IMG/VR virus record: IMGVR_UViG_2718218131_000005
Length of the DNA stretch: 39,971 nucleotides
From: a virus
Taxonomy: Duplodnaviria; Heunggongvirae; Uroviricota; Caudoviricetes
Strand: one strand, 5' to 3'
Shown here: piece after piece, positions 1 to 39,971 of the stretch
How the letters are laid out: each line of letters starts with the position of its first letter
Numbering within the stretch: the stretch's first letter is position 1
The notes under the pieces: generated by a model
Databases searched by the model: none
What the model saw: only the letters and a program-made list of their open reading frames with translations
What the model was told of the DNA's origin: nothing
Program-made: the position numbers and the translations under genes

Positions 1-504
1 TTATTGATAGTGTTTTATGTTCAGATAATGCCCGATGACTTTGTCATGCAGCTCCACCGATTTTGAGAACGACAGCGACTTCCGTCCCAGCCGTGCCAGG
101 TGCTGCCTCAGATTCAGGTTATGCCGCTCAATTCGCTGCGTATATCGCTTGCTGATTACGTGCAGCTTTCCCTTCAGGCGGGATTCATACAGCGGCCAGC
201 CATCCGTCATCCATATCACCACGTCAAAGGGTGACAGCAGGCTCATAAGACGCCCCAGCGTCGCCATAGTGCGTTCACCGAATACGTGCGCAACAACCGT
301 CTTCCGGAGACTGTCATACGCGTAAAACAGCCAGCGCTGGCGCGATTTAGCCCCGACATAGCCCCACTGTTCGTCCATTTCCGCGCAGACGATGACGTCA
401 CTGCCCGGCTGTATGCGCGAGGTTACCGACTGCGGCCTGAGTTTTTTAAGTGACGTAAAATCGTGTTGAGGCCAACGCCCATAATGCGGGCAGTTGCCCG
501 GCAT
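1..504 (-). CDS. insB: IS1 InsB (transposase C-terminal part, normally expressed as InsAB' by -1 frameshift)
   Basis: 167 aa [67 protein letters not shown]...; overlaps insA in the -1 frame. Confidence 0.9.
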
Positions 505-698
505 CCAACGCCATTCATGGCCATATCAATGATTTTCTGGTGCGTACCGGGTTGAGAAGCGGTGTAAGTGAACTGCAGTTGCCATGTTTTACGGCAGTGA
601 GAGCAGAGATAGCGCTGATGTCCGGCGGTGCTTTTGCCGTTACGCACCACCCCGTCAGTAGCTGAACAGGAGGGACAGCTGATAGAAACAGAAGCCAC
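423..698 (-). CDS. insA: IS1 InsA (transposition regulator / N-terminal part of InsAB' transposase)
   Basis: 91 aa [42 protein letters not shown]... matches IS1 InsA as I recall it. Confidence 0.9.
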
Positions 699-753
699 TG
701 GAGCACCTCAAAAACACCATCATACACTAAATCAGTAAGTTGGCAGCATCACC

Positions 754-839
754 GTGATTTTGGCTATTTCTGATGTTCCTTCCGGGGCGGAGTTGTTTGA
801 AATAACGGTTGAGGTATTTCCCTGAATTGTGACAGACAT
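754..839 (-). pseudogene. flxA: 5' fragment of a flxA-like gene, truncated by the IS1 insertion
   Basis: ATG at 839-837 preceded by an AAAGGAGAAATCT ribosome-binding site; encodes MSVTIQGNTSTVISNNSAPEGTSEIAKIT then runs into the IS1 end at 753. Identification as FlxA is from memory of the Qin prophage protein. Confidence 0.4.
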
Positions 840-1041
840 AGATTTCTCCTTTTAAAAAAGCACTATCGGCATGCACAAAAAAATCTTTAATCGTATTTCT
901 TGTGTCATTAATTGTTTGATGTTCAGATTGTTTTCCTAGCGGGCTGGCGCGCCTCAGAAAGTAAAGCTTGTTGACAGGGGTAAACGTTCGGCAATAATTT
1001 TCTGCCGCATGCGGGTGTTGCATAAAACGTGCTACGTTCCT

Positions 1042-1347
1042 TTATCGACAGGTCAGGTCACCGCTCACCCGCCGACGAGAAAGCAACACTGACATGCTAA
1101 AGCAAAAAATAGATGAATAAGTTGAGTTGTGCATATGTAGCCTGACCGTCACAAAGTATATGGTGTCTGTACCAGTAAGATGATGGCCGGACTCTTTAAA
1201 AATGAGCTGACCTGCACAATACAGGATGGACTTAGCAATGGCTGCTCCTGGCACAAAGCGGACAGTGATCACCGTTCTTACGACTACTTTCTGACTTCCT
1301 TCGTGACTTGCCCTAAGCATGTTGTAGTGCGATACTTGTAATGACAT
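1042..1347 (-). CDS. ydfV: Hypothetical protein, ydfV-like (divergent from relB)
   Basis: 101 aa ORF in the position and orientation ydfV occupies next to relB in E. coli K-12 Qin; same length as YdfV. Sequence identity not verified. Confidence 0.4.
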   Translation of the reverse strand: MSLQVSHYNMLRASHEGSQKVVVRTVITVRFVPGAAIAKSILYCAGQLIFKESGHHLTGTDTIYFVTVRLHMHNSTYSSIFCFSMSVLLSRRRVSGDLTCR

Positions 1348-1371
1348 TTGTAATTACAAGAGGTGTAAGAC
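1310..1371 (+). promoter_or_regulatory. relBE promoter/operator region containing the relO inverted repeat
   Basis: Perfect inverted repeat CTTGTAAT-N10-ATTACAAG at 1335-1360, immediately upstream of the relB ATG at 1372. Confidence 0.6.
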
Positions 1372-1611
1372 ATGGGTAGCATTAACCTGCGTATTGACGA
1401 TGAACTTAAAGCGCGTTCTTACGCCGCGCTTGAAAAAATGGGTGTAACTCCTTCTGAAGCGCTTCGTCTCATGCTCGAGTATATCGCTGACAATGAACGC
1501 TTGCCGTTCAAACAGACACTCCTGAGTGATGAAGATGCTGAACTTGTGGAGATAGTGAAAGAACGGCTTCGTAATCCTAAGCCAGTACGTGTGACGCTGG
1601 ATGAACTCTGA
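1372..1611 (+). CDS. relB: RelB antitoxin
   Basis: 79 aa MGSINLRIDDELKARSYAALEKMGVTPSEALRLMLEYIADNERLPFKQTLLSDEDAELVEIVKERLRNPKPVRVTLDEL, near-identical to E. coli K-12 RelB as recalled. Confidence 0.95.
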   Translation: MGSINLRIDDELKARSYAALEKMGVTPSEALRLMLEYIADNERLPFKQTLLSDEDAELVEIVKERLRNPKPVRVTLDEL

Positions 1612-1898
1612 TGGCGTATTTTCTGGATTTTGACGAGCGGGCACTAAAGGAATGGCGAAAGCTGGGCTCGACGGTACGTGAACAGTTGAAAAAGAAGCTG
1701 GTTGAAGTACTTGAGTCACCCCGGATTGAAGCAAACAAGCTCCGTGGTATGCCTGATTGTTACAAGATTAAGCTCCGGTCTTCAGGCTATCGCCTTGTAT
1801 ACCAGGTTATAGACGAGAAAGTTGTCGTTTTCGTGATTTCTGTTGGGAAAAGAGAACGCTCGGAAGTATATAGCGAGGCGGTCAAACGCATTCTCTGA
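1611..1898 (+). CDS. relE: RelE mRNA interferase toxin
   Basis: 95 aa MAYFLDFDERALKEWRKLGSTVREQLKKKLVEVLESPRIEANKLRGMPDCYKIKLRSSGYRLVYQVIDEKVVVFVISVGKRERSEVYSEAVKRIL; start overlaps relB stop (TGATG). Confidence 0.95.
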   Translation: MAYFLDFDERALKEWRKLGSTVREQLKKKLVEVLESPRIEANKLRGMPDCYKIKLRSSGYRLVYQVIDEKVVVFVISVGKRERSEVYSEAVKRIL

Positions 1899-1969
1899 AC
1901 CAAAGCATGACATCTCTGTTTCGCACCGAAGGTGACACTTCTGCTTTGCGTTGACAGGAGAAGCAGGCT

Positions 1970-2125
1970 ATGAAGCAGCAAAAGGCGATGTTAGTCGCAC
2001 TGATTGTCATCTGTTTAACCGTCATAGTGACGGCACTGGTAACGAGGAAAGACCTCTGCGAGGTGCGAATCCGAACCGGTCAGACGGAGGTCGCTGTCTT
2101 CACAGCTTACGAACCTGAGGAGTAA
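1970..2125 (+). CDS. hokD: Hok-family small membrane toxin (HokD/RelF-like), 51 aa
   Basis: Not in the ORF track (under 60 aa). Translates to MKQQKAMLVALIVICLTVIVTALVTRKDLCEVRIRTGQTEVAVFTAYEPEE, a typical Hok protein with one transmembrane segment. Confidence 0.9.
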   Translation: MKQQKAMLVALIVICLTVIVTALVTRKDLCEVRIRTGQTEVAVFTAYEPEE

Positions 2126-2134
2126 GAGTGACTA

Positions 2135-2156
2135 GGCGAGGGAGAAATCCCTCGCC
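2135..2156 (+). other. Stable stem-loop at the 3' end of the hokD transcript (9 bp perfect stem, GAAA loop), no U-tract
   Basis: GGCGAGGGA-GAAA-TCCCTCGCC directly after the hokD stop; hok-family mRNAs carry 3' stabilising structures. Confidence 0.4.
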
Positions 2157-2593
2157 GCCTCTGATGTGTCAGGCATTCTCAACGCACCCACACTTAACCT
2201 GATTCGGCGAGTTTATTTTATCTGTGAATATTTTTATAAAAATAATGCCCATACACAGCAAAAAACAAAAAGTATTACAGATAAAAAAGGAGCGTAATGT
2301 GCAGATTTGTTGTTTTCCATATTTACTCACCTTAATATGATTAATCCTGATAGGATTGTTATTTCAGCGGTTTTCAAATGAGATATTATGGTGATCTGAC
2401 AAATTTGCATAACATTAAAATTTAATTTGTTTAACCGCTTTTAATAATAAGCGTTGTTTGTATCCCAGCAATCTGTTGTTTGGTTTTTATTCCATTAAGG
2501 TGGGGGCTTTACACTGGAACCAGTTTATTTATACTTTATACGTCAGCCTGAACAACTGGCATCTGCTGCACTGCGCCATCGAGAGATTGAGAA

Positions 2594-5131
<2,538 letters not shown>

Positions 5132-5133
5132 AC

Positions 5134-6021
5134 TCAGGCTGCCAGATCATCGTTTCTGATGGAAGCATAATAAGCTTTTTCTGCTTCTGCCGGAGGGATA
5201 TGACCCAGCCTTCCCAGCAATCGTCGATTGTTATACCAGTCCACCCACGTGAGTGTGGCCAGTTCCACTTCTGCACGGTTTTTCCAGCTCTTACGGTGTA
5301 TTACCTCCGCTTTGTAAAGACCATTGATGCTCTCCGCCATCGCGTTGTCATACGAGTCACCTGTACTCCCTGTTGATGCCAGTAATCCGGCTTCTTTTAG
5401 TCGCTCCGTATAGGCCAGTGATACATACTGAGAACCTTTATCACTGTGATGGACTGTGCCGGACGGCCGACGGGCCCACAACGCCTGCTCCAGTGCATCC
5501 AGCACGAATGTTGTTTCCATGGATGATGAGACCTGCCATCCCACGATGTATCCGGCGAACACATCAATGATGAACGCCACATAAACGAAGCCCTGCCATG
5601 TGCTTACCCAGGTAAAATCAGCCACCCACAACTGGTCTGGACGTTCTGCCACGAACTGACGGTTTACGCGGTCGCATGCGGCAACGGCTTTCCGGCTGAC
5701 GGTAGTGCGGACCTTTTTACCCCGGAGAACACCGGCAAGTCCCATAACTGCCATGAGGCGCGCCACTGTACATCTGGCCACTCTGATACCTTCCCGTAAC
5801 AACTGACGCCAGACTTTACGCACACCGTATACCTGGTGATTTTCATCGTATACGCGCTGTATCTCTTTCTTCAGCCAGTCATCGTGCTGCGCACGGGCAC
5901 TGCGTTTATCCGGATGATGTCGCTGTTGCTGACAGTGGTAATACGTTGACGGGGCAATATGCAGTTCACTGCATACCGGTCCGACCCCGTACTGCTCACG
6001 CAGCTTATCCAGCAGCGGCAT
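5134..6021 (-). CDS. IS3-family transposase OrfB (DDE catalytic part; normally made as an OrfAB fusion by -1 frameshift)
   Basis: 295 aa with an integrase-core DDE region; -1 frame relative to orfA, overlapping the A-rich end of orfA. Confidence 0.85.
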   Translation of the reverse strand: MPLLDKLREQYGVGPVCSELHIAPSTYYHCQQQRHHPDKRSARAQHDDWLKKEIQRVYDENHQVYGVRKVWRQLLREGIRVARCTVARLMAVMGLAGVLRGKKVRTTVSRKAVAACDRVNRQFVAERPDQLWVADFTWVSTWQGFVYVAFIIDVFAGYIVGWQVSSSMETTFVLDALEQALWARRPSGTVHHSDKGSQYVSLAYTERLKEAGLLASTGSTGDSYDNAMAESINGLYKAEVIHRKSWKNRAEVELATLTWVDWYNNRRLLGRLGHIPPAEAEKAYYASIRNDDLAA

Positions 6022-6347
6022 TATTTTTTCCAGAGGCGGTCGAACTCCGCCTTCGCAAAATAAGCGGAAGCCTGGCGAAGGATATCGTTACTGCGGCGCA
6101 GTTCACGATTTTCACGTTCCAGCTCTTTCAGACGCTGACGTTCAGCGGTGGTGAGTCCACCATCACCACTCCCGGTATCCCGCTCATGCTGACGAACCCA
6201 CACACGCAGAGTCTCTGGTGTACAGCCAATCTTTGGGGCAATGGAACAAATTGCCGCCCATTGTGAGTCATATTCGCCCTGACTTTCCAGAACCATACGA
6301 ACTGCCCGTTGACGGACCTCGGGGGAAAAACGTGTATTTTTAGTCAT
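6021..6347 (-). CDS. IS3-family transposase OrfA (helix-turn-helix / leucine zipper part)
   Basis: 108 aa [57 protein letters not shown]..., matching IS629-group OrfA as recalled. Confidence 0.85.
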
Positions 6348-6401
6348 CCTGTTTACCTCTTTCTCAGGGAGTTTAGTCTCCAGGATTCCCGGGGCGGTTC
6401 A

Positions 6402-6496
<95 letters not shown>

Positions 6497-6751
6497 GATG
6501 TGCCAGATCAGAATCCCTGGCTACTGCAATCACAATCCCGAAACCTCTGTGCTGGCGCATTACAGGCTGGCGGGGACGTGCGGAACAGCGACAAAACCAC
6601 ACGATATGCAGGCGGCGATAGCCTGTAGCTCATGCCACGATCTAATCGACGGGCGGGTAAAAACCAGCGATTACACCAAAGAAGAATTGCGCCTGATGCA
6701 TGCTGAAGGGGTTTTTCGCACACAAGAAATCTGGAGAAAGAAAGGTCATTT

Positions 6752-7294
6752 ATGATTTACCCAACGAATACAGGAAAAAGCGGAGAACACCTTCGCCTCA
6801 CCACGCTGGAAAGTGTCTGGATTCAGGGAAAACTACGTATGTGGGGGCGCTGGTCGTATATTGGCGGTGGCAGGTCAGGGAATATGTTCAATCAGTTGTT
6901 GGCATCCAAAAAACTGACGAAAACAGCCATTAATGAAGCCCTGCGCAGAATGAAAAAAGCGGGAATAGAGAAAGCTGAGCTGGAAGCGTTTTTGCGAGAG
7001 ATGATCAACGGCAAGCAAAAGAGCTGGCTGGCGCATTGTACTGATGCAGAGGCGTTATGTATTGATCGAGTCATAAGTGAGGTGCTGGCAGAGCATCCAG
7101 GATTGATTTGCATTCTCCGGCAACGCTATGAAGGGCGGGGGATGACTAAGCGCAAAATGGCTGAATTGCTAAATGATGCACACCCAGAGTGGTGTTTTAG
7201 CACATGCGAAAAACGGATTGCTAATTGGTTAGCTGTTGCTGAGTATGCCCTATATATTCCCATGCGTGAATCATTTGCTGAGAAAATGGCTTGA
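6752..7294 (+). CDS. Putative late-gene antiterminator Q (Q82/Q21-like family)
   Basis: 180 aa; position directly upstream of the late promoter/terminator region and lysis cassette; WGRW motif and cysteine pairs resemble Q-family proteins; start overlaps the ybcO stop (ATGA). Family call is tentative. Confidence 0.5.
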   Translation: MIYPTNTGKSGEHLRLTTLESVWIQGKLRMWGRWSYIGGGRSGNMFNQLLASKKLTKTAINEALRRMKKAGIEKAELEAFLREMINGKQKSWLAHCTDAEALCIDRVISEVLAEHPGLICILRQRYEGRGMTKRKMAELLNDAHPEWCFSTCEKRIANWLAVAEYALYIPMRESFAEKMA

Positions 7295-7340
7295 TTTCTT
7301 ACGTATAAACTGCTTCAATTTTGCTATGCTTCGCAAAGCT
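7291..7340 (+). promoter_or_regulatory. Candidate late promoter (PR'-like) just downstream of Q
   Basis: TTGATT at 7291-7296 and TTCAAT at 7314-7319 with 17 bp spacing; weak match, placed by analogy with lambdoid PR' location. Confidence 0.25.
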
Positions 7341-7374
7341 GTATCGCGAGGCGGATTGCAGACATGGACATCGT

Positions 7375-7401
7375 AAAAAAACCGCTTAATGCGGTTTTTT
7401 T
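7375..7401 (+). terminator. Rho-independent terminator (tR'-like), flanked by A- and T-tracts so potentially bidirectional
   Basis: AAAAAACCGC-TTAAT-GCGGTTTTTTT. Confidence 0.55.
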
Positions 7402-7721
7402 ACGTCAGGAAAGCAGGGGAGAATGCTGCTAGTTGGGCAACTGGTCTTTCTGCTCCAAATTATAACAGAGACCAGTTATAGTTTCGGTGCTGTGTTTTTT
7501 TTACAATATTGTGATAACACATTGCTGGCGGGAGTTTTGATATTTCTTGGCAGGGGCTGATGATGCGTTATCCTGATGTCGTCAACTCATATAAAATGAG
7601 ATGAGAGATCATTGCAGGGTGGTTTGTAATTCGCTGTTTAGCGGGACAATATGTTGTCTGATACAAGACACCCGACGCCTCAGATTACTATAATAAAGAC
7701 GAAGCATCCTTTGTATTGACC

Positions 7722-7747
7722 AACCGCCTGTTTAGGCGGTTCTTTTT
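7722..7747 (+). terminator. Second rho-independent terminator-like hairpin in the Q-to-lysis intergenic region
   Basis: AACCGCC-TGTTTA-GGCGGTT followed by CTTTTT. Confidence 0.45.
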
Positions 7748-8279
7748 GGGCTGGTTTATTGTATGCCAAATGATTATTAAAAAGGTTGTGTTAATAACAA
7801 AATCCGAAATAATATGCCTGCATATTTTTATCTTGCTTATATTCTGCATATTGTGCATAGCAGGCTCATCCCTGCAATCAAAACTGTATGATGAGTATTT
7901 TTTGTTTTCCTTTTTTCCAGTCATCTGATGATGACCTGCTTCTTTTTAATCCGGATCGACATCAGTTTTTTAAGATAATTCCTGCGAGTTATATGCATAA
8001 ATACCACAAACTCCGCATTTTATGTGGTTGGGAGTTGCCGGGCGCGCAGTGAGTTTGCTAAGAAAACTCCTGCATGGTGAATCCCCCTGTGCGGTGGGGT
8101 GATACCATTAACCTTTTCTGTCGCCGACAGGTATCACGAACATTTTGTTCACCGGGAGGCACCCGGCACCATGCACTTCAATAGATTCTCTCCACATTAT
8201 GGATATTCTTTCAGAATATCCCACGCAGACTTTGTGTAAATGTTAACAAATGTGCGTTTTATTTGATCTGATTCGCTGT

Positions 8280-8309
8280 TTGAGCGTCCAAAACAACGGT
8301 ATATATAAT
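8280..8309 (+). promoter_or_regulatory. Candidate sigma-70 promoter for the first TolA-like lipoprotein gene
   Basis: TTGAGC (8280-8285), 18 bp spacer, TATAAT (8304-8309); GAGGAAAAATG ribosome-binding site follows. Confidence 0.35.
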
Positions 8310-8338
8310 CCTTTACTATATGACATATGTGAGGAAAA

Positions 8339-8767
8339 ATGGGTTTTCGTAGCGCATCAATTCTTACGTTGATTATTAGTGGGATTATTATCGGGTGCAC
8401 TGATGCTGTATCGACAAATTATCATGACCGTACATCATATTACTCCGATAAAGCAATAGAGACACAGTATGTGAGTTCATCTGAACGTACTTCTGATGTT
8501 AGTGAGGATATCCGTCTGTATGCCCATCAAATCAAGAGCGCCATCGAAAAACAGTTCGGGGATGCGAGTAAGTATTCAGGAAAAGAGTGTACACTGAGAA
8601 TGCATATGGCCCCGAATGGCCTTCTACTGGAGGTTAAAAGAGAAAGTGGAGACCTCGATTTATGTCGTGAAGCGATGAATGCGATAAAGAATGCTGATAT
8701 ACCTGCCCCCCCTTCGCCGGAAGTATATAAAGTATTTCAAAATGGGGTGCTGGATTTTAAACCCTGA
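8339..8767 (+). CDS. Lipoprotein with a C-terminal domain resembling TolA domain III
   Basis: Signal peptide with lipobox IIGC; the C-terminal 80 aa (YAHQIKSAIEKQFGDASKYSGKECTLRMHMAPNGLLLEVKRESGDLDLCREAMNAIKNADIPAPPSPEVYKVFQNGVLDFKP) align residue-for-residue with the E. coli TolA C-terminus as I recall it. Confidence 0.8.
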   Translation: MGFRSASILTLIISGIIIGCTDAVSTNYHDRTSYYSDKAIETQYVSSSERTSDVSEDIRLYAHQIKSAIEKQFGDASKYSGKECTLRMHMAPNGLLLEVKRESGDLDLCREAMNAIKNADIPAPPSPEVYKVFQNGVLDFKP

Positions 8768-8917
8768 TATTTATTGTTTTGTAATAAACGGTTTCGGCTT
8801 AGGTTTGTTCTGACACAGCTACGGCACTGAGCTAAATTTAGCGGATAGTCAGCTCTGAGCCAGTGGCGGACGTAACAACTACTATTGCTGAGATTTTAAT
8901 GGATTGAGGAGCAAGAA

Positions 8918-9313
8918 GTGGGATTAAAGAAAATCGTTATGTTGACTTTTTGGGTCGGTTTTGTTGCGGGATGCACACCTTTACACCCTTCAGATTGCCA
9001 CAAAACTACTGCTACAGGTAGTTGCAGTTCAGGACGCTGGGATGATCAGGATGAATGGGGGGCGCAAGCGCGGGGAATCAGAGCTGCAATTAATGCCAAA
9101 CTTGATGAGCCGCATAACTGGAAAGGGAAAAAATGCAGGTTGCATATGGAATTCTCTCAGGATGGCACGGCGTTAAAAATATCTACCAGTAACGGTGATA
9201 AAGCCTATTGCGAAGCGATAAAGTCCGCAGCTCATAAAGCCAAATTTCCGGCCTTCAACAATCCGGAAGTCTACAGAGATTTTCAGAAATCTGGCTTTGA
9301 CATGCGAGGTTAG
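8918..9313 (+). CDS. Second, divergent lipoprotein with a TolA domain III-like C-terminus (paralog of 8339-8767)
   Basis: GTG start after a GAGGAG ribosome-binding site; lipobox VAGC; C-terminal KKCRLHMEFSQDGTALKISTSNGDKAYCEAIKSAAHKAKFPAFNNPEVYRDFQKSGFDMRG shares the conserved Cys and EVY/F motifs of the upstream paralog. Confidence 0.75.
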   Translation: MGLKKIVMLTFWVGFVAGCTPLHPSDCHKTTATGSCSSGRWDDQDEWGAQARGIRAAINAKLDEPHNWKGKKCRLHMEFSQDGTALKISTSNGDKAYCEAIKSAAHKAKFPAFNNPEVYRDFQKSGFDMRG

Positions 9314-9438
9314 CTCTTCAATTACTATATCTCATTCATAGCAAACTGACAGATTTGATGATGTTCTATATACGAAACCTGTGATGTCAAGTCTGAGCTA
9401 ATACAAATAAACATAATATCAGAGAAATACATTTTATT

Positions 9439-9461
9439 AGCTCGCTACGGCGAGCTTTTTA
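9439..9461 (+). terminator. Rho-independent terminator closing the lipoprotein island
   Basis: AGCTCGC-TACG-GCGAGCT followed by TTTTTAT. Confidence 0.55.
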
Positions 9462-9564
9462 TATTGCATCGTCTCCAGCATATATATCAATTAAGGCTCT
9501 GATTGATGTGTCTGAAAGCCTACACATAATAACTATGCCATCCGTTCCGTGCGGAGGTGAGGCT

Positions 9565-9780
9565 ATGAAATCCATGGACAAAATTTCAACAGGCATTGCC
9601 TACGGCACCTCCGCAGGCAGTGCTGGCTACTGGTTTTTACAGTTGCTCGATAGAGTAACTCCGTCACAGTGGGCTGCAATCGGTGTGCTGGGTAGTCTGG
9701 TATTTGGCCTGCTGACGTACCTGACAAACCTTTATTTCAAGATTAAAGAAGATAAGCGCAAGGCTGCGAGAGGTGAATAA
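9565..9780 (+). CDS. S: Phage-21-type pinholin (S21-like), dual-start motif MKSM
   Basis: [71 protein letters not shown]; GGAGGTGAGGCT ribosome-binding site before the ATG at 9565. The track ORF start at 9508 is probably too far upstream. Confidence 0.85.
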
Positions 9781-10277
9781 TGCCTCCATCATTACGAAAA
9801 GTCGTTGCTGCTGCTATTGGTGGCGGAGCAATTGCTATAGCATCAGTGTTAATCACTGGCCCAAGTGGTAACGATGGTCTGGAAGGTGTCAGCTACATAC
9901 CATACAAAGATATTGTTGGTGTATGGACTGTATGTCACGGGCATACAGGAAAAGACATCATGCTCGGTAAAACGTATACCAAAGCAGAATGCAAAGCCCT
10001 CCTGAATAAAGACCTTGCCACGGTCGCCAGACAAATTAACCCGTACATCAAAGTCGATATACCGGAAACAACGCGCGGCGCTCTTTACTCATTCGTTTAC
10101 AACGTGGGTGCTGGCAATTTCAGAACATCGACGCTTCTTCGCAAAATAAACCAGGGCGATATCAAAGGCGCATGTGATCAGCTACGTCGCTGGACATATG
10201 CTGGCGGTAAGCAATGGAAAGGTCTCATGACTCGTCGTGAGATTGAGCGTGAAATCTGTTTGTGGGGTCAGCAATGA
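9780..10277 (+). CDS. R: SAR (signal-anchor-release) endolysin, phage-21 R-like lysozyme
   Basis: 165 aa with an N-terminal Gly/Ala-rich weakly hydrophobic SAR segment ([20 protein letters not shown]) and a lysozyme-like core; start overlaps the holin stop. Confidence 0.9.
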
Positions 10278-10738
10278 ACAGAGTAACCGCGATTATCTCC
10301 GCTCTGGTTATCTGCATCGTCGTCTGCCTGTCATGGGGTGTTAATCATTACCGTGATAACGCCATCGCCTACAAAGAACAGCGCGACAAAAATGCCAGAG
10401 AACTGAAGCTGGCGAACGCGGCAATTACTGACATGCAGATGCGTCAGCGTGATGTTGCTGCGCTCGATGCAAAATACACGAAGGAGTTAGCTGATGCGAA
10501 AGCTGAAAATGATGTTCTGCGTGATGATGTTGCCGTTGGTCGTCGTCGGTTGCACATCAAAGCAGTCTGTCAGTCAGTGCGTGAAGCCACCACCGCCTCC
10601 GGCGTGGATAATGCAGCCTCCCCCCGACTGGCAGACACCGCTGAACGGGATTATTTCACCCTCCGGGAACGACTGGTAATGATGCAGGCCCAACTTGAAG
10701 GTGCTCAGCAATACATAACCGAGCAGTGTTTAAAGTAA
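10274..10738 (+). CDS. Rz: Spanin inner-membrane subunit Rz
   Basis: [55 protein letters not shown]..., closely resembles lambda Rz; start overlaps the endolysin stop. Confidence 0.9.
10494..10679 (+). CDS. Rz1: Spanin outer-membrane lipoprotein Rz1, embedded in the +1 frame of Rz
   Basis: [52 protein letters not shown]..., lipobox VVGC and proline-rich region as in lambda Rz1. Confidence 0.85.
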
Positions 10739-10875
10739 AATCTTAACTACAATATGATTCATTTTGATGATTGTTTCATAAGGAACAGTGAAGTAAGATC
10801 TAAGAGGAGTTAAATTTTATACAGTATAATCATAATATTGCAGCAAGGTGGTTATAATTGAAAGAATATTTAGAT

Positions 10876-12333
10876 ATGAATACATCTCATGTAAGAGTTG
10901 TTACTCATATGTGTGGGTTCCTGGTTTGGCTCTATAGTCTTTCAATGTTGCCACCAATGGTTGTAGCATTGTTTTATAAAGAAAAAAGCCTGTTCGTTTT
11001 CTTTATAACTTTCGTTATATTTTTTTGCATTGGTGGCGGAGCGTGGTATACAACTAAGAAATCTGGCATTCAATTACGTACCCGTGATGGGTTTATTATA
11101 ATTGTAATGTTTTGGATTTTGTTTTCTGTTATTAGTGCATTCCCTTTATGGATTGACTCAGAACTTAATTTAACGTTCATTGATGCTCTGTTTGAAGGGG
11201 TTTCTGGAATAACAACAACAGGAGCAACTGTAATTGATGATGTTAGTTCATTACCTCGGGCATATTTGTACTATCGGTCACAGTTAAATTTTATAGGTGG
11301 TTTAGGAGTTATTGTTCTGGCGGTTGCTGTATTGCCATTATTGGGTATTGGTGGTGCAAAGCTTTATCAGTCAGAAATGCCGGGGCCATTTAAGGATGAC
11401 AAACTCACTCCCCGCCTGGCCGATACGTCACGGACACTGTGGATAACTTATTCTTTATTAGGTATTGCTTGTATTGTCTGTTATAGACTTGCAGGAATGC
11501 CTTTGTTTGATGCTATTTGTCACGGGATTTCCACAGTTTCGCTTGGTGGTTTCTCAACTCATAGCGAGAGTATCGGATATTTTAATGACTATTTGGTTGA
11601 GCTGGTGGCTGGTTCTTTTTCCCTGCTATCGGCTTTCAACTTCACTCTTTGGTATATTGTTATTAGCAGGAAAACGATAAAACCTTTAATCAGAGATATT
11701 GAACTTCGTTTCTTTCTGTTAATAGCCTTAGGGGTGATCATTGTTACCTCTTTCCAGGTCTGGCATATAGGTATGTATGACTTGCATGGAAGTTTTATTC
11801 ATTCGTTTTTTCTTGCCAGCTCCATGCTCACTGATAATGGTTTAGCTACGCAGGATTATGCAAGTTGGCCCACGCACACGATAGTGTTTTTGCTGTTGTC
11901 AAGTTTCTTTGGGGGATGTATAGGTTCAACTTGTGGTGGAATTAAGTCACTTCGATTTCTTATACTTTTCAAACAAAGCAAACACGAGATAAATCAGCTT
12001 TCTCATCCCAGAGCGTTGTTGAGTGTAAATGTAGGAGGGAAGATAGTTACAGATCGTGTAATGAGGTCTGTATGGAGTTTCTTTTTTCTTTATACTCTCT
12101 TCACGGTGTTTTTTATACTGGTGTTAAATGGTATGGGATATGATTTTCTTACATCATTTGCAACAGTGGCTGCATGTATTAATAATATGGGATTAGGTTT
12201 TGGGGCTACTGCATCGTCATTCGGAGTGCTTAATGACATTGCAAAATGTTTAATGTGCATAGCTATGATTCTTGGTCGCCTTGAAATTTATCCTGTTATT
12301 ATATTGTTTTCAGGTTTTTTTTGGCGCTCCTAA
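10876..12333 (+). CDS. trkG: Trk-system potassium uptake protein TrkG (TrkH family)
   Basis: Multi-pass membrane protein beginning MNTSHVRVVTHMCGFLVWLYSL..., matching Rac prophage TrkG of E. coli K-12 as recalled; AT-rich relative to the surrounding phage genes; sits directly after Rz/Rz1 as in Rac. Confidence 0.95.
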   Translation: MNTSHVRVVTHMCGFLVWLYSLSMLPPMVVALFYKEKSLFVFFITFVIFFCIGGGAWYTTKKSGIQLRTRDGFIIIVMFWILFSVISAFPLWIDSELNLTFIDALFEGVSGITTTGATVIDDVSSLPRAYLYYRSQLNFIGGLGVIVLAVAVLPLLGIGGAKLYQSEMPGPFKDDKLTPRLADTSRTLWITYSLLGIACIVCYRLAGMPLFDAICHGISTVSLGGFSTHSESIGYFNDYLVELVAGSFSLLSAFNFTLWYIVISRKTIKPLIRDIELRFFLLIALGVIIVTSFQVWHIGMYDLHGSFIHSFFLASSMLTDNGLATQDYASWPTHTIVFLLLSSFFGGCIGSTCGGIKSLRFLILFKQSKHEINQLSHPRALLSVNVGGKIVTDRVMRSVWSFFFLYTLFTVFFILVLNGMGYDFLTSFATVAACINNMGLGFGATASSFGVLNDIAKCLMCIAMILGRLEIYPVIILFSGFFWRS

Positions 12334-12470
12334 TATATGGCTGATTTATAATTGTGAGTTTAATATTATGTTGACTCACTCATTGATCCAATACCTAACT
12401 TTACCAGCAACCCCTCCGTCCCCAGTAGCACTGGCTGCTGGGGTGCGTTTTATTCATAAAGCAAGGCTGT

Positions 12471-13262
12471 ATGAGCGAGAAATTAAAGATAGTCTATCGC
12501 CCATTACAAGAATTGTCACCGTATGCGCACAACGCCAGGACGCACAGCCCTGAGCAGGTGGCACAACTGGTAGAAAGTATTAAGCAATTCGGCTGGACTA
12601 ATCCGGTGCTGATTGACGAAAAGGGCGAAATTATTGCGGGTCACGGTCGTGTTATGGCGGCTGAAATGCTCAAAATGGATTCTGTTCCGGTCATTGTTCT
12701 GTCTGGCCTGACGGATGAGCAGAAAAAGGCGTACCGCCTGGCAGATAATCGCCTGCCGATGAATGCTGGCTGGGATGAAGATCTGTTGCGGATGGAGCTG
12801 TCGGACCTAATCAATGCTGATTTTGATGTCTCCCTGACAGGCTTCATCCCGACAGAAATTGATGAACTGTTGACGGATGTTTTGCCCGGTACAGGAAATG
12901 AGGAGGAGCCGTATACGACGAAAATTGATACGCCTGTTTATGAGCCGTCGGGCGGTAAACCGGATATCAGTGAACTGTACGACGATACGAAAACTCAGGA
13001 GCTGATCAGCCGGATACGTTCGGCGTCCCTTGAGCCTGATATTGAGAAATTCCTCCTGTGTGCGGCAGAACGTCACACGGTGTTTAATTTCAGCAGAATT
13101 GCGGACTATTACGCTCACGCCCCCTCTGAAATTCAGTGTTTTTTCGAGGAGTCGGCGCTGGTGATCATTGATTATCAGCAGGCTATTGAAAATGGATTTG
13201 TCCGGATGACGCAGCGCATGGTGGAGATCATGCATGGTGGTGAGGAGGAGGAATATGCGTGA
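12471..13262 (+). CDS. ParB/sulfiredoxin-like N-terminal domain protein (ParB-like nuclease domain), full length
   Basis: N-terminal motifs typical of the ParB N-domain (…PYAHNARTHSPEQV…VLIDEKGEIIAGHGRVMAA…); acidic C-terminal tail. The K-12 Rac ynaK at this position is a short fragment of such a protein. Confidence 0.8.
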   Translation: MSEKLKIVYRPLQELSPYAHNARTHSPEQVAQLVESIKQFGWTNPVLIDEKGEIIAGHGRVMAAEMLKMDSVPVIVLSGLTDEQKKAYRLADNRLPMNAGWDEDLLRMELSDLINADFDVSLTGFIPTEIDELLTDVLPGTGNEEEPYTTKIDTPVYEPSGGKPDISELYDDTKTQELISRIRSASLEPDIEKFLLCAAERHTVFNFSRIADYYAHAPSEIQCFFEESALVIIDYQQAIENGFVRMTQRMVEIMHGGEEEEYA

Positions 13263-14187
13263 TGATTTTTGCGCCTTTATTCTGACTCACGGGCGACCGG
13301 ACAAAGTTCTGACTTACCGGACGTTGCGTCGTGCTGGCTATACCGGGAAAATTTTTATCGTTGTTGATGATGAAGATAAGACACGAAATCAGTACATGGC
13401 TGAATTTGGTGAACAGGTGCTGGTGTTTTCCAAAGCCGATATCGCCAGTCGTTTTGACGAAGCCGATAATTTCTGTGACCGCCGCTCAATTTTTTACGCC
13501 CGTAATGCCTGTTTCGACCTGGCAAAACTGGTCGGGTGTAAATACTTCATTCAGCTCGATGATGATTATCACGAGTTCCAGTTTCGGGTGGATCGCAACT
13601 ATGACCAGGCCTATTTTCCGATAAGGAAACTGGATGCGATCCTTTCTGAAATGCTGGCGTACTACGAATCAATACCTGCTCTTTCCATCGCTATGTCGCA
13701 GGGCGGGGATTTTCTTGGTGACAATGGCGGCCATGCTTCGTGGGTGAAACGCAAGGCAATGAACAGCTTTATCTGTTCGGTTGATCGACCGTTCTCATTC
13801 ATGGGGCGCATTAACGAGGATGTGAATACGTACACGAATCTCGGTCGCTGTGGTGAATTGTTTATGACGATCGGTGCTGTCCAGTTAGGGCAGAAACAGA
13901 CGCAGAAAAACAGCGGCGGAATGACCGAGCTGTATCTGGATTCCGGAACCTACGTTAAAAGTTTTTACTCCGTCATGTATGCGCCGTCGTGCGTAAAAAT
14001 CTCACTGATGGGTGCCAGCCATAAACGCATTCACCATCAGGTCACCTGGAACAACGCTGCAGTAAAAATCCTTCACGAAAAATACAGGAAGAAGACACCC
14101 TGCATATCAATGGGGGTGACAAATGATTCCGTATTCGAAAGTCGAGTCTCTGGCAGCGTGCCGGATGACTGCACAACAAATCGCTGA
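13255..14187 (+). CDS. Putative GT-A-fold (family-2-like) glycosyltransferase, translationally coupled to the ParB-like gene
   Basis: ATG at 13255 overlaps the upstream stop (ATGCGTGA) and follows a GAGGAGG ribosome-binding site. Three motifs at GT2-like spacing: AFILTHGRPDKV (res about 7-18), IFIVVDDED (about 33-41), YFIQLDDDY (about 93-101). Fold assignment by motif pattern only. Confidence 0.55.
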   Translation: MRDDFCAFILTHGRPDKVLTYRTLRRAGYTGKIFIVVDDEDKTRNQYMAEFGEQVLVFSKADIASRFDEADNFCDRRSIFYARNACFDLAKLVGCKYFIQLDDDYHEFQFRVDRNYDQAYFPIRKLDAILSEMLAYYESIPALSIAMSQGGDFLGDNGGHASWVKRKAMNSFICSVDRPFSFMGRINEDVNTYTNLGRCGELFMTIGAVQLGQKQTQKNSGGMTELYLDSGTYVKSFYSVMYAPSCVKISLMGASHKRIHHQVTWNNAAVKILHEKYRKKTPCISMGVTNDSVFESRVSGSVPDDCTTNR

Positions 14188-14374
14188 CGTTCTGGATGTT
14201 GATCTGAACCGACTGAAAGAAAATCGGGAAGCAATGACAGATTTTTATGCGGCCATCCGTAAGGGCAGAGCGAAAGGTGAAGCCGAGTTACGAGCGGCAT
14301 TGTTTAAGCTTGCCAGAAAAGGGGATGCCTTTGCTCTGCGCGAACTACTCAGGGTGGATAAAAATCAGGACTAA
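14123..14374 (+). CDS. Small hypothetical protein, possibly a helix-turn-helix DNA-binding protein upstream of the terminase
   Basis: 83 aa ORF overlapping the 3' end of the previous gene; contains MTAQQIADVLDVDLNRL, helix-turn-helix-like. Start uncertain. Confidence 0.35.
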   Translation: MIPYSKVESLAACRMTAQQIADVLDVDLNRLKENREAMTDFYAAIRKGRAKGEAELRAALFKLARKGDAFALRELLRVDKNQD

Positions 14375-14377
14375 CTG

Positions 14378-15472
14378 ATGAGCAGACCGGACTGGGGGGC
14401 GTTGCAGCAGGAGTATATTGCTGAATACACCCGCTCCGGTATATCTCCGGTGGCATGGTGTGAAGCAAGGGGACTGAATTACGCAACAGCCCGTCGTTAC
14501 ATCAAAAAAACTCCGAAAAATGCGCAGACAGAAATGTGCAAAACTGCGCAAAAAAGTGCGCAGAAAAAATCTGCGCAGACTGCACAAAAGCGGAACGAAA
14601 AATCTCAGGAAAAAAAGCCAGTATTCGATGCGGGCCTGAATGAGGGCGACGCGGAGGAATTTTCGTTCTGTCCCGATGAATTCGGCATTTCTGACCAGCA
14701 GGCTAAGTTTGCGATGCTTGTTGCTCAGGGTAAAAAGCCGACAGAGGCGTACCGACTAGCCGGTTATGAGGGGCAAGGTGCGACAGCTAACAGCAACGCC
14801 AGTCGTATGCTTAGAAATGCCAGGGTTTTTCGCGCTATCAGCTACTTCCGCAATCAGTACCAGAAACGCTATACCGCAGACCTGGATTTACTAGTGAGTC
14901 AGTTGATGGCTATTGTCCTGGCCGACCCCAATCAGCTTGCACAATTTCGCCGTGTTAACTGCCGTTATTGCTGGGGCGAGAATCATCTCTACCAGTGGCG
15001 CGATATAGCAGAATTCGACAAGGCAGCGGCGCAGGCTTCCAGAGATGGCAAACCCGAACCGGAATATGGAGGCCTCGGCTTTGTTGATAACGCCATACCC
15101 AATCCGGACTGCCCGAAGTGCTGCGGTGAGGGAACGGGACAGCTTTATATGGCTGATACCACTCTGCTTGATGGGGATGCGCGGCAATTATATGCAGGGG
15201 CAAAATTCGGAAAATTCGGCGTTGAGATCCTGCTGGAGGATAAGGCTGCCGCCCGGCGTGAATTGTTGCGTTTGTTTTCTGCTGGCGGGGCTTTATGTGC
15301 AGATAAACGGCTACAGGAACTGGAAATTGAACGGCGCAGAATGGAAAACCAGAAGCTGCGCAAAGAGATCGAAACGGTGGAAGATAATGAACATCCCCAG
15401 CCTGTGGCGATCAATATTAATGTGGTTGATGCCAGAGTAAGGAGTGATGAAGATGATCTCTCCGACGCTTAA
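14378..15472 (+). CDS. Putative terminase small subunit (large for the class; contains Cys-X2-C pairs suggesting a zinc ribbon)
   Basis: Position immediately upstream of and overlapping the terminase large subunit; N-terminal helix-turn-helix-like segment; CRYCWGE and CPKCCGEG motifs. Confidence 0.5.
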   Translation: MSRPDWGALQQEYIAEYTRSGISPVAWCEARGLNYATARRYIKKTPKNAQTEMCKTAQKSAQKKSAQTAQKRNEKSQEKKPVFDAGLNEGDAEEFSFCPDEFGISDQQAKFAMLVAQGKKPTEAYRLAGYEGQGATANSNASRMLRNARVFRAISYFRNQYQKRYTADLDLLVSQLMAIVLADPNQLAQFRRVNCRYCWGENHLYQWRDIAEFDKAAAQASRDGKPEPEYGGLGFVDNAIPNPDCPKCCGEGTGQLYMADTTLLDGDARQLYAGAKFGKFGVEILLEDKAAARRELLRLFSAGGALCADKRLQELEIERRRMENQKLRKEIETVEDNEHPQPVAININVVDARVRSDEDDLSDA

Positions 15473-16754
15473 TGTGCCTCAGGCGCGATTTCTTTCAATG
15501 CCCCATAAATTTAAAGCCTATATTGCTGGTTTTGGCTCGGGCAAAACATGGGTTGGGTGTGGCGGCATATGCAAGGGGATTTGGGAGCATCCAGGTATAA
15601 ATCAGGGATATTTTGCGCCAACGTATCCCCAAATTCGCGATATTTTTTACCCTACAGTGGAAGAAGTTGCTGCTGACTGGGGATTGAACGTAAAAATTAA
15701 TGAGGGAAATAAAGAGGTTCACTTTTATTACGGACGCCAGTATCGGGGAACCACTATCTGCAGATCGATGGAGAAGCCACAAACGATCGTCGGTTTCAAA
15801 ATTGGTAATGCGTTGGTGGATGAACTGGACATTTTGCCGAAGGAAAAAGCCAGAACGGCGTGGCGCAAGATAATTGCACGTATGCGTTATAAGATTGATG
15901 GACTTCGCAACGGTATTGACGTTACAACCACGCCGGAAGGATTCAAATTTGTCTACGAGCAGTTTGTTAAAGCCGTGCGTGAAAAAACAGAGCTGGCCTC
16001 ACTGTATGGTCTGGTGCAGGCATCTACTTTCGATAATGAAAAGAACCTGCCAGCAGATTACATTCCTTCGCTTCTTGAATCATACCCTCCAGAGCTGATT
16101 AAAGCCTATCTTCGAGGACAGTTTACTAACCTGACAAGTGGTACTGTTTACCATCAGTTTGACCGGAAACTGAATAATTGCGAAGAAGTGGAGCAGCCAG
16201 GGGAGCCGATTTATATTGGGATGGATTTTAACGTTGGAAAGATGGCGGGAATCGTCCATGTGCTGCGTTTGGGGCTTCCATGTGCGGTAACTGAAATCAT
16301 CAATGCCTACGATACGCCGGATATGATCCGCATCATTAAAGAACGCTTCTGGCTGTATGATGGGAATGATTACCGGAAAGTGAGGGAAATTTATATTTAT
16401 CCAGATGCTTCCGGGGATTCCAGAAAATCAAGTAACGCAAGTACGACGGATATAGCCCAGCTTAAGCAGGCTGGTTTTAACGTTGTGGTGAACAGCTCGA
16501 ACCCGCCAGTAAAAGATCGCGTTAACTCAATGAATGCAATGTTCTGCAATGCCAATGGTGAGCGTCGCTATAAAGTTAATGTGAAGCGTTGCCCGTTATA
16601 TGCCGAATCTCTGGAGCAACAGGTCTGGGATGAGAAGGGGGAGCCTGATAAAAAATCTGGCAATGATCACCCGAATGATGCCGGAGGTTATTTCATCGTT
16701 AAGCAATTCCCTATTGTCAAACCGACCGGAAGAGTCACATCACTTCGGATTTAA
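15447..16754 (+). CDS. Terminase large subunit
   Basis: Walker A-like GFGSGKT near the N-terminus, nuclease-domain acidic residues in the C-terminal half; about 435 aa. Start may be 15444, 15447 or 15453. Confidence 0.85.
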   Translation: MKMISPTLNVPQARFLSMPHKFKAYIAGFGSGKTWVGCGGICKGIWEHPGINQGYFAPTYPQIRDIFYPTVEEVAADWGLNVKINEGNKEVHFYYGRQYRGTTICRSMEKPQTIVGFKIGNALVDELDILPKEKARTAWRKIIARMRYKIDGLRNGIDVTTTPEGFKFVYEQFVKAVREKTELASLYGLVQASTFDNEKNLPADYIPSLLESYPPELIKAYLRGQFTNLTSGTVYHQFDRKLNNCEEVEQPGEPIYIGMDFNVGKMAGIVHVLRLGLPCAVTEIINAYDTPDMIRIIKERFWLYDGNDYRKVREIYIYPDASGDSRKSSNASTTDIAQLKQAGFNVVVNSSNPPVKDRVNSMNAMFCNANGERRYKVNVKRCPLYAESLEQQVWDEKGEPDKKSGNDHPNDAGGYFIVKQFPIVKPTGRVTSLRI

Positions 16755-16756
16755 TT

Positions 16757-18163
16757 ATGGCTGATATATCAACACCCAACCTCGACTATAACGATATGCT
16801 GGAGGCGTGGGATATTAACGACGCACTGATGGGCGGTACGCTTGAAATGCGCAGGCAGGGGGAAAATTATCTCCCAAAATGGCCTAACGAAGATGAAGAC
16901 GCTTATAAAAAACGCCTGTCTGTGGCTACGCTACTTCCTGTGTATGAAGAAAGCATCAAGCAAAATATTGGGCGCATATTTGCAGAGCCGACAGTATTGA
17001 GTGAGGAAACGCCGGCAAAAATCAGGGAATATGCAGAAAATATCGACATGGAGGGGAGCCGACTGGATGTGTGGGCGCAGCAATTTTTCAGCCTCGCATT
17101 TCAGTATGGTGTGGCACATGCGCTGGTGGACTATCCACGAACGGATATGAAAGAGATTCGTACAAAAGCCGATGAAAACGCGACCGGTGGTCGTCCGTAC
17201 GTTACGATGCTGAATCCACGCCAGGTTATTGGATGGAAATCGAAAGTTGAAAAAGGGAAAGTTGTTCTCACTGATTTGCGTATAAAAGAGGTCATCATTA
17301 TTGATGGTGATGATTTCGGGCAGAAGAAGGTGGAGCAGATCCGCCATATTATGCCCCGTCGAGTTGAAATTTATCGACGTAGCGAAGGCACTAATGGCGA
17401 ATCTGTCTGGACGCTTCATGAGTCATGGAATACCAGCCGTGATGATATTCCTCTGGTAACACTGTACACGAAGAAAACAGGATTTATGCGTGGTACACCG
17501 CCATTGCTTAATCTTGGCTTGCTGAATATCAAGCACTGGCAAAGCCAGAGCGAGCAGGACAATATTCTTCATGTTACCCGCGTTCCATTGCTGGTGGCCT
17601 ACGGGCTGGACAGGAATGAAGAACTGACGGTTGGTGCATCCACCGCTACGATTTTTGAGGACAGAACAAAAAATGGCCTCGAATATGTTGAACATAGTGG
17701 CGCAGCGATAGAATCTGGCGAAACATCACTTGAGAAGCTGGAAAATCAGATGCGTCATGCCGGCGCTAAACTTCTGCGTGCTGAAAATACATCCACCAAA
17801 TCTGTTGATCAGACTAATGAAGAGCGAATGCAGGAAAACTCGCCGCTTTATACAATGGCGAACTCCCTCGAAGATGCCCTCGATAATATTCTCCAGATAA
17901 TGGCGGAATGGATCGGAGAGAGTTGCGGTGGCAATGTGGATGTGCGCACTGAACTGGATGTATCTGCCCAGGTGTTTGACTCATCCTCCGCGCTGGCTGT
18001 TCAGTCATTGCGTCAGGGCGGTGATATACGTCAGATTGATGCGGTTCGGGTGTTGCAGGCGTTGAAATTTATCGATCAGGATTCCCGTCCAGAGGAAGTG
18101 ATCGATGAATTAAAAAATCAGAGTGTAATGCTGATGGAAATCAATGATGCAAACCGTGAATGA
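16757..18163 (+). CDS. Portal protein
   Basis: 468 aa directly after the terminase; size and position typical of a portal. Confidence 0.7.
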   Translation: MADISTPNLDYNDMLEAWDINDALMGGTLEMRRQGENYLPKWPNEDEDAYKKRLSVATLLPVYEESIKQNIGRIFAEPTVLSEETPAKIREYAENIDMEGSRLDVWAQQFFSLAFQYGVAHALVDYPRTDMKEIRTKADENATGGRPYVTMLNPRQVIGWKSKVEKGKVVLTDLRIKEVIIIDGDDFGQKKVEQIRHIMPRRVEIYRRSEGTNGESVWTLHESWNTSRDDIPLVTLYTKKTGFMRGTPPLLNLGLLNIKHWQSQSEQDNILHVTRVPLLVAYGLDRNEELTVGASTATIFEDRTKNGLEYVEHSGAAIESGETSLEKLENQMRHAGAKLLRAENTSTKSVDQTNEERMQENSPLYTMANSLEDALDNILQIMAEWIGESCGGNVDVRTELDVSAQVFDSSSALAVQSLRQGGDIRQIDAVRVLQALKFIDQDSRPEEVIDELKNQSVMLMEINDANRE

Positions 18164-19259
18164 ACGGCTGCGTGATGAATCAATTGCTCATGCAGTCTGG
18201 ATATCCCGCTATAGCACTGGCGTGGCTGCCAGAATGGTGAAAATACTGAATGACAGCGATGCGGAACTTACTGCTCGCCTGCTGATAGCACTGGACAGCC
18301 TCGATCCAGGTAATTTTACCGTTAAGCGCCTGGAGTCACTTCTGGCGAGCGTCAGAAAGGTTAACCGCACTGCTATTAACAGCATGTTTACCAGTCTCTC
18401 CGGAGAGCTGAACGAGCTGGCAATTTATGAGGCTGGTTATCAGTTAAGTCTGTTTGATTCTATGCTACCTGATTTTGTTGCTGATGTTCACCCTCTGGTT
18501 GGTATCTCTCCTGATGCACTTTATGCCGCTGCAATGGCGCGACCATTCCAGGGACGACTGCTCAGTGAGTGGGCCTCAGATCTTGAGGCGGATCGGCTCA
18601 GACGCATAACAAATACAGTGCGTCAGGGTTTTTTGCTGGGGGATACCAATGAGCAGATCGCAAGAAAAATTCGGGGACATGTCAGTAAGGGATTTCAGGA
18701 TGGTGCATTGCAGATGAGCCGGGCTAATGCGGCCAGCATTGCAAAAACAGCGGTTGGACATCTTGCTGCTACTGCCCGTGAGAGTTTTGCCAGCGCGAAT
18801 AATGATTTGATTAAGGGTAAGCAATGGTTATCAACGCTTGATAATCGTACTACGCCACAATGTCGAATCAGGGATCGCCTCAAATATACGCTGAATAATA
18901 AACCTGTAGGTCACAGCGTGCCTTATTTGCAGGGGCCGGGAAAAATTCATTTCTGCTGCCGCTCAACGGAAACGTTCATTCTGAAATCAGCGAAGGAACT
19001 GGGTATTGATGTTCGCGATATTTCCCCGGCTGAGCGGGCCAGCATGGATGGCGTGGTGGCCGGAGATACAACCTACAGGGAATGGTTTTTGCGTCAGCCT
19101 TACACCAGACAAAAACAGATTGTGGGGGAAACCCGAGCAAAGCTGATTCGGGATGGTGGTATGTCGCCAGATGAATTTTACACCGATAAAGGCGAATGGC
19201 TGACGCTGAAGCAGCTCCGTGAGCGTGATGCACAGGTATTCAGAAAAGCAGGGATTTAA
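18144..19259 (+). CDS. Head morphogenesis protein (Mu gpF / SPP1 gp7-like minor head protein)
   Basis: 371 aa following the portal with overlapping start; typical gene order. Confidence 0.65.
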   Translation: MMQTVNERLRDESIAHAVWISRYSTGVAARMVKILNDSDAELTARLLIALDSLDPGNFTVKRLESLLASVRKVNRTAINSMFTSLSGELNELAIYEAGYQLSLFDSMLPDFVADVHPLVGISPDALYAAAMARPFQGRLLSEWASDLEADRLRRITNTVRQGFLLGDTNEQIARKIRGHVSKGFQDGALQMSRANAASIAKTAVGHLAATARESFASANNDLIKGKQWLSTLDNRTTPQCRIRDRLKYTLNNKPVGHSVPYLQGPGKIHFCCRSTETFILKSAKELGIDVRDISPAERASMDGVVAGDTTYREWFLRQPYTRQKQIVGETRAKLIRDGGMSPDEFYTDKGEWLTLKQLRERDAQVFRKAGI

Positions 19260-19279
19260 ATAAATCATTTATTACAACA

Positions 19280-19305
19280 GGCTACCTTCGGGTGGCCTTT
19301 TTTAT
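19280..19305 (+). terminator. Terminator-like hairpin with UUCG loop and T-tract
   Basis: GGCTACC-TTCG-GGTGGCC followed by TTTTTTATT. Confidence 0.4.
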
Positions 19306-19363
19306 TGCTGCGATCCGGATGGTGAGCAGCGTAACTGTCGGAAGACTTAAACCAGGTACTAAT

Positions 19364-19969
19364 ATGAAACTGAAAACGGTCGAGATTAACGGAAAACAAT
19401 ACGCAGAAATTGATACTGCTGGCCTGCCAGTTTATGTGCACGACGATGGTAAAGAAATTGGCTTCGATGCACCGCTGGCGACAAAAAAAATTACAGAGCT
19501 TAATGGCGAGGCAAAAAATCATCGCCTGGCTAAAGAAGCTGCAGAGGAAAAACTGGCTAAGTTTGCCGCTATCGAAGACCCGAAGAAGGCGATCGAGGCA
19601 CTGGAAATGCTGTCAAAAATCGACCAGAAAAAGCTGCTCGATGCGGGACAGGTTGACCAGGTTAAGGCAGAAATTACGAAAAATTTTCAGCAGCAATTAG
19701 ATGAAGAAAAGCAACGCTCTCAGATGCTGGAGAAGCAGCTTTACGATTCTATGATTGGCGGTAGTTTTGCGGGTTCAAAATATATTGCCGATAAAATTGC
19801 GATCCCGGCAGATTTATTACAAGCCCGCTTCGGGCAGGCATTCAAAGTGGAAGAAGGGAGGATCGTTGCTTATGACGCTTCCGGCAACAAAATTTATTCC
19901 CGCGCGAAGCCTGGCGAACTGGCGCAGTTTGATGAGGCGCTGGAGTTCCTTGTCGAAAATTACCCTTAG
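19364..19969 (+). CDS. Putative scaffolding protein
   Basis: Highly charged, coiled-coil-like (…EEKLAKFAAIEDPKKAIEALEMLSKIDQKKLLDAGQVDQVKAEITKNFQQQLDEEKQRSQMLEKQLY…), immediately upstream of the major capsid gene. Start at the ATG at 19364 preferred over the track start. Confidence 0.5.
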   Translation: MKLKTVEINGKQYAEIDTAGLPVYVHDDGKEIGFDAPLATKKITELNGEAKNHRLAKEAAEEKLAKFAAIEDPKKAIEALEMLSKIDQKKLLDAGQVDQVKAEITKNFQQQLDEEKQRSQMLEKQLYDSMIGGSFAGSKYIADKIAIPADLLQARFGQAFKVEEGRIVAYDASGNKIYSRAKPGELAQFDEALEFLVENYP

Positions 19970-20226
19970 AAAGACTACATCCTGAAAGCCAGTGGCAACA
20001 ATGGCGGCGGCTCCCGTCCGACACAGCATGATATTGGTCAGAAAACGATGAAACGCTCTGCTTTTGATGCACTGGATGTTGCAGGTAAGCAAAACGCATT
20101 GAAAGACGGTATCACAATCGTTGATTAACACATTTGTCAGCTTCCGGATGGGAGCTGGTGTCAGGGCTGGATAGCTCATTACTCCATCTATTCACAATTA
20201 CGCAAATTTTTAAGGAATATTTAATT

Positions 20227-21366
20227 ATGGCTGGAAATACCCTGACCGGGTTGATCCCGACTATTTATACCGCCCTGGATGTTGTATCCCGTGAGCAGGT
20301 AGGTTTTATCCCTGCGGTAGCAAAAAACGCAAAAGCTGACGCCGCAGCAAAAGATCAGACGGTAACCGCGCCAGTTGCGCCTGAGGCGAAAACCGAAGAT
20401 ATCGTACCGGGGCCGTCAGCTCCGAATACCGGTGATCAAAATATTGGCACTGTTGATGTAAAAATTACTAAATCCAAAATGGCACCGGTTAAATGGAATG
20501 GTGAAGAACAACTGGCTCTTGGCCCTTCAGGGACTTACAACACCATTCTGGCTGATCAGTTCAAGCAGGCTTTTCGCGCCCTTGCAAACGAGGTTGAGGC
20601 TGATCTTGGTGCGTTGTATTTCGGTGCTTCCCGCGCCGTGGGAACCGCAGGGACAACGCCGTTTGGTGTTAAAGATGATCTTTCTGATGCTGCTCTGGCT
20701 CGTCAGGTTCTGGAGGATAACGGCGCACCGACAACCGATCTGCAGATGGTGCTTGGCTCCACTGCCATTGCTAATTTGCGCGGAAAACAGTCTGTATTGT
20801 TTAAAGTGAATGAATCCGGCACTGAACAGCTACTGCGTGAGGGCGTGTTGGGGTGTCTGGAGGGATTCAATATTCACAGTTCGGCAGGTGTGAAACGAGC
20901 GCCAAAGGTTGCTGCAACTGGTTATCTCGTGAATGGAGAGAAAAAAGAAGGCGATGTTCTTATTTCCATTGATACTGGTTCGGGGAGTATTTCTGCAGGT
21001 CAGATTGTTACGTTCGCTGGTGATCCGAATCAGTATGTTGTGGCAGCAGCGACCAGCAATCTGATTACTCTTGCAGCGCCCGGACTGCGTCAGGATCTGG
21101 CCGATGATACTGCCATCACAGTTGTTGGGGCCTTTACGGCAAATATGGCGTTTGATCGCAACGCGTTTCTGCTGGCATCCCGTACTCCGGCAATGCCGGA
21201 AGGTGGCGATAATGCTGATGATGTAATGAATGTTACGGACCCGATTTCAGGGATTACGTTCCAGATTGCACTGTATCGTCAGTATCGCCAGGTGCGCTAT
21301 GAAGTTGGACTGGCATGGGGTGTTTCATCAGTGAAGCCGGCACATGGTTGTCTGATTCTTGGTTAA
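20227..21366 (+). CDS. Major capsid protein
   Basis: About 380 aa after an AAGGA ribosome-binding site; follows the scaffold gene; terminator immediately downstream. Confidence 0.7.
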   Translation: MAGNTLTGLIPTIYTALDVVSREQVGFIPAVAKNAKADAAAKDQTVTAPVAPEAKTEDIVPGPSAPNTGDQNIGTVDVKITKSKMAPVKWNGEEQLALGPSGTYNTILADQFKQAFRALANEVEADLGALYFGASRAVGTAGTTPFGVKDDLSDAALARQVLEDNGAPTTDLQMVLGSTAIANLRGKQSVLFKVNESGTEQLLREGVLGCLEGFNIHSSAGVKRAPKVAATGYLVNGEKKEGDVLISIDTGSGSISAGQIVTFAGDPNQYVVAAATSNLITLAAPGLRQDLADDTAITVVGAFTANMAFDRNAFLLASRTPAMPEGGDNADDVMNVTDPISGITFQIALYRQYRQVRYEVGLAWGVSSVKPAHGCLILG

Positions 21367-21375
21367 ACATTCAAA

Positions 21376-21396
21376 CGGGGCTTCGGCCCCATTTTT
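21376..21396 (+). terminator. Rho-independent terminator after the major capsid gene
   Basis: GGGGC-TTCG-GCCCC followed by ATTTTTAAT. Confidence 0.5.
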
Positions 21397-21588
21397 AATG
21401 GGGGGCATATGGCCGGATTAACTAAAGAGCAAAGAGCACAGCGTGAAGCCGCACAAAAAACGCAAATTGAGTTAGTGGTTATGGTGACCGATTATCAGAT
21501 GTTTCCCGGCGCACCAACTATCGCTAATGTTCATCCTGATGAAGTTGACAACTGGAAGGCTATGGGCTGGAAAACTCAGGAGTAACAC

Positions 21589-21983
21589 ATGATCACTTAC
21601 GTGACCTGTGATGACGTTGATAATGCGTTTGGGAACGCCTGGACGAGTGAGAACGCTAAAAATAAAGCTGTTTTAATGGCTAATGCCTGGCTTAATGGCT
21701 CAACCTGAAAATTAACCCATCCCGTATTCCGGAAGAGGTAAAACTTGCGGGAGCATATGCAGCCAGAATTGCCTCATTCGGTAAGTTGTTTCAGCAGAAA
21801 AATGATTCTGGCGTTGTTATCAGTAAAGCCGTGTCGGCTGACGGGGTCAGTGTATCGAAATCATTTTCTGAGTTGCCAGCAAACAGCACTGCATTGCTTG
21901 AACCCGATTTACAGCTTGCGATAGCACTGCTGAAACCGTACGGACTTAGTCGCTCACAAGTCAGGGTTGTGAGGGGGGGATAA
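21589..21983 (+). pseudogene. Head-tail connector (gp6-like) gene apparently interrupted by a frameshift
   Basis: ATG at 21589 after an AGGAG ribosome-binding site reads MITYVTCDDVDNAFGNAWTSENAKNKAVLMANAWLNGST and stops at 21706-21708; a second frame, open from 21696, continues WLNLKINPSRIPEEVKLAGAYAARIASFGKLFQQ... to 21983. The two frames overlap on the residues WLN. Confidence 0.5.
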
Positions 21984-22366
21984 TGGGGCTTCGTGAAGAG
22001 ATTCAGTCAGAGGTTGCCGCTGCTTTTGATGAGGATTTAGCGGACGCCGTGAGTGATTTTTCTGGTTCTTACGTTACGCACCGGCACTGGGATCCTGTGA
22101 CGGAAACTGGCGGCGAATCCACCGCAATCTATACCGGGCGAGGCGTGTTGACACGTTATAAGCTGGGCAGAATTGATGGGATTAATATTTTGCATGGTGA
22201 CCTTAAATTAACCGCTCTGGTATGCGAGGTTACGGATAAACCAGCTGTCGACCATATTATTGAGATTTATGATCCTGTATCAAGGCAGTTACAACGATAC
22301 GAGGTAATTACAGCAAGTGTAGATCCTTCCGCATCAGTTTACTCTATCCAGTTAAGGAGAGCGTAA
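21983..22366 (+). CDS. Head-tail joining / head closure protein (hypothetical)
   Basis: 127 aa in the conserved neck-gene position between connector and tail genes. Confidence 0.5.
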   Translation: MGLREEIQSEVAAAFDEDLADAVSDFSGSYVTHRHWDPVTETGGESTAIYTGRGVLTRYKLGRIDGINILHGDLKLTALVCEVTDKPAVDHIIEIYDPVSRQLQRYEVITASVDPSASVYSIQLRRA

Positions 22367-22747
22367 ATGGCAAAGGCATGGGATATAGAACCGTCAATAT
22401 TTGCCGGGATGATTGAGGAAGATGTAGGGCTGAAGATTCGCTACATCGCTATTCAGATTCTTACTGCTATTGATATTGCTGCTCCGGTTGATACCGGACG
22501 TTTCAGAAATAACAACCTGGTGTCGTTACAGCATCCCGATTTTGGTATATCTGATAACGTGGATCCGAACGGTACGATTGCTGTTCAGCGTGGGATCGGG
22601 GTTATTTCGAAAGCTGCAAATTACGGAGTTATTTATATCCAGAATAACCTTCCTTATGCAGAGGCTCTTGAAAACGGTCATTCACAACAAGCGCCAACTG
22701 GCGTGTATGCCAACGCTTTTCATGGTGTTTTACAGGCTTACAAATGA
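22367..22747 (+). CDS. HK97 gp10-like neck / tail completion protein
   Basis: 126 aa ending …YAEALENGHSQQAPTGVYANAF…, reminiscent of the HK97 gp10 family. Confidence 0.55.
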   Translation: MAKAWDIEPSIFAGMIEEDVGLKIRYIAIQILTAIDIAAPVDTGRFRNNNLVSLQHPDFGISDNVDPNGTIAVQRGIGVISKAANYGVIYIQNNLPYAEALENGHSQQAPTGVYANAFHGVLQAYK

Positions 22748-23136
22748 CGTTTACTGAAATCAGAAATACGGTTATTTCCAGAATGACGGCACAGACGATT
22801 ATTGATGGAAAAGACGTATTGTATCCGAACGCGCCAACGTTCGATCCTTCCGGTAAGTTAATCTGGGCGCGGTTAAGTAATATTCCCGGGCAGGCTGGAG
22901 TTAATGAAATTGGCGCGGGGCCGATTGTTTATCGCACGGGGATAATCATTATTCAGTTATTTGTCCCCGCAGGTTCTGGTTCAAAACTCATTACTGAGAC
23001 AGCCGATAAATTGCGGGAACTGTTTGAGTTTCAGGATGACGATCGTCTCAGTTACCAGGCTGTTTCCTCAATAGCCGTTGGCGAAAAGAATGGCTGGTTC
23101 CAGCTTAATCTTCAAATTCCATATCGCGCGCTCTAG
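22744..23136 (+). CDS. Tail terminator-like protein (gpU-like position)
   Basis: 130 aa immediately upstream of the major tail protein gene. Confidence 0.5.
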   Translation: MTFTEIRNTVISRMTAQTIIDGKDVLYPNAPTFDPSGKLIWARLSNIPGQAGVNEIGAGPIVYRTGIIIIQLFVPAGSGSKLITETADKLRELFEFQDDDRLSYQAVSSIAVGEKNGWFQLNLQIPYRAL

Positions 23137-23162
23137 CGCAATTAATGACATAGGAGGCTCCT

Positions 23163-24125
23163 GTGAGTTCAGGTGCAAAGGTTATCTCGGCATTTATCCG
23201 GGAGACGGTTGCAGGCACTACGCCAGCAAGTGGTGACTGGAGTTTATTAAAACGCACAAGCTGGGGAGTAAAACCCACCCAGAATAAAGGCGAAAATAAT
23301 GAGATTGGTGGCTCCCGGATGGCTCAGGGGGCGACGCCTGGCACTGTGGATGTCGGCGGTGATGTTGGTACCAAATTTCGCTGGGGTCAACATGATGATT
23401 TTCTTGCATCCTGTTTCGGCGCGGAATGGTCAGGCGATTCTCTGACAATGGGGAATGAGCGAATAACATTTTCTCTGGCGACCTATGCGTCCGATGTCGG
23501 AATTGCCTCTGTCGTCAGAGGAGCGCAGGTTGGCTCATGGAAAATGCAGATCCCTAACGACGGCGATATTACAGCGACCGTAACCTTTGCCGGACTGGAC
23601 TGGGAATCAAAGGCCGATGATACGAATTTTATCAAAGGCGAACCTGTGGATAGTGCAGGAAAGCTACGTTATTCGTTTAAGGAGGTTTCAGCAGTAAGCC
23701 TGAATGGTGTTGCCGGAGGTAACGGTTTTTGTATCGACAGTTTTGATATTCAGTTCGATAACAAACTCCAGACACAGCGTTGTATCGGGACTGGCTCGCC
23801 TTATGCAGGAGCAAATATTCCGACTACTTTTACACCGTCCGGTACGGTGACGCTTTCATGGTCTAAAGCCGCGTGGGAAATCTGGAGTAAAACACTGACT
23901 GGAGAAACAGTTCCGTTCAGCTTCACGCTTTCGAATGGAGAGGGGGCATACACTTTCAGTTTCCCGAAGGTTCAGGTGTCAGGTGAATGGCCTGATGGGG
24001 GTAATAGCGACATTATCCAGGTTCAATTGAGCATTACCGCAGCAGATGAAGCACCTACGATAACCAGAAAAAAAAATTCCCCGGCTGCCGTGATCGCAAA
24101 AGCCAGTGCTGAGGCGATTAGTTGA
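23163..24125 (+). CDS. Major tail (tube) protein
   Basis: GTG start after an AGGAGG ribosome-binding site; 320 aa, Gly/Thr-rich; position before the chaperone pair and tape measure. Confidence 0.7.
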   Translation: MSSGAKVISAFIRETVAGTTPASGDWSLLKRTSWGVKPTQNKGENNEIGGSRMAQGATPGTVDVGGDVGTKFRWGQHDDFLASCFGAEWSGDSLTMGNERITFSLATYASDVGIASVVRGAQVGSWKMQIPNDGDITATVTFAGLDWESKADDTNFIKGEPVDSAGKLRYSFKEVSAVSLNGVAGGNGFCIDSFDIQFDNKLQTQRCIGTGSPYAGANIPTTFTPSGTVTLSWSKAAWEIWSKTLTGETVPFSFTLSNGEGAYTFSFPKVQVSGEWPDGGNSDIIQVQLSITAADEAPTITRKKNSPAAVIAKASAEAIS

Positions 24126-24173
24126 TTTTCCGTTAATCCTCCTGTGGTACTGCCCTACAGGGGGACGCATTGA

Positions 24174-24635
24174 ATGAGGTTATGGATGTTTATTCTTAAT
24201 CAGAAAATTATCATTGGTGGAGAACGCTGGTTTACGCCAATGAAGGACTTAAAACCTGTAGACGGGTTAAAACTGTTGGTGGCAAGCAGCGATAACGATC
24301 AGTATCGCTCCCGTAATGCATTAATCCGTCGCCACATTGAGAAAATGGATGCCAGTTTGCACGTCGGAACGAAGGAGTTTGATATTTCAAAGGTTTCCGA
24401 GGTGGATTCTGTTGATGATTTACTCATTGATAATGCCGCTCGTTATCTGCTGAAAGACTGGAAAGGGGTTGGTGAACTGGTTAATGGTGTTGAGGTTGCA
24501 CTGGAATATACGGCAGAACGAGGGATCGCGCTGCTTAAGCAGAATCCAGAGTTGTACTGGCAGATCCTTGCAGAAGCAGCCAGCATCGCCCAGGGTAAAG
24601 AGCAGCAGAAGCAGGATACGATAAAAAAGCCATAG
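24174..24635 (+). CDS. Tail assembly chaperone (lambda G-like)
   Basis: Acidic about 150 aa protein between the major tail and tape measure genes; ends at a slippery heptamer. Confidence 0.7.
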   Translation: MRLWMFILNQKIIIGGERWFTPMKDLKPVDGLKLLVASSDNDQYRSRNALIRRHIEKMDASLHVGTKEFDISKVSEVDSVDDLLIDNAARYLLKDWKGVGELVNGVEVALEYTAERGIALLKQNPELYWQILAEAASIAQGKEQQKQDTIKKP

Positions 24636-24943
24636 CTGCCCAGCGGTGGTTATCGGAGTTCGGGGGAGAAAGGGGGGAAAAGGCAAGATGGAAGCGAGAA
24701 AAACTCAGGTTGCCACCGATACCGGAACCAGAAATAGACCCGGTGCTTAAGGAGTTGTTGTACGCCTATTCGGTAATATCCCGTGCCCGACGTTATGCTG
24801 GAATGGCTGGGGTGCCTTTGCCTTTATCTCTGACAGAGATAAATGAATATTTAGCCACTCATCCGGTATTGATTGAGCGCGATGAATTTGAAGCAGTGAT
24901 CTTTGCACTGGATGACCAGTATTTTCAGGAGCAGTGTGTGTAG
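24174..24943 (+). CDS. Tail assembly chaperone fusion (lambda GT-like) made by programmed -1 ribosomal frameshift at 24623-24629
   Basis: Heptamer A_AAA_AAG at 24623-24629, three codons before the G stop; the -1 frame is open from there to 24943 (…KKAIAAQRWLSEFGGERGEKARWKREKLRLPPIPEPEIDPVLKELL…). Confidence 0.65.
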
Positions 24944-25063
24944 TTGTTAATTACGTACACTCTGTTACAGAGATGTGATGGTGTCTTTAATTAAATCGAT
25001 GATGCTCCTGGAGAAAAGCATTGCGTGGCCTCGTAATCGCTATATCTACTATTATGTCGCCTG

Positions 25064-25089
25064 AAACCCACTTCGCGGTGGGTTTTTTG
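25064..25089 (+). terminator. Terminator-like hairpin between the chaperone and tape measure genes
   Basis: AAACCCAC-TTCGCG-GTGGGTT followed by TTTTTG. Confidence 0.35.
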
Positions 25090-25108
25090 TTGTCAGGAGT
25101 TTTAATAA

Positions 25109-28100
25109 ATGGCAGAGCAAACCTCGCGTCTCGCAATAATTATTGATAGCACTGGAGCGAAAAATAATGCTGACAATCTGACCTCCTCATTAGTCAAAAT
25201 GACGCAGGCTGGGGAAACTGCTGCAAATAGCGCAGGGAAAGTGACTAAGGCAACAGAAGATGAGAAGAACGCGCTCGCAAAATTAAAAGCAGCTATTGAT
25301 CCAGTTGGTGCCGCAATTGATACTGTCGGTCGACGCTATTCTGAATTAAAGAAATTTTTCGATAAAGGGCTTATTGATAAAGAAGAATATGAATTTCTTG
25401 TCCGTAAACTTAATGAAACCACAGAGGAATTGAGCGGGGTTGCGCAAGCGCAGAGAGAAGCCGAGAAGGCCGGAAAACTTGCTGCCGCCCAGCAGGAAGC
25501 GCAGGCTCAGGCCTTTCAAAGAATGCTGGACAAGATCGACCCTCTGGCTGCGGCGCTAAGAAATCTTGAACAACAGCATGATGAACTTAATGCTGCGTTT
25601 GCATCCGGGAAAATAAATGGTTCTCAGTTTGAGAATTATAGCCGAAAAATACAGGAAACACGGCGAGAGCTTACCGGAGAGGCTCAGGCAGAGCGAGAAG
25701 CAGCAAAAGCGCATGATGAACAGGTTGTTGCTTTGCAACGTCTGATTGCTCAACTTGATCCTGTCGGAACTGCTTTTAATCGTCTGGTAGAACAACAGAA
25801 ACAGCTCAATGAAGCAAAAGCTAAGGGGATGCTTTCTCCTGAAATGTATGAGGAGCTTTCTGGAAAACTTCGTGCTATGCGGAGTGAGCTTGAGGTTACT
25901 CAATCACAATTAAGCAAAACCGGAATGTCGGCAAAACAAACGGCTTTTGCTATGCGCATGTTGCCTGCACAAATGACGGATATTGTTGTTGGGTTGTCCA
26001 CTGGTCAGTCGCCATTTATGGTGTTAATGCAGCAGGGCGGCCAGCTAAAAGATATGTTCGGTGGGATTGGCCCGGCGATCAAAGGTGTAGGTTCTTATGT
26101 GCTGGGATTAATTAATCCTTTTACCCTGGCCGCAGCAGCCGTTGGGGTCTTAGGACTGGCTTACTATAAAGGCTCTCAGGAGCAGGACGAATTTAATAAA
26201 TCTCTTATTCTTACCGGAAATCAGTTGGGGACAACCAGCGGGCAATTGGGCGATATAGCTCAACGTGCCGGGAATGCGGCTGATTCGACAACTGGTGCTG
26301 CGGCGGCAGTATTAAATCAGCTTGTGCGTTCGGGAAAGGTAGCGAGCAGTTCGCTGGAGCAAGTGACGACAGCGATAGTAAAAACGAGCGAAGTAACAGG
26401 AATATCAACCGAACAACTGGTTAATGACTTCAATGAAATTGCAAAGGATCCTGTCAGTGCCATATCAAAACTTAATGATCAGTACCATTTTCTGACACTT
26501 GCGACTTATAACCAGATTAAGGCGCTACAGGATGAAGGGAACCAGCAGGAGGCCGCCCGCATTGCGACAGAAGAATACTCATCCTCAATGATCCAGCGCA
26601 CCAACCAGATTAAAGAAAATCTTGGTTATCTTGAGACTGCATGGAAAGCTGTCGCAGACTCCGCAAAATGGGCATGGGATTCCATGCTGGATATTGGCCG
26701 TGAGGCCTCCCTTGATCAAAAAATCTCAGATGTTCTCCGTCAAATTGATGAAATAGAAAAAAATACCCGACCCGGAGTTTTCGGGTTAGGTGGCATTGGA
26801 GATGGCGGAGCTCAAAATAAAAGGCTGGCACGATTAAAGCAGCAATTGGGCGTACTTCAAGCAGAAAAAATTGCTCAGGACGTACTAAATTCATCAATAA
26901 ACGATTACAACAAGCGACAACAGGAAGGAATTGAACTCAGACAGAGAGCAGATGCCTTTTCAAAACAATATCAGACCCGGGAGCAGCAGAGAGCTAGTGA
27001 ACTTGCAAAACTGGAAAAGCTAAAGAATCAGTATTCAAAGGAAGAATATAATAATCTTATCGCTCAAATAAATGAGCGTTATAAAGATCCAAAGCAACCA
27101 AAGGCGAAAGGTTATTCTGATGATGCAGCCCAACGAATGATTGATCATCTGAATCAACAGAATGCGTTACTAAGTTCACAAGCTGAGTTGACCGTTAAAT
27201 TAAGTTCCTCTGAACAGGAACTGGTTAAGTGGCGTCAGCGGATTGCCGACCTAGAGTCACGACCATCATCGAAATTAACCCAGGATCAGAAATCGCTTCT
27301 CTTACACCGGGAAGAAATAACCGCGTTGATGGAGAAAAATGTTGCGATTGAAAAGAATAACAGGCTAATCAAGGAATCCGCCGAAATAACAGCATGGCGT
27401 GATTCATTGCAGGCTTCGATTGATAATCGTCAGCAGGGGTATGATATTCAGATTGCTGGTTATGGGGTTGGCGATAAAAATCAGCAACGCCAGCAGGAAT
27501 TACTGCGGATTGAACATGGATATAACAATCAGCGTCTGCAACTTGAACGTGACTATGCAGATAAATCCCGTGGAATGTCAGATCATGTTTTTCAAGAGAA
27601 AATGCAGGCTCTGAATGATGCTCTGGAACGGGAAAAAGAAATTGTCAGACAGAAAAACGAGCAGCTCGATATTCAGGCAGGAGACTGGGTTAGTGGTGCC
27701 TCCCAGGGATTCAATAACTGGCTGGATGACACTAAGGATATCAGTGAGCAGATAAAATCAACCACGACTCAGATGTTTGATGGGATGACCGATGCGCTGG
27801 GTGATTTTGTCACGACAGGCAAGGCAAATTTTCGTTCTTTCGCTACTTCCGTGATTTCGGATCTTAGTCGAATGGCATTAAAGGCTTCAATTACTGGGAT
27901 TTTCGACAGCATTAGTAACAGTTCTTCTGGGGGGATTTTAGGAACTATCGGGAGTGCTATTAGTAAATTTATTCCGAATGCAAAGGGCGGTGTTTATGAG
28001 TCTCCGTCATTGAGCACGTATTCGAACGGTATTTATGATTCCCCGCAATTTTTTGCTTTTGCAAAAGGGGCTGGTGTTTTTGGTGAGGCTGGACCGGAAG

Positions 28101-28342
28101 CCATTATGCCATTAACACGAACTTCCGATGGTTCTCTTGGTGTCAGAGCTATTAATAGTAAAAGTGGTAATGGAGGCGGAGATATTACCTATGCCCCTGT
28201 ATACCAAATCACTATTCAAAATGACGGCCAGAATGGAGAGATTGGCCCTCAGGCAATAAAAGCACTTATGGGGATGGTTGATCAGCGGGTGCAGGGCAAT
28301 CTGTTAAATATGCGACGTGATGGGGGAATATTAAGTGGCTAA
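25109..28342 (+). CDS. Tail tape measure protein (lambda H-like)
   Basis: 1077 aa, long coiled-coil-rich N-terminal half; position before the M, L, K, I homologs. Confidence 0.9.
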
Positions 28343-28673
28343 TACGGAAGAATTTCACTGGTTACCAGAGGATGGAATGAAAACAGAAAATAAACCATCG
28401 ATAAAAACTGTAAGATTTGGCGATGGTTATGAGCAACGAAGTCCAAATGGACTTAATCATTCTCTGCGCGTTTTCACCTGTGATTTCAAAGTTGAGGCGA
28501 ATGAACGTGATTCATTTGAAAAATTTTTAGCCCGGCATGAAGGCTATAAATCTTTTTTTTGGCGCCCGCCGGGTATTAACAGAAAAATCAGAGTGGTGTG
28601 TCGAACGTGGTCAGCGACAGAACATATCACCTATACCGATTTTTCGTGTCAGTTTGACGAAGTGGTGATCTGA
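28335..28673 (+). CDS. M: Minor tail protein M
   Basis: 112 aa [37 protein letters not shown]…, lambda gpM-like. Confidence 0.9.
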
Positions 28674-29371
28674 TGCAGGACATACAACAGGAAACGCTGA
28701 ATGAATGCATTCGTGCGGAGCAGTCGGCCAGCGTGGTGCTCTGGGAAATCGACCTGACCGAGGTAGGCGGGGATCGCTACTTTTTCTGTAATGAGCAGAA
28801 CGAAAAAGGTGAGTCTGTCACCTGGCAGAGTCGGCAGTATCAGGCCTATCCCATTCAGGGGAGTGGATTTGAGATGAACGGCAAGGGCAGTGCTGCCCGT
28901 CCGACACTGACGGTCTCTAACCTGCACGGCATGATCACCGGGATGGCGGAAGATCTGCAGAGTCTGGTCGGCGGAACGGTGGTCCGGCGTAAGGTTTACG
29001 CCCGCTTTCTGGATGCGGTGAACTTCGTCAACGGAAACAGCGAAGCCGATCCGGAGCAGGAGGTGATCAGCCGCTGGCGCATCGAGCAGTGCAGCGAACT
29101 GAGCGCGGTCAGTGCCTCTTTTGTACTGTCCACGCCGACTGAAACGGATGGCGCTGTTTTTCCGGGACGTATCATGCTGGCCAACACCTGCACCTGGACC
29201 TATCGCGGCGATGAGTGCGGTTATAGCGGTCCGGCGGTCGCGGATGAATATGACCAGCCGACGTCCGATATCACGAAGGATAAATGCAGCAAATGCCTGA
29301 GTGGCTGTAAGTTTCGCAATAATGTCGGCAACTTTGGCAGCTTCCTTTCCATTAACAAACTTTCGCAGTAA
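28673..29371 (+). CDS. L: Minor tail protein L
   Basis: 232 aa with C-terminal Cys cluster (CSKCLSGCKF), lambda gpL-like. Confidence 0.9.
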   Translation: MQDIQQETLNECIRAEQSASVVLWEIDLTEVGGDRYFFCNEQNEKGESVTWQSRQYQAYPIQGSGFEMNGKGSAARPTLTVSNLHGMITGMAEDLQSLVGGTVVRRKVYARFLDAVNFVNGNSEADPEQEVISRWRIEQCSELSAVSASFVLSTPTETDGAVFPGRIMLANTCTWTYRGDECGYSGPAVADEYDQPTSDITKDKCSKCLSGCKFRNNVGNFGSFLSINKLSQ

Positions 29372-29376
29372 ATCCC

Positions 29377-30120
29377 ATGACAGAGACAGAATCAGCGATT
29401 CTGGCGCACGCCCGGCGATGTGCGCCAGCGGAGTCGTGCGGCTTCGTGGTGAGAACGCCGGAGGAGGAAAGATATTTTCCCTGCGTGAATATCTCCGGTG
29501 AGCCGGAGGAGTATTTCCGGATGTCGCCGGAGGACTGGCTGAGTGCAGAAATGCAGGGAGAGATTGTGGCGCTGGTCCACAGCCACCCCGGTGGTCTGCC
29601 CTGGCTGAGTGAGGCCGACCGGCGGCTGCAGGTACAGAGTGATTTGCCGTGGTGGCTGGTCTGCCGGGGGGCGATTCATAAATTCCGCTGTGTGCCGCAT
29701 CTCACCGGGCGGCGCTTTGAGCACGGGGTAACGGACTGTTACACGCTGTTCCGGGACGCTTACCATCTGGCGGGAATTGAGATGCCGGATTTTCATCGCG
29801 GGGATGACTGGTGGCGTAACGGTCAGAATCTCTATCTGGATAATCTGGAGGCCACAGGGCTGTATCAGGTGCCGTTGTCAGCGGCGCAGCCGGGCGATGT
29901 GCTGCTGTGCTGTTTTGGTTCATCGGTGCCGAATCATGCCGCCATTTACTGTGGTGACAGCGAGCTGCTGCACCATATTCCTGAACAACTGAGCAAACGA
30001 GAGAGGTACACCGACAAATGGCAGCGACGCACACACTCCCTCTGGCGTCACCGGGCATGGCACGCATCTGCCTTTACGGGGATTTACAACGATTTGGCCG
30101 CCGCATCGACCTTCGAGTGA
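29377..30120 (+). CDS. K: Tail assembly protein K (JAB/MPN-like plus NlpC/P60-like domains)
   Basis: 247 aa with HSHP metal-binding motif (ALVHSHPGG) and a Cys-His peptidase-like segment; lambda gpK-like. Confidence 0.9.
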   Translation: MTETESAILAHARRCAPAESCGFVVRTPEEERYFPCVNISGEPEEYFRMSPEDWLSAEMQGEIVALVHSHPGGLPWLSEADRRLQVQSDLPWWLVCRGAIHKFRCVPHLTGRRFEHGVTDCYTLFRDAYHLAGIEMPDFHRGDDWWRNGQNLYLDNLEATGLYQVPLSAAQPGDVLLCCFGSSVPNHAAIYCGDSELLHHIPEQLSKRERYTDKWQRRTHSLWRHRAWHASAFTGIYNDLAAASTFE

Positions 30121-30659
30121 AAACGGGGTCCGAAGCCATCCGGGCGCTGGCCATGCAGATCCCGGCATTTCGTCAGAAACTGAGCGACGGCTGGTACCAG
30201 GTACGCATTGCCGGGCGTGATGCAGGTGAAACCGAATTGTCTGCCCGTCTTAATGAGCCGCTGGAAAATGGTGCCGTGATCCATATCGTGCCGCGTCTGG
30301 CAGGAGCCAAAAGTGGCGGTGTGTTTCAGGCTGTGCTGGGGGCGGCTGTTATGGCGGTTGCTATATGGATGCCGGGGGTAGGAATTATGGCGAGTAATCT
30401 GCTGTTTTCTCTCGGTGCCAGTATGACGCTTGGCGGTGTTGCACAGATGCTGGCCCCTAAACCCAAAACCCCCCGCACACAGACAACGGATAACGGCAAA
30501 CAGAATACCTATTTTTCTTCACTGGATAACATGGTTGCTCAGGGCAATGTTCTGCCTGTTCTGTACGGTGAAATGCGTGTGGGGTCGCGGGTGGTTTCTC
30601 AGGAGATCAGCACGGCAGACGAAGGGGACGGTGGTCAGGTTGTGGTGATTGGTCGCTGA
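30018..30659 (+). CDS. I: Tail assembly protein I
   Basis: 213 aa MAATHTLPLASPGMARICLYGDLQRFGRRIDLRVKTG…, lambda gpI-like; overlaps the end of K. Confidence 0.9.
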   Translation: MAATHTLPLASPGMARICLYGDLQRFGRRIDLRVKTGSEAIRALAMQIPAFRQKLSDGWYQVRIAGRDAGETELSARLNEPLENGAVIHIVPRLAGAKSGGVFQAVLGAAVMAVAIWMPGVGIMASNLLFSLGASMTLGGVAQMLAPKPKTPRTQTTDNGKQNTYFSSLDNMVAQGNVLPVLYGEMRVGSRVVSQEISTADEGDGGQVVVIGR

Positions 30660-30719
30660 TGCAAAATGTTTTATGTGAAACCGCCTCCGGGCGGTTTTGT
30701 CGTTTATGGAGCATGACGA

Positions 30720-33700
30720 ATGGGTAAAGGCAGCAGTAAGGGGCATACCCCGCGCGAAGCGAAAGATAACCTGAAATCCACGCAGCTGTTGAGTGCGATT
30801 GATGCCATCAGCGAAGGGCCGATTGAAGGTCCGGTGGACGGATTAAAAAGCGTGCTGCTGAACAGTACGCCGGTGCTGGACAGTGAGGGGAATACCAATA
30901 TATCCGGTGTCACGGTGGTGTTCCGGGCAGGTGAGCAGGAGCAGACACCGCCGGAGGGATTTGAATCCTCCGGCTCCGAGACGGTGCTGGGTACGGAAGT
31001 GAAATATGACACGCCGATCACCCGGACCATCACGTCGGCAAACATCGACCGTCTGCGCTTTACCTTCGGTGTGCAGGCACTGGTGGAAACCACCTCAAAG
31101 GGGGACCGGAATCCGTCGGAAGTCCGCCTGCTGGTTCAGATACAGCGTAACGGTGGCTGGGTGACGGAAAAAGACATCACCATTAAGGGCAAAACCACCT
31201 CGCAGTATCTGGCCTCGGTGGTGGTGGATAACCTGCCGCCGCGCCCGTTTAATATCCGGATGCGCAGGATGACGCCGGACAGCACCACAGACCAGCTGCA
31301 GAACAAAACGCTCTGGTCGTCATACACCGAAATCATCGATGTGAAACAGGGCTACCCGAACACGGCACTGGTCGGCGTGCAGGTGGACTCGGAGCAGTTC
31401 GGCAGCCAGCAGGTGAGCCGTAATTATCATCTGCGCGGGCGTATTCTGCAGGTGCCGTCGAACTATAACCCGCAGACGCGGCAATACAGCGGTATCTGGG
31501 ACGGAACGTTTAAGCCAGCATACAGCAACAACATGGCCTGGTGTCTGTGGGATATGCTGACCCATCCGCGCTACGGCATGGGGAAACGTCTTGGTGCGGC
31601 GGATGTGGACAAATGGGCGCTGTATGTCATCGGCCAGCATTGCGATCAGTCGGTGCCGGACGGTTTTGGCGGCACGGAGCCGCGCATCACCTGTAATGCG
31701 TACCTGACCACACAGCGCAAGGCGTGGGATGTGCTCAGTGATTTCTGCTCTGCGATGCGCTGTATGCCGGTATGGAACGGGCAGACGCTGACGTTCGTGC
31801 AGGACCGACCGTCGGATAAGGTGTGGACCTATAACCGCAGTAATGTGGTGATGCCGGATGATGGTGCGCCGTTCCGCTACAGCTTCAGCGCCCTGAAGGA
31901 CCGCCATAATGCCGTTGAGGTGAACTGGATTGACCCGAATAACGGCTGGGAGACGGCGACAGAGCTTGTTGAAGATACGCAGGCCATTCTCCGTTACGGT
32001 CGTAACGTCACGAAAATGGATGCTTTTGGCTGTACCAGCCGGGGGCAGGCACACCGCGCCGGGCTGTGGCTGATTAAAACAGAACTGCTGGAAACGCAGA
32101 CTGTGGACTTCAGCGTGGGCGCAGAAGGGCTTCGCCATGTGCCGGGCGATGTCATTGAAATCTGTGATGATGACTATGCGGGTATCAGCATCGGCGGGCG
32201 CGTGCTGGCGGTAAACAGCCAGACCCGGACGCTGACGCTCGACCGTGAAATCACGCTGCCATCCTCCGGTACCACGCTGATAAGCCTGGTTGACGGAAGT
32301 GGCAATCCGGTCAGCGTGGAGGTTCAGTCCGTCACCGACGGCGTGAAGGTGAAAGTGAGCCGTGTTCCTGACGGTGTTGCTGAATACAGCGTGTGGGGGC
32401 TGAAGCTGCCGACGCTGCGCCAGCGCCTGTTCCGCTGCGTGAGTATCCGTGAGAACGACGACGGCATGTATGCCATCACCGCCGTGCAGCATGTACCGGA
32501 AAAAGAAGCCATCGTGGATAACGGGGCGCACTTTGACGGTGACCAGAGCGGCACGGTGAATGGTGTCACGCCGCCAGCGGTGCAGCACCTGACCGCCGAA
32601 GTCACCGCAGACAGCGGGGAATATCAGGTGCTGGCGCGCTGGGACACGCCGAAGGTGGTGAAGGGTGTGAGCTTCCTGCTCCGTCTGACCGTAACAGCGG
32701 ATGACGGCAGTGAGCGGCTGGTCAGCACGGCCCGGACGACGGAAACCACATACCGCTTCAGGCAGCTGGCGCTGGGGCGTTACATGCTGACGGTCCGGGC
32801 GGTAAATGCGTGGGGACAGCAGGGCGATCCGACGTCGGTATCGTTCCGGATTGCCGCCCCGGCAGCGCCGTCGCGGATTGAGCTGACGCCGGGCTATTTT
32901 CAGATAACTGCCACGCCGCATCTTGCGGTTTATGATCCGACGGTACAGTTTGAGTTCTGGTTCTCGGAAACGCGGATTGCGGATATCAGGCAGGTTGAAA
33001 CCACAGCCCGCTATCTTGGTACGGCGCTGTACTGGATAGCCGCCAGTATCAATATTAAGCCGGGCCATGATTATTATTTTTACGTTCGCAGTGTGAACAC
33101 AGTCGGCAAATCGGCATTCGTGGAGGCTGTCGGTCGGGCGAGCGATGATGCGGAAGGTTACCTGGATTTTTTCAAAGGAGAAATCGGGAAAACACATCTG
33201 GCCCAGGAGCTGTGGACGCAGATTGATAACGGTCAGCTTGCGCCTGACCTGGCTGAAATCAGGACGTCCATTACGAATGTCAGCAATGAAATCACGCAGA
33301 CCGTCAATAAAAAACTGGAAAATCAGAGCGCGGCAATCCAGCAGATACAGAAAGTTCAGGTTGATACAAATAATAACCTGAACAGCATGTGGGCCGTGAA
33401 ACTGCAGCAGATGAAGGACGGACGCCTTTATATTGCGGGTATCGGAGCCGGTATTGAGAATACGCCAGCAGGTATGCAGAGTCAGGTGCTTCTGGCTGCT
33501 GATCGGATTGCGATGATTAATCCTGCGAATGGCAACACAAAGCCGATGTTTGTTGGTCAGGGCGATCAGATATTCATGAACGACGTGTTCCTGAAACGCC
33601 TGACGGCTCCGACCATTACCAGCGGCGGTAATCCTCCTGCATTTTCCATGACACCGGACGGAAAGCTGACCGCTAAAAATGCAGATATCAGTGGCAGTGT

Positions 33701-34199
33701 GAATGCGAACGCCGGGACGCTCAACAACGTTACGATAAATGAGAACTGTCAGATTAAAGGGAAACTGTCAGCCAACCAGATTGAAGGCGATATTGTCAAA
33801 ACAGTGGGTAAGGCTTTCCCGCGGGACTCCCGGGCACCGGAGCGGTGGCCATCAGGGACCATTACCGTCAGGATTTATGACGATCAGCCGTTTGACCGGC
33901 AGATTGTTATTCCGGCGGTGGCATTCAGCGGTGCTAAACATGAGAGAGAGCATACTGATATTTACTCCTCATGCCGCCTGATAGTGAAGAAAAATGGTGC
34001 TGAAATTTATAACCGTACCGCGCTGGATAATACGCTGATTTACAGTGGTGTTATTGATATGCCAGCTGGTCACGGCCACATGACGCTGGAGTTTTCGGTG
34101 TCAGCATGGCTGGTAAATGACTGGTATCCCACAGCAAGTATCAGCGATTTGCTGGTTGTGGTGATGAAGAAAGCCACCGCAGGCATCAGTATCAGCTGA
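30720..34199 (+). CDS. J: Central tail fibre / host specificity protein J
   Basis: 1159 aa, lambda gpJ-like throughout, including fibronectin-type repeats and a C-terminal receptor-binding region. Confidence 0.95.
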
Positions 34200-34217
34200 A
34201 TTTTATAACCCATATAC

Positions 34218-34243
34218 GGGCGCCAGAAATGGCGCCTTTTTTA
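34218..34243 (+). terminator. Rho-independent terminator after J
   Basis: GGGCGCC-AGAAAT-GGCGCC followed by TTTTTTATT. Confidence 0.7.
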
Positions 34244-34266
34244 TTGCAGAAAAGCGAGAGGTAATT

Positions 34267-34866
34267 ATGCGTAAAGTTTGTGCAGCCATTTTGTCCGCAG
34301 CCATCTGTCTGGCCATATCCGGTGCGCCTGCATGGGCGTCTGAGCAGCAGGCCACACTGAGCGCAGGGTATCTTCATGCCCGTACGAACGCTCCCGGCAG
34401 CGAAAATCTGAACGGGATTAACGTGAAATACCGTTATGAGTTTACGGACACGCTGGGGCTGATTACGTCATTCAGTTATGCCAACGCTGAAGATGAGCAA
34501 AAAACGCATTACAGCGATACCCGCTGGCATGAGGATTCCGTGCGTAATCGCTGGTTCAGCGTGATGGCGGGGCCGTCTGTGCGCGTGAATGAATGGTTCA
34601 GCGCGTATGCGATGGCGGGTATGGCTTACAGCCGTGTGTCGACTTTCTCCGGGGATTATATCCGCGTAACTGACAACAAGGGGAAAACGCACGATGTGCT
34701 GACCGGAAGTGATGACGGTCGCCACAGCAACACGTCTCTGGCGTGGGGAGCTGGCGTGCAGTTTAACCCGACCGAATCCGTGGCCGTTGACGTCGCTTAT
34801 GAAGGCTCCGGCAGCGGTGACTGGCGTACCAACAGTTTCATCGTTGGTGTCGGTTATAAATTCTGA
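34267..34866 (+). CDS. lom: Lom outer membrane protein (Ail/Lom/PagC family beta-barrel)
   Basis: 199 aa with signal peptide and C-terminal …GVGYKF beta-barrel signature; lambda Lom-like. Confidence 0.95.
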   Translation: MRKVCAAILSAAICLAISGAPAWASEQQATLSAGYLHARTNAPGSENLNGINVKYRYEFTDTLGLITSFSYANAEDEQKTHYSDTRWHEDSVRNRWFSVMAGPSVRVNEWFSAYAMAGMAYSRVSTFSGDYIRVTDNKGKTHDVLTGSDDGRHSNTSLAWGAGVQFNPTESVAVDVAYEGSGSGDWRTNSFIVGVGYKF

Positions 34867-34892
34867 TTAGCCAGGTAACACAGTGTTATGAC

Positions 34893-34919
34893 AGCCCGCC
34901 GGTTCAGGCGGGCTTTTTT
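34893..34919 (+). terminator. Rho-independent terminator after lom
   Basis: AGCCCGCC-GGTTCA-GGCGGGCT followed by TTTTTTG. Confidence 0.7.
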
Positions 34920-34930
34920 GTGGGGGGAAT

Positions 34931-37900
34931 ATGGCAGTACGGATTTCAGGTGTACTGAAAGATGGCGCAGGTAAGCCGATACAAAACTGCACCATTCAGC
35001 TAAAGGCCAGGCGCAACAGCACCACGGTGGTGGTGAACACAGTGGCCTCAGAAAACCCGGATGAAGCCGGGCGTTACACAATGGACGTCGAGTATGGTCA
35101 GTACAGCGTCAGTCTGTTGGTGGAGGGATTCCCGCCGTCACACGCCGGGATTATCACCGTATATGAGGACTCAAAGCCGGGCACACTGAATGATTTCCTC
35201 GGTGCAATGACGGAGGATGATGTCCGGCCAGAGGCACTGCGCCGTTTTGAACTGATGGTGGAAGAGGTGGCGCGTAACGCGTCCGCAGTGGCACAGAACA
35301 CGGCAGCCGCGAAGAAGTCAGCCAGTGATGCCAGCACATCTGCCCGTGAGGCGGCAACCCATGCGACTGATGCTGCAGGCTCAGCACGCGCAGCCAGCAC
35401 GTCAGCCGGACAGGCCGCGTCGTCGGCTCAGTCAGCGTCTTCCAGCGCAGGAACGGCATCAGCAAAGGCCACTGAAGCATCAAAAAGTGCTGCCGCTGCA
35501 GAGTCCTCAAAAAGCGCGGCGGCCACCAGTGCCGCTGCGGCAAAAACGTCAGAAACGAATGCGGCAGCGTCACAACAATCAGCAGCCACTTCAGCATCCA
35601 CCGCGACCACGAAAGCGTCAGAAGCTGCCACCTCAGCCCGGGATGCGTCGGCTTCAAAAGAGGCGGCAAAATCATCAGAAACGAGCGCAGCCTCGAGCGC
35701 CAGCAGCGCAGCTTCCTCGGCAACGGCGACAGCAAATTCTGCGAAGGCGGCAAAAACGTCCGAGACGAACGCCAAGGCTTCTGAAACGGCAGCGGGACAG
35801 AGTGCCTCAGCTGCGGCAGGCTCAAAAACAGCGGCTGCGTCGTCTGCCAGTGCCGCGTCAACAAGTGCCGGGCAGGCCTCAGCCAGTGCCACCGCCGCCG
35901 GAAAATCGGCAGAAAGTGCTGCATCGTCCGCTTCAACAGCCACAACGAAGGCTGGCGAAGCCGCTGTACAGGCCAGCGCAGCAGCGAGGTCTGCTTCCGC
36001 AGCGAAGACATCCGAAACGAATGCGAAAGCGTCGGAAACCCGTGCAGAATCCTCAAAAACGGCAGCCGCATCGTCCGCCAGTTCGGCAGCGTCATCGGCA
36101 TCATCTGCGTCTGCTTCAAAAGATGAGGCGACCAGACAGGCGTCAGCAGCGAAGGGCAGCGCCACGACGGCATCCACGAAAGCAACAGAGGCGGCAGGCA
36201 GTGCGACGGCAGCATCTCAGAGCAAAACTGCTGCTGAATCCGCTGCGACCCGTGCGGAAGCTGCTGCTGATCGTGCTGAAGAGATTGCCGGTGCAGTTGC
36301 GATGGAAGACGCAAGCCTTACAACTAAAGGTGTTGTGAAACTTAGCAGTGCTGTTGATAGCACCAGTGAATCGCTGGCCGCAACGCCAAAAGCAGTTAAA
36401 GCAGCCAATGACAATGCGAATAGCAGGGTGCCATCTAACCGAAAAGTTAACGGAAAAGCACTGACTGCGGATATAACATTAACGCCGAAAGATATTGGTA
36501 CTTTAAATTCAGTAACGATGTCTTTCTCTGGCGGGGCTGGGTGGTTCAAACTGGCTACGGTTACCATGCCACAAGCGAGTTCCATCGTTTACATCGCATT
36601 GATTGGTGGCGCTGGTTACAACGTCGGTTCCCCACATCAGGCAGGCATTTCAGAACTGGTTCTACGAGCAGGCAATGGAAACCCCAAAGGAATTACCGGG
36701 GCTTTGTGGAAGCGTACAGCCGTCGGATTAACGAATTTCGCCTGGATCAACACATCCGGCGATACATATGATATTTACGTTGAGATTGGCAATTATGCGA
36801 CTCGTGTAAATATCCATTGGGATTGTACTGCAAATGCGACAGTTTCTATTTATACATCGCCAACATATTCAGCGAGTAAGCCTTCCAGCGTTACCGATGG
36901 TGTTGTTTATACGATGTATAGCACACATCAGAAACCGACGCCGTTAGATATTGGAGCACTGCCAACAACCGGAGGAACAGTTTCAGGTCCGTTGTCTGTT
37001 ACAGGTGGATTAACTGGTTCATTGAATGGTAATGCAAGTACAGCCACGAAATTGCAGACGGCAAGATCTATCGGTGGAGTTGTTTTCGACGGTTCTGCAA
37101 ATATTAACCTTCCAGGTGTAAACACTACGGGTAATCAGAACACCACTGGTAATGCTGCAACTGCTACAAAACTTCAGACTGCAAGAAAAATATCCGGTGT
37201 TCCATTTGATGGTTCTACTGATATCACTTTAACCGCCGCGCATGTGGCTGCTTTTGCCAGAAGAGCAACGGATGCGTATGCCGATGCGGATGGGGGCGTT
37301 CCATGGAATGCCGAATCAGGCGCTTACAATGTCACCCGCTCTGGCGACAGCTATATTCTGGTTAACTTCTATACCGGAGTCGGAAGTTGCCGGACCTTGC
37401 AGATGAAGGCGCATTACAGAAATGGTGGTCTGTTCTACCGTTCTTCAAGAGACGGTTATGGTTTTGAAAGTGGTTGGGCGCAGCTTTACACCTCGGCTCA
37501 TCCTCCTGCAGAGTTTTATCCAGTCGGTGCACCAATCCCGTGGCCATCAGATACCGTTCCGTCTGGTTATGCCCTGATGCAGGGGCAGACTTTTGACAAA
37601 TCTGCCTACCCAAAACTTGCAGCCGCTTATCCGTCAGGCGTGATCCCTGATATGCGTGGCTGGACGATTAAGGGCAAACCTGCCAGTGGTCGAGCCGTAT
37701 TATCTCAGGAACAGGACGGCATTAAATCGCACACCCACAGCGCCAGCGCATCCAGTACGGATTTGGGGACGAAAAACACATCGTCGTTTGATTACGGCAC
37801 TAAATCCACGAATAACACCGGGGCGCATACCCATAGTGTTAGCGGTACGGCTGCTTCAGCCGGTGCACATACCCATTCGATGACATTTGTTTCAGGTGGT

Positions 37901-38158
37901 TCCAGTGGTGCTCCGGGAAGTGGAGCATCTGATTATTCTAAATACAGTGTTAACACTTCTTCTGCAGGCGCTCATACGCACTCTGTATCGGGTACTGCTG
38001 CAAGCGCAGGTGCACACGCACATACTGTGGGTATTGGTGCTCATACGCACTCGGTTGCGATTGGCTCACATGGACACACCATCACCGTTAACGCTGCTGG
38101 TAACGCGGAAAACACCGTCAAAAACATCGCATTTAACTATATTGTGAGGCTTGCATAA
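34931..38158 (+). CDS. stf: Side tail fibre protein (Stf), Rac StfR-like, with a long Ala/Ser/Thr-rich repetitive shaft
   Basis: 1075 aa; N-terminus [37 protein letters not shown] and C-terminus …[24 protein letters not shown] match K-12 StfR as recalled; His-rich GAHTHS repeats near the C-terminus. Confidence 0.9.
35280..36300 (+). repeat. Degenerate in-frame tandem repeats encoding the Ala/Ser/Thr-rich Stf shaft
   Basis: Recurring DNA and peptide units ([41 protein letters not shown]); the low-complexity GC-rich sequence generates long spurious ORFs on both strands. Confidence 0.8.
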
Positions 38159-38733
38159 TGGTATTCAGAATGAGTGAACAACCACGGACCATAACAATTT
38201 ATAATCTGCTGGCCGGAACTAATGAATTTATTGGTGAAGGTGATGCATATATTCCGCCTCATACAGGTCTGCCAGCAAACAGTACCGATATTGCACCGCC
38301 AGATATTCCGGCAGGCTTCGTGGCTGTTTTCAACAGTGATGAGGCATCGTGGCATCTCGTTGAAGATCATCGGGGTAAAACGGTTTATGACGTGGCTTCC
38401 GGCGACGCGTTATTTATTTCTGAACTCGGTCCGTTACCGGAAAATGTTACCTGGTTATCGCCGGAAGGGGAGTTTCAGAAGTGGAACGGCACAGCCTGGG
38501 TGAAGGATACGGAAGCAGAAAAACTGTTCCGGATCCGGGAGGCGGAAGAAACAAAAAACAACCTGATGCAGGTAGCCAGTGAGCATATTGCGCCGCTTCA
38601 GGATGCTGCAGATCTGGAAATTGCAACGGAGGAAGAAATCTCGTTGCTGGAAGCATGGAAAAAGTATCGGGTATTGCTGAACCGTGTTGATACGTCAACT
38701 TCACAGGATATTGAATGGCCAGCACTGCCGTAG
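38158..38733 (+). CDS. tfa: Tail fibre assembly protein (Tfa)
   Basis: 191 aa; start overlaps the stf stop (TAATG); typical Tfa family features. Confidence 0.9.
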
Positions 38734-38830
38734 GGTAAAACATATAAATTCTATAATTAGATGTATCTTTCCATTTACGGCAAGGAAGGGGGCTTGGAAG
38801 ACGTAAAGCATCTCACACCGAGATTATTTT

Positions 38831-39421
38831 TTATATGTCAGGTGTCTGAAGTTTTGCTTTGGCTCTTAAAATGGTTTGCCGCGAGGTTTTGAATTCCCGG
38901 GCAATGGCACTTATACTTACACCTGACTTAATTCGTTCGAATACCACCTGTTTCTGTTCTTCATTTAACACAGGTGGTCGACCAAAACGTTTCCCTGCGC
39001 CGCGGGCTCTTACTATCCCGGAATGAGTGCGTTCAAGTAAAAGGTCTCGTTCAAATTCAGCGACTGCTGAAATTACTTGCATCATCATTTTTCCTGTTGG
39101 ACTGGTCAGGTCAATGCCCCCCAATGCTAAGCAATGCACTCTGATACCTGTTTCGGTCAGTTGTTCCACTGTTTTCCTGATATCCATTGCATTACAACCA
39201 AGGCGATCCAGTTTTGTCACAATCAATTGATCACCACATTTCAGGCGAGCAAGCAACCGGTTAAAACCAGGACGCTCACTGGTTGCTGCTGAGCCACTAA
39301 TGTGTTCTTCGATTATTTGCTGAGGTTTGATTTTAAAACCTGCACTTTCGATTTCCCGGCGTTGATTTTCGGTGGTCTGATCCAGCGTTGATATCCGACA
39401 GTAAGCAAAAATTTGAGACAT
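38831..39421 (-). CDS. pin: Serine recombinase, Pin-type DNA invertase (PinR/PinQ-like)
   Basis: 196 aa [29 protein letters not shown]… with the catalytic Ser in the RIST motif and a C-terminal helix-turn-helix; convergent with the tail fibre genes. Confidence 0.9.
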
Positions 39422-39737
39422 AGTGAGACTCTATACGAAATTGGTGTTCATATCATAATGCATCTCAGAAAATAATTATGATTATTTTTGTGCATATTTG
39501 TATGTACACGTTCGAAAATAAACGAATGCGTATGCAACCCCGTAATTTTGGTGAGACCCAAAATCGATTTTGTGAAAAATGGCTTTAACTCGGTTTGTTT
39601 TTCGAGTTCCGGGCGGACTCAAGGAAGAAGAATAGTGTTGCGTGTTATTTTAACCAGATTTCAAGTTGTTTGGTCGTGGAAAAGTGGAGCAAAATGTTGT
39701 TAAAGTGGAAAAATGATAAAAAAGTAAGTTTATTATA

Positions 39738-39971
39738 TTACATTTTACCATTTAAATTTTGGTTGTCTTTAAGAACTGATATCGCTGTTTGTAATAATTC
39801 TTTGTTATCCAGCCATGATTTTTTCTTTATGTTTCCTTCAATGTAATCAAGCAATGTTCTGGTATTGATAGGTCTTCCCTGTTTTGCTACTTCCACTACA
39901 GCATCCCCTAGGATAATTCTTACTTCAGGAAGCTGCGCAGGGAACCACTTTAGGGTGTCTTTTGATTTCAT
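39738..39971 (-). CDS. ydfK: YdfK/YnaE-like prophage protein (cold-shock-induced in K-12)
   Basis: 77 aa MKSKDTLKWFPAQLPEVRIILGDAVVEVAKQGRPINTRTLLDYIEGNIKK…; start codon lies on the last three bases of the window. Confidence 0.75.
   Translation of the reverse strand: MKSKDTLKWFPAQLPEVRIILGDAVVEVAKQGRPINTRTLLDYIEGNIKKKSWLDNKELLQTAISVLKDNQNLNGKM

Follow-up and report, generated by a model that had tools for sequence, protein, structure and literature searches.

The window (the whole 39,971-nt stretch of viral DNA analysed here) begins with an IS1 element, followed by a fragment of flxA, the ydfV ORF, and the relB, relE, and hokD genes (Table 1). Its first nucleotide lies 15 nt inside the far end of the 768-bp IS1, and the inverted repeat of this element terminates in GGCAGCATCACC at 742-753. 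On the 3' side, the cluster is followed by genes for DUF1367 (YbcN-like), YbcO-like, and DUF1133/Q-like proteins, and then by lysis genes; the nin-region location given in a preliminary description was borne out by this gene order.

The relB and relE genes overlap by 1 nt, and both proteins are 100% identical to those of K-12. The hokD ORF is intact, with five nucleotide changes relative to K-12 and a single substitution (I9V), so that 50 of the 51 HokD residues are the same. The relO-type palindrome has two 12-nt arms, which are 92% complementary and lie in a stretch without differences from K-12, where RelBE binds the rel promoter (10.1101/239335). As the proteins are identical, the ribosome-dependent mRNA cleavage by RelE and its neutralisation by RelB, described in K-12 work, would be expected to apply here. 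The relE stop codon and the hokD ATG are separated by 71 nt (1899-1969). The preliminary description had recognised intact relB and relE genes, an intact 51-aa hok-family gene, a preserved relO repeat, and this short spacing, and had likened the cluster to relBE-hokD of K-12; all of these points held. The relB-relE-hokD cluster is thus already known, as the relBEF operon of K-12.

Table 1. Features of the relB-relE-hokD locus. Positions refer to the window unless an accession is given.
Feature	Position	Strand	Remarks
IS1 (IS1A-type)	1..753	-	InsA/InsB ORFs; PK8241 annotation; IR 731-753
Copy of 9-bp IS1 target duplication, GTGATTTTG	754..762		Same 9-mer at other IS1 end in PK8241
flxA 5' fragment, codons 1-29	754..839	-	Identical to residues 1-29 of K-12 and EA13 FlxA
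Putative right 1203 bp (unit positions 2099-3301) of 3301-bp ISEsa1-family unit	754..1956	+	
ydfV ORF, 101 aa (doubtful gene)	1042..1347	-	No Pfam match
Conserved right-end module	1244..1956	+	relBE promoter/operator, relB, relE, subterminal and terminal repeats
relO-type palindrome (RelB2-RelE operator)	1335..1360		Arms 1335-1346 and 1349-1360
relB antitoxin, 79 aa	1372..1611	+	0 nt differences from K-12; Pfam RelB 112 bits
relE toxin, 95 aa	1611..1898	+	0 nt differences from K-12; Pfam ParE_toxin 51 bits
Subterminal repeat, right end	1906..1931	+	15/26 to 1931-1956, offset 25 nt
IRR, right terminal inverted repeat, GGTGACACTTCTGCTTTGCGTTGACA	1931..1956	+	19/26 to reverse complement of IRL
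15-bp target-site duplication, GGAGAAGCAGGCTAT	1957..1971	+	hokD SD and AT of ATG
hokD (relF), Hok-family toxin, 51 aa	1970..2125	+	Pfam HOK_GEF 83.6 bits
TACG motif at hokD Tyr47 codon	2108..2111	+	TadA A-to-I editing site
fbi-like 3' element of hok mRNA, TCTCAACGCACCC	2177..2189	+	5' tac partner absent here
Degraded remnant of hok terminator hairpin	2196..2213	+	dG -0.4 kcal/mol, against -11.8 in K-12
Intact copy of 3.3-kb unit	NZ_CP055884.1 80148-83448		

Comparison with relBEF in the Qin cryptic prophage of K-12 showed that the junction, the spacer, and the operator are identical, and that both loci have flxA and ydfV next to them on the upstream side; the two sequences are the same over 1204-1993. 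The 3' part of hokD is another allele: 1994-2215 has 20 differences from K-12, whereas 754-1993 has 3. The two loci also differ downstream (DUF1367/YbcO/Q-like genes here; rem/ydfU/ydfT in K-12), and only the present one lies in a Rac/DLP12-like prophage, with IS1 in flxA and a degraded terminator.

The left part of the locus was compared with PK8241, a near-identical genome (5 mismatches over 39,971 nt). The other 261 bp of flxA are found there on the far side of IS1, so the gene is interrupted, and not mostly removed as had been proposed. The assignment of the fragment to flxA was correct; full-length FlxA matches Pfam PF14282, and the fragment forms part of the passenger DNA of the unit described below. 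The second GTGATTTTG copy of PK8241 is located at L001 5278-5286. Judged from these flanks, IS1 is a later simple insertion with a 9-bp duplication and no deletion. The transposase gene, which is not in the window, has likewise received a later simple insertion, that of an IS3-family element.

The locus was compared with two complete type I systems, hok/sok of plasmid R1 and hokW-sokW of Sakai prophage 5. It has in common with them the Hok ORF with its SD, the fbi element on the 3' side, a hairpin downstream, and the nin region of lambdoid prophages as its location. However, the cis promoter, tac/ucb, the mok start, the Sok target, and the Sok gene, all of which are present in intact relatives, are absent next to hokD. 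The Rfam sok model, searched with permissive filters over 1-4000, gave no match at E<=1, whereas intact relatives score 104-115 bits with the same model. A promoter scan of both strands, which covered 1000-2300, found no site between relB and 2300, and no minus-strand promoter for a Sok-like antisense RNA near hokD. Intact hok/sok loci have the promoter TGGAGA-16-TAGAAT immediately 5' of the leader, and the homology between the hokD region and such loci in prophages begins no earlier than 1956. The fbi bases of intact relatives pair with mRNA nt 1-12 (MFE fold); in the present locus, where the 5' partner is absent, the fbi bases pair elsewhere. A terminator scan picked up the hok terminator of the intact loci, but not that of this locus. 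Three further candidates for local control were considered. The fold of 1899-1990 is no stabler than shuffles (z = 0.08), and a regulatory structure in the spacer was dropped. The perfect TTGACA at 1951-1956, at the end of IRR, has no -10 hexamer at 16-18 nt, and a hybrid promoter was rejected. For the reported Sxy induction of hokD, no convincing CRP-S site was seen by eye.

In K-12, northern blots and promoter deletion have shown that hokD is expressed by read-through from PrelBE, and that its sole transcript is the relBEF mRNA, in which it is the third cistron and which is autoregulated by RelB/RelE (PMC3598666). The dependence of hokD on read-through that had been suggested for the present locus agrees with these data, given the identity to K-12 over this region. 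Transcription of relBE runs outward over IRR without an intervening terminator. HokD translation from the tricistronic mRNA is presumably low, because the mok coupling is gone.

The DNA between IS1 and hokD (754-1956) is 99.75% identical to a unit on an Enterobacter IncFII plasmid. This ISEsa1-family unit (IS1202 family) is arranged in the order IRL, transposase, flxA, ydfV, relB, relE, and IRR. The transposase (439/446 aa), annotated as ISEsa1-family, is encoded outside the window, and its 446-aa ORF contains HTH_28/29/32 and rve_3. The ends of the unit are 5'-TGT...ACA-3', and none of 300 shuffles of the unit reached 18/26 between the two terminal repeats. The left end also has a subterminal repeat (offset 24, 17/26). 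In every complete copy, IRR is followed by a target duplication.

Units of 2575, 3301, 4487, and 4600 bp share only the left 1.6 kb and the right-end module (1244-1956). The module, which comprises relBE and IRR (~715 bp), shows 92-99% identity among units with four different passenger sets; the middle of the unit is variable in its passenger genes, while relBE and IRR are constant. Only the first 20-39 codons of ydfV recur in other variants, and its status as a real gene appears doubtful, because the ORF spans both passenger DNA and the conserved end module. At a module boundary there is an interior IRR-like sequence (1212-1237, 17/26), but 5% of shuffles attain this score.

Three parts of this arrangement fall outside the window and are deduced from PK8241: the unit's left half, the sok leader, and the other copy of the duplication. 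PK8241 contains unit positions 1-1309, 1307-2108, and 2099-3301, split by the IS3-family element and IS1. EA13 has the whole unit with one IS3-family insertion, and phage PhiR42_1 has an uninterrupted unit. In all three, a second exact copy of GGAGAAGCAGGCTAT adjoins IRL, and the Rfam sok model scores 103-111 bits just upstream of IRL; intact hok/sok loci have only one copy of the site. In PK8241, the second copy directly follows a full sok/mok leader, which is located 5.4 kb 5' of hokD. When the PK8241 flanks were joined with one duplication copy, they gave a single 433-nt HSP (93.5%) to an intact hok/sok locus. The 71-nt spacer consists entirely of the transposon end and the target duplication. 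In K-12, only unit positions 1231-3301 are left, and the left 1230 bp and the sok leader have been lost; the intK/ydfW-ydfX pseudogene region is the transposase remnant.

On these comparisons, the DNA at 754-1956 is very likely an ISEsa1/IS1202-family unit inserted in a prophage hok/sok locus. The unit would have entered, in a fixed orientation, the translation-initiation region of hok/sok in the nin region of a lambdoid prophage, and would have duplicated 15 bp of the target, namely the SD and the AT of ATG. The hokD ORF retains its own SD and start codon, but is severed from its promoter, tac/ucb elements, mok start, Sok target, and Sok gene; in the parent-type genome, these survive intact beyond the unit, 5.4 kb upstream. 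The lack of an adjacent sok/mok region would thus be explained by the insertion of a mobile element at the hok start codon. The absence of mok/sok control between relE and hokD had been noted correctly, but its attribution to a want of room was not: the control region was separated by the insertion, and it persists in PK8241. The transposase gene of PK8241 is broken by the IS3-family element, and this copy of the unit is probably now immobile.

Alternatively, selection might maintain relBE-hokD as a toxin-antitoxin unit of three genes, with hokD as a functional effector controlled by RelBE; the unit would then serve prophage stabilisation or abortive infection, as the preliminary description had suggested. 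The hokD ORF, SD, and TadA editing motif are conserved, and A-to-I editing of hokD by TadA is reported in K-12 (PMC5630033, PMC12214031). Only one of the five nucleotide changes relative to K-12 is non-synonymous. The relF part of the transcript accumulates after toxin induction (PMC3598666), phage release involves hokW-sokW, an intact relative (PMC8621323), and relE-hok junctions are retained in 1163 of 5426 E. coli genomes. However, the arrangement is the direct mechanical product of the insertion, so that selection is not needed to account for it. Moreover, the hok loci of K-12, including hokD, are reported to be inactive, and the hok terminator is degraded in this locus. A selected three-gene unit is therefore considered unlikely. 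The relBE pair may be chiefly the element's own addiction or stability module, which would be more economical than a function in prophage stabilisation or abortive infection.

It is rather improbable that ISEsa1 is a 1.6-kb IS and that relBE, as ordinary neighbouring DNA, became accidental cargo when the transposase used a substitute right end past relE, much as ISEcp1 does. As far as the ISfinder-derived entry in PMC10132070 goes, a 1609-bp ISEsa1 has inverted repeats of its own (15/22); homology among the variants and many plasmid copies ends at ~1606-1631, directly following a cer-like Xer site, and IRR matches only 19/26 positions of IRL. However, no IRR-like sequence is present near 1609 (maximum 10/22), and no 26-mer reaches 17/26 in any locus, so that a right end for the 1.6-kb version was rejected. 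The same paper detected no duplication flanking the 1609-bp version. The right end carries the subterminal repeat of the family, and the recurrence of one relBE-IRR module with four passenger sets fits poorly with a single accidental capture. A shorter autonomous IS of ~1.6 kb may possibly exist as well.

A relE-hokD fusion by deletion or illegitimate recombination within the prophage, with no transposition and a coincidental 15-mer repeat, might be read from K-12 alone, where a truncated hok locus stands beside relBE with no sok within 12 kb, and reviews speak of inactivation by rearrangement or a "major rearrangement" (PMC2654758, PMC12214031), but it is almost certainly incorrect, given that the duplicated sequence differs between sites, of which there are at least five, and matches within each site only, the inverted-repeat ends fall exactly at the junctions, intact loci represent the colinear empty site, and the unit also fronts unrelated hok genes on plasmids of other genera.

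The duplications that argue for insertion of the unit are 13-16 bp long: besides GGAGAAGCAGGCTAT of the E. coli prophage, GGAGAAGAAGGCCAT occurred twice, at different hok loci of plasmids; Kluyvera had AGATGTTAGCCATG, a metagenome contig GGAGATGTATGGGTCC, and a non-hok site the pair GGATTCACGACGGAT / GGATTCACAGCGGAT. Such independent insertions suggest that the unit moves as a whole. Copies in plasmids and other genera precede no fewer than 16 different Hok genes, and their orientation is the same in every case. Of the 17 distinct small ORFs whose start lies no more than 25 nt beyond IRR, 16 are Hok-like, and all six that were checked match Pfam HOK_GEF. Distinct left flanks are hok SD/ATG regions in 8 of 11 cases and non-hok in the other three; about 8 of 27 distinct right flanks are non-hok. 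The targeting of hok may thus be strong but not absolute, or rearrangements may be frequent. The choice of target is probably set on the leader/SD side of the site.

These observations make it reasonably probable that relBE is the constant right end of a mis-delimited IS1202-family transposon, which homes to hok SD/start regions in one orientation in both prophages and plasmids. Each insertion would free Hok from Sok/Mok and create a relB-relE-hok operon, and the hok promoter and leader would then point into the transposase gene. If so, the element would be unprecedented among known ISs in targeting a type I toxin gene, and the mis-delimitation would account for the failure to find a duplication or a target for ISEsa1.

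The unit shares the N-terminal HTH and rve core, the TGT/ACA ends, and the internal IR repeats with the ISEsa1/IS1202 long-duplication branch, and its duplication of ~15 bp is like that of the ISTde1 subgroup of the IS1202 family. The ISEsa1 entry (Cronobacter sakazakii), as given in PMC10132070 and ISfinder, has a length of 1609 bp and records neither a detectable duplication nor a target. In contrast, the unit here measures 2.6-7.7 kb, has passengers and relBE within it, duplicates 13-16 bp of its target, and sits mostly at hok starts. The ISAjo2/ISAba32 group of the IS1202 family, which targets dif/pdif, is likewise site- and orientation-specific, with a short conserved site mostly on mobile DNA and no need for accessory targeting proteins. 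However, this group makes a 5-bp duplication and uses Xer sites rather than hok; its members are ~1.5 kb (e.g. ISAba71 and ISAba32, 1482 bp), and some relatives have passengers, with no toxin-antitoxin module reported. Tn3-family toxin-antitoxin transposons differ from the unit in both transposase family and module position, and they are not known to target another toxin gene. In these transposons, the integrated type II modules are a constant part and not variable cargo, as reportedly described by Lima-Mendez et al. (mBio 2020).

No account of the transposon explanation turned up in the literature open to search (ISEsa1/ISNCY with hok; relBE with flxA and transposase). The data suggest how the relBEF operon arose, and by what mechanism hokD came to be "rearranged". 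They would also define the true ends, duplication length, and target of an IS that was listed without duplication or target in a 2023 survey. A transposon with its own type II pair would repeatedly disarm and rewire type I loci in plasmids and prophages, which bears on the spread and interaction of toxin-antitoxin systems. For annotation, the relBE-hok "operons" and the truncated Mok/DUF5431 ORFs on IncF plasmids may be regarded as insertion products.

The relB, relE and hok-family genes are intact, on which the K-12 alignment and the Pfam matches agree (see the table of features). The relO inverted repeat is preserved, and relE and hokD are separated by 71 nt, as the preliminary description had claimed. 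Differences from K-12 number 3 in window 754-1993 versus 20 in 1994-2215. Given this drop in identity, the 3' part of hokD is an allele other than that of K-12, with an identical junction. This suggests either recombination within hokD or an insertion that took place in a different allele of the prophage. The Tyr47 codon of hokD keeps its TACG motif (window 2108-2111), the reported site of TadA A-to-I editing (Tyr to Cys).

Features of the window and copies of the transposition unit (unit copies located by BLAST)
Feature	Position	Strand	Remarks
IS1	1-753	-	inverted repeat end at 753; window starts 15 nt inside IS1
flxA 5' fragment	754-839	-	first 29 FlxA residues, identical to K-12
ydfV ORF	1042-1347	-	straddles border of E. 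coli-specific passengers and conserved end module (relBE)
relO palindrome	1335-1360		repeat search: 12-nt arms, 92% complementary; within stretch identical to K-12
relB	1372-1611	+	0 nt differences from K-12 MG1655; Pfam RelB
relE	1611-1898	+	0 nt differences from K-12 MG1655; Pfam ParE/RelE toxin
IRR	1931-1956		last 26 nt ahead of right-hand duplication copy
hokD	1970-2125	+	intact; 1 substitution (I9V), 5 nt differences from K-12; Pfam HOK_GEF
Unit in window	754-1956		unit positions 2099-3301
Unit in phage PhiR42_1			complete, 3301 bp
Unit in E. coli EA13			complete, split by IS3-family element
Unit in E. coli PK8241			split by IS3-family element and IS1
Unit in K-12			only unit positions 1231-3301

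No mok/sok control region lies between relE and hokD; the Rfam search, the start of homology and the promoter scan all agree. The Rfam search of window 1-4000 gave no match even at E<=1. In three relBE-less relatives (E41, a B strain and O157 86-24), full-length RF01794 matches (104-115 bits) stand directly before the hok ATG, and homology to these relatives begins at window 1956, 14 nt 5' of the hokD ATG. The promoter scan found no sigma-70-like site on either strand from relB to 2300, and neither a Sok-like promoter nor a Sok-like RNA was detected. The relE-hokD spacer contains no terminator, and its fold is no more stable than that of shuffled sequence (z = 0.08). In the MFE folds of the intact relatives, the first 12 nt of the mRNA (tac) pair with a 3' element (fbi); the window retains the fbi-like element at 2177-2189, and the tac partner is missing. 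The hok mRNA terminator hairpin (window 2196-2213) is destroyed, with a dG of -0.4 versus -11.8 kcal/mol in K-12. The next terminator-like site after hokD is at 2436-2453, and relBEF transcripts probably continue toward the DUF1367 gene. In K-12, relB, relE and relF (hokD) lie on one transcript, and deletion of the relBE promoter PrelBE abolishes the induced transcript (PMC3598666), which agrees with the proposed read-through expression of hokD. The hokD gene was also reported as inactivated via a rearrangement in which canonical components were lost (PMC12214031, PMC2654758). Because all of this matches K-12 knowledge, the cluster itself is already known. The preliminary description was right about the missing cis sok/mok and the read-through, but it missed the cause and mis-stated the effect of IS1.

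The cause is very probably a transposition unit of the ISEsa1 family (IS1202 family), which, as the sequences show, entered a hok translation-initiation region and duplicated about 15 bp. IncFII plasmids of Enterobacter, Klebsiella and Citrobacter carry flxA-ydfV-relB-relE and the spacer at 99.6-99.7% identity to the window up to 1974, after which a different hok gene follows. An ISEsa1-family transposase gene lies 5' of this block, and 5' of that gene stand the truncated mok (DUF5431) and the sok leader that belong to the plasmid. At the plasmid junctions, the leader ends in GGCAA and GGAGAAGAAGGCCAT, the unit runs from TGTTAACACC to GCGTTGACA, and GGAGAAGAAGGCCAT recurs before GAAACTG. The E. 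coli junctions (PK8241, EA13 and phage PhiR42_1) have the same layout, with GGAGAAGCAGGCTAT at both sides. The right terminal inverted repeat (IRR) agrees with the reverse-complemented left end at 19/26 positions, and the unit shares its 5'-TGT...ACA-3' termini with the IS1202 family; in a shuffle test on the unit, 18/26 was reached in 0/300. Subterminal copies of the repeat occur at both ends, at offsets of 24 and 25 nt, as described for the IS1202 family (PMC10132070). When the PK8241 flanks were joined with one copy of the 15-mer, a single 433-nt HSP (93.5%) to an intact hok/sok locus was obtained. A full Rfam sok/mok leader abuts the left repeat (IRL) upstream in EA13, PhiR42_1 and PK8241 (L001 1697-1868, 103 bits); in PK8241 this leader lies 5.4 kb 5' of the hokD ATG, and the window starts ~3.4 kb after it. 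Beside flxA in K-12, the 'integrase' pseudogene region ydfW/ydfX (formerly intK; L003 7226-7360) is a C-terminal remnant of the ISEsa1-family transposase (aa 386-430, 97.8% identical).

Other copies were also found at hok genes. A left-end scan with one genome per species gave 16 loci, in Enterobacter, Klebsiella, Kluyvera, Citrobacter, Pseudocitrobacter, Pantoea, Huaxiibacter, Superficieibacter, Buttiauxella and Shigella. Eight of the 11 distinct left flanks, including one in inverted orientation, are hok SD/ATG regions, and an Rfam sok match abuts IRL in six loci. In every locus that reaches a right end, IRR stands just past relE and a repeat of that locus's left flank comes next; the unit lengths are 2575, 3301, 4487 and 6093 bp. 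A right-end scan of metagenomes recovered 84 loci. Among their right flanks 27 are distinct, and about 8 of these are unrelated to hok. Among 17 distinct small ORFs starting at most 25 nt past IRR, 16 are Hok-like, all oriented as relE and of at least three types (HokD-like, R1-Hok-like and MKMPNQP-type); Pfam gave HOK_GEF for all six of those searched. In two metagenome contigs (L093, L101), the right end and duplication lead directly into another left end, forming two tandem units at the same hok site, which shows that a usable target is regenerated by the duplication. Five others (L029, L027, L034, L076, L078) show the hok SD (GGAG) and then foreign DNA beginning TGTATGGGTCCACCACATATTGC, with no hok ORF. 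This suggests that target choice depends on the leader/SD side; the foreign DNA could belong to the terminus of a second TGT-ended element, inserted at the same position in hok. Among 5426 complete E. coli genomes, 1163 contain the relBE-hokD junction and 783 the leader-IRL junction.

The upstream duplication copy keeps the leader and has lost the start codon (ATG to ATT), and mok on the plasmid terminates at a TAA within IRL. The downstream copy keeps the hokD SD and ATG, and relBE reads outward over IRR with no terminator between. In K-12, with identical sequence, hokD is the third cistron from PrelBE, under RelB/RelE autoregulation. HokD translation would be weak without mok coupling, relBE would serve as the element's own stability module, and transcription from the hok promoter and leader may in this arrangement run into the transposase gene. 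The window's copy is presumably immobile, because its transposase gene is interrupted and IS1 lies in flxA.

Pairwise comparison of units revealed a constant left module (unit positions 1 to ~1610-1631), a variable middle, and a constant right module of the last ~715 bp (relBE promoter, relB, relE and IRR; window ~1244-1956). The passengers are flxA and ydfV in E. coli units; a cytochrome b561 and a CDF cation-efflux gene, in some copies with an IS110-family element; LysR and two YdcZ-type exporter genes; or an uncharacterised 333-aa protein. Only the first 20-39 codons of ydfV recur among other variants, a Pfam search of it gave no match, and it may be a spurious ORF. A strong promoter-like site at 971-998 (+) in the flxA-ydfV spacer (TTGACA, 16 nt, AATAAT; 11/12) faces relB, antisense to ydfV, and could be related to the residual relE/relF transcript of the PrelBE deletion strain (PMC3598666). 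At window 1212-1237, exactly at the passenger/relBE-module boundary, an IRR-like 26-mer matches the left end at 17/26, a score reached by 5% of shuffles, so that the resemblance could be fortuitous or could mark a former right end. Locus L010 (5580-5733; unit ~1430-1585), outside the window, contains a cer-like Xer site, GGTGCGCGTAA-TGAGGCG-TTATGGTAAAT, which together with ~150 bp upstream resembles many small ColE1-type plasmids at 74-77% identity. The site sits just ahead of the point where passenger DNA begins to vary, and passenger exchange via Xer is conceivable.

ISEsa1 is listed as 1609 bp, with an IR of 15/22 and neither a detectable duplication nor a target (PMC10132070), whereas the moving units here span 2.6-7.7 kb, make 13-16 bp duplications and sit for the most part in hok start regions. 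No IRR-like sequence was found near position 1609 in the units examined. Homology among variants ends at ~1606-1631, and this boundary may be the origin of the listed length. A related preprint describes a subgroup with a 15-17 bp duplication, and passenger genes in some family members, this one not included. No report joining ISEsa1 with hok, or relBE with flxA and a transposase, was found in the literature, the coverage of which was incomplete; the transposon reading is thus only provisionally undescribed. As far as can be told, the unit is an IS1202-family transporter element that contains relBE as an integral module and strongly prefers hok start regions.

The window differs from E. coli PK8241 (NZ_CP080139.1) at 5/39,971 positions. 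There, IS1 is flanked on both sides by the 9-bp duplication GTGATTTTG, and the other 261 bp of flxA lie beyond its far side. The flxA-like gene was correctly recognized, as 754-839 matches K-12 FlxA, but IS1 has interrupted it and has not removed most of it. PK8241 is annotated with a Rac/DLP12-like mosaic lambdoid prophage, in which hokD is followed by DUF1367 (YbcN-like), IS100, an IS3-family element, YbcO-like, DUF1133/Q-like and lysis genes, and then by trkG and a complete head and tail gene set. The earlier placement in the nin region is fair because of this gene order and lambdoid annotation. IS elements replace the prophage early region left of the unit in PK8241. IS100 (IS21 family, istA/istB) and the IS3-family element stand back to back at window 3315-6347, between the DUF1367 and YbcO-like genes. 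An Rfam STnc100 sRNA match (86.6 bits) is located at window 8042-8228 (+; L001 13343-13529), between the Q-like gene and a tolA-like fragment.

Follow-up and report, generated by a model that had tools for sequence, protein, structure and literature searches.

The C-terminal β3 strand (TolA 415-421) of domain III of Escherichia coli TolA (TolAIII; residues 334-421; PDB 1TOL, 2X9A, 3QDP/3QDR, 1S62) binds the N1 domain of the filamentous-phage protein g3p (g3p-N1), colicin N, and TolB, and the colicin A box corresponds to TolA 375-380 (PMC4339652; PMC3365938; PMC7391070). The affinity of TolAIII is 1 µM for colicin N (ColN) as against 40 µM for TolB (PMC4339652). TolAIII has also been supplied as a free domain beside normal TolA, in the form of a soluble, overproduced laboratory construct identical to the host domain (Levengood-Freyermuth, Click & Webster 1993; Wan & Baneyx 1998), and E. 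coli becomes leaky when it contains the free domain in its periplasm (PMC6195910). In the mirror experiment, which exploits the same g3p-N1/TolAIII interaction, periplasmic g3p-N1 sequesters TolA; production of N1 or of full-length pIII renders cells resistant to colicin A and lowers their phage uptake by 4 logs (PMC10424213).

Two further groups of phage genes are relevant. Llp of phage T5 and Cor of phages phi80, N15, and HK022 are small outer-membrane lipoproteins that deny entry to superinfecting phages from the periplasmic side. Cor blocks FhuA and thereby protects against colicin M, an example of how bacteriocins that use the same route are excluded as a by-product. Lambdoid morons (stx, nanS-p, nmpC in DLP12, bor, lom) occupy the Q-to-S slot and nearby sites, follow a promoter-gene-terminator logic, have low GC content, and vary by presence or absence; several encode outer-membrane or envelope proteins.

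The locus described here lies in a 39,971-nucleotide stretch of DNA from a virus of the Caudoviricetes (IMG/VR record IMGVR_UViG_2718218131_000005; hereafter the window). It resembles morons in its slot, its low GC content, and its layout, in which the promoter is a candidate; unlike the lambdoid morons listed above, it encodes TolA-domain proteins. Its two genes, ORF1 and ORF2, share with TolAIII the family PF06519, the fold, and both cysteines, and the edge strands for g3p-N1, colicin N, and TolB (β3) and for colicin A (β2) are retained, almost exactly in ORF1. However, they have neither the TolQ-binding inner-membrane anchor nor domain II nor the tol-pal operon of TolA. Whereas the engineered domain is a laboratory product, ORF1 and ORF2 are natural, predicted to be lipid-anchored, mobile, and diverged from the host domain; engineered periplasmic TolAIII may nevertheless be regarded as the closest functional precedent for ORF1. 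No sequence or fold relation links them to Llp or Cor, which block a receptor, whereas the action proposed here would be docking-site mimicry one step further in. In the g3p case a ligand of the invader saturates host TolA, whereas a decoy would be a copy of the host domain that saturates the ligand of the invader.

The Cassette in the Q-to-Holin Slot

The features of the region, in window positions, are as follows.

6752-7294, + strand: antiterminator Q, DUF1133 type (PF06576, E 2.5e-107; PF06530 Phage_antitermQ, E 8.6e-06); upstream border of the slot
8148-9781, + strand: recombining module, 99% common to phage mEp460_ev081 (blastn)
8280-8309, + strand: candidate sigma-70 promoter, TTGAGC-18-TATAAT (10/12 consensus matches)
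8331-8335, + strand: ribosome-binding site of ORF1, GAGGA
8339-8767, + strand: ORF1, 142-aa lipoprotein
8339-8398, + strand: ORF1 signal peptide and lipobox (aa 1-20; Cys20)
8399-8500, + strand: ORF1 linker, predicted disordered (aa 21-54)
8501-8764, + strand: ORF1 TolA domain III (aa 55-142)
8906-8911, + strand: ribosome-binding site of ORF2, GAGGAG
8918-9313, + strand: ORF2, 131-aa lipoprotein, GTG start
8918-8974, + strand: ORF2 signal peptide and lipobox (aa 1-19; Cys19)
8975-9052, + strand: ORF2 conserved Cys-rich linker (aa 20-45)
9053-9310, + strand: ORF2 TolA domain III (aa 46-131)
9439-9461, + strand: intrinsic terminator (hairpin 9439-9456, 7-bp GC-rich stem plus T-run), upstream of the holin
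9565-10738, + strand: lysis cassette (PF04971, PF00959, PF03245); downstream border of the slot
9565-9780, + strand: S21-type holin
9780-10277, + strand: lysozyme with an apparent N-terminal signal-anchor
10262-10738, + strand: Rz
10494-10679, + strand: Rz1 lipoprotein, embedded in Rz

The cassette is a unit of candidate promoter, genes, and terminator in the Q-to-holin cargo slot of a lambdoid E. coli prophage and is moron-like, showing both a shift in composition and exchange among related phages. The module that recombines (8148-9781) comprises the 3′ part of an STnc100-like element, the promoter candidate, ORF1, ORF2, the terminator, and the S21-type holin. An earlier note on this DNA had placed the two genes between Q and the lysis genes, a position that profile matches confirm on both sides, and had described an AT-rich island with a candidate promoter and a terminator of its own. 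The island has a GC content of 0.417 as against 0.486 for the window, within the lowest 6% among windows of the same size, and is thus moderately, not strikingly, AT-rich. The terminator is borne out by its folding energy (−13 kcal/mol, z −4.4), which none of 200 shuffled sequences equalled. The site at 8280-8309 is a consensus candidate among the 11 promoter-like sites found in the region, where 7.0 were expected by the scan; it is kept, with one change in the −10 element, upstream of a 91% allele. No terminator was found in the ORF1-ORF2 spacer, which folds no better than its shuffles (z −0.8), and co-transcription of the two genes is assumed for this reason.

Two Predicted Lipoproteins Carrying a Stand-Alone TolA Domain III

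By sequence, both proteins are predicted to be small, secreted, and lipid-anchored, with a tether of 25-35 residues leading to a stand-alone TolA domain III. The ORF1 signal peptide (MGFRSASILTLIISGIIIGC) has Arg4 in its n-region, the h-region ILTLIISGIII, and the lipobox IIGC, and that of ORF2 (MGLKKIVMLTFWVGFVAGC) has Lys4 and Lys5, the h-region IVMLTFWVGFV, and the lipobox VAGC; both lipoboxes match the lipoprotein signal pattern [LVI][ASTVI][GAS]C. The lipobox cysteine does not vary in the alignment of 19 relatives of ORF1 or in the aligned relatives of ORF2. In both proteins, Thr, not Asp, occupies position +2 after the lipid-modified Cys, and sorting to the outer membrane is therefore predicted by the +2 rule, which makes the periplasmic, membrane-tethered location suggested in the earlier note more specific. 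The GTG at 8918 is taken as the start of ORF2 because plasmid copies have an ATG at this position, after a conserved GAGGAG; the ATG at 8939, which PGAP uses as the start, was rejected on the same ground.

Against Pfam PF06519 (TolA C-terminal; gathering cut-off 25 bits), ORF1 scores 82.6 bits (E 2.4e-23, profile positions 4-96 of 96) and ORF2 54.6 bits (E 1.3e-14, positions 10-92 of 96). In the AlphaFold2 models, the domain is a three-stranded alpha/beta fold with a pLDDT above 90 in both proteins. The best PDB match of the ORF1 model is the TolAIII structure 2x9a_B (rmsd 0.6 Å, TM 0.95) and that of the ORF2 model is 3qdp, also TolAIII (rmsd 1.1 Å, TM 0.92); the Foldseek top matches are 3qdp, 3qdr, 2x9a, 1tol, and 1s62 in each case (rmsd 0.6-1.8 Å for ORF1, 1.1-1.4 Å for ORF2). 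The two lipoproteins with lipoboxes and the TolA domain III fold read from the letters in the earlier note are thus upheld, with significant similarity by profile search and by superposition on TolA domain III.

The residue-for-residue alignment with TolA that the earlier note had claimed for both proteins holds for ORF1, in which a gapless alignment pairs residues 55-142 with E. coli TolA 334-421 (52 of 88 identical, 59%), but not to the same degree for ORF2, in which 27 of the 79 residues that pair with TolA 341-419 are identical (34%). Similarly, the quoted motifs CTLR, AP(D/N)G(M/L)LL, PxPPS, VYxVF, and LDFKP are all found in ORF1 but are partly retained in ORF2, as CRLH, QDGTAL, PAFNNPEVYRDF, and FDMRG. 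The domain cysteines (C84/C109 in ORF1, C73/C98 in ORF2) correspond to TolA Cys363/Cys388 and are unvarying across 19 and 25 relatives, respectively. At the β3 edge strand, where TolA has APLDFKP, ORF1 has GVLDFKP and ORF2 SGFDMRG; at the colicin A box (LLDIKP in TolA), ORF1 has LLEVKR and ORF2 ALKIST, a diverged face. Judged by these residues, ORF1 closely mimics E. coli TolAIII on both predicted binding faces. ORF2 is a diverged TolAIII relative that is mobile on its own, and its ligand may differ. For ORF1, dN/dS is 0.2-0.35 in the domain and 0.3-0.9 in the linker. The ORF2 family is under strong purifying selection (dN/dS 0.04-0.12), including its Cys-rich linker, which is strictly conserved as well.

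By their sequence, neither ORF1 nor ORF2 is TolA proper. The inner-membrane helix that couples TolA to TolQ-TolR is absent, the N-terminus being a cleavable lipoprotein signal peptide, and so is the Ala/Lys/Glu-rich helical domain II, since 25-35 residues predicted to be disordered lead from the Cys to the domain in proteins of 142 and 131 aa. With the anchor replaced by a lipoprotein signal and a short tether, force from TolQR would not be transmissible by these domains. NCBIfam TolA models are matched over their last 79-98 positions only: with NF007065 (TolA; cut-off 213 bits), neither ORF1 (107.8 bits, last 94 profile positions) nor ORF2 (53.7 bits) reaches the threshold, and ORF1 exceeds that of TIGR02794 (75.6 as against 59.45) through the C-terminal domain alone. 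The neighbors are phage Q and lysis genes, not a tol-pal operon.

Distribution and Independent Mobility

A survey of 5,426 complete E. coli genomes placed the unchanged cassette, behind differing Q genes, in 774 (about 1 in 7), and a further 136 carry other ORF1 alleles. ORF1 and ORF2 are at least 99% conserved in 786 records. Among IMG/VR contigs long enough to cover all three genes, about 30 have a fixed ORF1-ORF2-holin spacing, with differing Q and endolysin genes. In INPHARED phage genomes the genes were present in one record only, and the phage context was therefore drawn from IMG/VR and bacterial genomes.

Each gene also occurs without the other. Other ORF1 alleles lack an ORF2 companion in prophages that have different cargo in this slot, and ORF2 relatives (78-89% identical) stand by themselves on pO157, IncK/I plasmids, and Enterobacter, Citrobacter, and Serratia chromosomes; ORF1 and ORF2 are therefore independent units stacked together and not a co-evolved pair. 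This outcome does not sustain the view of the earlier note that two divergent paralogs represent two specificities, insofar as it implies such a pair. One ORF2 relative adjoins the relaxase of an IncK2/Z conjugative plasmid, and the Serratia copy adjoins GmrSD and HEPN genes. In several Enterobacter genomes ORF2 relatives lie in stable, non-phage, ordinary chromosomal neighborhoods, and the chromosomal neighborhood is different in every genus examined; named relatives are also present in Kosakonia, Hafnia, and Dryocola chromosomes. The ORF2-type family, which is not specific to phages, accounts for 1,300 plasmid records. Beyond these, short TolAIII lipoproteins form at least 45 further 50%-identity clusters, and a lipobox is present in at least 45 of 67 short representatives; the distant representatives P0173 and P0181 are on contigs too short to show their context. 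On a Klebsiella cloacin plasmid, a TolAIII lipoprotein gene overlaps a gene for a Sec-secreted TonB C-terminal domain, a pair seen on 379 plasmids of a single lineage, which count as one observation. 'TolA and TolB family proteins' have been mentioned on a Klebsiella cloacin plasmid (PMC10269471).

Possible Functions at the Envelope

In line with a suggestion of the earlier note, we propose, with a probability of about 45%, that ORF1 and ORF2 are decoys for Tol-dependent colicins and filamentous phages. Free domains at the envelope would meet invading ligands at the point where these enter the periplasm. For group A colicins (A, N, E1, K) the ligand is the translocation domain and for filamentous phages it is g3p-N1; each ordinarily docks on TolA via β-strand addition. 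A ligand held by a domain that has no motor would not be pulled in, which would make the lysogen tolerant. Because invaders bind at about 1 µM and TolB at about 40 µM, decoys in moderate quantity may soak up the former with little disturbance of Tol-Pal. In the lysogen, transcription would start from the candidate promoter of the cassette and end at the terminator ahead of the holin; induction would carry Q-modified polymerase through this terminator and raise expression.

This explanation is favored by the retention of the ligand-binding edge strands, almost exact in ORF1, and by the effects of engineered free TolAIII and the g3p-N1 mirror experiment. In the 1993 work of Levengood-Freyermuth, periplasmic TolAIII reportedly made cells tolerant to colicins E1, E2, E3, and A, with no such effect for the TonB-dependent colicin D. 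The pili of conjugative plasmids are the primary receptors of filamentous phages, and the presence of relatives on conjugative plasmids lends indirect support to a decoy. Additional support comes from the GmrSD and HEPN genes beside the Serratia copy, from the moron anatomy, and from selection on the genes, as well as from the TolAIII lipoprotein paired with a secreted TonB C-terminal domain on the cloacin plasmid, an arrangement that comprises one free docking-domain copy for each import pathway. Other data are less easily reconciled with a decoy. The conserved linker and low dN/dS of ORF2 would be odd for a simple spacer, and a conserved cellular partner would fit them at least as well; ORF2 relatives are stable in ordinary Enterobacter chromosomal neighborhoods; the colicin A face of ORF2 is not conserved; the promoter is a consensus match and no more; and leakiness of the kind caused by free TolAIII would be a cost of expression. 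Neither protein matched a PADLOC-DB 2.0 family at E values up to 1, and no functional work on them came to light in full-text literature searches. Two apparent literature leads were set aside: the 'TolA' of an EHEC ciprofloxacin transcriptome is EDL933_2012, a tail fibre protein according to the table of that study, and the tolA of an O157 soil/water microarray is not demonstrated to be a prophage gene.

The main rival to a decoy is antagonism of Tol-Pal, which we consider unlikely. The tethered domains would bind the N-terminal strand of TolB, uncouple TolB-Pal from TolQRA, and loosen the outer membrane, either at high, late, Q-driven expression, aiding the last lysis step or vesicle release, or at a low level that tunes vesiculation of the lysogen. 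The cassette does lie within the late operon, in tight linkage with the holin, and the TolB-binding β3 strand is retained (sites in PMC7391070); moreover, excess periplasmic TolAIII gives a leaky, tol-like envelope (PMC6195910), and TolA β3 proline mutants without TolB binding show a tol phenotype (PMC4339652). However, the promoter-like site and the pre-holin terminator suggest expression in the lysogen and not in lysis alone, the weak TolA-TolB affinity demands high levels, ORF2 relatives occur on plasmids and chromosomes without a lysis programme, and most lambdoid phages lyse although such genes are missing from them. It is rather improbable that the proteins instead act in the manner of Cor and Llp, the TolA/TonB-like fold pairing, on the periplasmic side, with a β-strand (a plug segment or one like a Ton box) of a receptor or porin in the outer membrane, which would thereby be inactivated for superinfecting tailed phages and bacteriocins. 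The fold captures exposed β-strands of outer-membrane partners (TonB C-terminal domains rank next among its structural matches), an outer-membrane location is predicted, and the ORF2 surface has diverged from TolA yet is strongly conserved within its family; in addition, Llp (bioRxiv 10.64898/2026.03.26.714494), like Cor, blocks FhuA and so protects against colicin M. Yet the ORFs match a PHROG different from that of Cor/Llp, of unknown function, no candidate receptor has been identified, and the almost intact ligand faces of ORF1 point to the ligands of TolA and not to a new target.

The strong purifying selection across genera, together with the stable Enterobacter neighborhoods and the named relatives in Kosakonia, Hafnia, and Dryocola, would suit ordinary envelope lipoproteins of the ORF2 type that serve in housekeeping or stress (for instance, as Tol-Pal or CpoB accessories) and travel as passengers of mobile elements, ORF1 being a phage-borne derivative without a role in defence. 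We judge this quite improbable: the neighborhood differs from genus to genus, as would be expected of a single gene inserted as a mobile unit; plasmids and phage cargo slots repeatedly carry members of the family; and to our knowledge it is absent from E. coli K-12. That the genes are decayed, functionless fragments of a captured tolA is scarcely credible. PGAP labels ORF1 a pseudogene ('tolA, incomplete, missing N-terminus'; NZ_CP033250.1), and the partial, sub-threshold NF007065 match would suit a fragment, but the frames are intact and have ribosome-binding sites, signal peptides, and lipoboxes that tolA lacks, dN/dS is well below 1, conservation is high across the 786 records mentioned, and the same architecture recurs in the further clusters of short TolAIII lipoproteins described above. 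The pseudogene label was rejected on these grounds, and the selection and architecture data contradict the fragment reading itself.

Implications for Tol-Dependent Import

TolAIII lipoproteins form a large, unstudied family on prophages, plasmids, and chromosomes, and recognizing them corrects the annotations 'TolA', 'tolA pseudogene', and 'colicin import membrane protein' that have been put on proteins that cannot be TolA. If the decoy explanation is true, such proteins would protect against many agents whatever their surface receptor, since group A colicins and filamentous phages need to dock on TolAIII. Considering the frequency of the cassette, of ORF1 alleles, and of ORF2 relatives, this may account in part for the colicin tolerance, widespread and so far unexplained, of wild strains, and it would bear on colicins, engineered bacteriocins, and filamentous phages used against pathogenic E. 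coli and Klebsiella. More broadly, and as a tentative generalization, mobile elements of Enterobacterales, among them prophages, conjugative and bacteriocin plasmids, and single-gene inserts in chromosomes, may widely carry free docking domains of the two energized import machines, in the form of envelope-tethered TolAIII and, at least once, of a secreted TonB C-terminal domain next to it, as a receptor-independent 'import-pathway immunity' against classes of bacteriocins and pilus-dependent filamentous phages. Such immunity, if true, would be a layer of defence missing from current defence catalogues. Research on Tol-Pal would also gain a natural dominant-negative tool.

Two TolA Domain III Lipoproteins Between Q and the Holin

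The window, a lambdoid prophage of E. coli, carries a two-gene cassette between a Q-type antiterminator and the lysis genes, where the earlier note had placed it:

6468-6755: YbcO-like gene
6752-7294: Q-type antiterminator
8339-8767 (+): ORF1, TolA domain III (TolAIII) lipoprotein
8918-9313 (+): ORF2, TolAIII lipoprotein
9565-9780: S21-type holin
9780-10277: lysozyme
10262-10738 / 10494-10679: Rz / Rz1
10858-12333 (+): trkG, TrkH-family potassium transporter, GC 0.38
12471-13262: ParB-like gene, after trkG

Both proteins begin with classical lipoprotein signal peptides (MGFRSASILTLIISGIIIGC in ORF1, MGLKKIVMLTFWVGFVAGC in ORF2), whose lipobox Cys never varies in the two alignments, of 19 and 25 relatives. 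The C-terminal domain of both is Pfam PF06519, the TolA C-terminal family (ORF1, E 2.4e-23; ORF2, E 1.3e-14). In a search against solved structures, ORF1 55-142 aligns gaplessly with E. coli TolA 334-421 (E 5e-28, 52/88 identical) and ORF2 51-129 with TolA 341-419 (E 5e-9, 27/79 identical); the two ORFs share 32% identity. AlphaFold2 models have confident domains and disordered tethers, and superpose on TolAIII at 0.6 Å (TM 0.95; ORF1 on 2x9a_B) and 1.1 Å (TM 0.92; ORF2 on 3qdp); the next-best, distant structural matches of both are TonB C-terminal domains. Given these profile, alignment and structure matches, the original observation of two lipoproteins with a TolA domain III-like fold is correct in all essentials, and its interpretation is supported in part, as to identity and placement. 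The location, described there as periplasmic and membrane-tethered, is revised: the +2 sorting rule predicts that both proteins reside in the outer membrane.

TolA proper is rejected for both ORFs, because the inner-membrane anchor and helical domain II are missing. Only the last 79-98 positions of the NCBIfam TolA equivalog models are matched, and NF007065 scores 107.8 bits (ORF1) and 53.7 bits (ORF2) against a cut-off of 213. In RefSeq NZ_CP033250.1, PGAP annotates ORF1 (9308-9568) as a tolA pseudogene ('tolA, incomplete, missing N-terminus') and begins ORF2 (9740-10114) 21 nt late, at the internal ATG 8939, which deletes the positively charged beginning of the signal peptide. Sequence comparison points to GTG 8918 as the true start: GAGGAG-N6-GTG is shared by the Citrobacter and Serratia copies, Enterobacter keeps the ribosome-binding site in a variant form, and in plasmid copies the ATG falls on precisely this position. 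ATG 8939 is rejected as the start. In phage mEp460_ev081 (LR597641.1, 7366-7581), the S21-type holin is mislabelled 'Phage tail fiber protein'. The errors in these two records will propagate.

Regulatory Anatomy and Surroundings

A strong intrinsic terminator follows ORF2 (9439-9456 plus T-run; -13 kcal/mol, z -4.4), and none was found in the spacer between ORF1 and ORF2. The promoter-like site at 8280-8309 (TTGAGC-18-TATAAT, 10/12) recurs, with its -10 altered once, upstream of a 91%-identical allele, and is a candidate because the region holds 11 promoter-like matches against 7.0 expected. Thus, of the cassette's own promoter and terminator proposed earlier, the terminator stands and the promoter is provisional. 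Cassette GC is 0.417, against 0.486 for the window, and the promoter-genes-terminator layout is that of a moron. The terminator would keep lysogen transcription out of the holin, and Q-modified polymerase from upstream would pass it.

About 1 kb without convincing genes separates Q from ORF1. Some 400 nt downstream of Q, a promoter-like site (7665-7694, +; AAGACA-18-TATAAT, 10/12) stands about 30 nt ahead of a terminator hairpin with T-run (7722-7748, +; -14.3 kcal/mol, z -2.4), the two forming a candidate late promoter with a Q-overridden terminator. A full-length Rfam match to the STnc100 sRNA family (RF02076; 8042-8228, +; 86.6 bits, gathering score 47, E 3e-18) lies just upstream of the cassette and may be part of the late-operon leader; it contains the left edge (8148) of the module common to the window and mEp460. 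Weak matches to the Salmonella prophage sRNA isrK, on both strands at 7328-7456 just downstream of Q, score about 20-22 bits (E 0.16-0.39), below the gathering score of 50, and are probably due to chance. The trkG gene, directly after Rz/Rz1 as in the Rac prophage, is the second low-GC cargo gene of the late region. An IS3-family element (5134-6347, -; orfA 6021-6347, orfB 5134-6021) contains an ALIL frameshift pseudoknot (Rfam; 6000-6066, 59 bits). It appears to have replaced or disrupted a DUF1367 gene, because that gene is intact in the homologous prophage of strain ECCHD184, where homology to the window begins only at 6496.

Mobility and Distribution

The segment 8148-9781 (cassette and holin) is 99% identical to phage mEp460_ev081, whose Q and endolysin differ. 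In IMG/VR, all contigs with the 99-100% ORF1 allele that reach far enough carry ORF2 and the holin at fixed spacing, and their Q and endolysin vary. The cassette occurs at >=80% coverage in 774 of 5,426 complete E. coli genomes, and a divergent ORF1 allele group in a further 136. Other ORF1 alleles (91% and 65-68% identical) stand alone in the same Q-to-holin slot, beside an AraC-type regulator, TfpB, PmrD or a NanS-p-type esterase. ORF2 is separately mobile. Only 8888-9316 is common (87%) to the window, pO157 and an IncK2/Z conjugative plasmid, on which the ORF2 relative comes after the relaxase; relatives with 78-89% identity occur singly, in chromosomal surroundings unrelated to one another, including those of Enterobacter, Citrobacter and Serratia, and one is at the margin of a degraded prophage, beside umuDC-like genes. 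The tandem pair, previously read as paralogs with two specificities, is thus two independent units stacked together. In a Serratia marcescens contig (L014, 6001-8736), a solo ORF2-like gene directly upstream of GmrSD_N-domain and HEPN-domain genes forms an insert after nrdDG that looks like a small defence islet.

The TolAIII lipoprotein family is not phage-specific. Relatives found by tblastn occur on 1,300 plasmids (660 Klebsiella, 547 Escherichia). When 1.84 billion representatives were scanned in full with HMMER, 333 hits were obtained. The best 146 include 67 short proteins (100-175 aa); a lipobox is present in at least 45 of them and an ordinary signal peptide in several more, and the named ones (Kosakonia, Hafnia, Dryocola) are all labelled 'TolA'. 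Both ORFs match PHROG 5772, which has no known function, end to end, and PADLOC has no model for either. The literature search found no functional study of TolAIII lipoproteins, in agreement with the earlier note, although a report may exist in subscription journals outside its coverage.

The most telling context is that of the ~10-kb ColRNAI cloacin plasmids of K. pneumoniae, in which a TolAIII lipoprotein (MRLIPFILLALCSPLLLTAC...) is divergent from the cloacin-immunity-lysis operon. On p1_090045 (CP043367.1, 3687-4420), its stop overlaps the downstream start in an ATGA junction, and the downstream partner is Sec-secreted and consists solely of a TonB C-terminal domain (PF03544, E 9e-11). The pair is found on 379 plasmids, which count as one observation because all belong to one ColRNAI lineage. 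On the conjugative MPF_I Klebsiella plasmid pSP968_1 (5229-6258), another TolAIII lipoprotein subtype immediately follows a secreted thioredoxin-fold (DsbC/TraF-like) protein, a neighbourhood that might connect the lipoprotein with pilus biogenesis or with the disulfide of its domain being formed.

Binding Faces and Selection

In published structures, the N-terminus of TolB, g3p-N1 and colicin N bind the C-terminal edge strand beta3 of TolA (415-421), mainly by backbone hydrogen bonds at D418 and K420; the colicin A site is the strand at the other edge, L375-P380, together with K368 and K396 (PMC4339652, PMC3365938, PMC7391070).

Ligand-binding positions of TolA and their counterparts (TolA numbering)
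beta3 strand (415-421): TolA APLDFKP; ORF1 GVLDFKP; ORF2 SGFDMRG
Colicin A box (375-380): TolA LLDIKP; ORF1 LLEVKR; ORF2 ALKIST
Position 368: TolA K; ORF1 H; ORF2 E
Position 396: TolA K; ORF1 K; ORF2 H
First helix: TolA YAGQIKSAIESKF; ORF1 YAHQIKSAIEKQF

Given this agreement with TolA, ORF1 should bind the ligands of TolAIII. ORF2 keeps a strand-forming beta3 and has lost the colicin A face, so that its ligand is less predictable.

Among ORF2 copies from the window, pO157, IncK, Enterobacter, Citrobacter and Serratia, dS is 0.5-1.1 and dN 0.04-0.08 (dN/dS 0.04-0.12). This constraint includes the tether CxPLHPSxCHKTTATGSCSSGRWDDQDEWG, with two extra Cys. The tether (8975-9052, aa 20-45; AlphaFold pLDDT <50) hardly varies between five genera although dS reaches 1.1, and is more than a spacer, being too conserved for one. 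For ORF1 alleles, dN/dS is 0.2-0.35 in the domain and 0.3-0.9 in the tether. Both ORFs are real genes.

Possible Functions

The best explanation, held tentatively at a probability of about 0.45, is the decoy role proposed earlier, in which outer-membrane-tethered TolAIII captures the ligands of Tol-dependent invaders. On a short outer-membrane tether and with no link to TolQR, the domain would encounter emerging colicin translocation domains and g3p-N1 and hold them unproductively. Filamentous phages such as Ff and If1 use F and I pili as their primary receptors. The decoy reading agrees with the conjugative-plasmid context, where pili are built, with a bacteriocin plasmid carrying one free docking domain for each of two import routes, and with a prophage that is lost when colicin kills its host.

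Levengood-Freyermuth reportedly found in 1993 that periplasmic TolAIII confers tolerance to colicins E1, E2, E3 and A, but not D. Wild-type cells become leaky when TolAIII is exported to their periplasm (PMC6195910). In the reciprocal case, periplasmic g3p-N1 sequesters TolA and blocks colicin A and phage uptake (PMC10424213); there the invader's ligand captures host TolA, the converse of what is proposed for ORF1 and ORF2. Invader ligands bind about 40-fold more tightly than TolB (1 µM vs 40 µM; PMC4339652), and therefore a low decoy dose can be selective. These periplasmic TolAIII, g3p-N1 and affinity results make the mechanism credible.

The same domain might instead antagonize Tol-Pal, sequestering TolB under Q-driven expression and so loosening the outer membrane to aid lysis or vesiculation. 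The late-operon position and tight linkage to the holin favor such a role, but the terminator after ORF2, the copies on plasmids and chromosomes, and the weak affinity for TolB make it unlikely. Decoy and antagonist roles are compatible; a single protein could act as the one at low dose and as the other at high dose. Blocking of an outer-membrane receptor by strand capture, as by Cor/Llp, is more attractive for the diverged ORF2 and is on the whole rather improbable, and a housekeeping lipoprotein of the envelope, carried along by mobile elements, is distinctly improbable. That the ORFs are decayed tolA fragments is contradicted by architecture and selection and is barely conceivable.

What is novel here is that a domain and a dominant-negative principle, both already known, occur as a natural, lipid-anchored and widely mobile gene family.

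Follow-up and report, generated by a model that had tools for sequence, protein, structure and literature searches.

Two genes on the plus strand, a ParB-like partner gene and a glycosyltransferase (GT) gene of the TAGT (TET-associated glycosyltransferase) family, lie directly ahead of the terminase genes in IMG/VR virus record IMGVR_UViG_2718218131_000005, an intact prophage of the Rac type from Escherichia coli, whose 39,971 nucleotides are referred to here as the window (Table 1). The ATG of the GT gene overlaps the ParB stop in ATGCGTGA at 13255-13262 and follows the Shine-Dalgarno run GAGGAGGAGG, and the two genes are translationally coupled. We took ATG 13255 rather than the upstream ATG 13234 as the GT start because the N-terminus MRDDFCAFILTHGRP is conserved in an alignment of homologues. 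A small open reading frame, which overlaps the 3' end of the GT gene by 65 nt, accompanies the pair in enterobacterial relatives. Downstream, the pair runs directly into terS, with terL immediately behind it. These features bore out the original prediction, which had described two open reading frames with an overlapping stop and start behind a strong ribosome-binding site, located just ahead of the packaging genes.

Table 1 Features of the ParB-TAGT locus and its immediate surroundings (positions in the window)
Feature	Position	Strand	Description
Terminator-like hairpin closing the trkG moron	12420..12443	+	10-bp stem, then T-run; 27 nt before ParB start
ParB-like partner gene	12471..13262	+	263 aa, pI 4.5; intact counterpart of K-12 ynaK
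Partner N-terminal domain, aa 1-135	12471..12875	+	ParB-CTPase fold plus helical extension
Conserved linear motif Y148-T-T-K-I-D-T-P-V-Y-E-P-S160	12912..12950	+	In predicted disordered linker, aa 136-170
Partner helical C-terminal domain, aa ~171-255	12981..13235	+	No significant Pfam match
Shine-Dalgarno run GAGGAGGAGG for the GT gene	13242..13251	+	Within ParB gene 3' end; 3 nt ahead of ATG
TAGT-family GT-A glycosyltransferase gene	13255..14187	+	310 aa, soluble, pI 8.0
Small ORF	14123..14374	+	83 aa; PGAP start 14165; resembles part of small terminase subunit; phrog_309 E = 8.3e-23
Terminase small subunit (TerS)	14378..15472	+	PF03592; phrog_51 E = 1.7e-75
Terminase large subunit (TerL)	15444..16754	+	PF03237 and PF17289

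No promoter-like site was seen in the interval between the trkG hairpin and the pair. Late expression fits this arrangement as well as that of Lactobacillus phage c5, where the pair constitutes the first two genes after cos. In Escherichia coli K-12, ynaK and ydaY had been read as decayed fragments of the same module, and this held for only one of them. While ynaK corresponds to ParB residues 1 to ~85, ydaY belongs to the tail region and came to lie beside ynaK through a deletion, and we thus rejected it as a fragment of the module. Window positions 12725-24283 are missing from K-12 Rac, which lost the cassette through this 11.6-kb deletion; ynaK is the stump left behind.

The glycosyltransferase and its partner protein

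The GT matched PF20691, the TAGT family, over aa 8-222 with 121.1 bits against a cut-off of 27.5 (E = 7.6e-35) and phrog_842 across its full length (E = 1.1e-103). AF2 models of the two proteins were of only moderate confidence (pLDDT 73 and 67; resolution was poor for the last third of the GT and for the C-terminal domain of the partner), and the GT model revealed a GT-A fold whose best viral structural matches were TAGT proteins. These included a T4-like protein named beta-glucosyl-HMC-alpha-glucosyltransferase (E = 4.6e-6, 14% identity); by tblastn at 1e-5, no T-even match to the GT was found. A PDB sequence search returned no match even at E <= 10, NCBIfam and PADLOC gave nothing informative, and the E. 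coli protein is listed as 'GREB1-related protein' in PGAP and UniRef.

Three motifs, AFILTHGRPDKV (aa 7-18), IFIVVDDED (aa 33-41) and YFIQLDDDY (aa 97-105), had led to the original assignment of this protein to the family-2 GT-A glycosyltransferases. The motifs and the GT-A fold stood; family 2 did not, as PF00535 (Glycos_transf_2) gave no match at E <= 0.1, where PF20691 was the sole family reported. We thus rejected a family-2 enzyme, the likeness being limited to the fold. In an alignment of 27 sequences reaching down to 59% identity, G13, R14, D38, D41, D102, D103 and D104 were invariant. The catalytic-type residues R14, D102-D103-D104 and E188-D189 were likewise present in 27 of 27 sequences and form an R...DDD...ED motif, the last element of which reads EDV. 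Phage 5mYOX-associated GT-As and the trypanosome base-J glucosyltransferase (JGT) share the motif R...DDD...EDY/F (bioRxiv 10.1101/2023.12.21.572611). The last 25-30 aa of the GT constitute a lineage-specific tail that was modeled with low confidence. The GT would be an active, metal-dependent GT-A transferase of the TAGT family that uses a nucleotide sugar.

The maximum 19-residue Kyte-Doolittle mean was 1.25 for the ParB-like protein and 1.08 for the GT, indicating no transmembrane-like segment in either, as had been predicted for the second protein. We also rejected a role in host-surface glycosylation of the TarP/Gtr type, given the lack of a membrane segment, the range of hosts (Gram-negative, Gram-positive and archaeal) and the requirement for a ParB-type partner.

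The identification of the first open reading frame as ParB/sulfiredoxin-like was confirmed by a PF02195 match above threshold (28.9 bits, cut-off 26.3) and by Foldseek, which matched the N-terminal domain to the ParB fold (ParB, Noc and PadC at E ~1e-6) and also to sulfiredoxin. The protein further matched phrog_620 (E = 8.5e-91) and, in a PDB sequence search, Spo0J/ParB, and it carries the PGAP name 'ParB/Srx family N-terminal domain-containing protein'. Alignment to Spo0J placed G57-H-G-R60 at the position of the ParB box II GERR. G57, G59 and R60 are invariant in homologues, the box II glutamate is replaced by His (H58), and in box I the arginine R23 varies. A canonical partition ParB was rejected: a Pfam search found no HTH family in the protein, no parA is annotated in the Rac prophage, and TIGR00180 matched the N-terminal domain only, with 38.5 bits against a cut-off of 58.45. 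Being acidic (pI 4.5) and lacking an HTH, the ParB-like protein may not itself bind DNA.

The same N-terminal subfamily is also found fused to phage N6/N4 DNA methyltransferases. The ParB-like protein matched phrog_498 'DNA methyltransferase' (E = 1.2e-50) and PADLOC MTase_II (E = 2.2e-38), in the latter case covering only the N-terminal part of the type II methyltransferase model. Furthermore, its N-terminal domain is 42% identical over 113 aa to that of a ParB-methyltransferase fusion (L064:3924-5099) encoded directly upstream of the pair at that locus.

Beyond this domain, the linker (aa 136-170, pLDDT < 50) contains the conserved motif, in which Y148, T149, K151, P155, Y157 and P159 were invariant in 21 sequences. 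For the C-terminal half, Pfam yielded only a repeated, sub-threshold likeness to PF23887 (phage L5 gp47-like; E = 0.003-0.05), on which we did not rely. A search with the C-terminal domain retrieved 1189 clusters (50% identity clusters, E <= 1e-3), and the domain is also encoded on its own, as a protein of 128-150 aa that lacks any ParB domain. Among the longer family members, none was fused to a TAGT; their extra length is N-terminal sequence before or around the ParB_N domain. The constant partner of this TAGT clade is thus the linker plus C-terminal domain, not the ParB domain.

Distribution of the pair

The partner gene was found directly upstream of a TAGT relative in 80/80 IMG/VR loci retrieved (52-99% identity), and the stop/start overlap was present in 73 of the 80. 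Because this overlap is conserved in 73/80 independent viral loci, the arrangement is not due to chance. The pair also occurs in Lactobacillus phages c5 and jlb1, Nocardia phage NTR1, a Porphyromonas phage (27% identity) and the haloarchaeal virus HHTV-2. The co-occurrence across prophages and outside this lineage that the original prediction had proposed as a check was thus found, in the IMG/VR loci, in phages of several phyla and in an archaeal virus; the pairing is not lineage-specific. No study of the pair, and no experiment on it, came up in our literature searches on ynaK, on TAGT with ParB, and on ParB with glycosyltransferase and terminase.

The order ParB-TAGT-terminase recurs in the Lactobacillus, Nocardia and Porphyromonas phages. 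In NTR1 and at the locus L067, the pair abuts TerL with no TerS gene annotated or detected in between, and in HHTV-2 it lies 3 kb upstream of TerL. The cassette sits away from the terminase in Vibrio jumbo phages, among primase, exonuclease and helicase genes. The terminases beside the cassette are themselves of several unrelated types: Terminase_2/Terminase_6N, GP3_package/Terminase_3, Terminase_4/TerL_ATPase, GpA and, by a weak match, an Sf6-like HTH small subunit. No conserved third gene was found: the recurrent downstream genes are limited to packaging and head genes, and upstream the gene content varies.

Candidate substrates of the cassette

To our knowledge, all known acceptors of TAGT-type enzymes are hydroxyl groups, namely 5hmU, 5hmC, the sugar on hmC, and protein Ser/Thr in the case of GREB1. 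A source of hydroxymethyl-pyrimidine was looked for in several settings. Neither a 5mYOX/TET enzyme nor a dUMP/dCMP hydroxymethylase appears in the PGAP annotation of the whole Rac prophage or is annotated in the complete c5 and jlb1 genomes. The Pfam-annotated neighbors of six metagenomic loci likewise included no 5mYOX/TET enzyme (PF12851 among the families considered) and no hydroxymethylase, and TET_JBP was not among the best 25 of 88 families in a scan of 150 neighbor clusters.

We hypothesize, at just short of even confidence, that the pair is a late-expressed, ParB-assisted DNA glycosylation module that counters restriction. Homology points to DNA modification or anti-restriction as the function, since those enzymes of this GT-A group that have been characterized have DNA as their substrate, and DNA would be the sole substrate common to the varied terminase and replication-gene contexts in which the cassette is found. 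Against this reading speak the lack of an annotated hydroxymethyl-pyrimidine source, the acidity of the HTH-free partner, whose R23 is variable, and the moderate confidence of the models. The pair would be an enzyme cassette complete in itself that opens the late (packaging) operon of the phage, with the ParB-like protein as an obligate partner and putative activator of the GT. The linker motif and C-terminal domain may interact with the transferase, either binding or activating it, while the ParB-type N-terminal domain would bring the enzyme onto double-stranded phage DNA. Replicated phage DNA would be glycosylated shortly before or during packaging, and the sugar marks on progeny genomes could shield them from restriction in the next host. 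An earlier proposal that ParB directs DNA-modification machinery during packaging is cited in PMC8256090.

A more radical version of this model seems unlikely to us. It holds that the sugar is placed on DNA lacking hydroxymethyl-pyrimidine (for example at a genome end, on the backbone or on a canonical base) by a TAGT acting with an adaptor of ~115 aa, consisting of the linker motif and C-terminal domain, which is usually tethered to a ParB-type module and timed to packaging. If true, this would represent a new DNA glycosylation chemistry and a previously undescribed adaptor, and the system would be found in haloarchaea, in ~16% of complete E. coli genomes and in phages of no fewer than four bacterial phyla.

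The cassette might instead glycosylate protein, an explanation that we consider improbable. The acceptor could be the partner itself, whose invariant linker motif is rich in Tyr, Thr and Ser (compare the self-priming glycogenin), or a virion, packaging or host protein. The families of terminase, portal and capsid proteins encoded next to the pair vary greatly from carrier to carrier, so that no protein substrate is conserved besides the partner. The kinship of the N-terminal domain with domains fused to DNA methyltransferases and the location of the pair among replication genes in the jumbo phages also argue against a protein acceptor. These same jumbo phages, together with the 3-kb distance from TerL in HHTV-2, speak against a packaging accessory, in which the ParB-like protein would cleave or otherwise handle DNA at cos or pac (like the HNH proteins that aid some terminases) and the GT-fold protein would be a structural or nucleotide-binding cofactor. 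A place directly ahead of terS/terL in several phyla, the position immediately after cos in c5 and the direct contact with TerL in NTR1 and L067 are what such a role would lead one to expect. However, the invariance of R14, DDD and ED over deep divergence argues for real transferase chemistry, and the ParB N-terminal domain is dispensable in the stand-alone C-terminal-domain variants; we give this explanation little credence.

It is equally doubtful that the pair acts in trans as a prophage-borne defense or counter-defense system, either by glycosylating the hydroxymethylated DNA of incoming T-even-like phages or by modifying a nucleotide or small-molecule signal. The only hydroxymethyl-pyrimidine DNA that a lysogenic E. 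coli encounters is that of invading T-even phages, the possibility of prophage GTs serving in anti-phage hypermodification has been raised (bioRxiv 10.1101/2023.12.21.572611), and ParB-fold domains bind various NTPs (PMC12704722). In PADLOC-DB 2.0, however, neither the GT nor the small ORF at 14123..14374 had a match. Other carriers of the cassette are an archaeal virus and c5, in whose annotation neither an integrase nor a repressor appears. Finally, expression in the lysogen is not expected because the cassette is part of the late operon downstream of the trkG terminator-like hairpin and lacks a promoter-like site of its own.

Relation to known modification systems

A ParB-assisted DNA glycosylation module, the reading that we favor, would have relatives on both the enzyme side and the partner side. 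The TAGT family was reportedly first defined by Iyer et al. in 2013, who are also said to have discussed ParB in modification clusters. The window GT shares its Pfam family, the GT-A fold and R...DDD...ED with the 5mYOX/TET-associated phage GT-As and with trypanosome JGT, which is a TAGT member by structure. Like the window GT, the TET-associated enzymes are encoded by phages, often in the vicinity of ParB and terminase genes. They act, however, on 5hmC or 5hmU supplied by a neighboring methyltransferase/dioxygenase or hydroxymethylase, none of which is annotated in the window phage, and studies of these GT-As do not describe the obligate partner domain of the window clade. The beta-glucosyl-HMC-alpha-glucosyltransferase of T2/T6 has also been assigned to TAGT, and the second glucose on hmC to this enzyme in T6 (PMC13390438), and PHROG 842, which the window GT matched, bears the name of this enzyme. 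It is only a distant relative of the window GT, and the T6 enzyme, which extends a glucose already in place on hmC, is not known to have a partner of the ParB type. GREB1 of animals shares the TAGT domain but is a large eukaryotic protein without a ParB partner, and is reported to O-GlcNAcylate the oestrogen receptor (PMC7968844).

On the partner side, there is a phage DNA thymine dioxygenase that needs its cognate ParB, a protein without a DNA-binding domain, for activity on dsDNA (PMC13229309). This system, 5mYOX176/ParB176, resembles the window pair in adjacency and in architecture: a DNA-modifying enzyme is accompanied by a ParB homologue with a nucleotide-binding N-terminal domain, a C-terminal domain and no DNA-binding domain. 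The pairing is cognate-specific (PMC13229309), and N14-x-R16 and R56 of ParB176 match N21-x-R23 and R60 of the window ParB. The two systems differ in that 5mYOX176 is a dioxygenase whereas the window enzyme is a glycosyltransferase, and in that the window C-terminal domain also occurs without any ParB domain. The ParB-N6/N4 DNA methyltransferase fusions have the same N-terminal subfamily and the same genomic neighborhood as the window pair. In the fusions, the enzyme and ParB form one protein that transfers methyl groups, whereas the window enzyme is a separate protein, putatively coupled through the dedicated C-terminal domain, that would transfer a glycosyl group. In 7-deazaguanine DNA modification, the ParB-like NTPase DpdB is required beside the DNA-modifying transferase DpdA. 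DpdA is a tRNA-guanine-transglycosylase-like base exchanger from a bacterial system rather than a phage late operon, and its chemistry is unlike that of the window pair.

TAGT enzymes and ParB-assisted DNA modification are thus both already known, the latter experimentally only since 2026 and only for dioxygenases. What differs here is a stand-alone ParB-TAGT pair without a precursor-making enzyme, which has its own conserved partner domain and a fixed place before the terminase in phages with hosts ranging from E. coli to haloarchaea. DNA modification by the pair would mean either a new acceptor chemistry or a second class of ParB-controlled enzyme, and protein modification would be a late function of a type new to phages. 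In a published survey, ~65% of phage GT contigs were excluded for want of a known base-modification partner (bioRxiv 10.1101/2023.12.21.572611), and the cassette may explain some of these. Related phages have been deposited as isolates, among them vB_EcoS-683R6, as has Lactobacillus phage c5 with a complete genome.

Organization of the locus and identity of the glycosyltransferase

The window is a Rac-type lambdoid prophage of E. coli, and DNA identical to it is present in many E. coli chromosomes. A 2.1-kb region was matched in 1610 of 5426 complete genomes, with at least 80% coverage in 867 of the 1610. One strain carrying this module has a prophage that begins at intR, adjoining ttcA, and continues through recET, kilR and sieB as far as the tail genes. 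At the locus, lysis genes are followed by trkG, the ParB-like ORF, the glycosyltransferase (GT) ORF, a small ORF, TerS, TerL and portal, which places the pair beside the packaging genes as predicted. The anticipated coupling of the two ORFs was also borne out: ATGCGTGA at 13255-13262 joins the ParB-like stop to the GT start, and GAGGAGGAGG at 13242-13251 forms the ribosome-binding site ahead of the GT. The three GT motifs that had been quoted lie at residues 7-18, 33-41 and 97-105, and neither protein has a membrane-like segment, in agreement with the proposal of a soluble GT. Sitting between the lysis cassette and the late packaging genes, the trkG segment (window 10858-12443) is an inserted moron with a terminator-like hairpin of its own at 12420-12443.

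Coordinates of the genes around the pair in the window
Feature	Coordinates	Remark
trkG	10858-12333	between lysis genes and ParB-like ORF
ParB-like ORF	12471-13262	
GT (TAGT) ORF	13255-14187	
Small ORF	14123-14374	
TerS	14378-15472	
TerL	15444-16754	

The original prediction likened the second protein, by the spacing of its motifs, to the family-2 GT-A glycosyltransferases. In a Pfam search it matched PF20691, 'TET-associated glycosyltransferase' (TAGT; E = 7.6e-35), and no family-2 model at E <= 0.1. It also matched PHROG 842 'beta-glucosyl-HMC-alpha-glucosyltransferase' across the full profile, and PGAP names it 'GREB1-related protein'. Alignment of 27 homologues, reaching 59% identity, revealed that R14, D102-D104, E188 and D189 are invariant. 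These residues correspond to the R...DDD...ED(Y/F) motif described for phage DNA-glycosylating GT-A enzymes and the base-J glucosyltransferase (bioRxiv 10.1101/2023.12.21.572611). The predicted fold and DXD site were therefore correct, while the family is more specific than first thought. TAGT members of phages and trypanosomes glycosylate hydroxymethylated DNA bases (PMC13390438; bioRxiv 10.1101/2023.12.21.572611). The E. coli GT carries a C-terminal tail of 25-30 aa (window 14100-14187), predicted to be disordered and lacking in homologues; this region shares 65 nt with the downstream small ORF, and in relatives the GT terminates just upstream of that ORF.

The ParB-like partner and its association with TAGT

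Residues 1-135 of the partner form a ParB-CTPase-fold domain in which GHGR, with an invariant R60, stands where ParB proteins have the box II motif GERR. Its nearest relative is the N-terminal domain fused to N6/N4 DNA methyltransferases in phages (phrog_498, E = 1e-50; PADLOC type II methyltransferase model, E = 2e-38; 42% identity to one ParB-N6/N4 methyltransferase fusion). Residues 136-170 are predicted to be disordered, yet contain the invariant motif YTxKIDTPVYEPS, and residues 171-255 are helical in a predicted structure of low confidence. A Pfam search gave no significant match for the C-terminal half. The partner is acidic (pI 4.5), we found no HTH in it, and it falls short of the partition-ParB model.

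Scanning IMG/VR with the GT alignment yielded 588 relatives, and the analysis used the 80 best loci (52-99% identity). A partner homologue lies directly upstream on the same strand in 80/80, and its stop overlaps the GT start in 73, typically by 8 or 11 nt; in two non-overlapping loci a methyltransferase-like gene is inserted between them. Together with Lactobacillus, Nocardia and Porphyromonas phages, these loci extend the pair beyond a single lineage. By profile analysis, the partner has both the N- and C-terminal domains in 63 of the 80 loci; in 16 it consists of linker and C-terminal domain with no recognisable ParB domain (some of these ORFs are cut at a contig end), and in one it is reduced to a fragment at a contig end. 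At 50% identity and E <= 1e-3, the C-terminal domain family comprises 1189 clusters; almost all of the best 150 carry the domain at their C-terminus. Stand-alone C-terminal-domain proteins (128-150 aa) are common, and in marine contigs and Vibrio jumbo phages their gene directly precedes the TAGT gene. Because this domain also stands alone beside TAGT, the core pair, as judged from sequence, is the C-terminal domain plus TAGT, with the ParB domain a frequent, separable addition. On one viral contig (L048:5607-8117), a stand-alone C-terminal-domain gene and TAGT gene occur in two tandem copies.

The terminases downstream of the pair belong to several unrelated families: Terminase_2 with Terminase_6N in the window, and elsewhere GP3_package with an Sf6-like HTH small subunit (weak match) and Terminase_3, Terminase_4 with TerL_ATPase, or GpA. 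Among cultured phages, the pair is ORF1-ORF2 of Lactobacillus phage c5, directly after cos and followed by the terminase; phage jlb1, Nocardia phage NTR1 and a Porphyromonas phage (only 27% identity) share the pair-terminase order. TerL lies 3 kb downstream of the pair in haloarchaeal virus HHTV-2, and in Vibrio jumbo phages the pair lies among replication genes. Upstream genes are variable, the E. coli slot being filled by morons such as trkG. A related IMG/VR prophage (L016:3741-4517) has a heat-labile enterotoxin A-chain gene (PF01375, E = 2.9e-117) upstream of the pair. Genes for DNA methyltransferases, many of them with a ParB domain, repeatedly occur near the pair. In L064 (3924-5099) the gene immediately upstream of the pair encodes a ParB-N6/N4 MTase fusion; a Methyltransf_23-like gene separates the C-terminal-domain and TAGT genes at L059:5244-6011 and in L092, where a C5 DNA methylase also lies 1 kb downstream (L092:6394-7212 and 8972-9982).

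Possible functions of the pair

The known TAGT acceptors are hydroxyls produced by a TET/JBP-type dioxygenase or hydroxymethylase. Neither enzyme is annotated anywhere in the Rac prophage or in phages c5 and jlb1, and the Pfam annotations flanking six metagenomic loci show none either. The best 25 of 88 neighbouring families likewise include no TET_JBP, and a dioxygenase may yet occur at some loci.

We tentatively propose that the pair is a late-expressed two-protein DNA glycosylation module, based on the GT family and its intact active-site residues, the N-terminal domain that it shares with DNA methyltransferase fusions, and published precedent. One phage ParB with no DNA-binding domain was shown experimentally to be needed by its cognate thymine dioxygenase on double-stranded DNA (PMC13229309), and ParB was earlier proposed to direct modification machinery during packaging, as a citation in PMC8256090 has it. 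In this reading TAGT would catalyse the transfer, the linker and C-terminal domain would serve it as a dedicated adaptor or activator, and the ParB domain may help the modification enzyme act on double-stranded phage DNA near packaging time. The neighbouring terminase and replication genes vary, so DNA appears to be the sole substrate common to all carriers. The weakest point of DNA glycosylation is the acceptor. Glycosylation of protein, including the partner's own invariant linker motif, is an unlikely alternative. That the pair is a non-modifying packaging accessory seems improbable, and we give similarly little weight to a defence or counter-defence function acting in trans.

Neither the TAGT family with its phage DNA-glycosylating members nor ParB-assisted DNA modification is new, and bulk surveys have already recorded ParB and terminase genes in the vicinity of phage GTs and dioxygenases (e.g., bioRxiv 10.1101/2023.12.21.572611). 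In the searchable literature, which excluded Iyer et al. 2013, we found neither the stand-alone pair lacking a precursor enzyme nor its specific partner domain described, and no experiments on the pair.

Loss of the module in K-12 and state of the prophage

The prediction regarded ynaK and ydaY of K-12 Rac as decayed fragments at the equivalent position and suggested that the intact ancestral module may be retained here. K-12 Rac aligns to the window at 99.6% identity up to position 12724 and resumes at 24284, an 11,559-bp deletion that removed the GT, the terminase and the head genes together with the tail-tube gene. What survives as ynaK (87 aa) therefore corresponds to the N-terminal ~85 residues of the ParB-like protein, and the window does hold the intact module. 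The ydaY gene lies outside that module: it belongs to the tail region and is also present intact downstream in the window's lineage. Many E. coli entries (P0197, P0206, P0219, P0231, P0234) join a ParB N-terminal fragment to Lom, TerL or NlpC-like sequence, which suggests repeated independent, K-12-like deletions beginning inside the ParB-like gene.

The prophage as present in the window is probably defective. The nin/Q region holds an IS1 copy, IS100 (istA/istB) and an IS3-family element (window 1-700, 3315-6347), and a head-tail gene annotated 'protein singed' (about 21589-21983) is frameshifted in an identical RefSeq record. The prophage also contains relB/relE and hokD toxin-antitoxin genes and TolA-like fragments (about 1372-2125, 8339-9313), as Qin-type elements do.

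What the first reader, a model, noticed from the sequence alone, without database searches (positions are those of the whole stretch)
21589..21983. Head-tail connector gene appears frameshifted
A well-initiated ORF (ribosome-binding site AGGAG, ATG 21589) terminates at 21706-21708 after 39 codons, while a second frame, open from 21696, continues to 21983, where the next gene starts. The two frames overlap on the residues W-L-N. Together they would give a protein of about 130 aa of the size and position expected for a gp6-like connector. There is no obvious slippery heptamer at the junction, so this looks like a single-base indel (or sequencing error) rather than programmed frameshifting. If real it would probably block virion assembly, leaving an otherwise intact-looking prophage defective.
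Basis: seen in the sequence. Interest (0 to 1): 0.45.

Follow-up and report, generated by a model that had tools for sequence, protein, structure and literature searches.

The report
Frameshifted adaptor gene in Rac prophage
A phage gene needed to join heads to tails has lost one base and is a dead pseudogene inside the old, decaying Rac prophage of E. coli; this is ordinary prophage decay and public annotations already flag it.

Summary
An RBS-preceded ORF (21589-21708, 39 codons) stops early, and a second frame (21696-21983) runs on to the start of the next gene. Intact relatives carry one 396-bp ORF of 131 aa. The window lacks one T of a TT pair (intact AATGGCTTCAAC, window AATGGC-TCAAC, at 21699/21700). 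The protein is the head-to-tail adaptor (Ad1; HK97 gp6 / SPP1 gp15 type). It matches PHROG 493 at E=7e-49, lies in the order capsid-Ad1-Hc1-Ne1-Tc1-tail tube, and its predicted fold matches solved phage adaptors.

It is not a sequencing error. The same allele occurs in 19 of 5,426 complete E. coli genomes, against 699 with the intact allele. The carriers share one haplotype and one chromosomal flank.

It is not programmed recoding. There is no slippery site, no RNA element, and homologues in nine genera are single ORFs.

The element is the Rac prophage at ttcA. In the window's strain it is not otherwise intact: intR has a nonsense codon, recE is split by an IS, and IS1A, IS100 and IS3 sit in the early region. 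A carrier without those lesions shows the frameshift came first. RefSeq already annotates this locus as a frameshifted pseudogene. Interest is low.

The parts
21578..21582 (+). Shine-Dalgarno AGGAG, 6 nt upstream of the ATG
   Evidence: Read directly from the sequence.
21589..21983 (+). Whole adaptor (Ad1) pseudogene, 395 bp. The intact allele is 396 bp and encodes 131 aa (WP_000634214.1).
   Evidence: Alignment with intact copies. PGAP marks it 'frameshifted' in identical records. The repaired protein matches phrog_493 at E=7.4e-49 over its full length.
21589..21708 (+). N-terminal fragment ORF: 37 native residues, then Ser-Thr, then TGA
   Evidence: It matches phrog_493 positions 1-37 (E=9.5e-14). 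It covers only helices 1-2 of the predicted fold.
21699..21700 (+). Site of the 1-nt deletion. Intact copies read GGC TTC AAC (G-F-N); the window reads GGC-TCAAC.
   Evidence: All 7 sampled carriers show the same gap and all 4 sampled intact copies have TT.
21696..21983 (+). Downstream frame (-1 relative to ORF1) that encodes residues 39-131 of the adaptor. It has no usable start codon.
   Evidence: It matches phrog_493 positions 39-127 (E=4.3e-29). The first possible start is TTG 21786, with no Shine-Dalgarno, giving 65 aa.
20227..21366 (+). Major capsid protein (P22-coat family); context
   Evidence: PGAP annotation of the identical source record.
21409..21585 (+). 58-aa conserved phage protein of unknown function; context
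   Evidence: phrog_1514, E=3.5e-43.
21983..22366 (+). Head-closure protein Hc1, the adaptor's partner, intact
   Evidence: phrog_161, E=1.5e-28.
22367..22747 (+). Tail completion / Neck1 (Ne1) protein, intact
   Evidence: phrog_169, E=2.6e-55.
22744..23136 (+). Tail terminator (Tc1), intact
   Evidence: phrog_179, E=2.8e-41; Pfam PF13554, E=4e-8.
23163..24125 (+). Tail tube protein, intact
   Evidence: PGAP annotation.

Best explanation
The locus is the head-to-tail adaptor gene (Ad1 class, the functional and structural equivalent of SPP1 gp15 and HK97 gp6) of a Rac-type lambdoid prophage integrated at ttcA. A spontaneous loss of one T from a TT pair in codon 38 (TTC) shifts the reading frame. 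Translation from the normal start gives 37 native residues plus Ser-Thr and then stops. The remaining 93 codons lie in the -1 frame with no start codon or ribosome-binding site, so no full-length adaptor can be made.

In characterised phages, twelve adaptor subunits bind the portal after DNA packaging and create the seat for the head-closure protein (Hc1), to which the tail docks. Without the adaptor, filled heads should lose their DNA or fail to join tails. This step is inferred from what is known of SPP1, HK97 and lambda; it was not tested here.

The mutation arose once in one Rac haplotype and has been inherited vertically in one E. coli lineage. It was an early lesion. The window's chicken-associated sub-lineage later acquired an intR nonsense codon, an IS3 in recE, and IS1A, IS100 and IS3 insertions. 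It is neutral or near-neutral prophage decay.
For: Lesion:
- There is a one-base gap relative to intact copies that are otherwise identical over 397 bp.

Gene identity:
- The repaired protein matches phrog_493 'head-tail adaptor Ad1' at E=7.4e-49 over its full length, and the neighbouring genes are Hc1, Ne1 and Tc1 in canonical Type-1 neck order (order as defined in PMC4362835).
- The AlphaFold model has three helices, a beta-hairpin and a C-terminal helix.

Loss of function:
- The break lies in the most conserved motif (LMANAWLNG), and 13 of the 21 invariant positions lie downstream of it.
- The only downstream start candidates are TTG/GTG codons without a Shine-Dalgarno, giving at most 65 aa.

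A real allele, not an error:
- 19 complete genomes carry it and 699 carry the intact allele.
- Carriers differ by 3-14 SNPs in 20 kb. They differ by 16-24 from the nearest intact copy and by 113-216 from the others.
- Carriers share three marker SNPs (13386A, 20854T, 24136A) that are absent from all four sampled intact copies.
- The chromosomal flank ttcA-smrA differs by 1 SNP in 5,436 bp between two carriers, and by 54-55 SNPs from an intact-allele strain.

Order of decay:
- Carrier NCTC9080 has intact intR, xisR, recET and lysis genes and none of the IS3, IS100 or IS1A copies.
- The source strain has intR with a G-to-T nonsense change at codon 53 and recE split by IS3.
- Carrier DXMF6-3R has gone on to lose everything from the middle of this gene to the tape-measure gene behind an IS1203.

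Decay is general in this prophage family:
- Intact-allele copies carry other lesions: frameshifted tail genes, and an IS1A in the Hc1 gene.
- The protein database holds other broken alleles of this same gene.
Confidence: 0.93

Rival explanations
1. Sequencing or assembly error: the gene is really intact and the missing T is an artefact of this assembly.
For: Single-base indels are the commonest assembly error, and nearly all related copies (699) are intact.
Against: The site is a TT pair, not a homopolymer run. The identical deletion is present in 19 complete genomes from unrelated projects, hosts and countries, including NCTC9080. It is linked to three marker SNPs and to a shared chromosomal flank, which an artefact would not be.
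Confidence: 0.02
2. Programmed recoding: a -1 ribosomal frameshift or transcriptional slippage in the 21696-21708 overlap restores a full-length adaptor at some frequency.
For: The two frames overlap by 13 nt, and the downstream frame is fully open to the normal stop codon. Phages do use programmed frameshifts. This same window has a genuine one at A_AAA_AAG, 24623-24629, in the tail chaperone gene.
Against: There is no X_XXY_YYZ heptamer anywhere in ORF1, no A/T run of 8 or more, and no Rfam match. The two-frame layout is not conserved: 699 E. coli copies and homologues in nine genera are single in-frame ORFs. The allele differs from intact copies only by the deletion.
Confidence: 0.01
3. Selected inactivation. 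Loss of the adaptor was favoured because it grounds Rac and its cargo (trkG, toxin-antitoxin genes, transporters) in the chromosome, or because the 39-aa N-terminal peptide interferes with assembly of superinfecting Rac-like phages.
For: The allele has persisted and spread across hosts and continents in one lineage. The N-terminal fragment keeps its native promoter context, RBS and two conserved helices.
Against: It accounts for only 19 of 718 typed copies and has a single origin, so there is no sign of recurrent selection. Other Rac copies decay at many different genes, as expected for neutral erosion. Further lesions piled up afterwards in the same element.
Confidence: 0.03
4. The lesion is an 8-bp tandem duplication (TGGCTTAA/TGGCTCAA), which would also explain the duplicated W-L-N.
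For: Removing 21688-21695 in silico restores a single open frame.
Against: Intact homologues contain the same near-repeat (TGGCTTAATGGCTTCAA, encoding W-L-N-G-F-N) and differ from the window by exactly one T. The family consensus is AWLNGxNL.
Confidence: 0

Closest known systems
RefSeq/PGAP pseudogene 'protein singed; frameshifted' (e.g. WHU28_RS14435 in NZ_CP148507.1, HRR20_RS23325 in NZ_AP021893.1)
   Same: Identical sequence and identical coordinates. The frameshift is already recorded in the public annotation of the source genome and of the other carriers.
   Different: The annotation gives no function (the product name is misleading), no position for the indel, and no population or haplotype context.
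HK97 gp6 / SPP1 gp15 head-to-tail adaptors (Ad1 of the Type-1 neck; Lopes et al. 2014, PMC4362835)
   Different: Only 12-18% identity to solved adaptors. There is no hit to Pfam PF05135 and no sequence-level hit in the PDB. By sequence it sits closest to PF20557 'DnaT_2'. Here the gene is broken.
Rac cryptic prophage of E. coli K-12 (integrated in ttcA; PMC4632033)
   Same: Same integration site and the same hallmark genes: intR, xisR, ralR, recET, racC, kilR, sieB, trkG, ynaK, ydaY, tfaR, pinR.
   Different: From my own knowledge, not tested here: K-12 Rac has lost the whole terminase-to-tail-tube block. This version keeps a complete morphogenesis module and has lost function by point lesions and IS insertions instead.
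Lambda gpW (head-stabilisation / head-tail joining protein)
   Same: [quoted passage not shown]
   Different: It has an unrelated fold and sequence, so it is a functional analogue only.

Membership tests
Head-to-tail adaptor Ad1 (SPP1 gp15 / HK97 gp6 type; PHROG 493) | Significant full-length sequence match to an Ad1 profile | tested here: met
   phrog_493 at E=7.4e-49, residues 2-130 against profile positions 1-127 of 128. The window's own fragments score E=9.5e-14 and 4.3e-29 on adjoining profile segments.
Head-to-tail adaptor Ad1 (SPP1 gp15 / HK97 gp6 type; PHROG 493) | [quoted passage not shown] | tested here: met
   The order is capsid 20227-21366, Ad1 21589-21983, Hc1 21983-22366, Ne1 22367-22747, Tc1 22744-23136, tail tube 23163-24125.
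Head-to-tail adaptor Ad1 (SPP1 gp15 / HK97 gp6 type; PHROG 493) | Alpha-helical bundle fold shared with solved adaptors | tested here: met
Head-to-tail adaptor Ad1 (SPP1 gp15 / HK97 gp6 type; PHROG 493) | Forms a 12-mer ring on the portal and is required for tail attachment | not testable with these tools
   This needs virion structure or genetics.
Head-to-tail adaptor Ad1 (SPP1 gp15 / HK97 gp6 type; PHROG 493) | Uninterrupted coding sequence (a functional member) | tested here: not met
   A 1-nt deletion at 21699/21700 gives a stop after 39 codons. The window copy is a pseudogene of this family.
Pfam PF05135 Phage_connect_1 (gp6-like head-tail connector) | Match to the Pfam model at its gathering score | tested here: not met
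   No hit even at E<=1 for the repaired protein, and none among 27 homologues at E<=0.01.
Pfam PF20557 DnaT_2 (putative DnaT-like ssDNA-binding protein) | Match to the Pfam model at its gathering score (27 bits) | tested here: inconclusive
   The E. coli protein scores 19.5 bits (E=1e-3), below the cut-off. 26 of 27 homologues match at E<=0.01, the best at 3e-7. It is related to this family, but the family name does not describe the function indicated here.
Programmed -1 ribosomal frameshift | Slippery heptamer X_XXY_YYZ in the zero frame within the overlap | tested here: not met
   None anywhere in ORF1. For contrast, A_AAA_AAG is present at 24623-24629 in the tail chaperone gene.
Programmed -1 ribosomal frameshift | The two-frame arrangement is conserved in homologues | tested here: not met
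   Homologues are single ORFs of 130-136 aa in nine genera, and 699 E. coli copies are in frame.
Rac prophage | Integration at ttcA, with intR/xisR, recET, racC, kilR, sieB, trkG, ydaY and pinR | tested here: met
   Annotation of the identical source record and of other carriers.

The most novel reading that the evidence does not exclude
The adaptor frameshift was not neutral. Either it was favoured because it locks a cargo-rich Rac prophage into the chromosome, or the still-expressed 39-aa N-terminal peptide (two conserved helices, with its native RBS) acts as a dominant-negative decoy that poisons neck assembly of superinfecting Rac-like phages.
Probability: 0.03. Interest if true: 0.35.

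Novelty: already known. Interest (0 to 1): 0.07.

Why it matters
It matters little beyond annotation. It shows that this Rac copy cannot make tailed particles. It dates the adaptor lesion as an early step in the decay of one Rac lineage, before the IS invasion and the loss of integrase. It gives a functional label (head-to-tail adaptor) to a protein that public annotation calls 'protein singed' or 'DnaT-like ssDNA-binding protein'. The delta-T allele, together with the marker SNPs 13386A, 20854T and 24136A, could serve as a lineage marker.

Tried and rejected
1. An 8-bp tandem duplication as the lesion. It was suggested by TGGCTTAA/TGGCTCAA and the doubled W-L-N. It is rejected because the near-repeat is native to intact genes.

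2. Programmed frameshift or transcriptional slippage. Rejected: no slippery heptamer, no long homopolymer, no Rfam hit, and the layout is not conserved.

3. Sequencing error. Rejected on 19 independent carriers with linked SNPs.

4. Using GenBank 'phage' records as proof that the intact module makes virions. This failed. The nine vB_EcoS records are PHASTER predictions from draft genomes, and SPF_0923 contains chromosomal genes.

5. Searches that found nothing for the adaptor: NCBIfam, a PDB sequence-profile search, and Pfam PF05135.

6. The multiple alignment of DXMF6-3R downstream of its IS1203 was unusable because IS sequence was forced against phage sequence. Only its left part was used.

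Full report
**Observation.** AGGAG (21578-21582) precedes ATG 21589 by 6 nt. That frame ends at TGA 21706-21708 after 39 codons. A second frame, -1 relative to the first, is open from 21696 to TAA 21981-21983, and that stop overlaps the ATG of the next gene (TAATG). Both frames read W-L-N in the overlap.

I first suspected an 8-bp tandem duplication (TGGCTTAA/TGGCTCAA), because deleting it restores one frame. Comparison with relatives rejected this.

**What the lesion is.** A 1-kb query around the site matched 759 complete E. coli genomes and 10 'phage' records at 99% identity or more. Some matched base for base and most had one extra base. An alignment of the gene from the window, one identical genome, two intact genomes and two phage records is identical over 397 columns apart from two SNPs in one record and a single gap. 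Intact copies read AAT GGC TTC AAC and the window reads AATGGC-TCAAC. So one T of a TT pair is missing at 21699/21700.

The intact gene is 396 bp and encodes 131 aa (WP_000634214.1). The native sequence already contains the near-repeat that produces the doubled W-L-N, so that feature is incidental. The window's product would be 37 native residues plus Ser-Thr. In the identical public records PGAP already marks this locus 'frameshifted'.

**What the gene is.**
- The repaired protein matches PHROG 493 'head-tail adaptor Ad1' over its full length (E=7.4e-49).
- The next three genes match head closure Hc1, tail completion/Ne1 and tail terminator Tc1. This is the canonical Type-1 (SPP1-like) neck order Ad1-Hc1-Ne1-Tc1 defined by Lopes et al. 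(PMC4362835).
- The window's own two fragments hit adjoining segments of the same profile: positions 1-37 and 39-127.
- Pfam gives only a sub-threshold hit to PF20557 'DnaT_2' (19.5 bits against a cut-off of 27) and nothing for PF05135, the gp6-like connector family. 26 of 27 homologues touch PF20557 at E<=0.01.
- NCBIfam and a PDB sequence-profile search found nothing.
- An AlphaFold model built on 27 homologues has moderate confidence (mean pLDDT 66.8, about 80 in the helices). It shows three helices, a beta-hairpin and a C-terminal helix.

So 'gp6-like connector' is right for fold and role, though not for Pfam membership.

**Is the gene naturally split, or recoded?** No.
- Homologues from E. 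coli, E. albertii, Citrobacter, Salmonella, Pectobacterium, Pantoea, Serratia, Tatumella and Pluralibacter are single ORFs of 130-136 aa.
- The deletion lies in the family's most conserved motif (LMANAWLNG), and 13 of the 21 invariant positions lie downstream of it.
- ORF1 has no X_XXY_YYZ heptamer. The region has no A/T run longer than 5 at or near the junction. Rfam finds nothing.
- The first possible restart in the downstream frame is TTG 21786, with no Shine-Dalgarno, giving 65 aa.
- As a positive control, the same window holds a textbook programmed -1 site. The tail chaperone gene ydaY ends ...A_AAA_AAG CCA TAG (24623-24629), and its -1 frame is open to 24943.

**Is it an error?** No.
- Probes of 50 and 51 nt centred on the indel, so that the other allele cannot provide a 28-nt seed, found the delta-T allele in 19 complete-genome records and the intact allele in 699.
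- The carriers come from humans, chickens, a frog and a giant panda, from Viet Nam, Singapore, South Korea, Pakistan and China, plus the reference strain NCTC9080.
- Over 20 kb of prophage, six carriers differ from one another by 3-14 SNPs. They differ by 16-24 from the nearest intact copy and by 113-216 from three others.
- All sampled carriers share 13386A, 20854T and 24136A, which are absent from the four intact copies.
- The chromosomal flank ttcA-smrA differs by 1 SNP in 5,436 bp between two carriers, and by 54-55 SNPs from intact-allele strain C21.

This pattern indicates one mutation, inherited vertically in one host lineage.

In the source strain it is heavily damaged:
- intR carries a G-to-T nonsense change at codon 53.
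- recE is split by an IS3.
- IS1A sits in flxA (window 1-698).
- IS100 plus IS3 sit between two late-region genes (about 3230-6496).
- ynaK is truncated, and further IS3 and ISNCY copies lie upstream.

So 'otherwise intact-looking' does not hold for this strain. Carrier NCTC9080, however, has intact intR, xisR, recET and lysis genes and none of those IS3, IS100 or IS1A copies. The adaptor frameshift therefore predates the rest. Carrier DXMF6-3R has since lost everything from the middle of this gene to the tape-measure gene behind an IS1203.

Intact-allele Rac copies carry other, independent lesions: frameshifted tail genes in CUVET20-1667 and strain 7/2, and an IS1A in the Hc1 gene of PF9285. 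The protein database also holds other broken alleles of this very gene. This is the expected picture of a vertically inherited prophage eroding at random.

**Consequence (inferred).** In SPP1, HK97 and, by analogy, lambda gpW, the adaptor binds the portal after packaging and seats the head-closure protein to which the tail attaches (PMC4362835; established knowledge). A 39-residue fragment holding only helices 1-2 cannot do this, so tailed particles should not form.

I could not show that even the intact version yields infectious phage. The vB_EcoS 'phages' are PHASTER predictions, and SPF_0923 contains sitABCD, uspF, ompN and ydbK.

**Verdict.** This is a real, heritable one-base deletion that inactivates the head-to-tail adaptor gene of a Rac prophage. 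It is already annotated as a frameshifted pseudogene in RefSeq, and it is one of many decay lesions in this element. The finding is ordinary.

Noticed in passing
window 24276-24943 (slippery site 24623-24629): A genuine programmed -1 frameshift of the lambda G/GT type. The tail assembly chaperone gene ydaY (phrog_313, E=1e-37) ends ATA AAA AAG CCA TAG, with the canonical A_AAA_AAG heptamer. The -1 frame is open to 24943 and matches phrog_1189, and weakly the distal part of phrog_313. PGAP annotates the two parts as separate genes.
   Followed up: partly
window 1-698 and about 3230-6496: IS1A is inserted in flxA. An IS100 (istAB) plus IS3 block lies between the DUF1367 and DUF1364 genes, and the DUF1364 gene is annotated shorter here (258 nt) than in the carriers without the insertion (291 nt). 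The BLAST coordinates against a carrier without the insertion overlap by 7 bp, which suggests a target-site duplication. These insertions occur only in the chicken sub-lineage of the delta-T carriers.
   Followed up: partly
L016 6279-7514 (just left of the window; NZ_CP148507.1 2899278-2900513): The Rac integrase intR of the source strain has a single G-to-T nonsense change at nt 157 (codon 53), which carrier NCTC9080 lacks. recE next to it is split by an IS3. The prophage can probably no longer excise by its own integrase.
   Followed up: yes
window 21973-21979: There is a G7 run two bases before the TAATG stop/start overlap with the Hc1 gene. Database variant P0019 ends ...VRVVRGDNGAS, which points to a G-run length change in another strain. 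This is a second mutable spot in the same gene.
   Followed up: no
window 21589-21983; L013 10310-11469; L008 1554-2513: Public product names here are misleading. The Ad1 adaptor is called 'protein singed' or 'DnaT-like ssDNA-binding protein'. The IS1A-split Hc1 gene is called 'glutamate 5-kinase'. The gene of about 310-320 aa upstream of the terminase is called 'GREB1-related protein'.
   Followed up: partly
L019 (ON032529.1) and ON470581-ON470616: GenBank 'phage' records that carry this module are not virion genomes. SPF_0923 includes sitABCD, uspF, ompN and ydbK. The vB_EcoS records are PHASTER-predicted prophages from draft genomes of clinical isolates.
   Followed up: yes
L008 10155-11491 (E. 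coli DXMF6-3R): In one delta-T carrier an IS1203 sits inside the adaptor pseudogene, and everything from there to the 3' end of the tape-measure gene is deleted. This is a later stage of the same decay.
   Followed up: partly
window 21409-21585: A 58-aa ORF lies between the capsid and adaptor genes. It is perfectly conserved (phrog_1514, E=3.5e-43) but has no known function. One database entry (P0001, 191 aa) fuses it to the adaptor, probably through read-through of the TAA stop in a variant or a gene-calling artefact.
   Followed up: no
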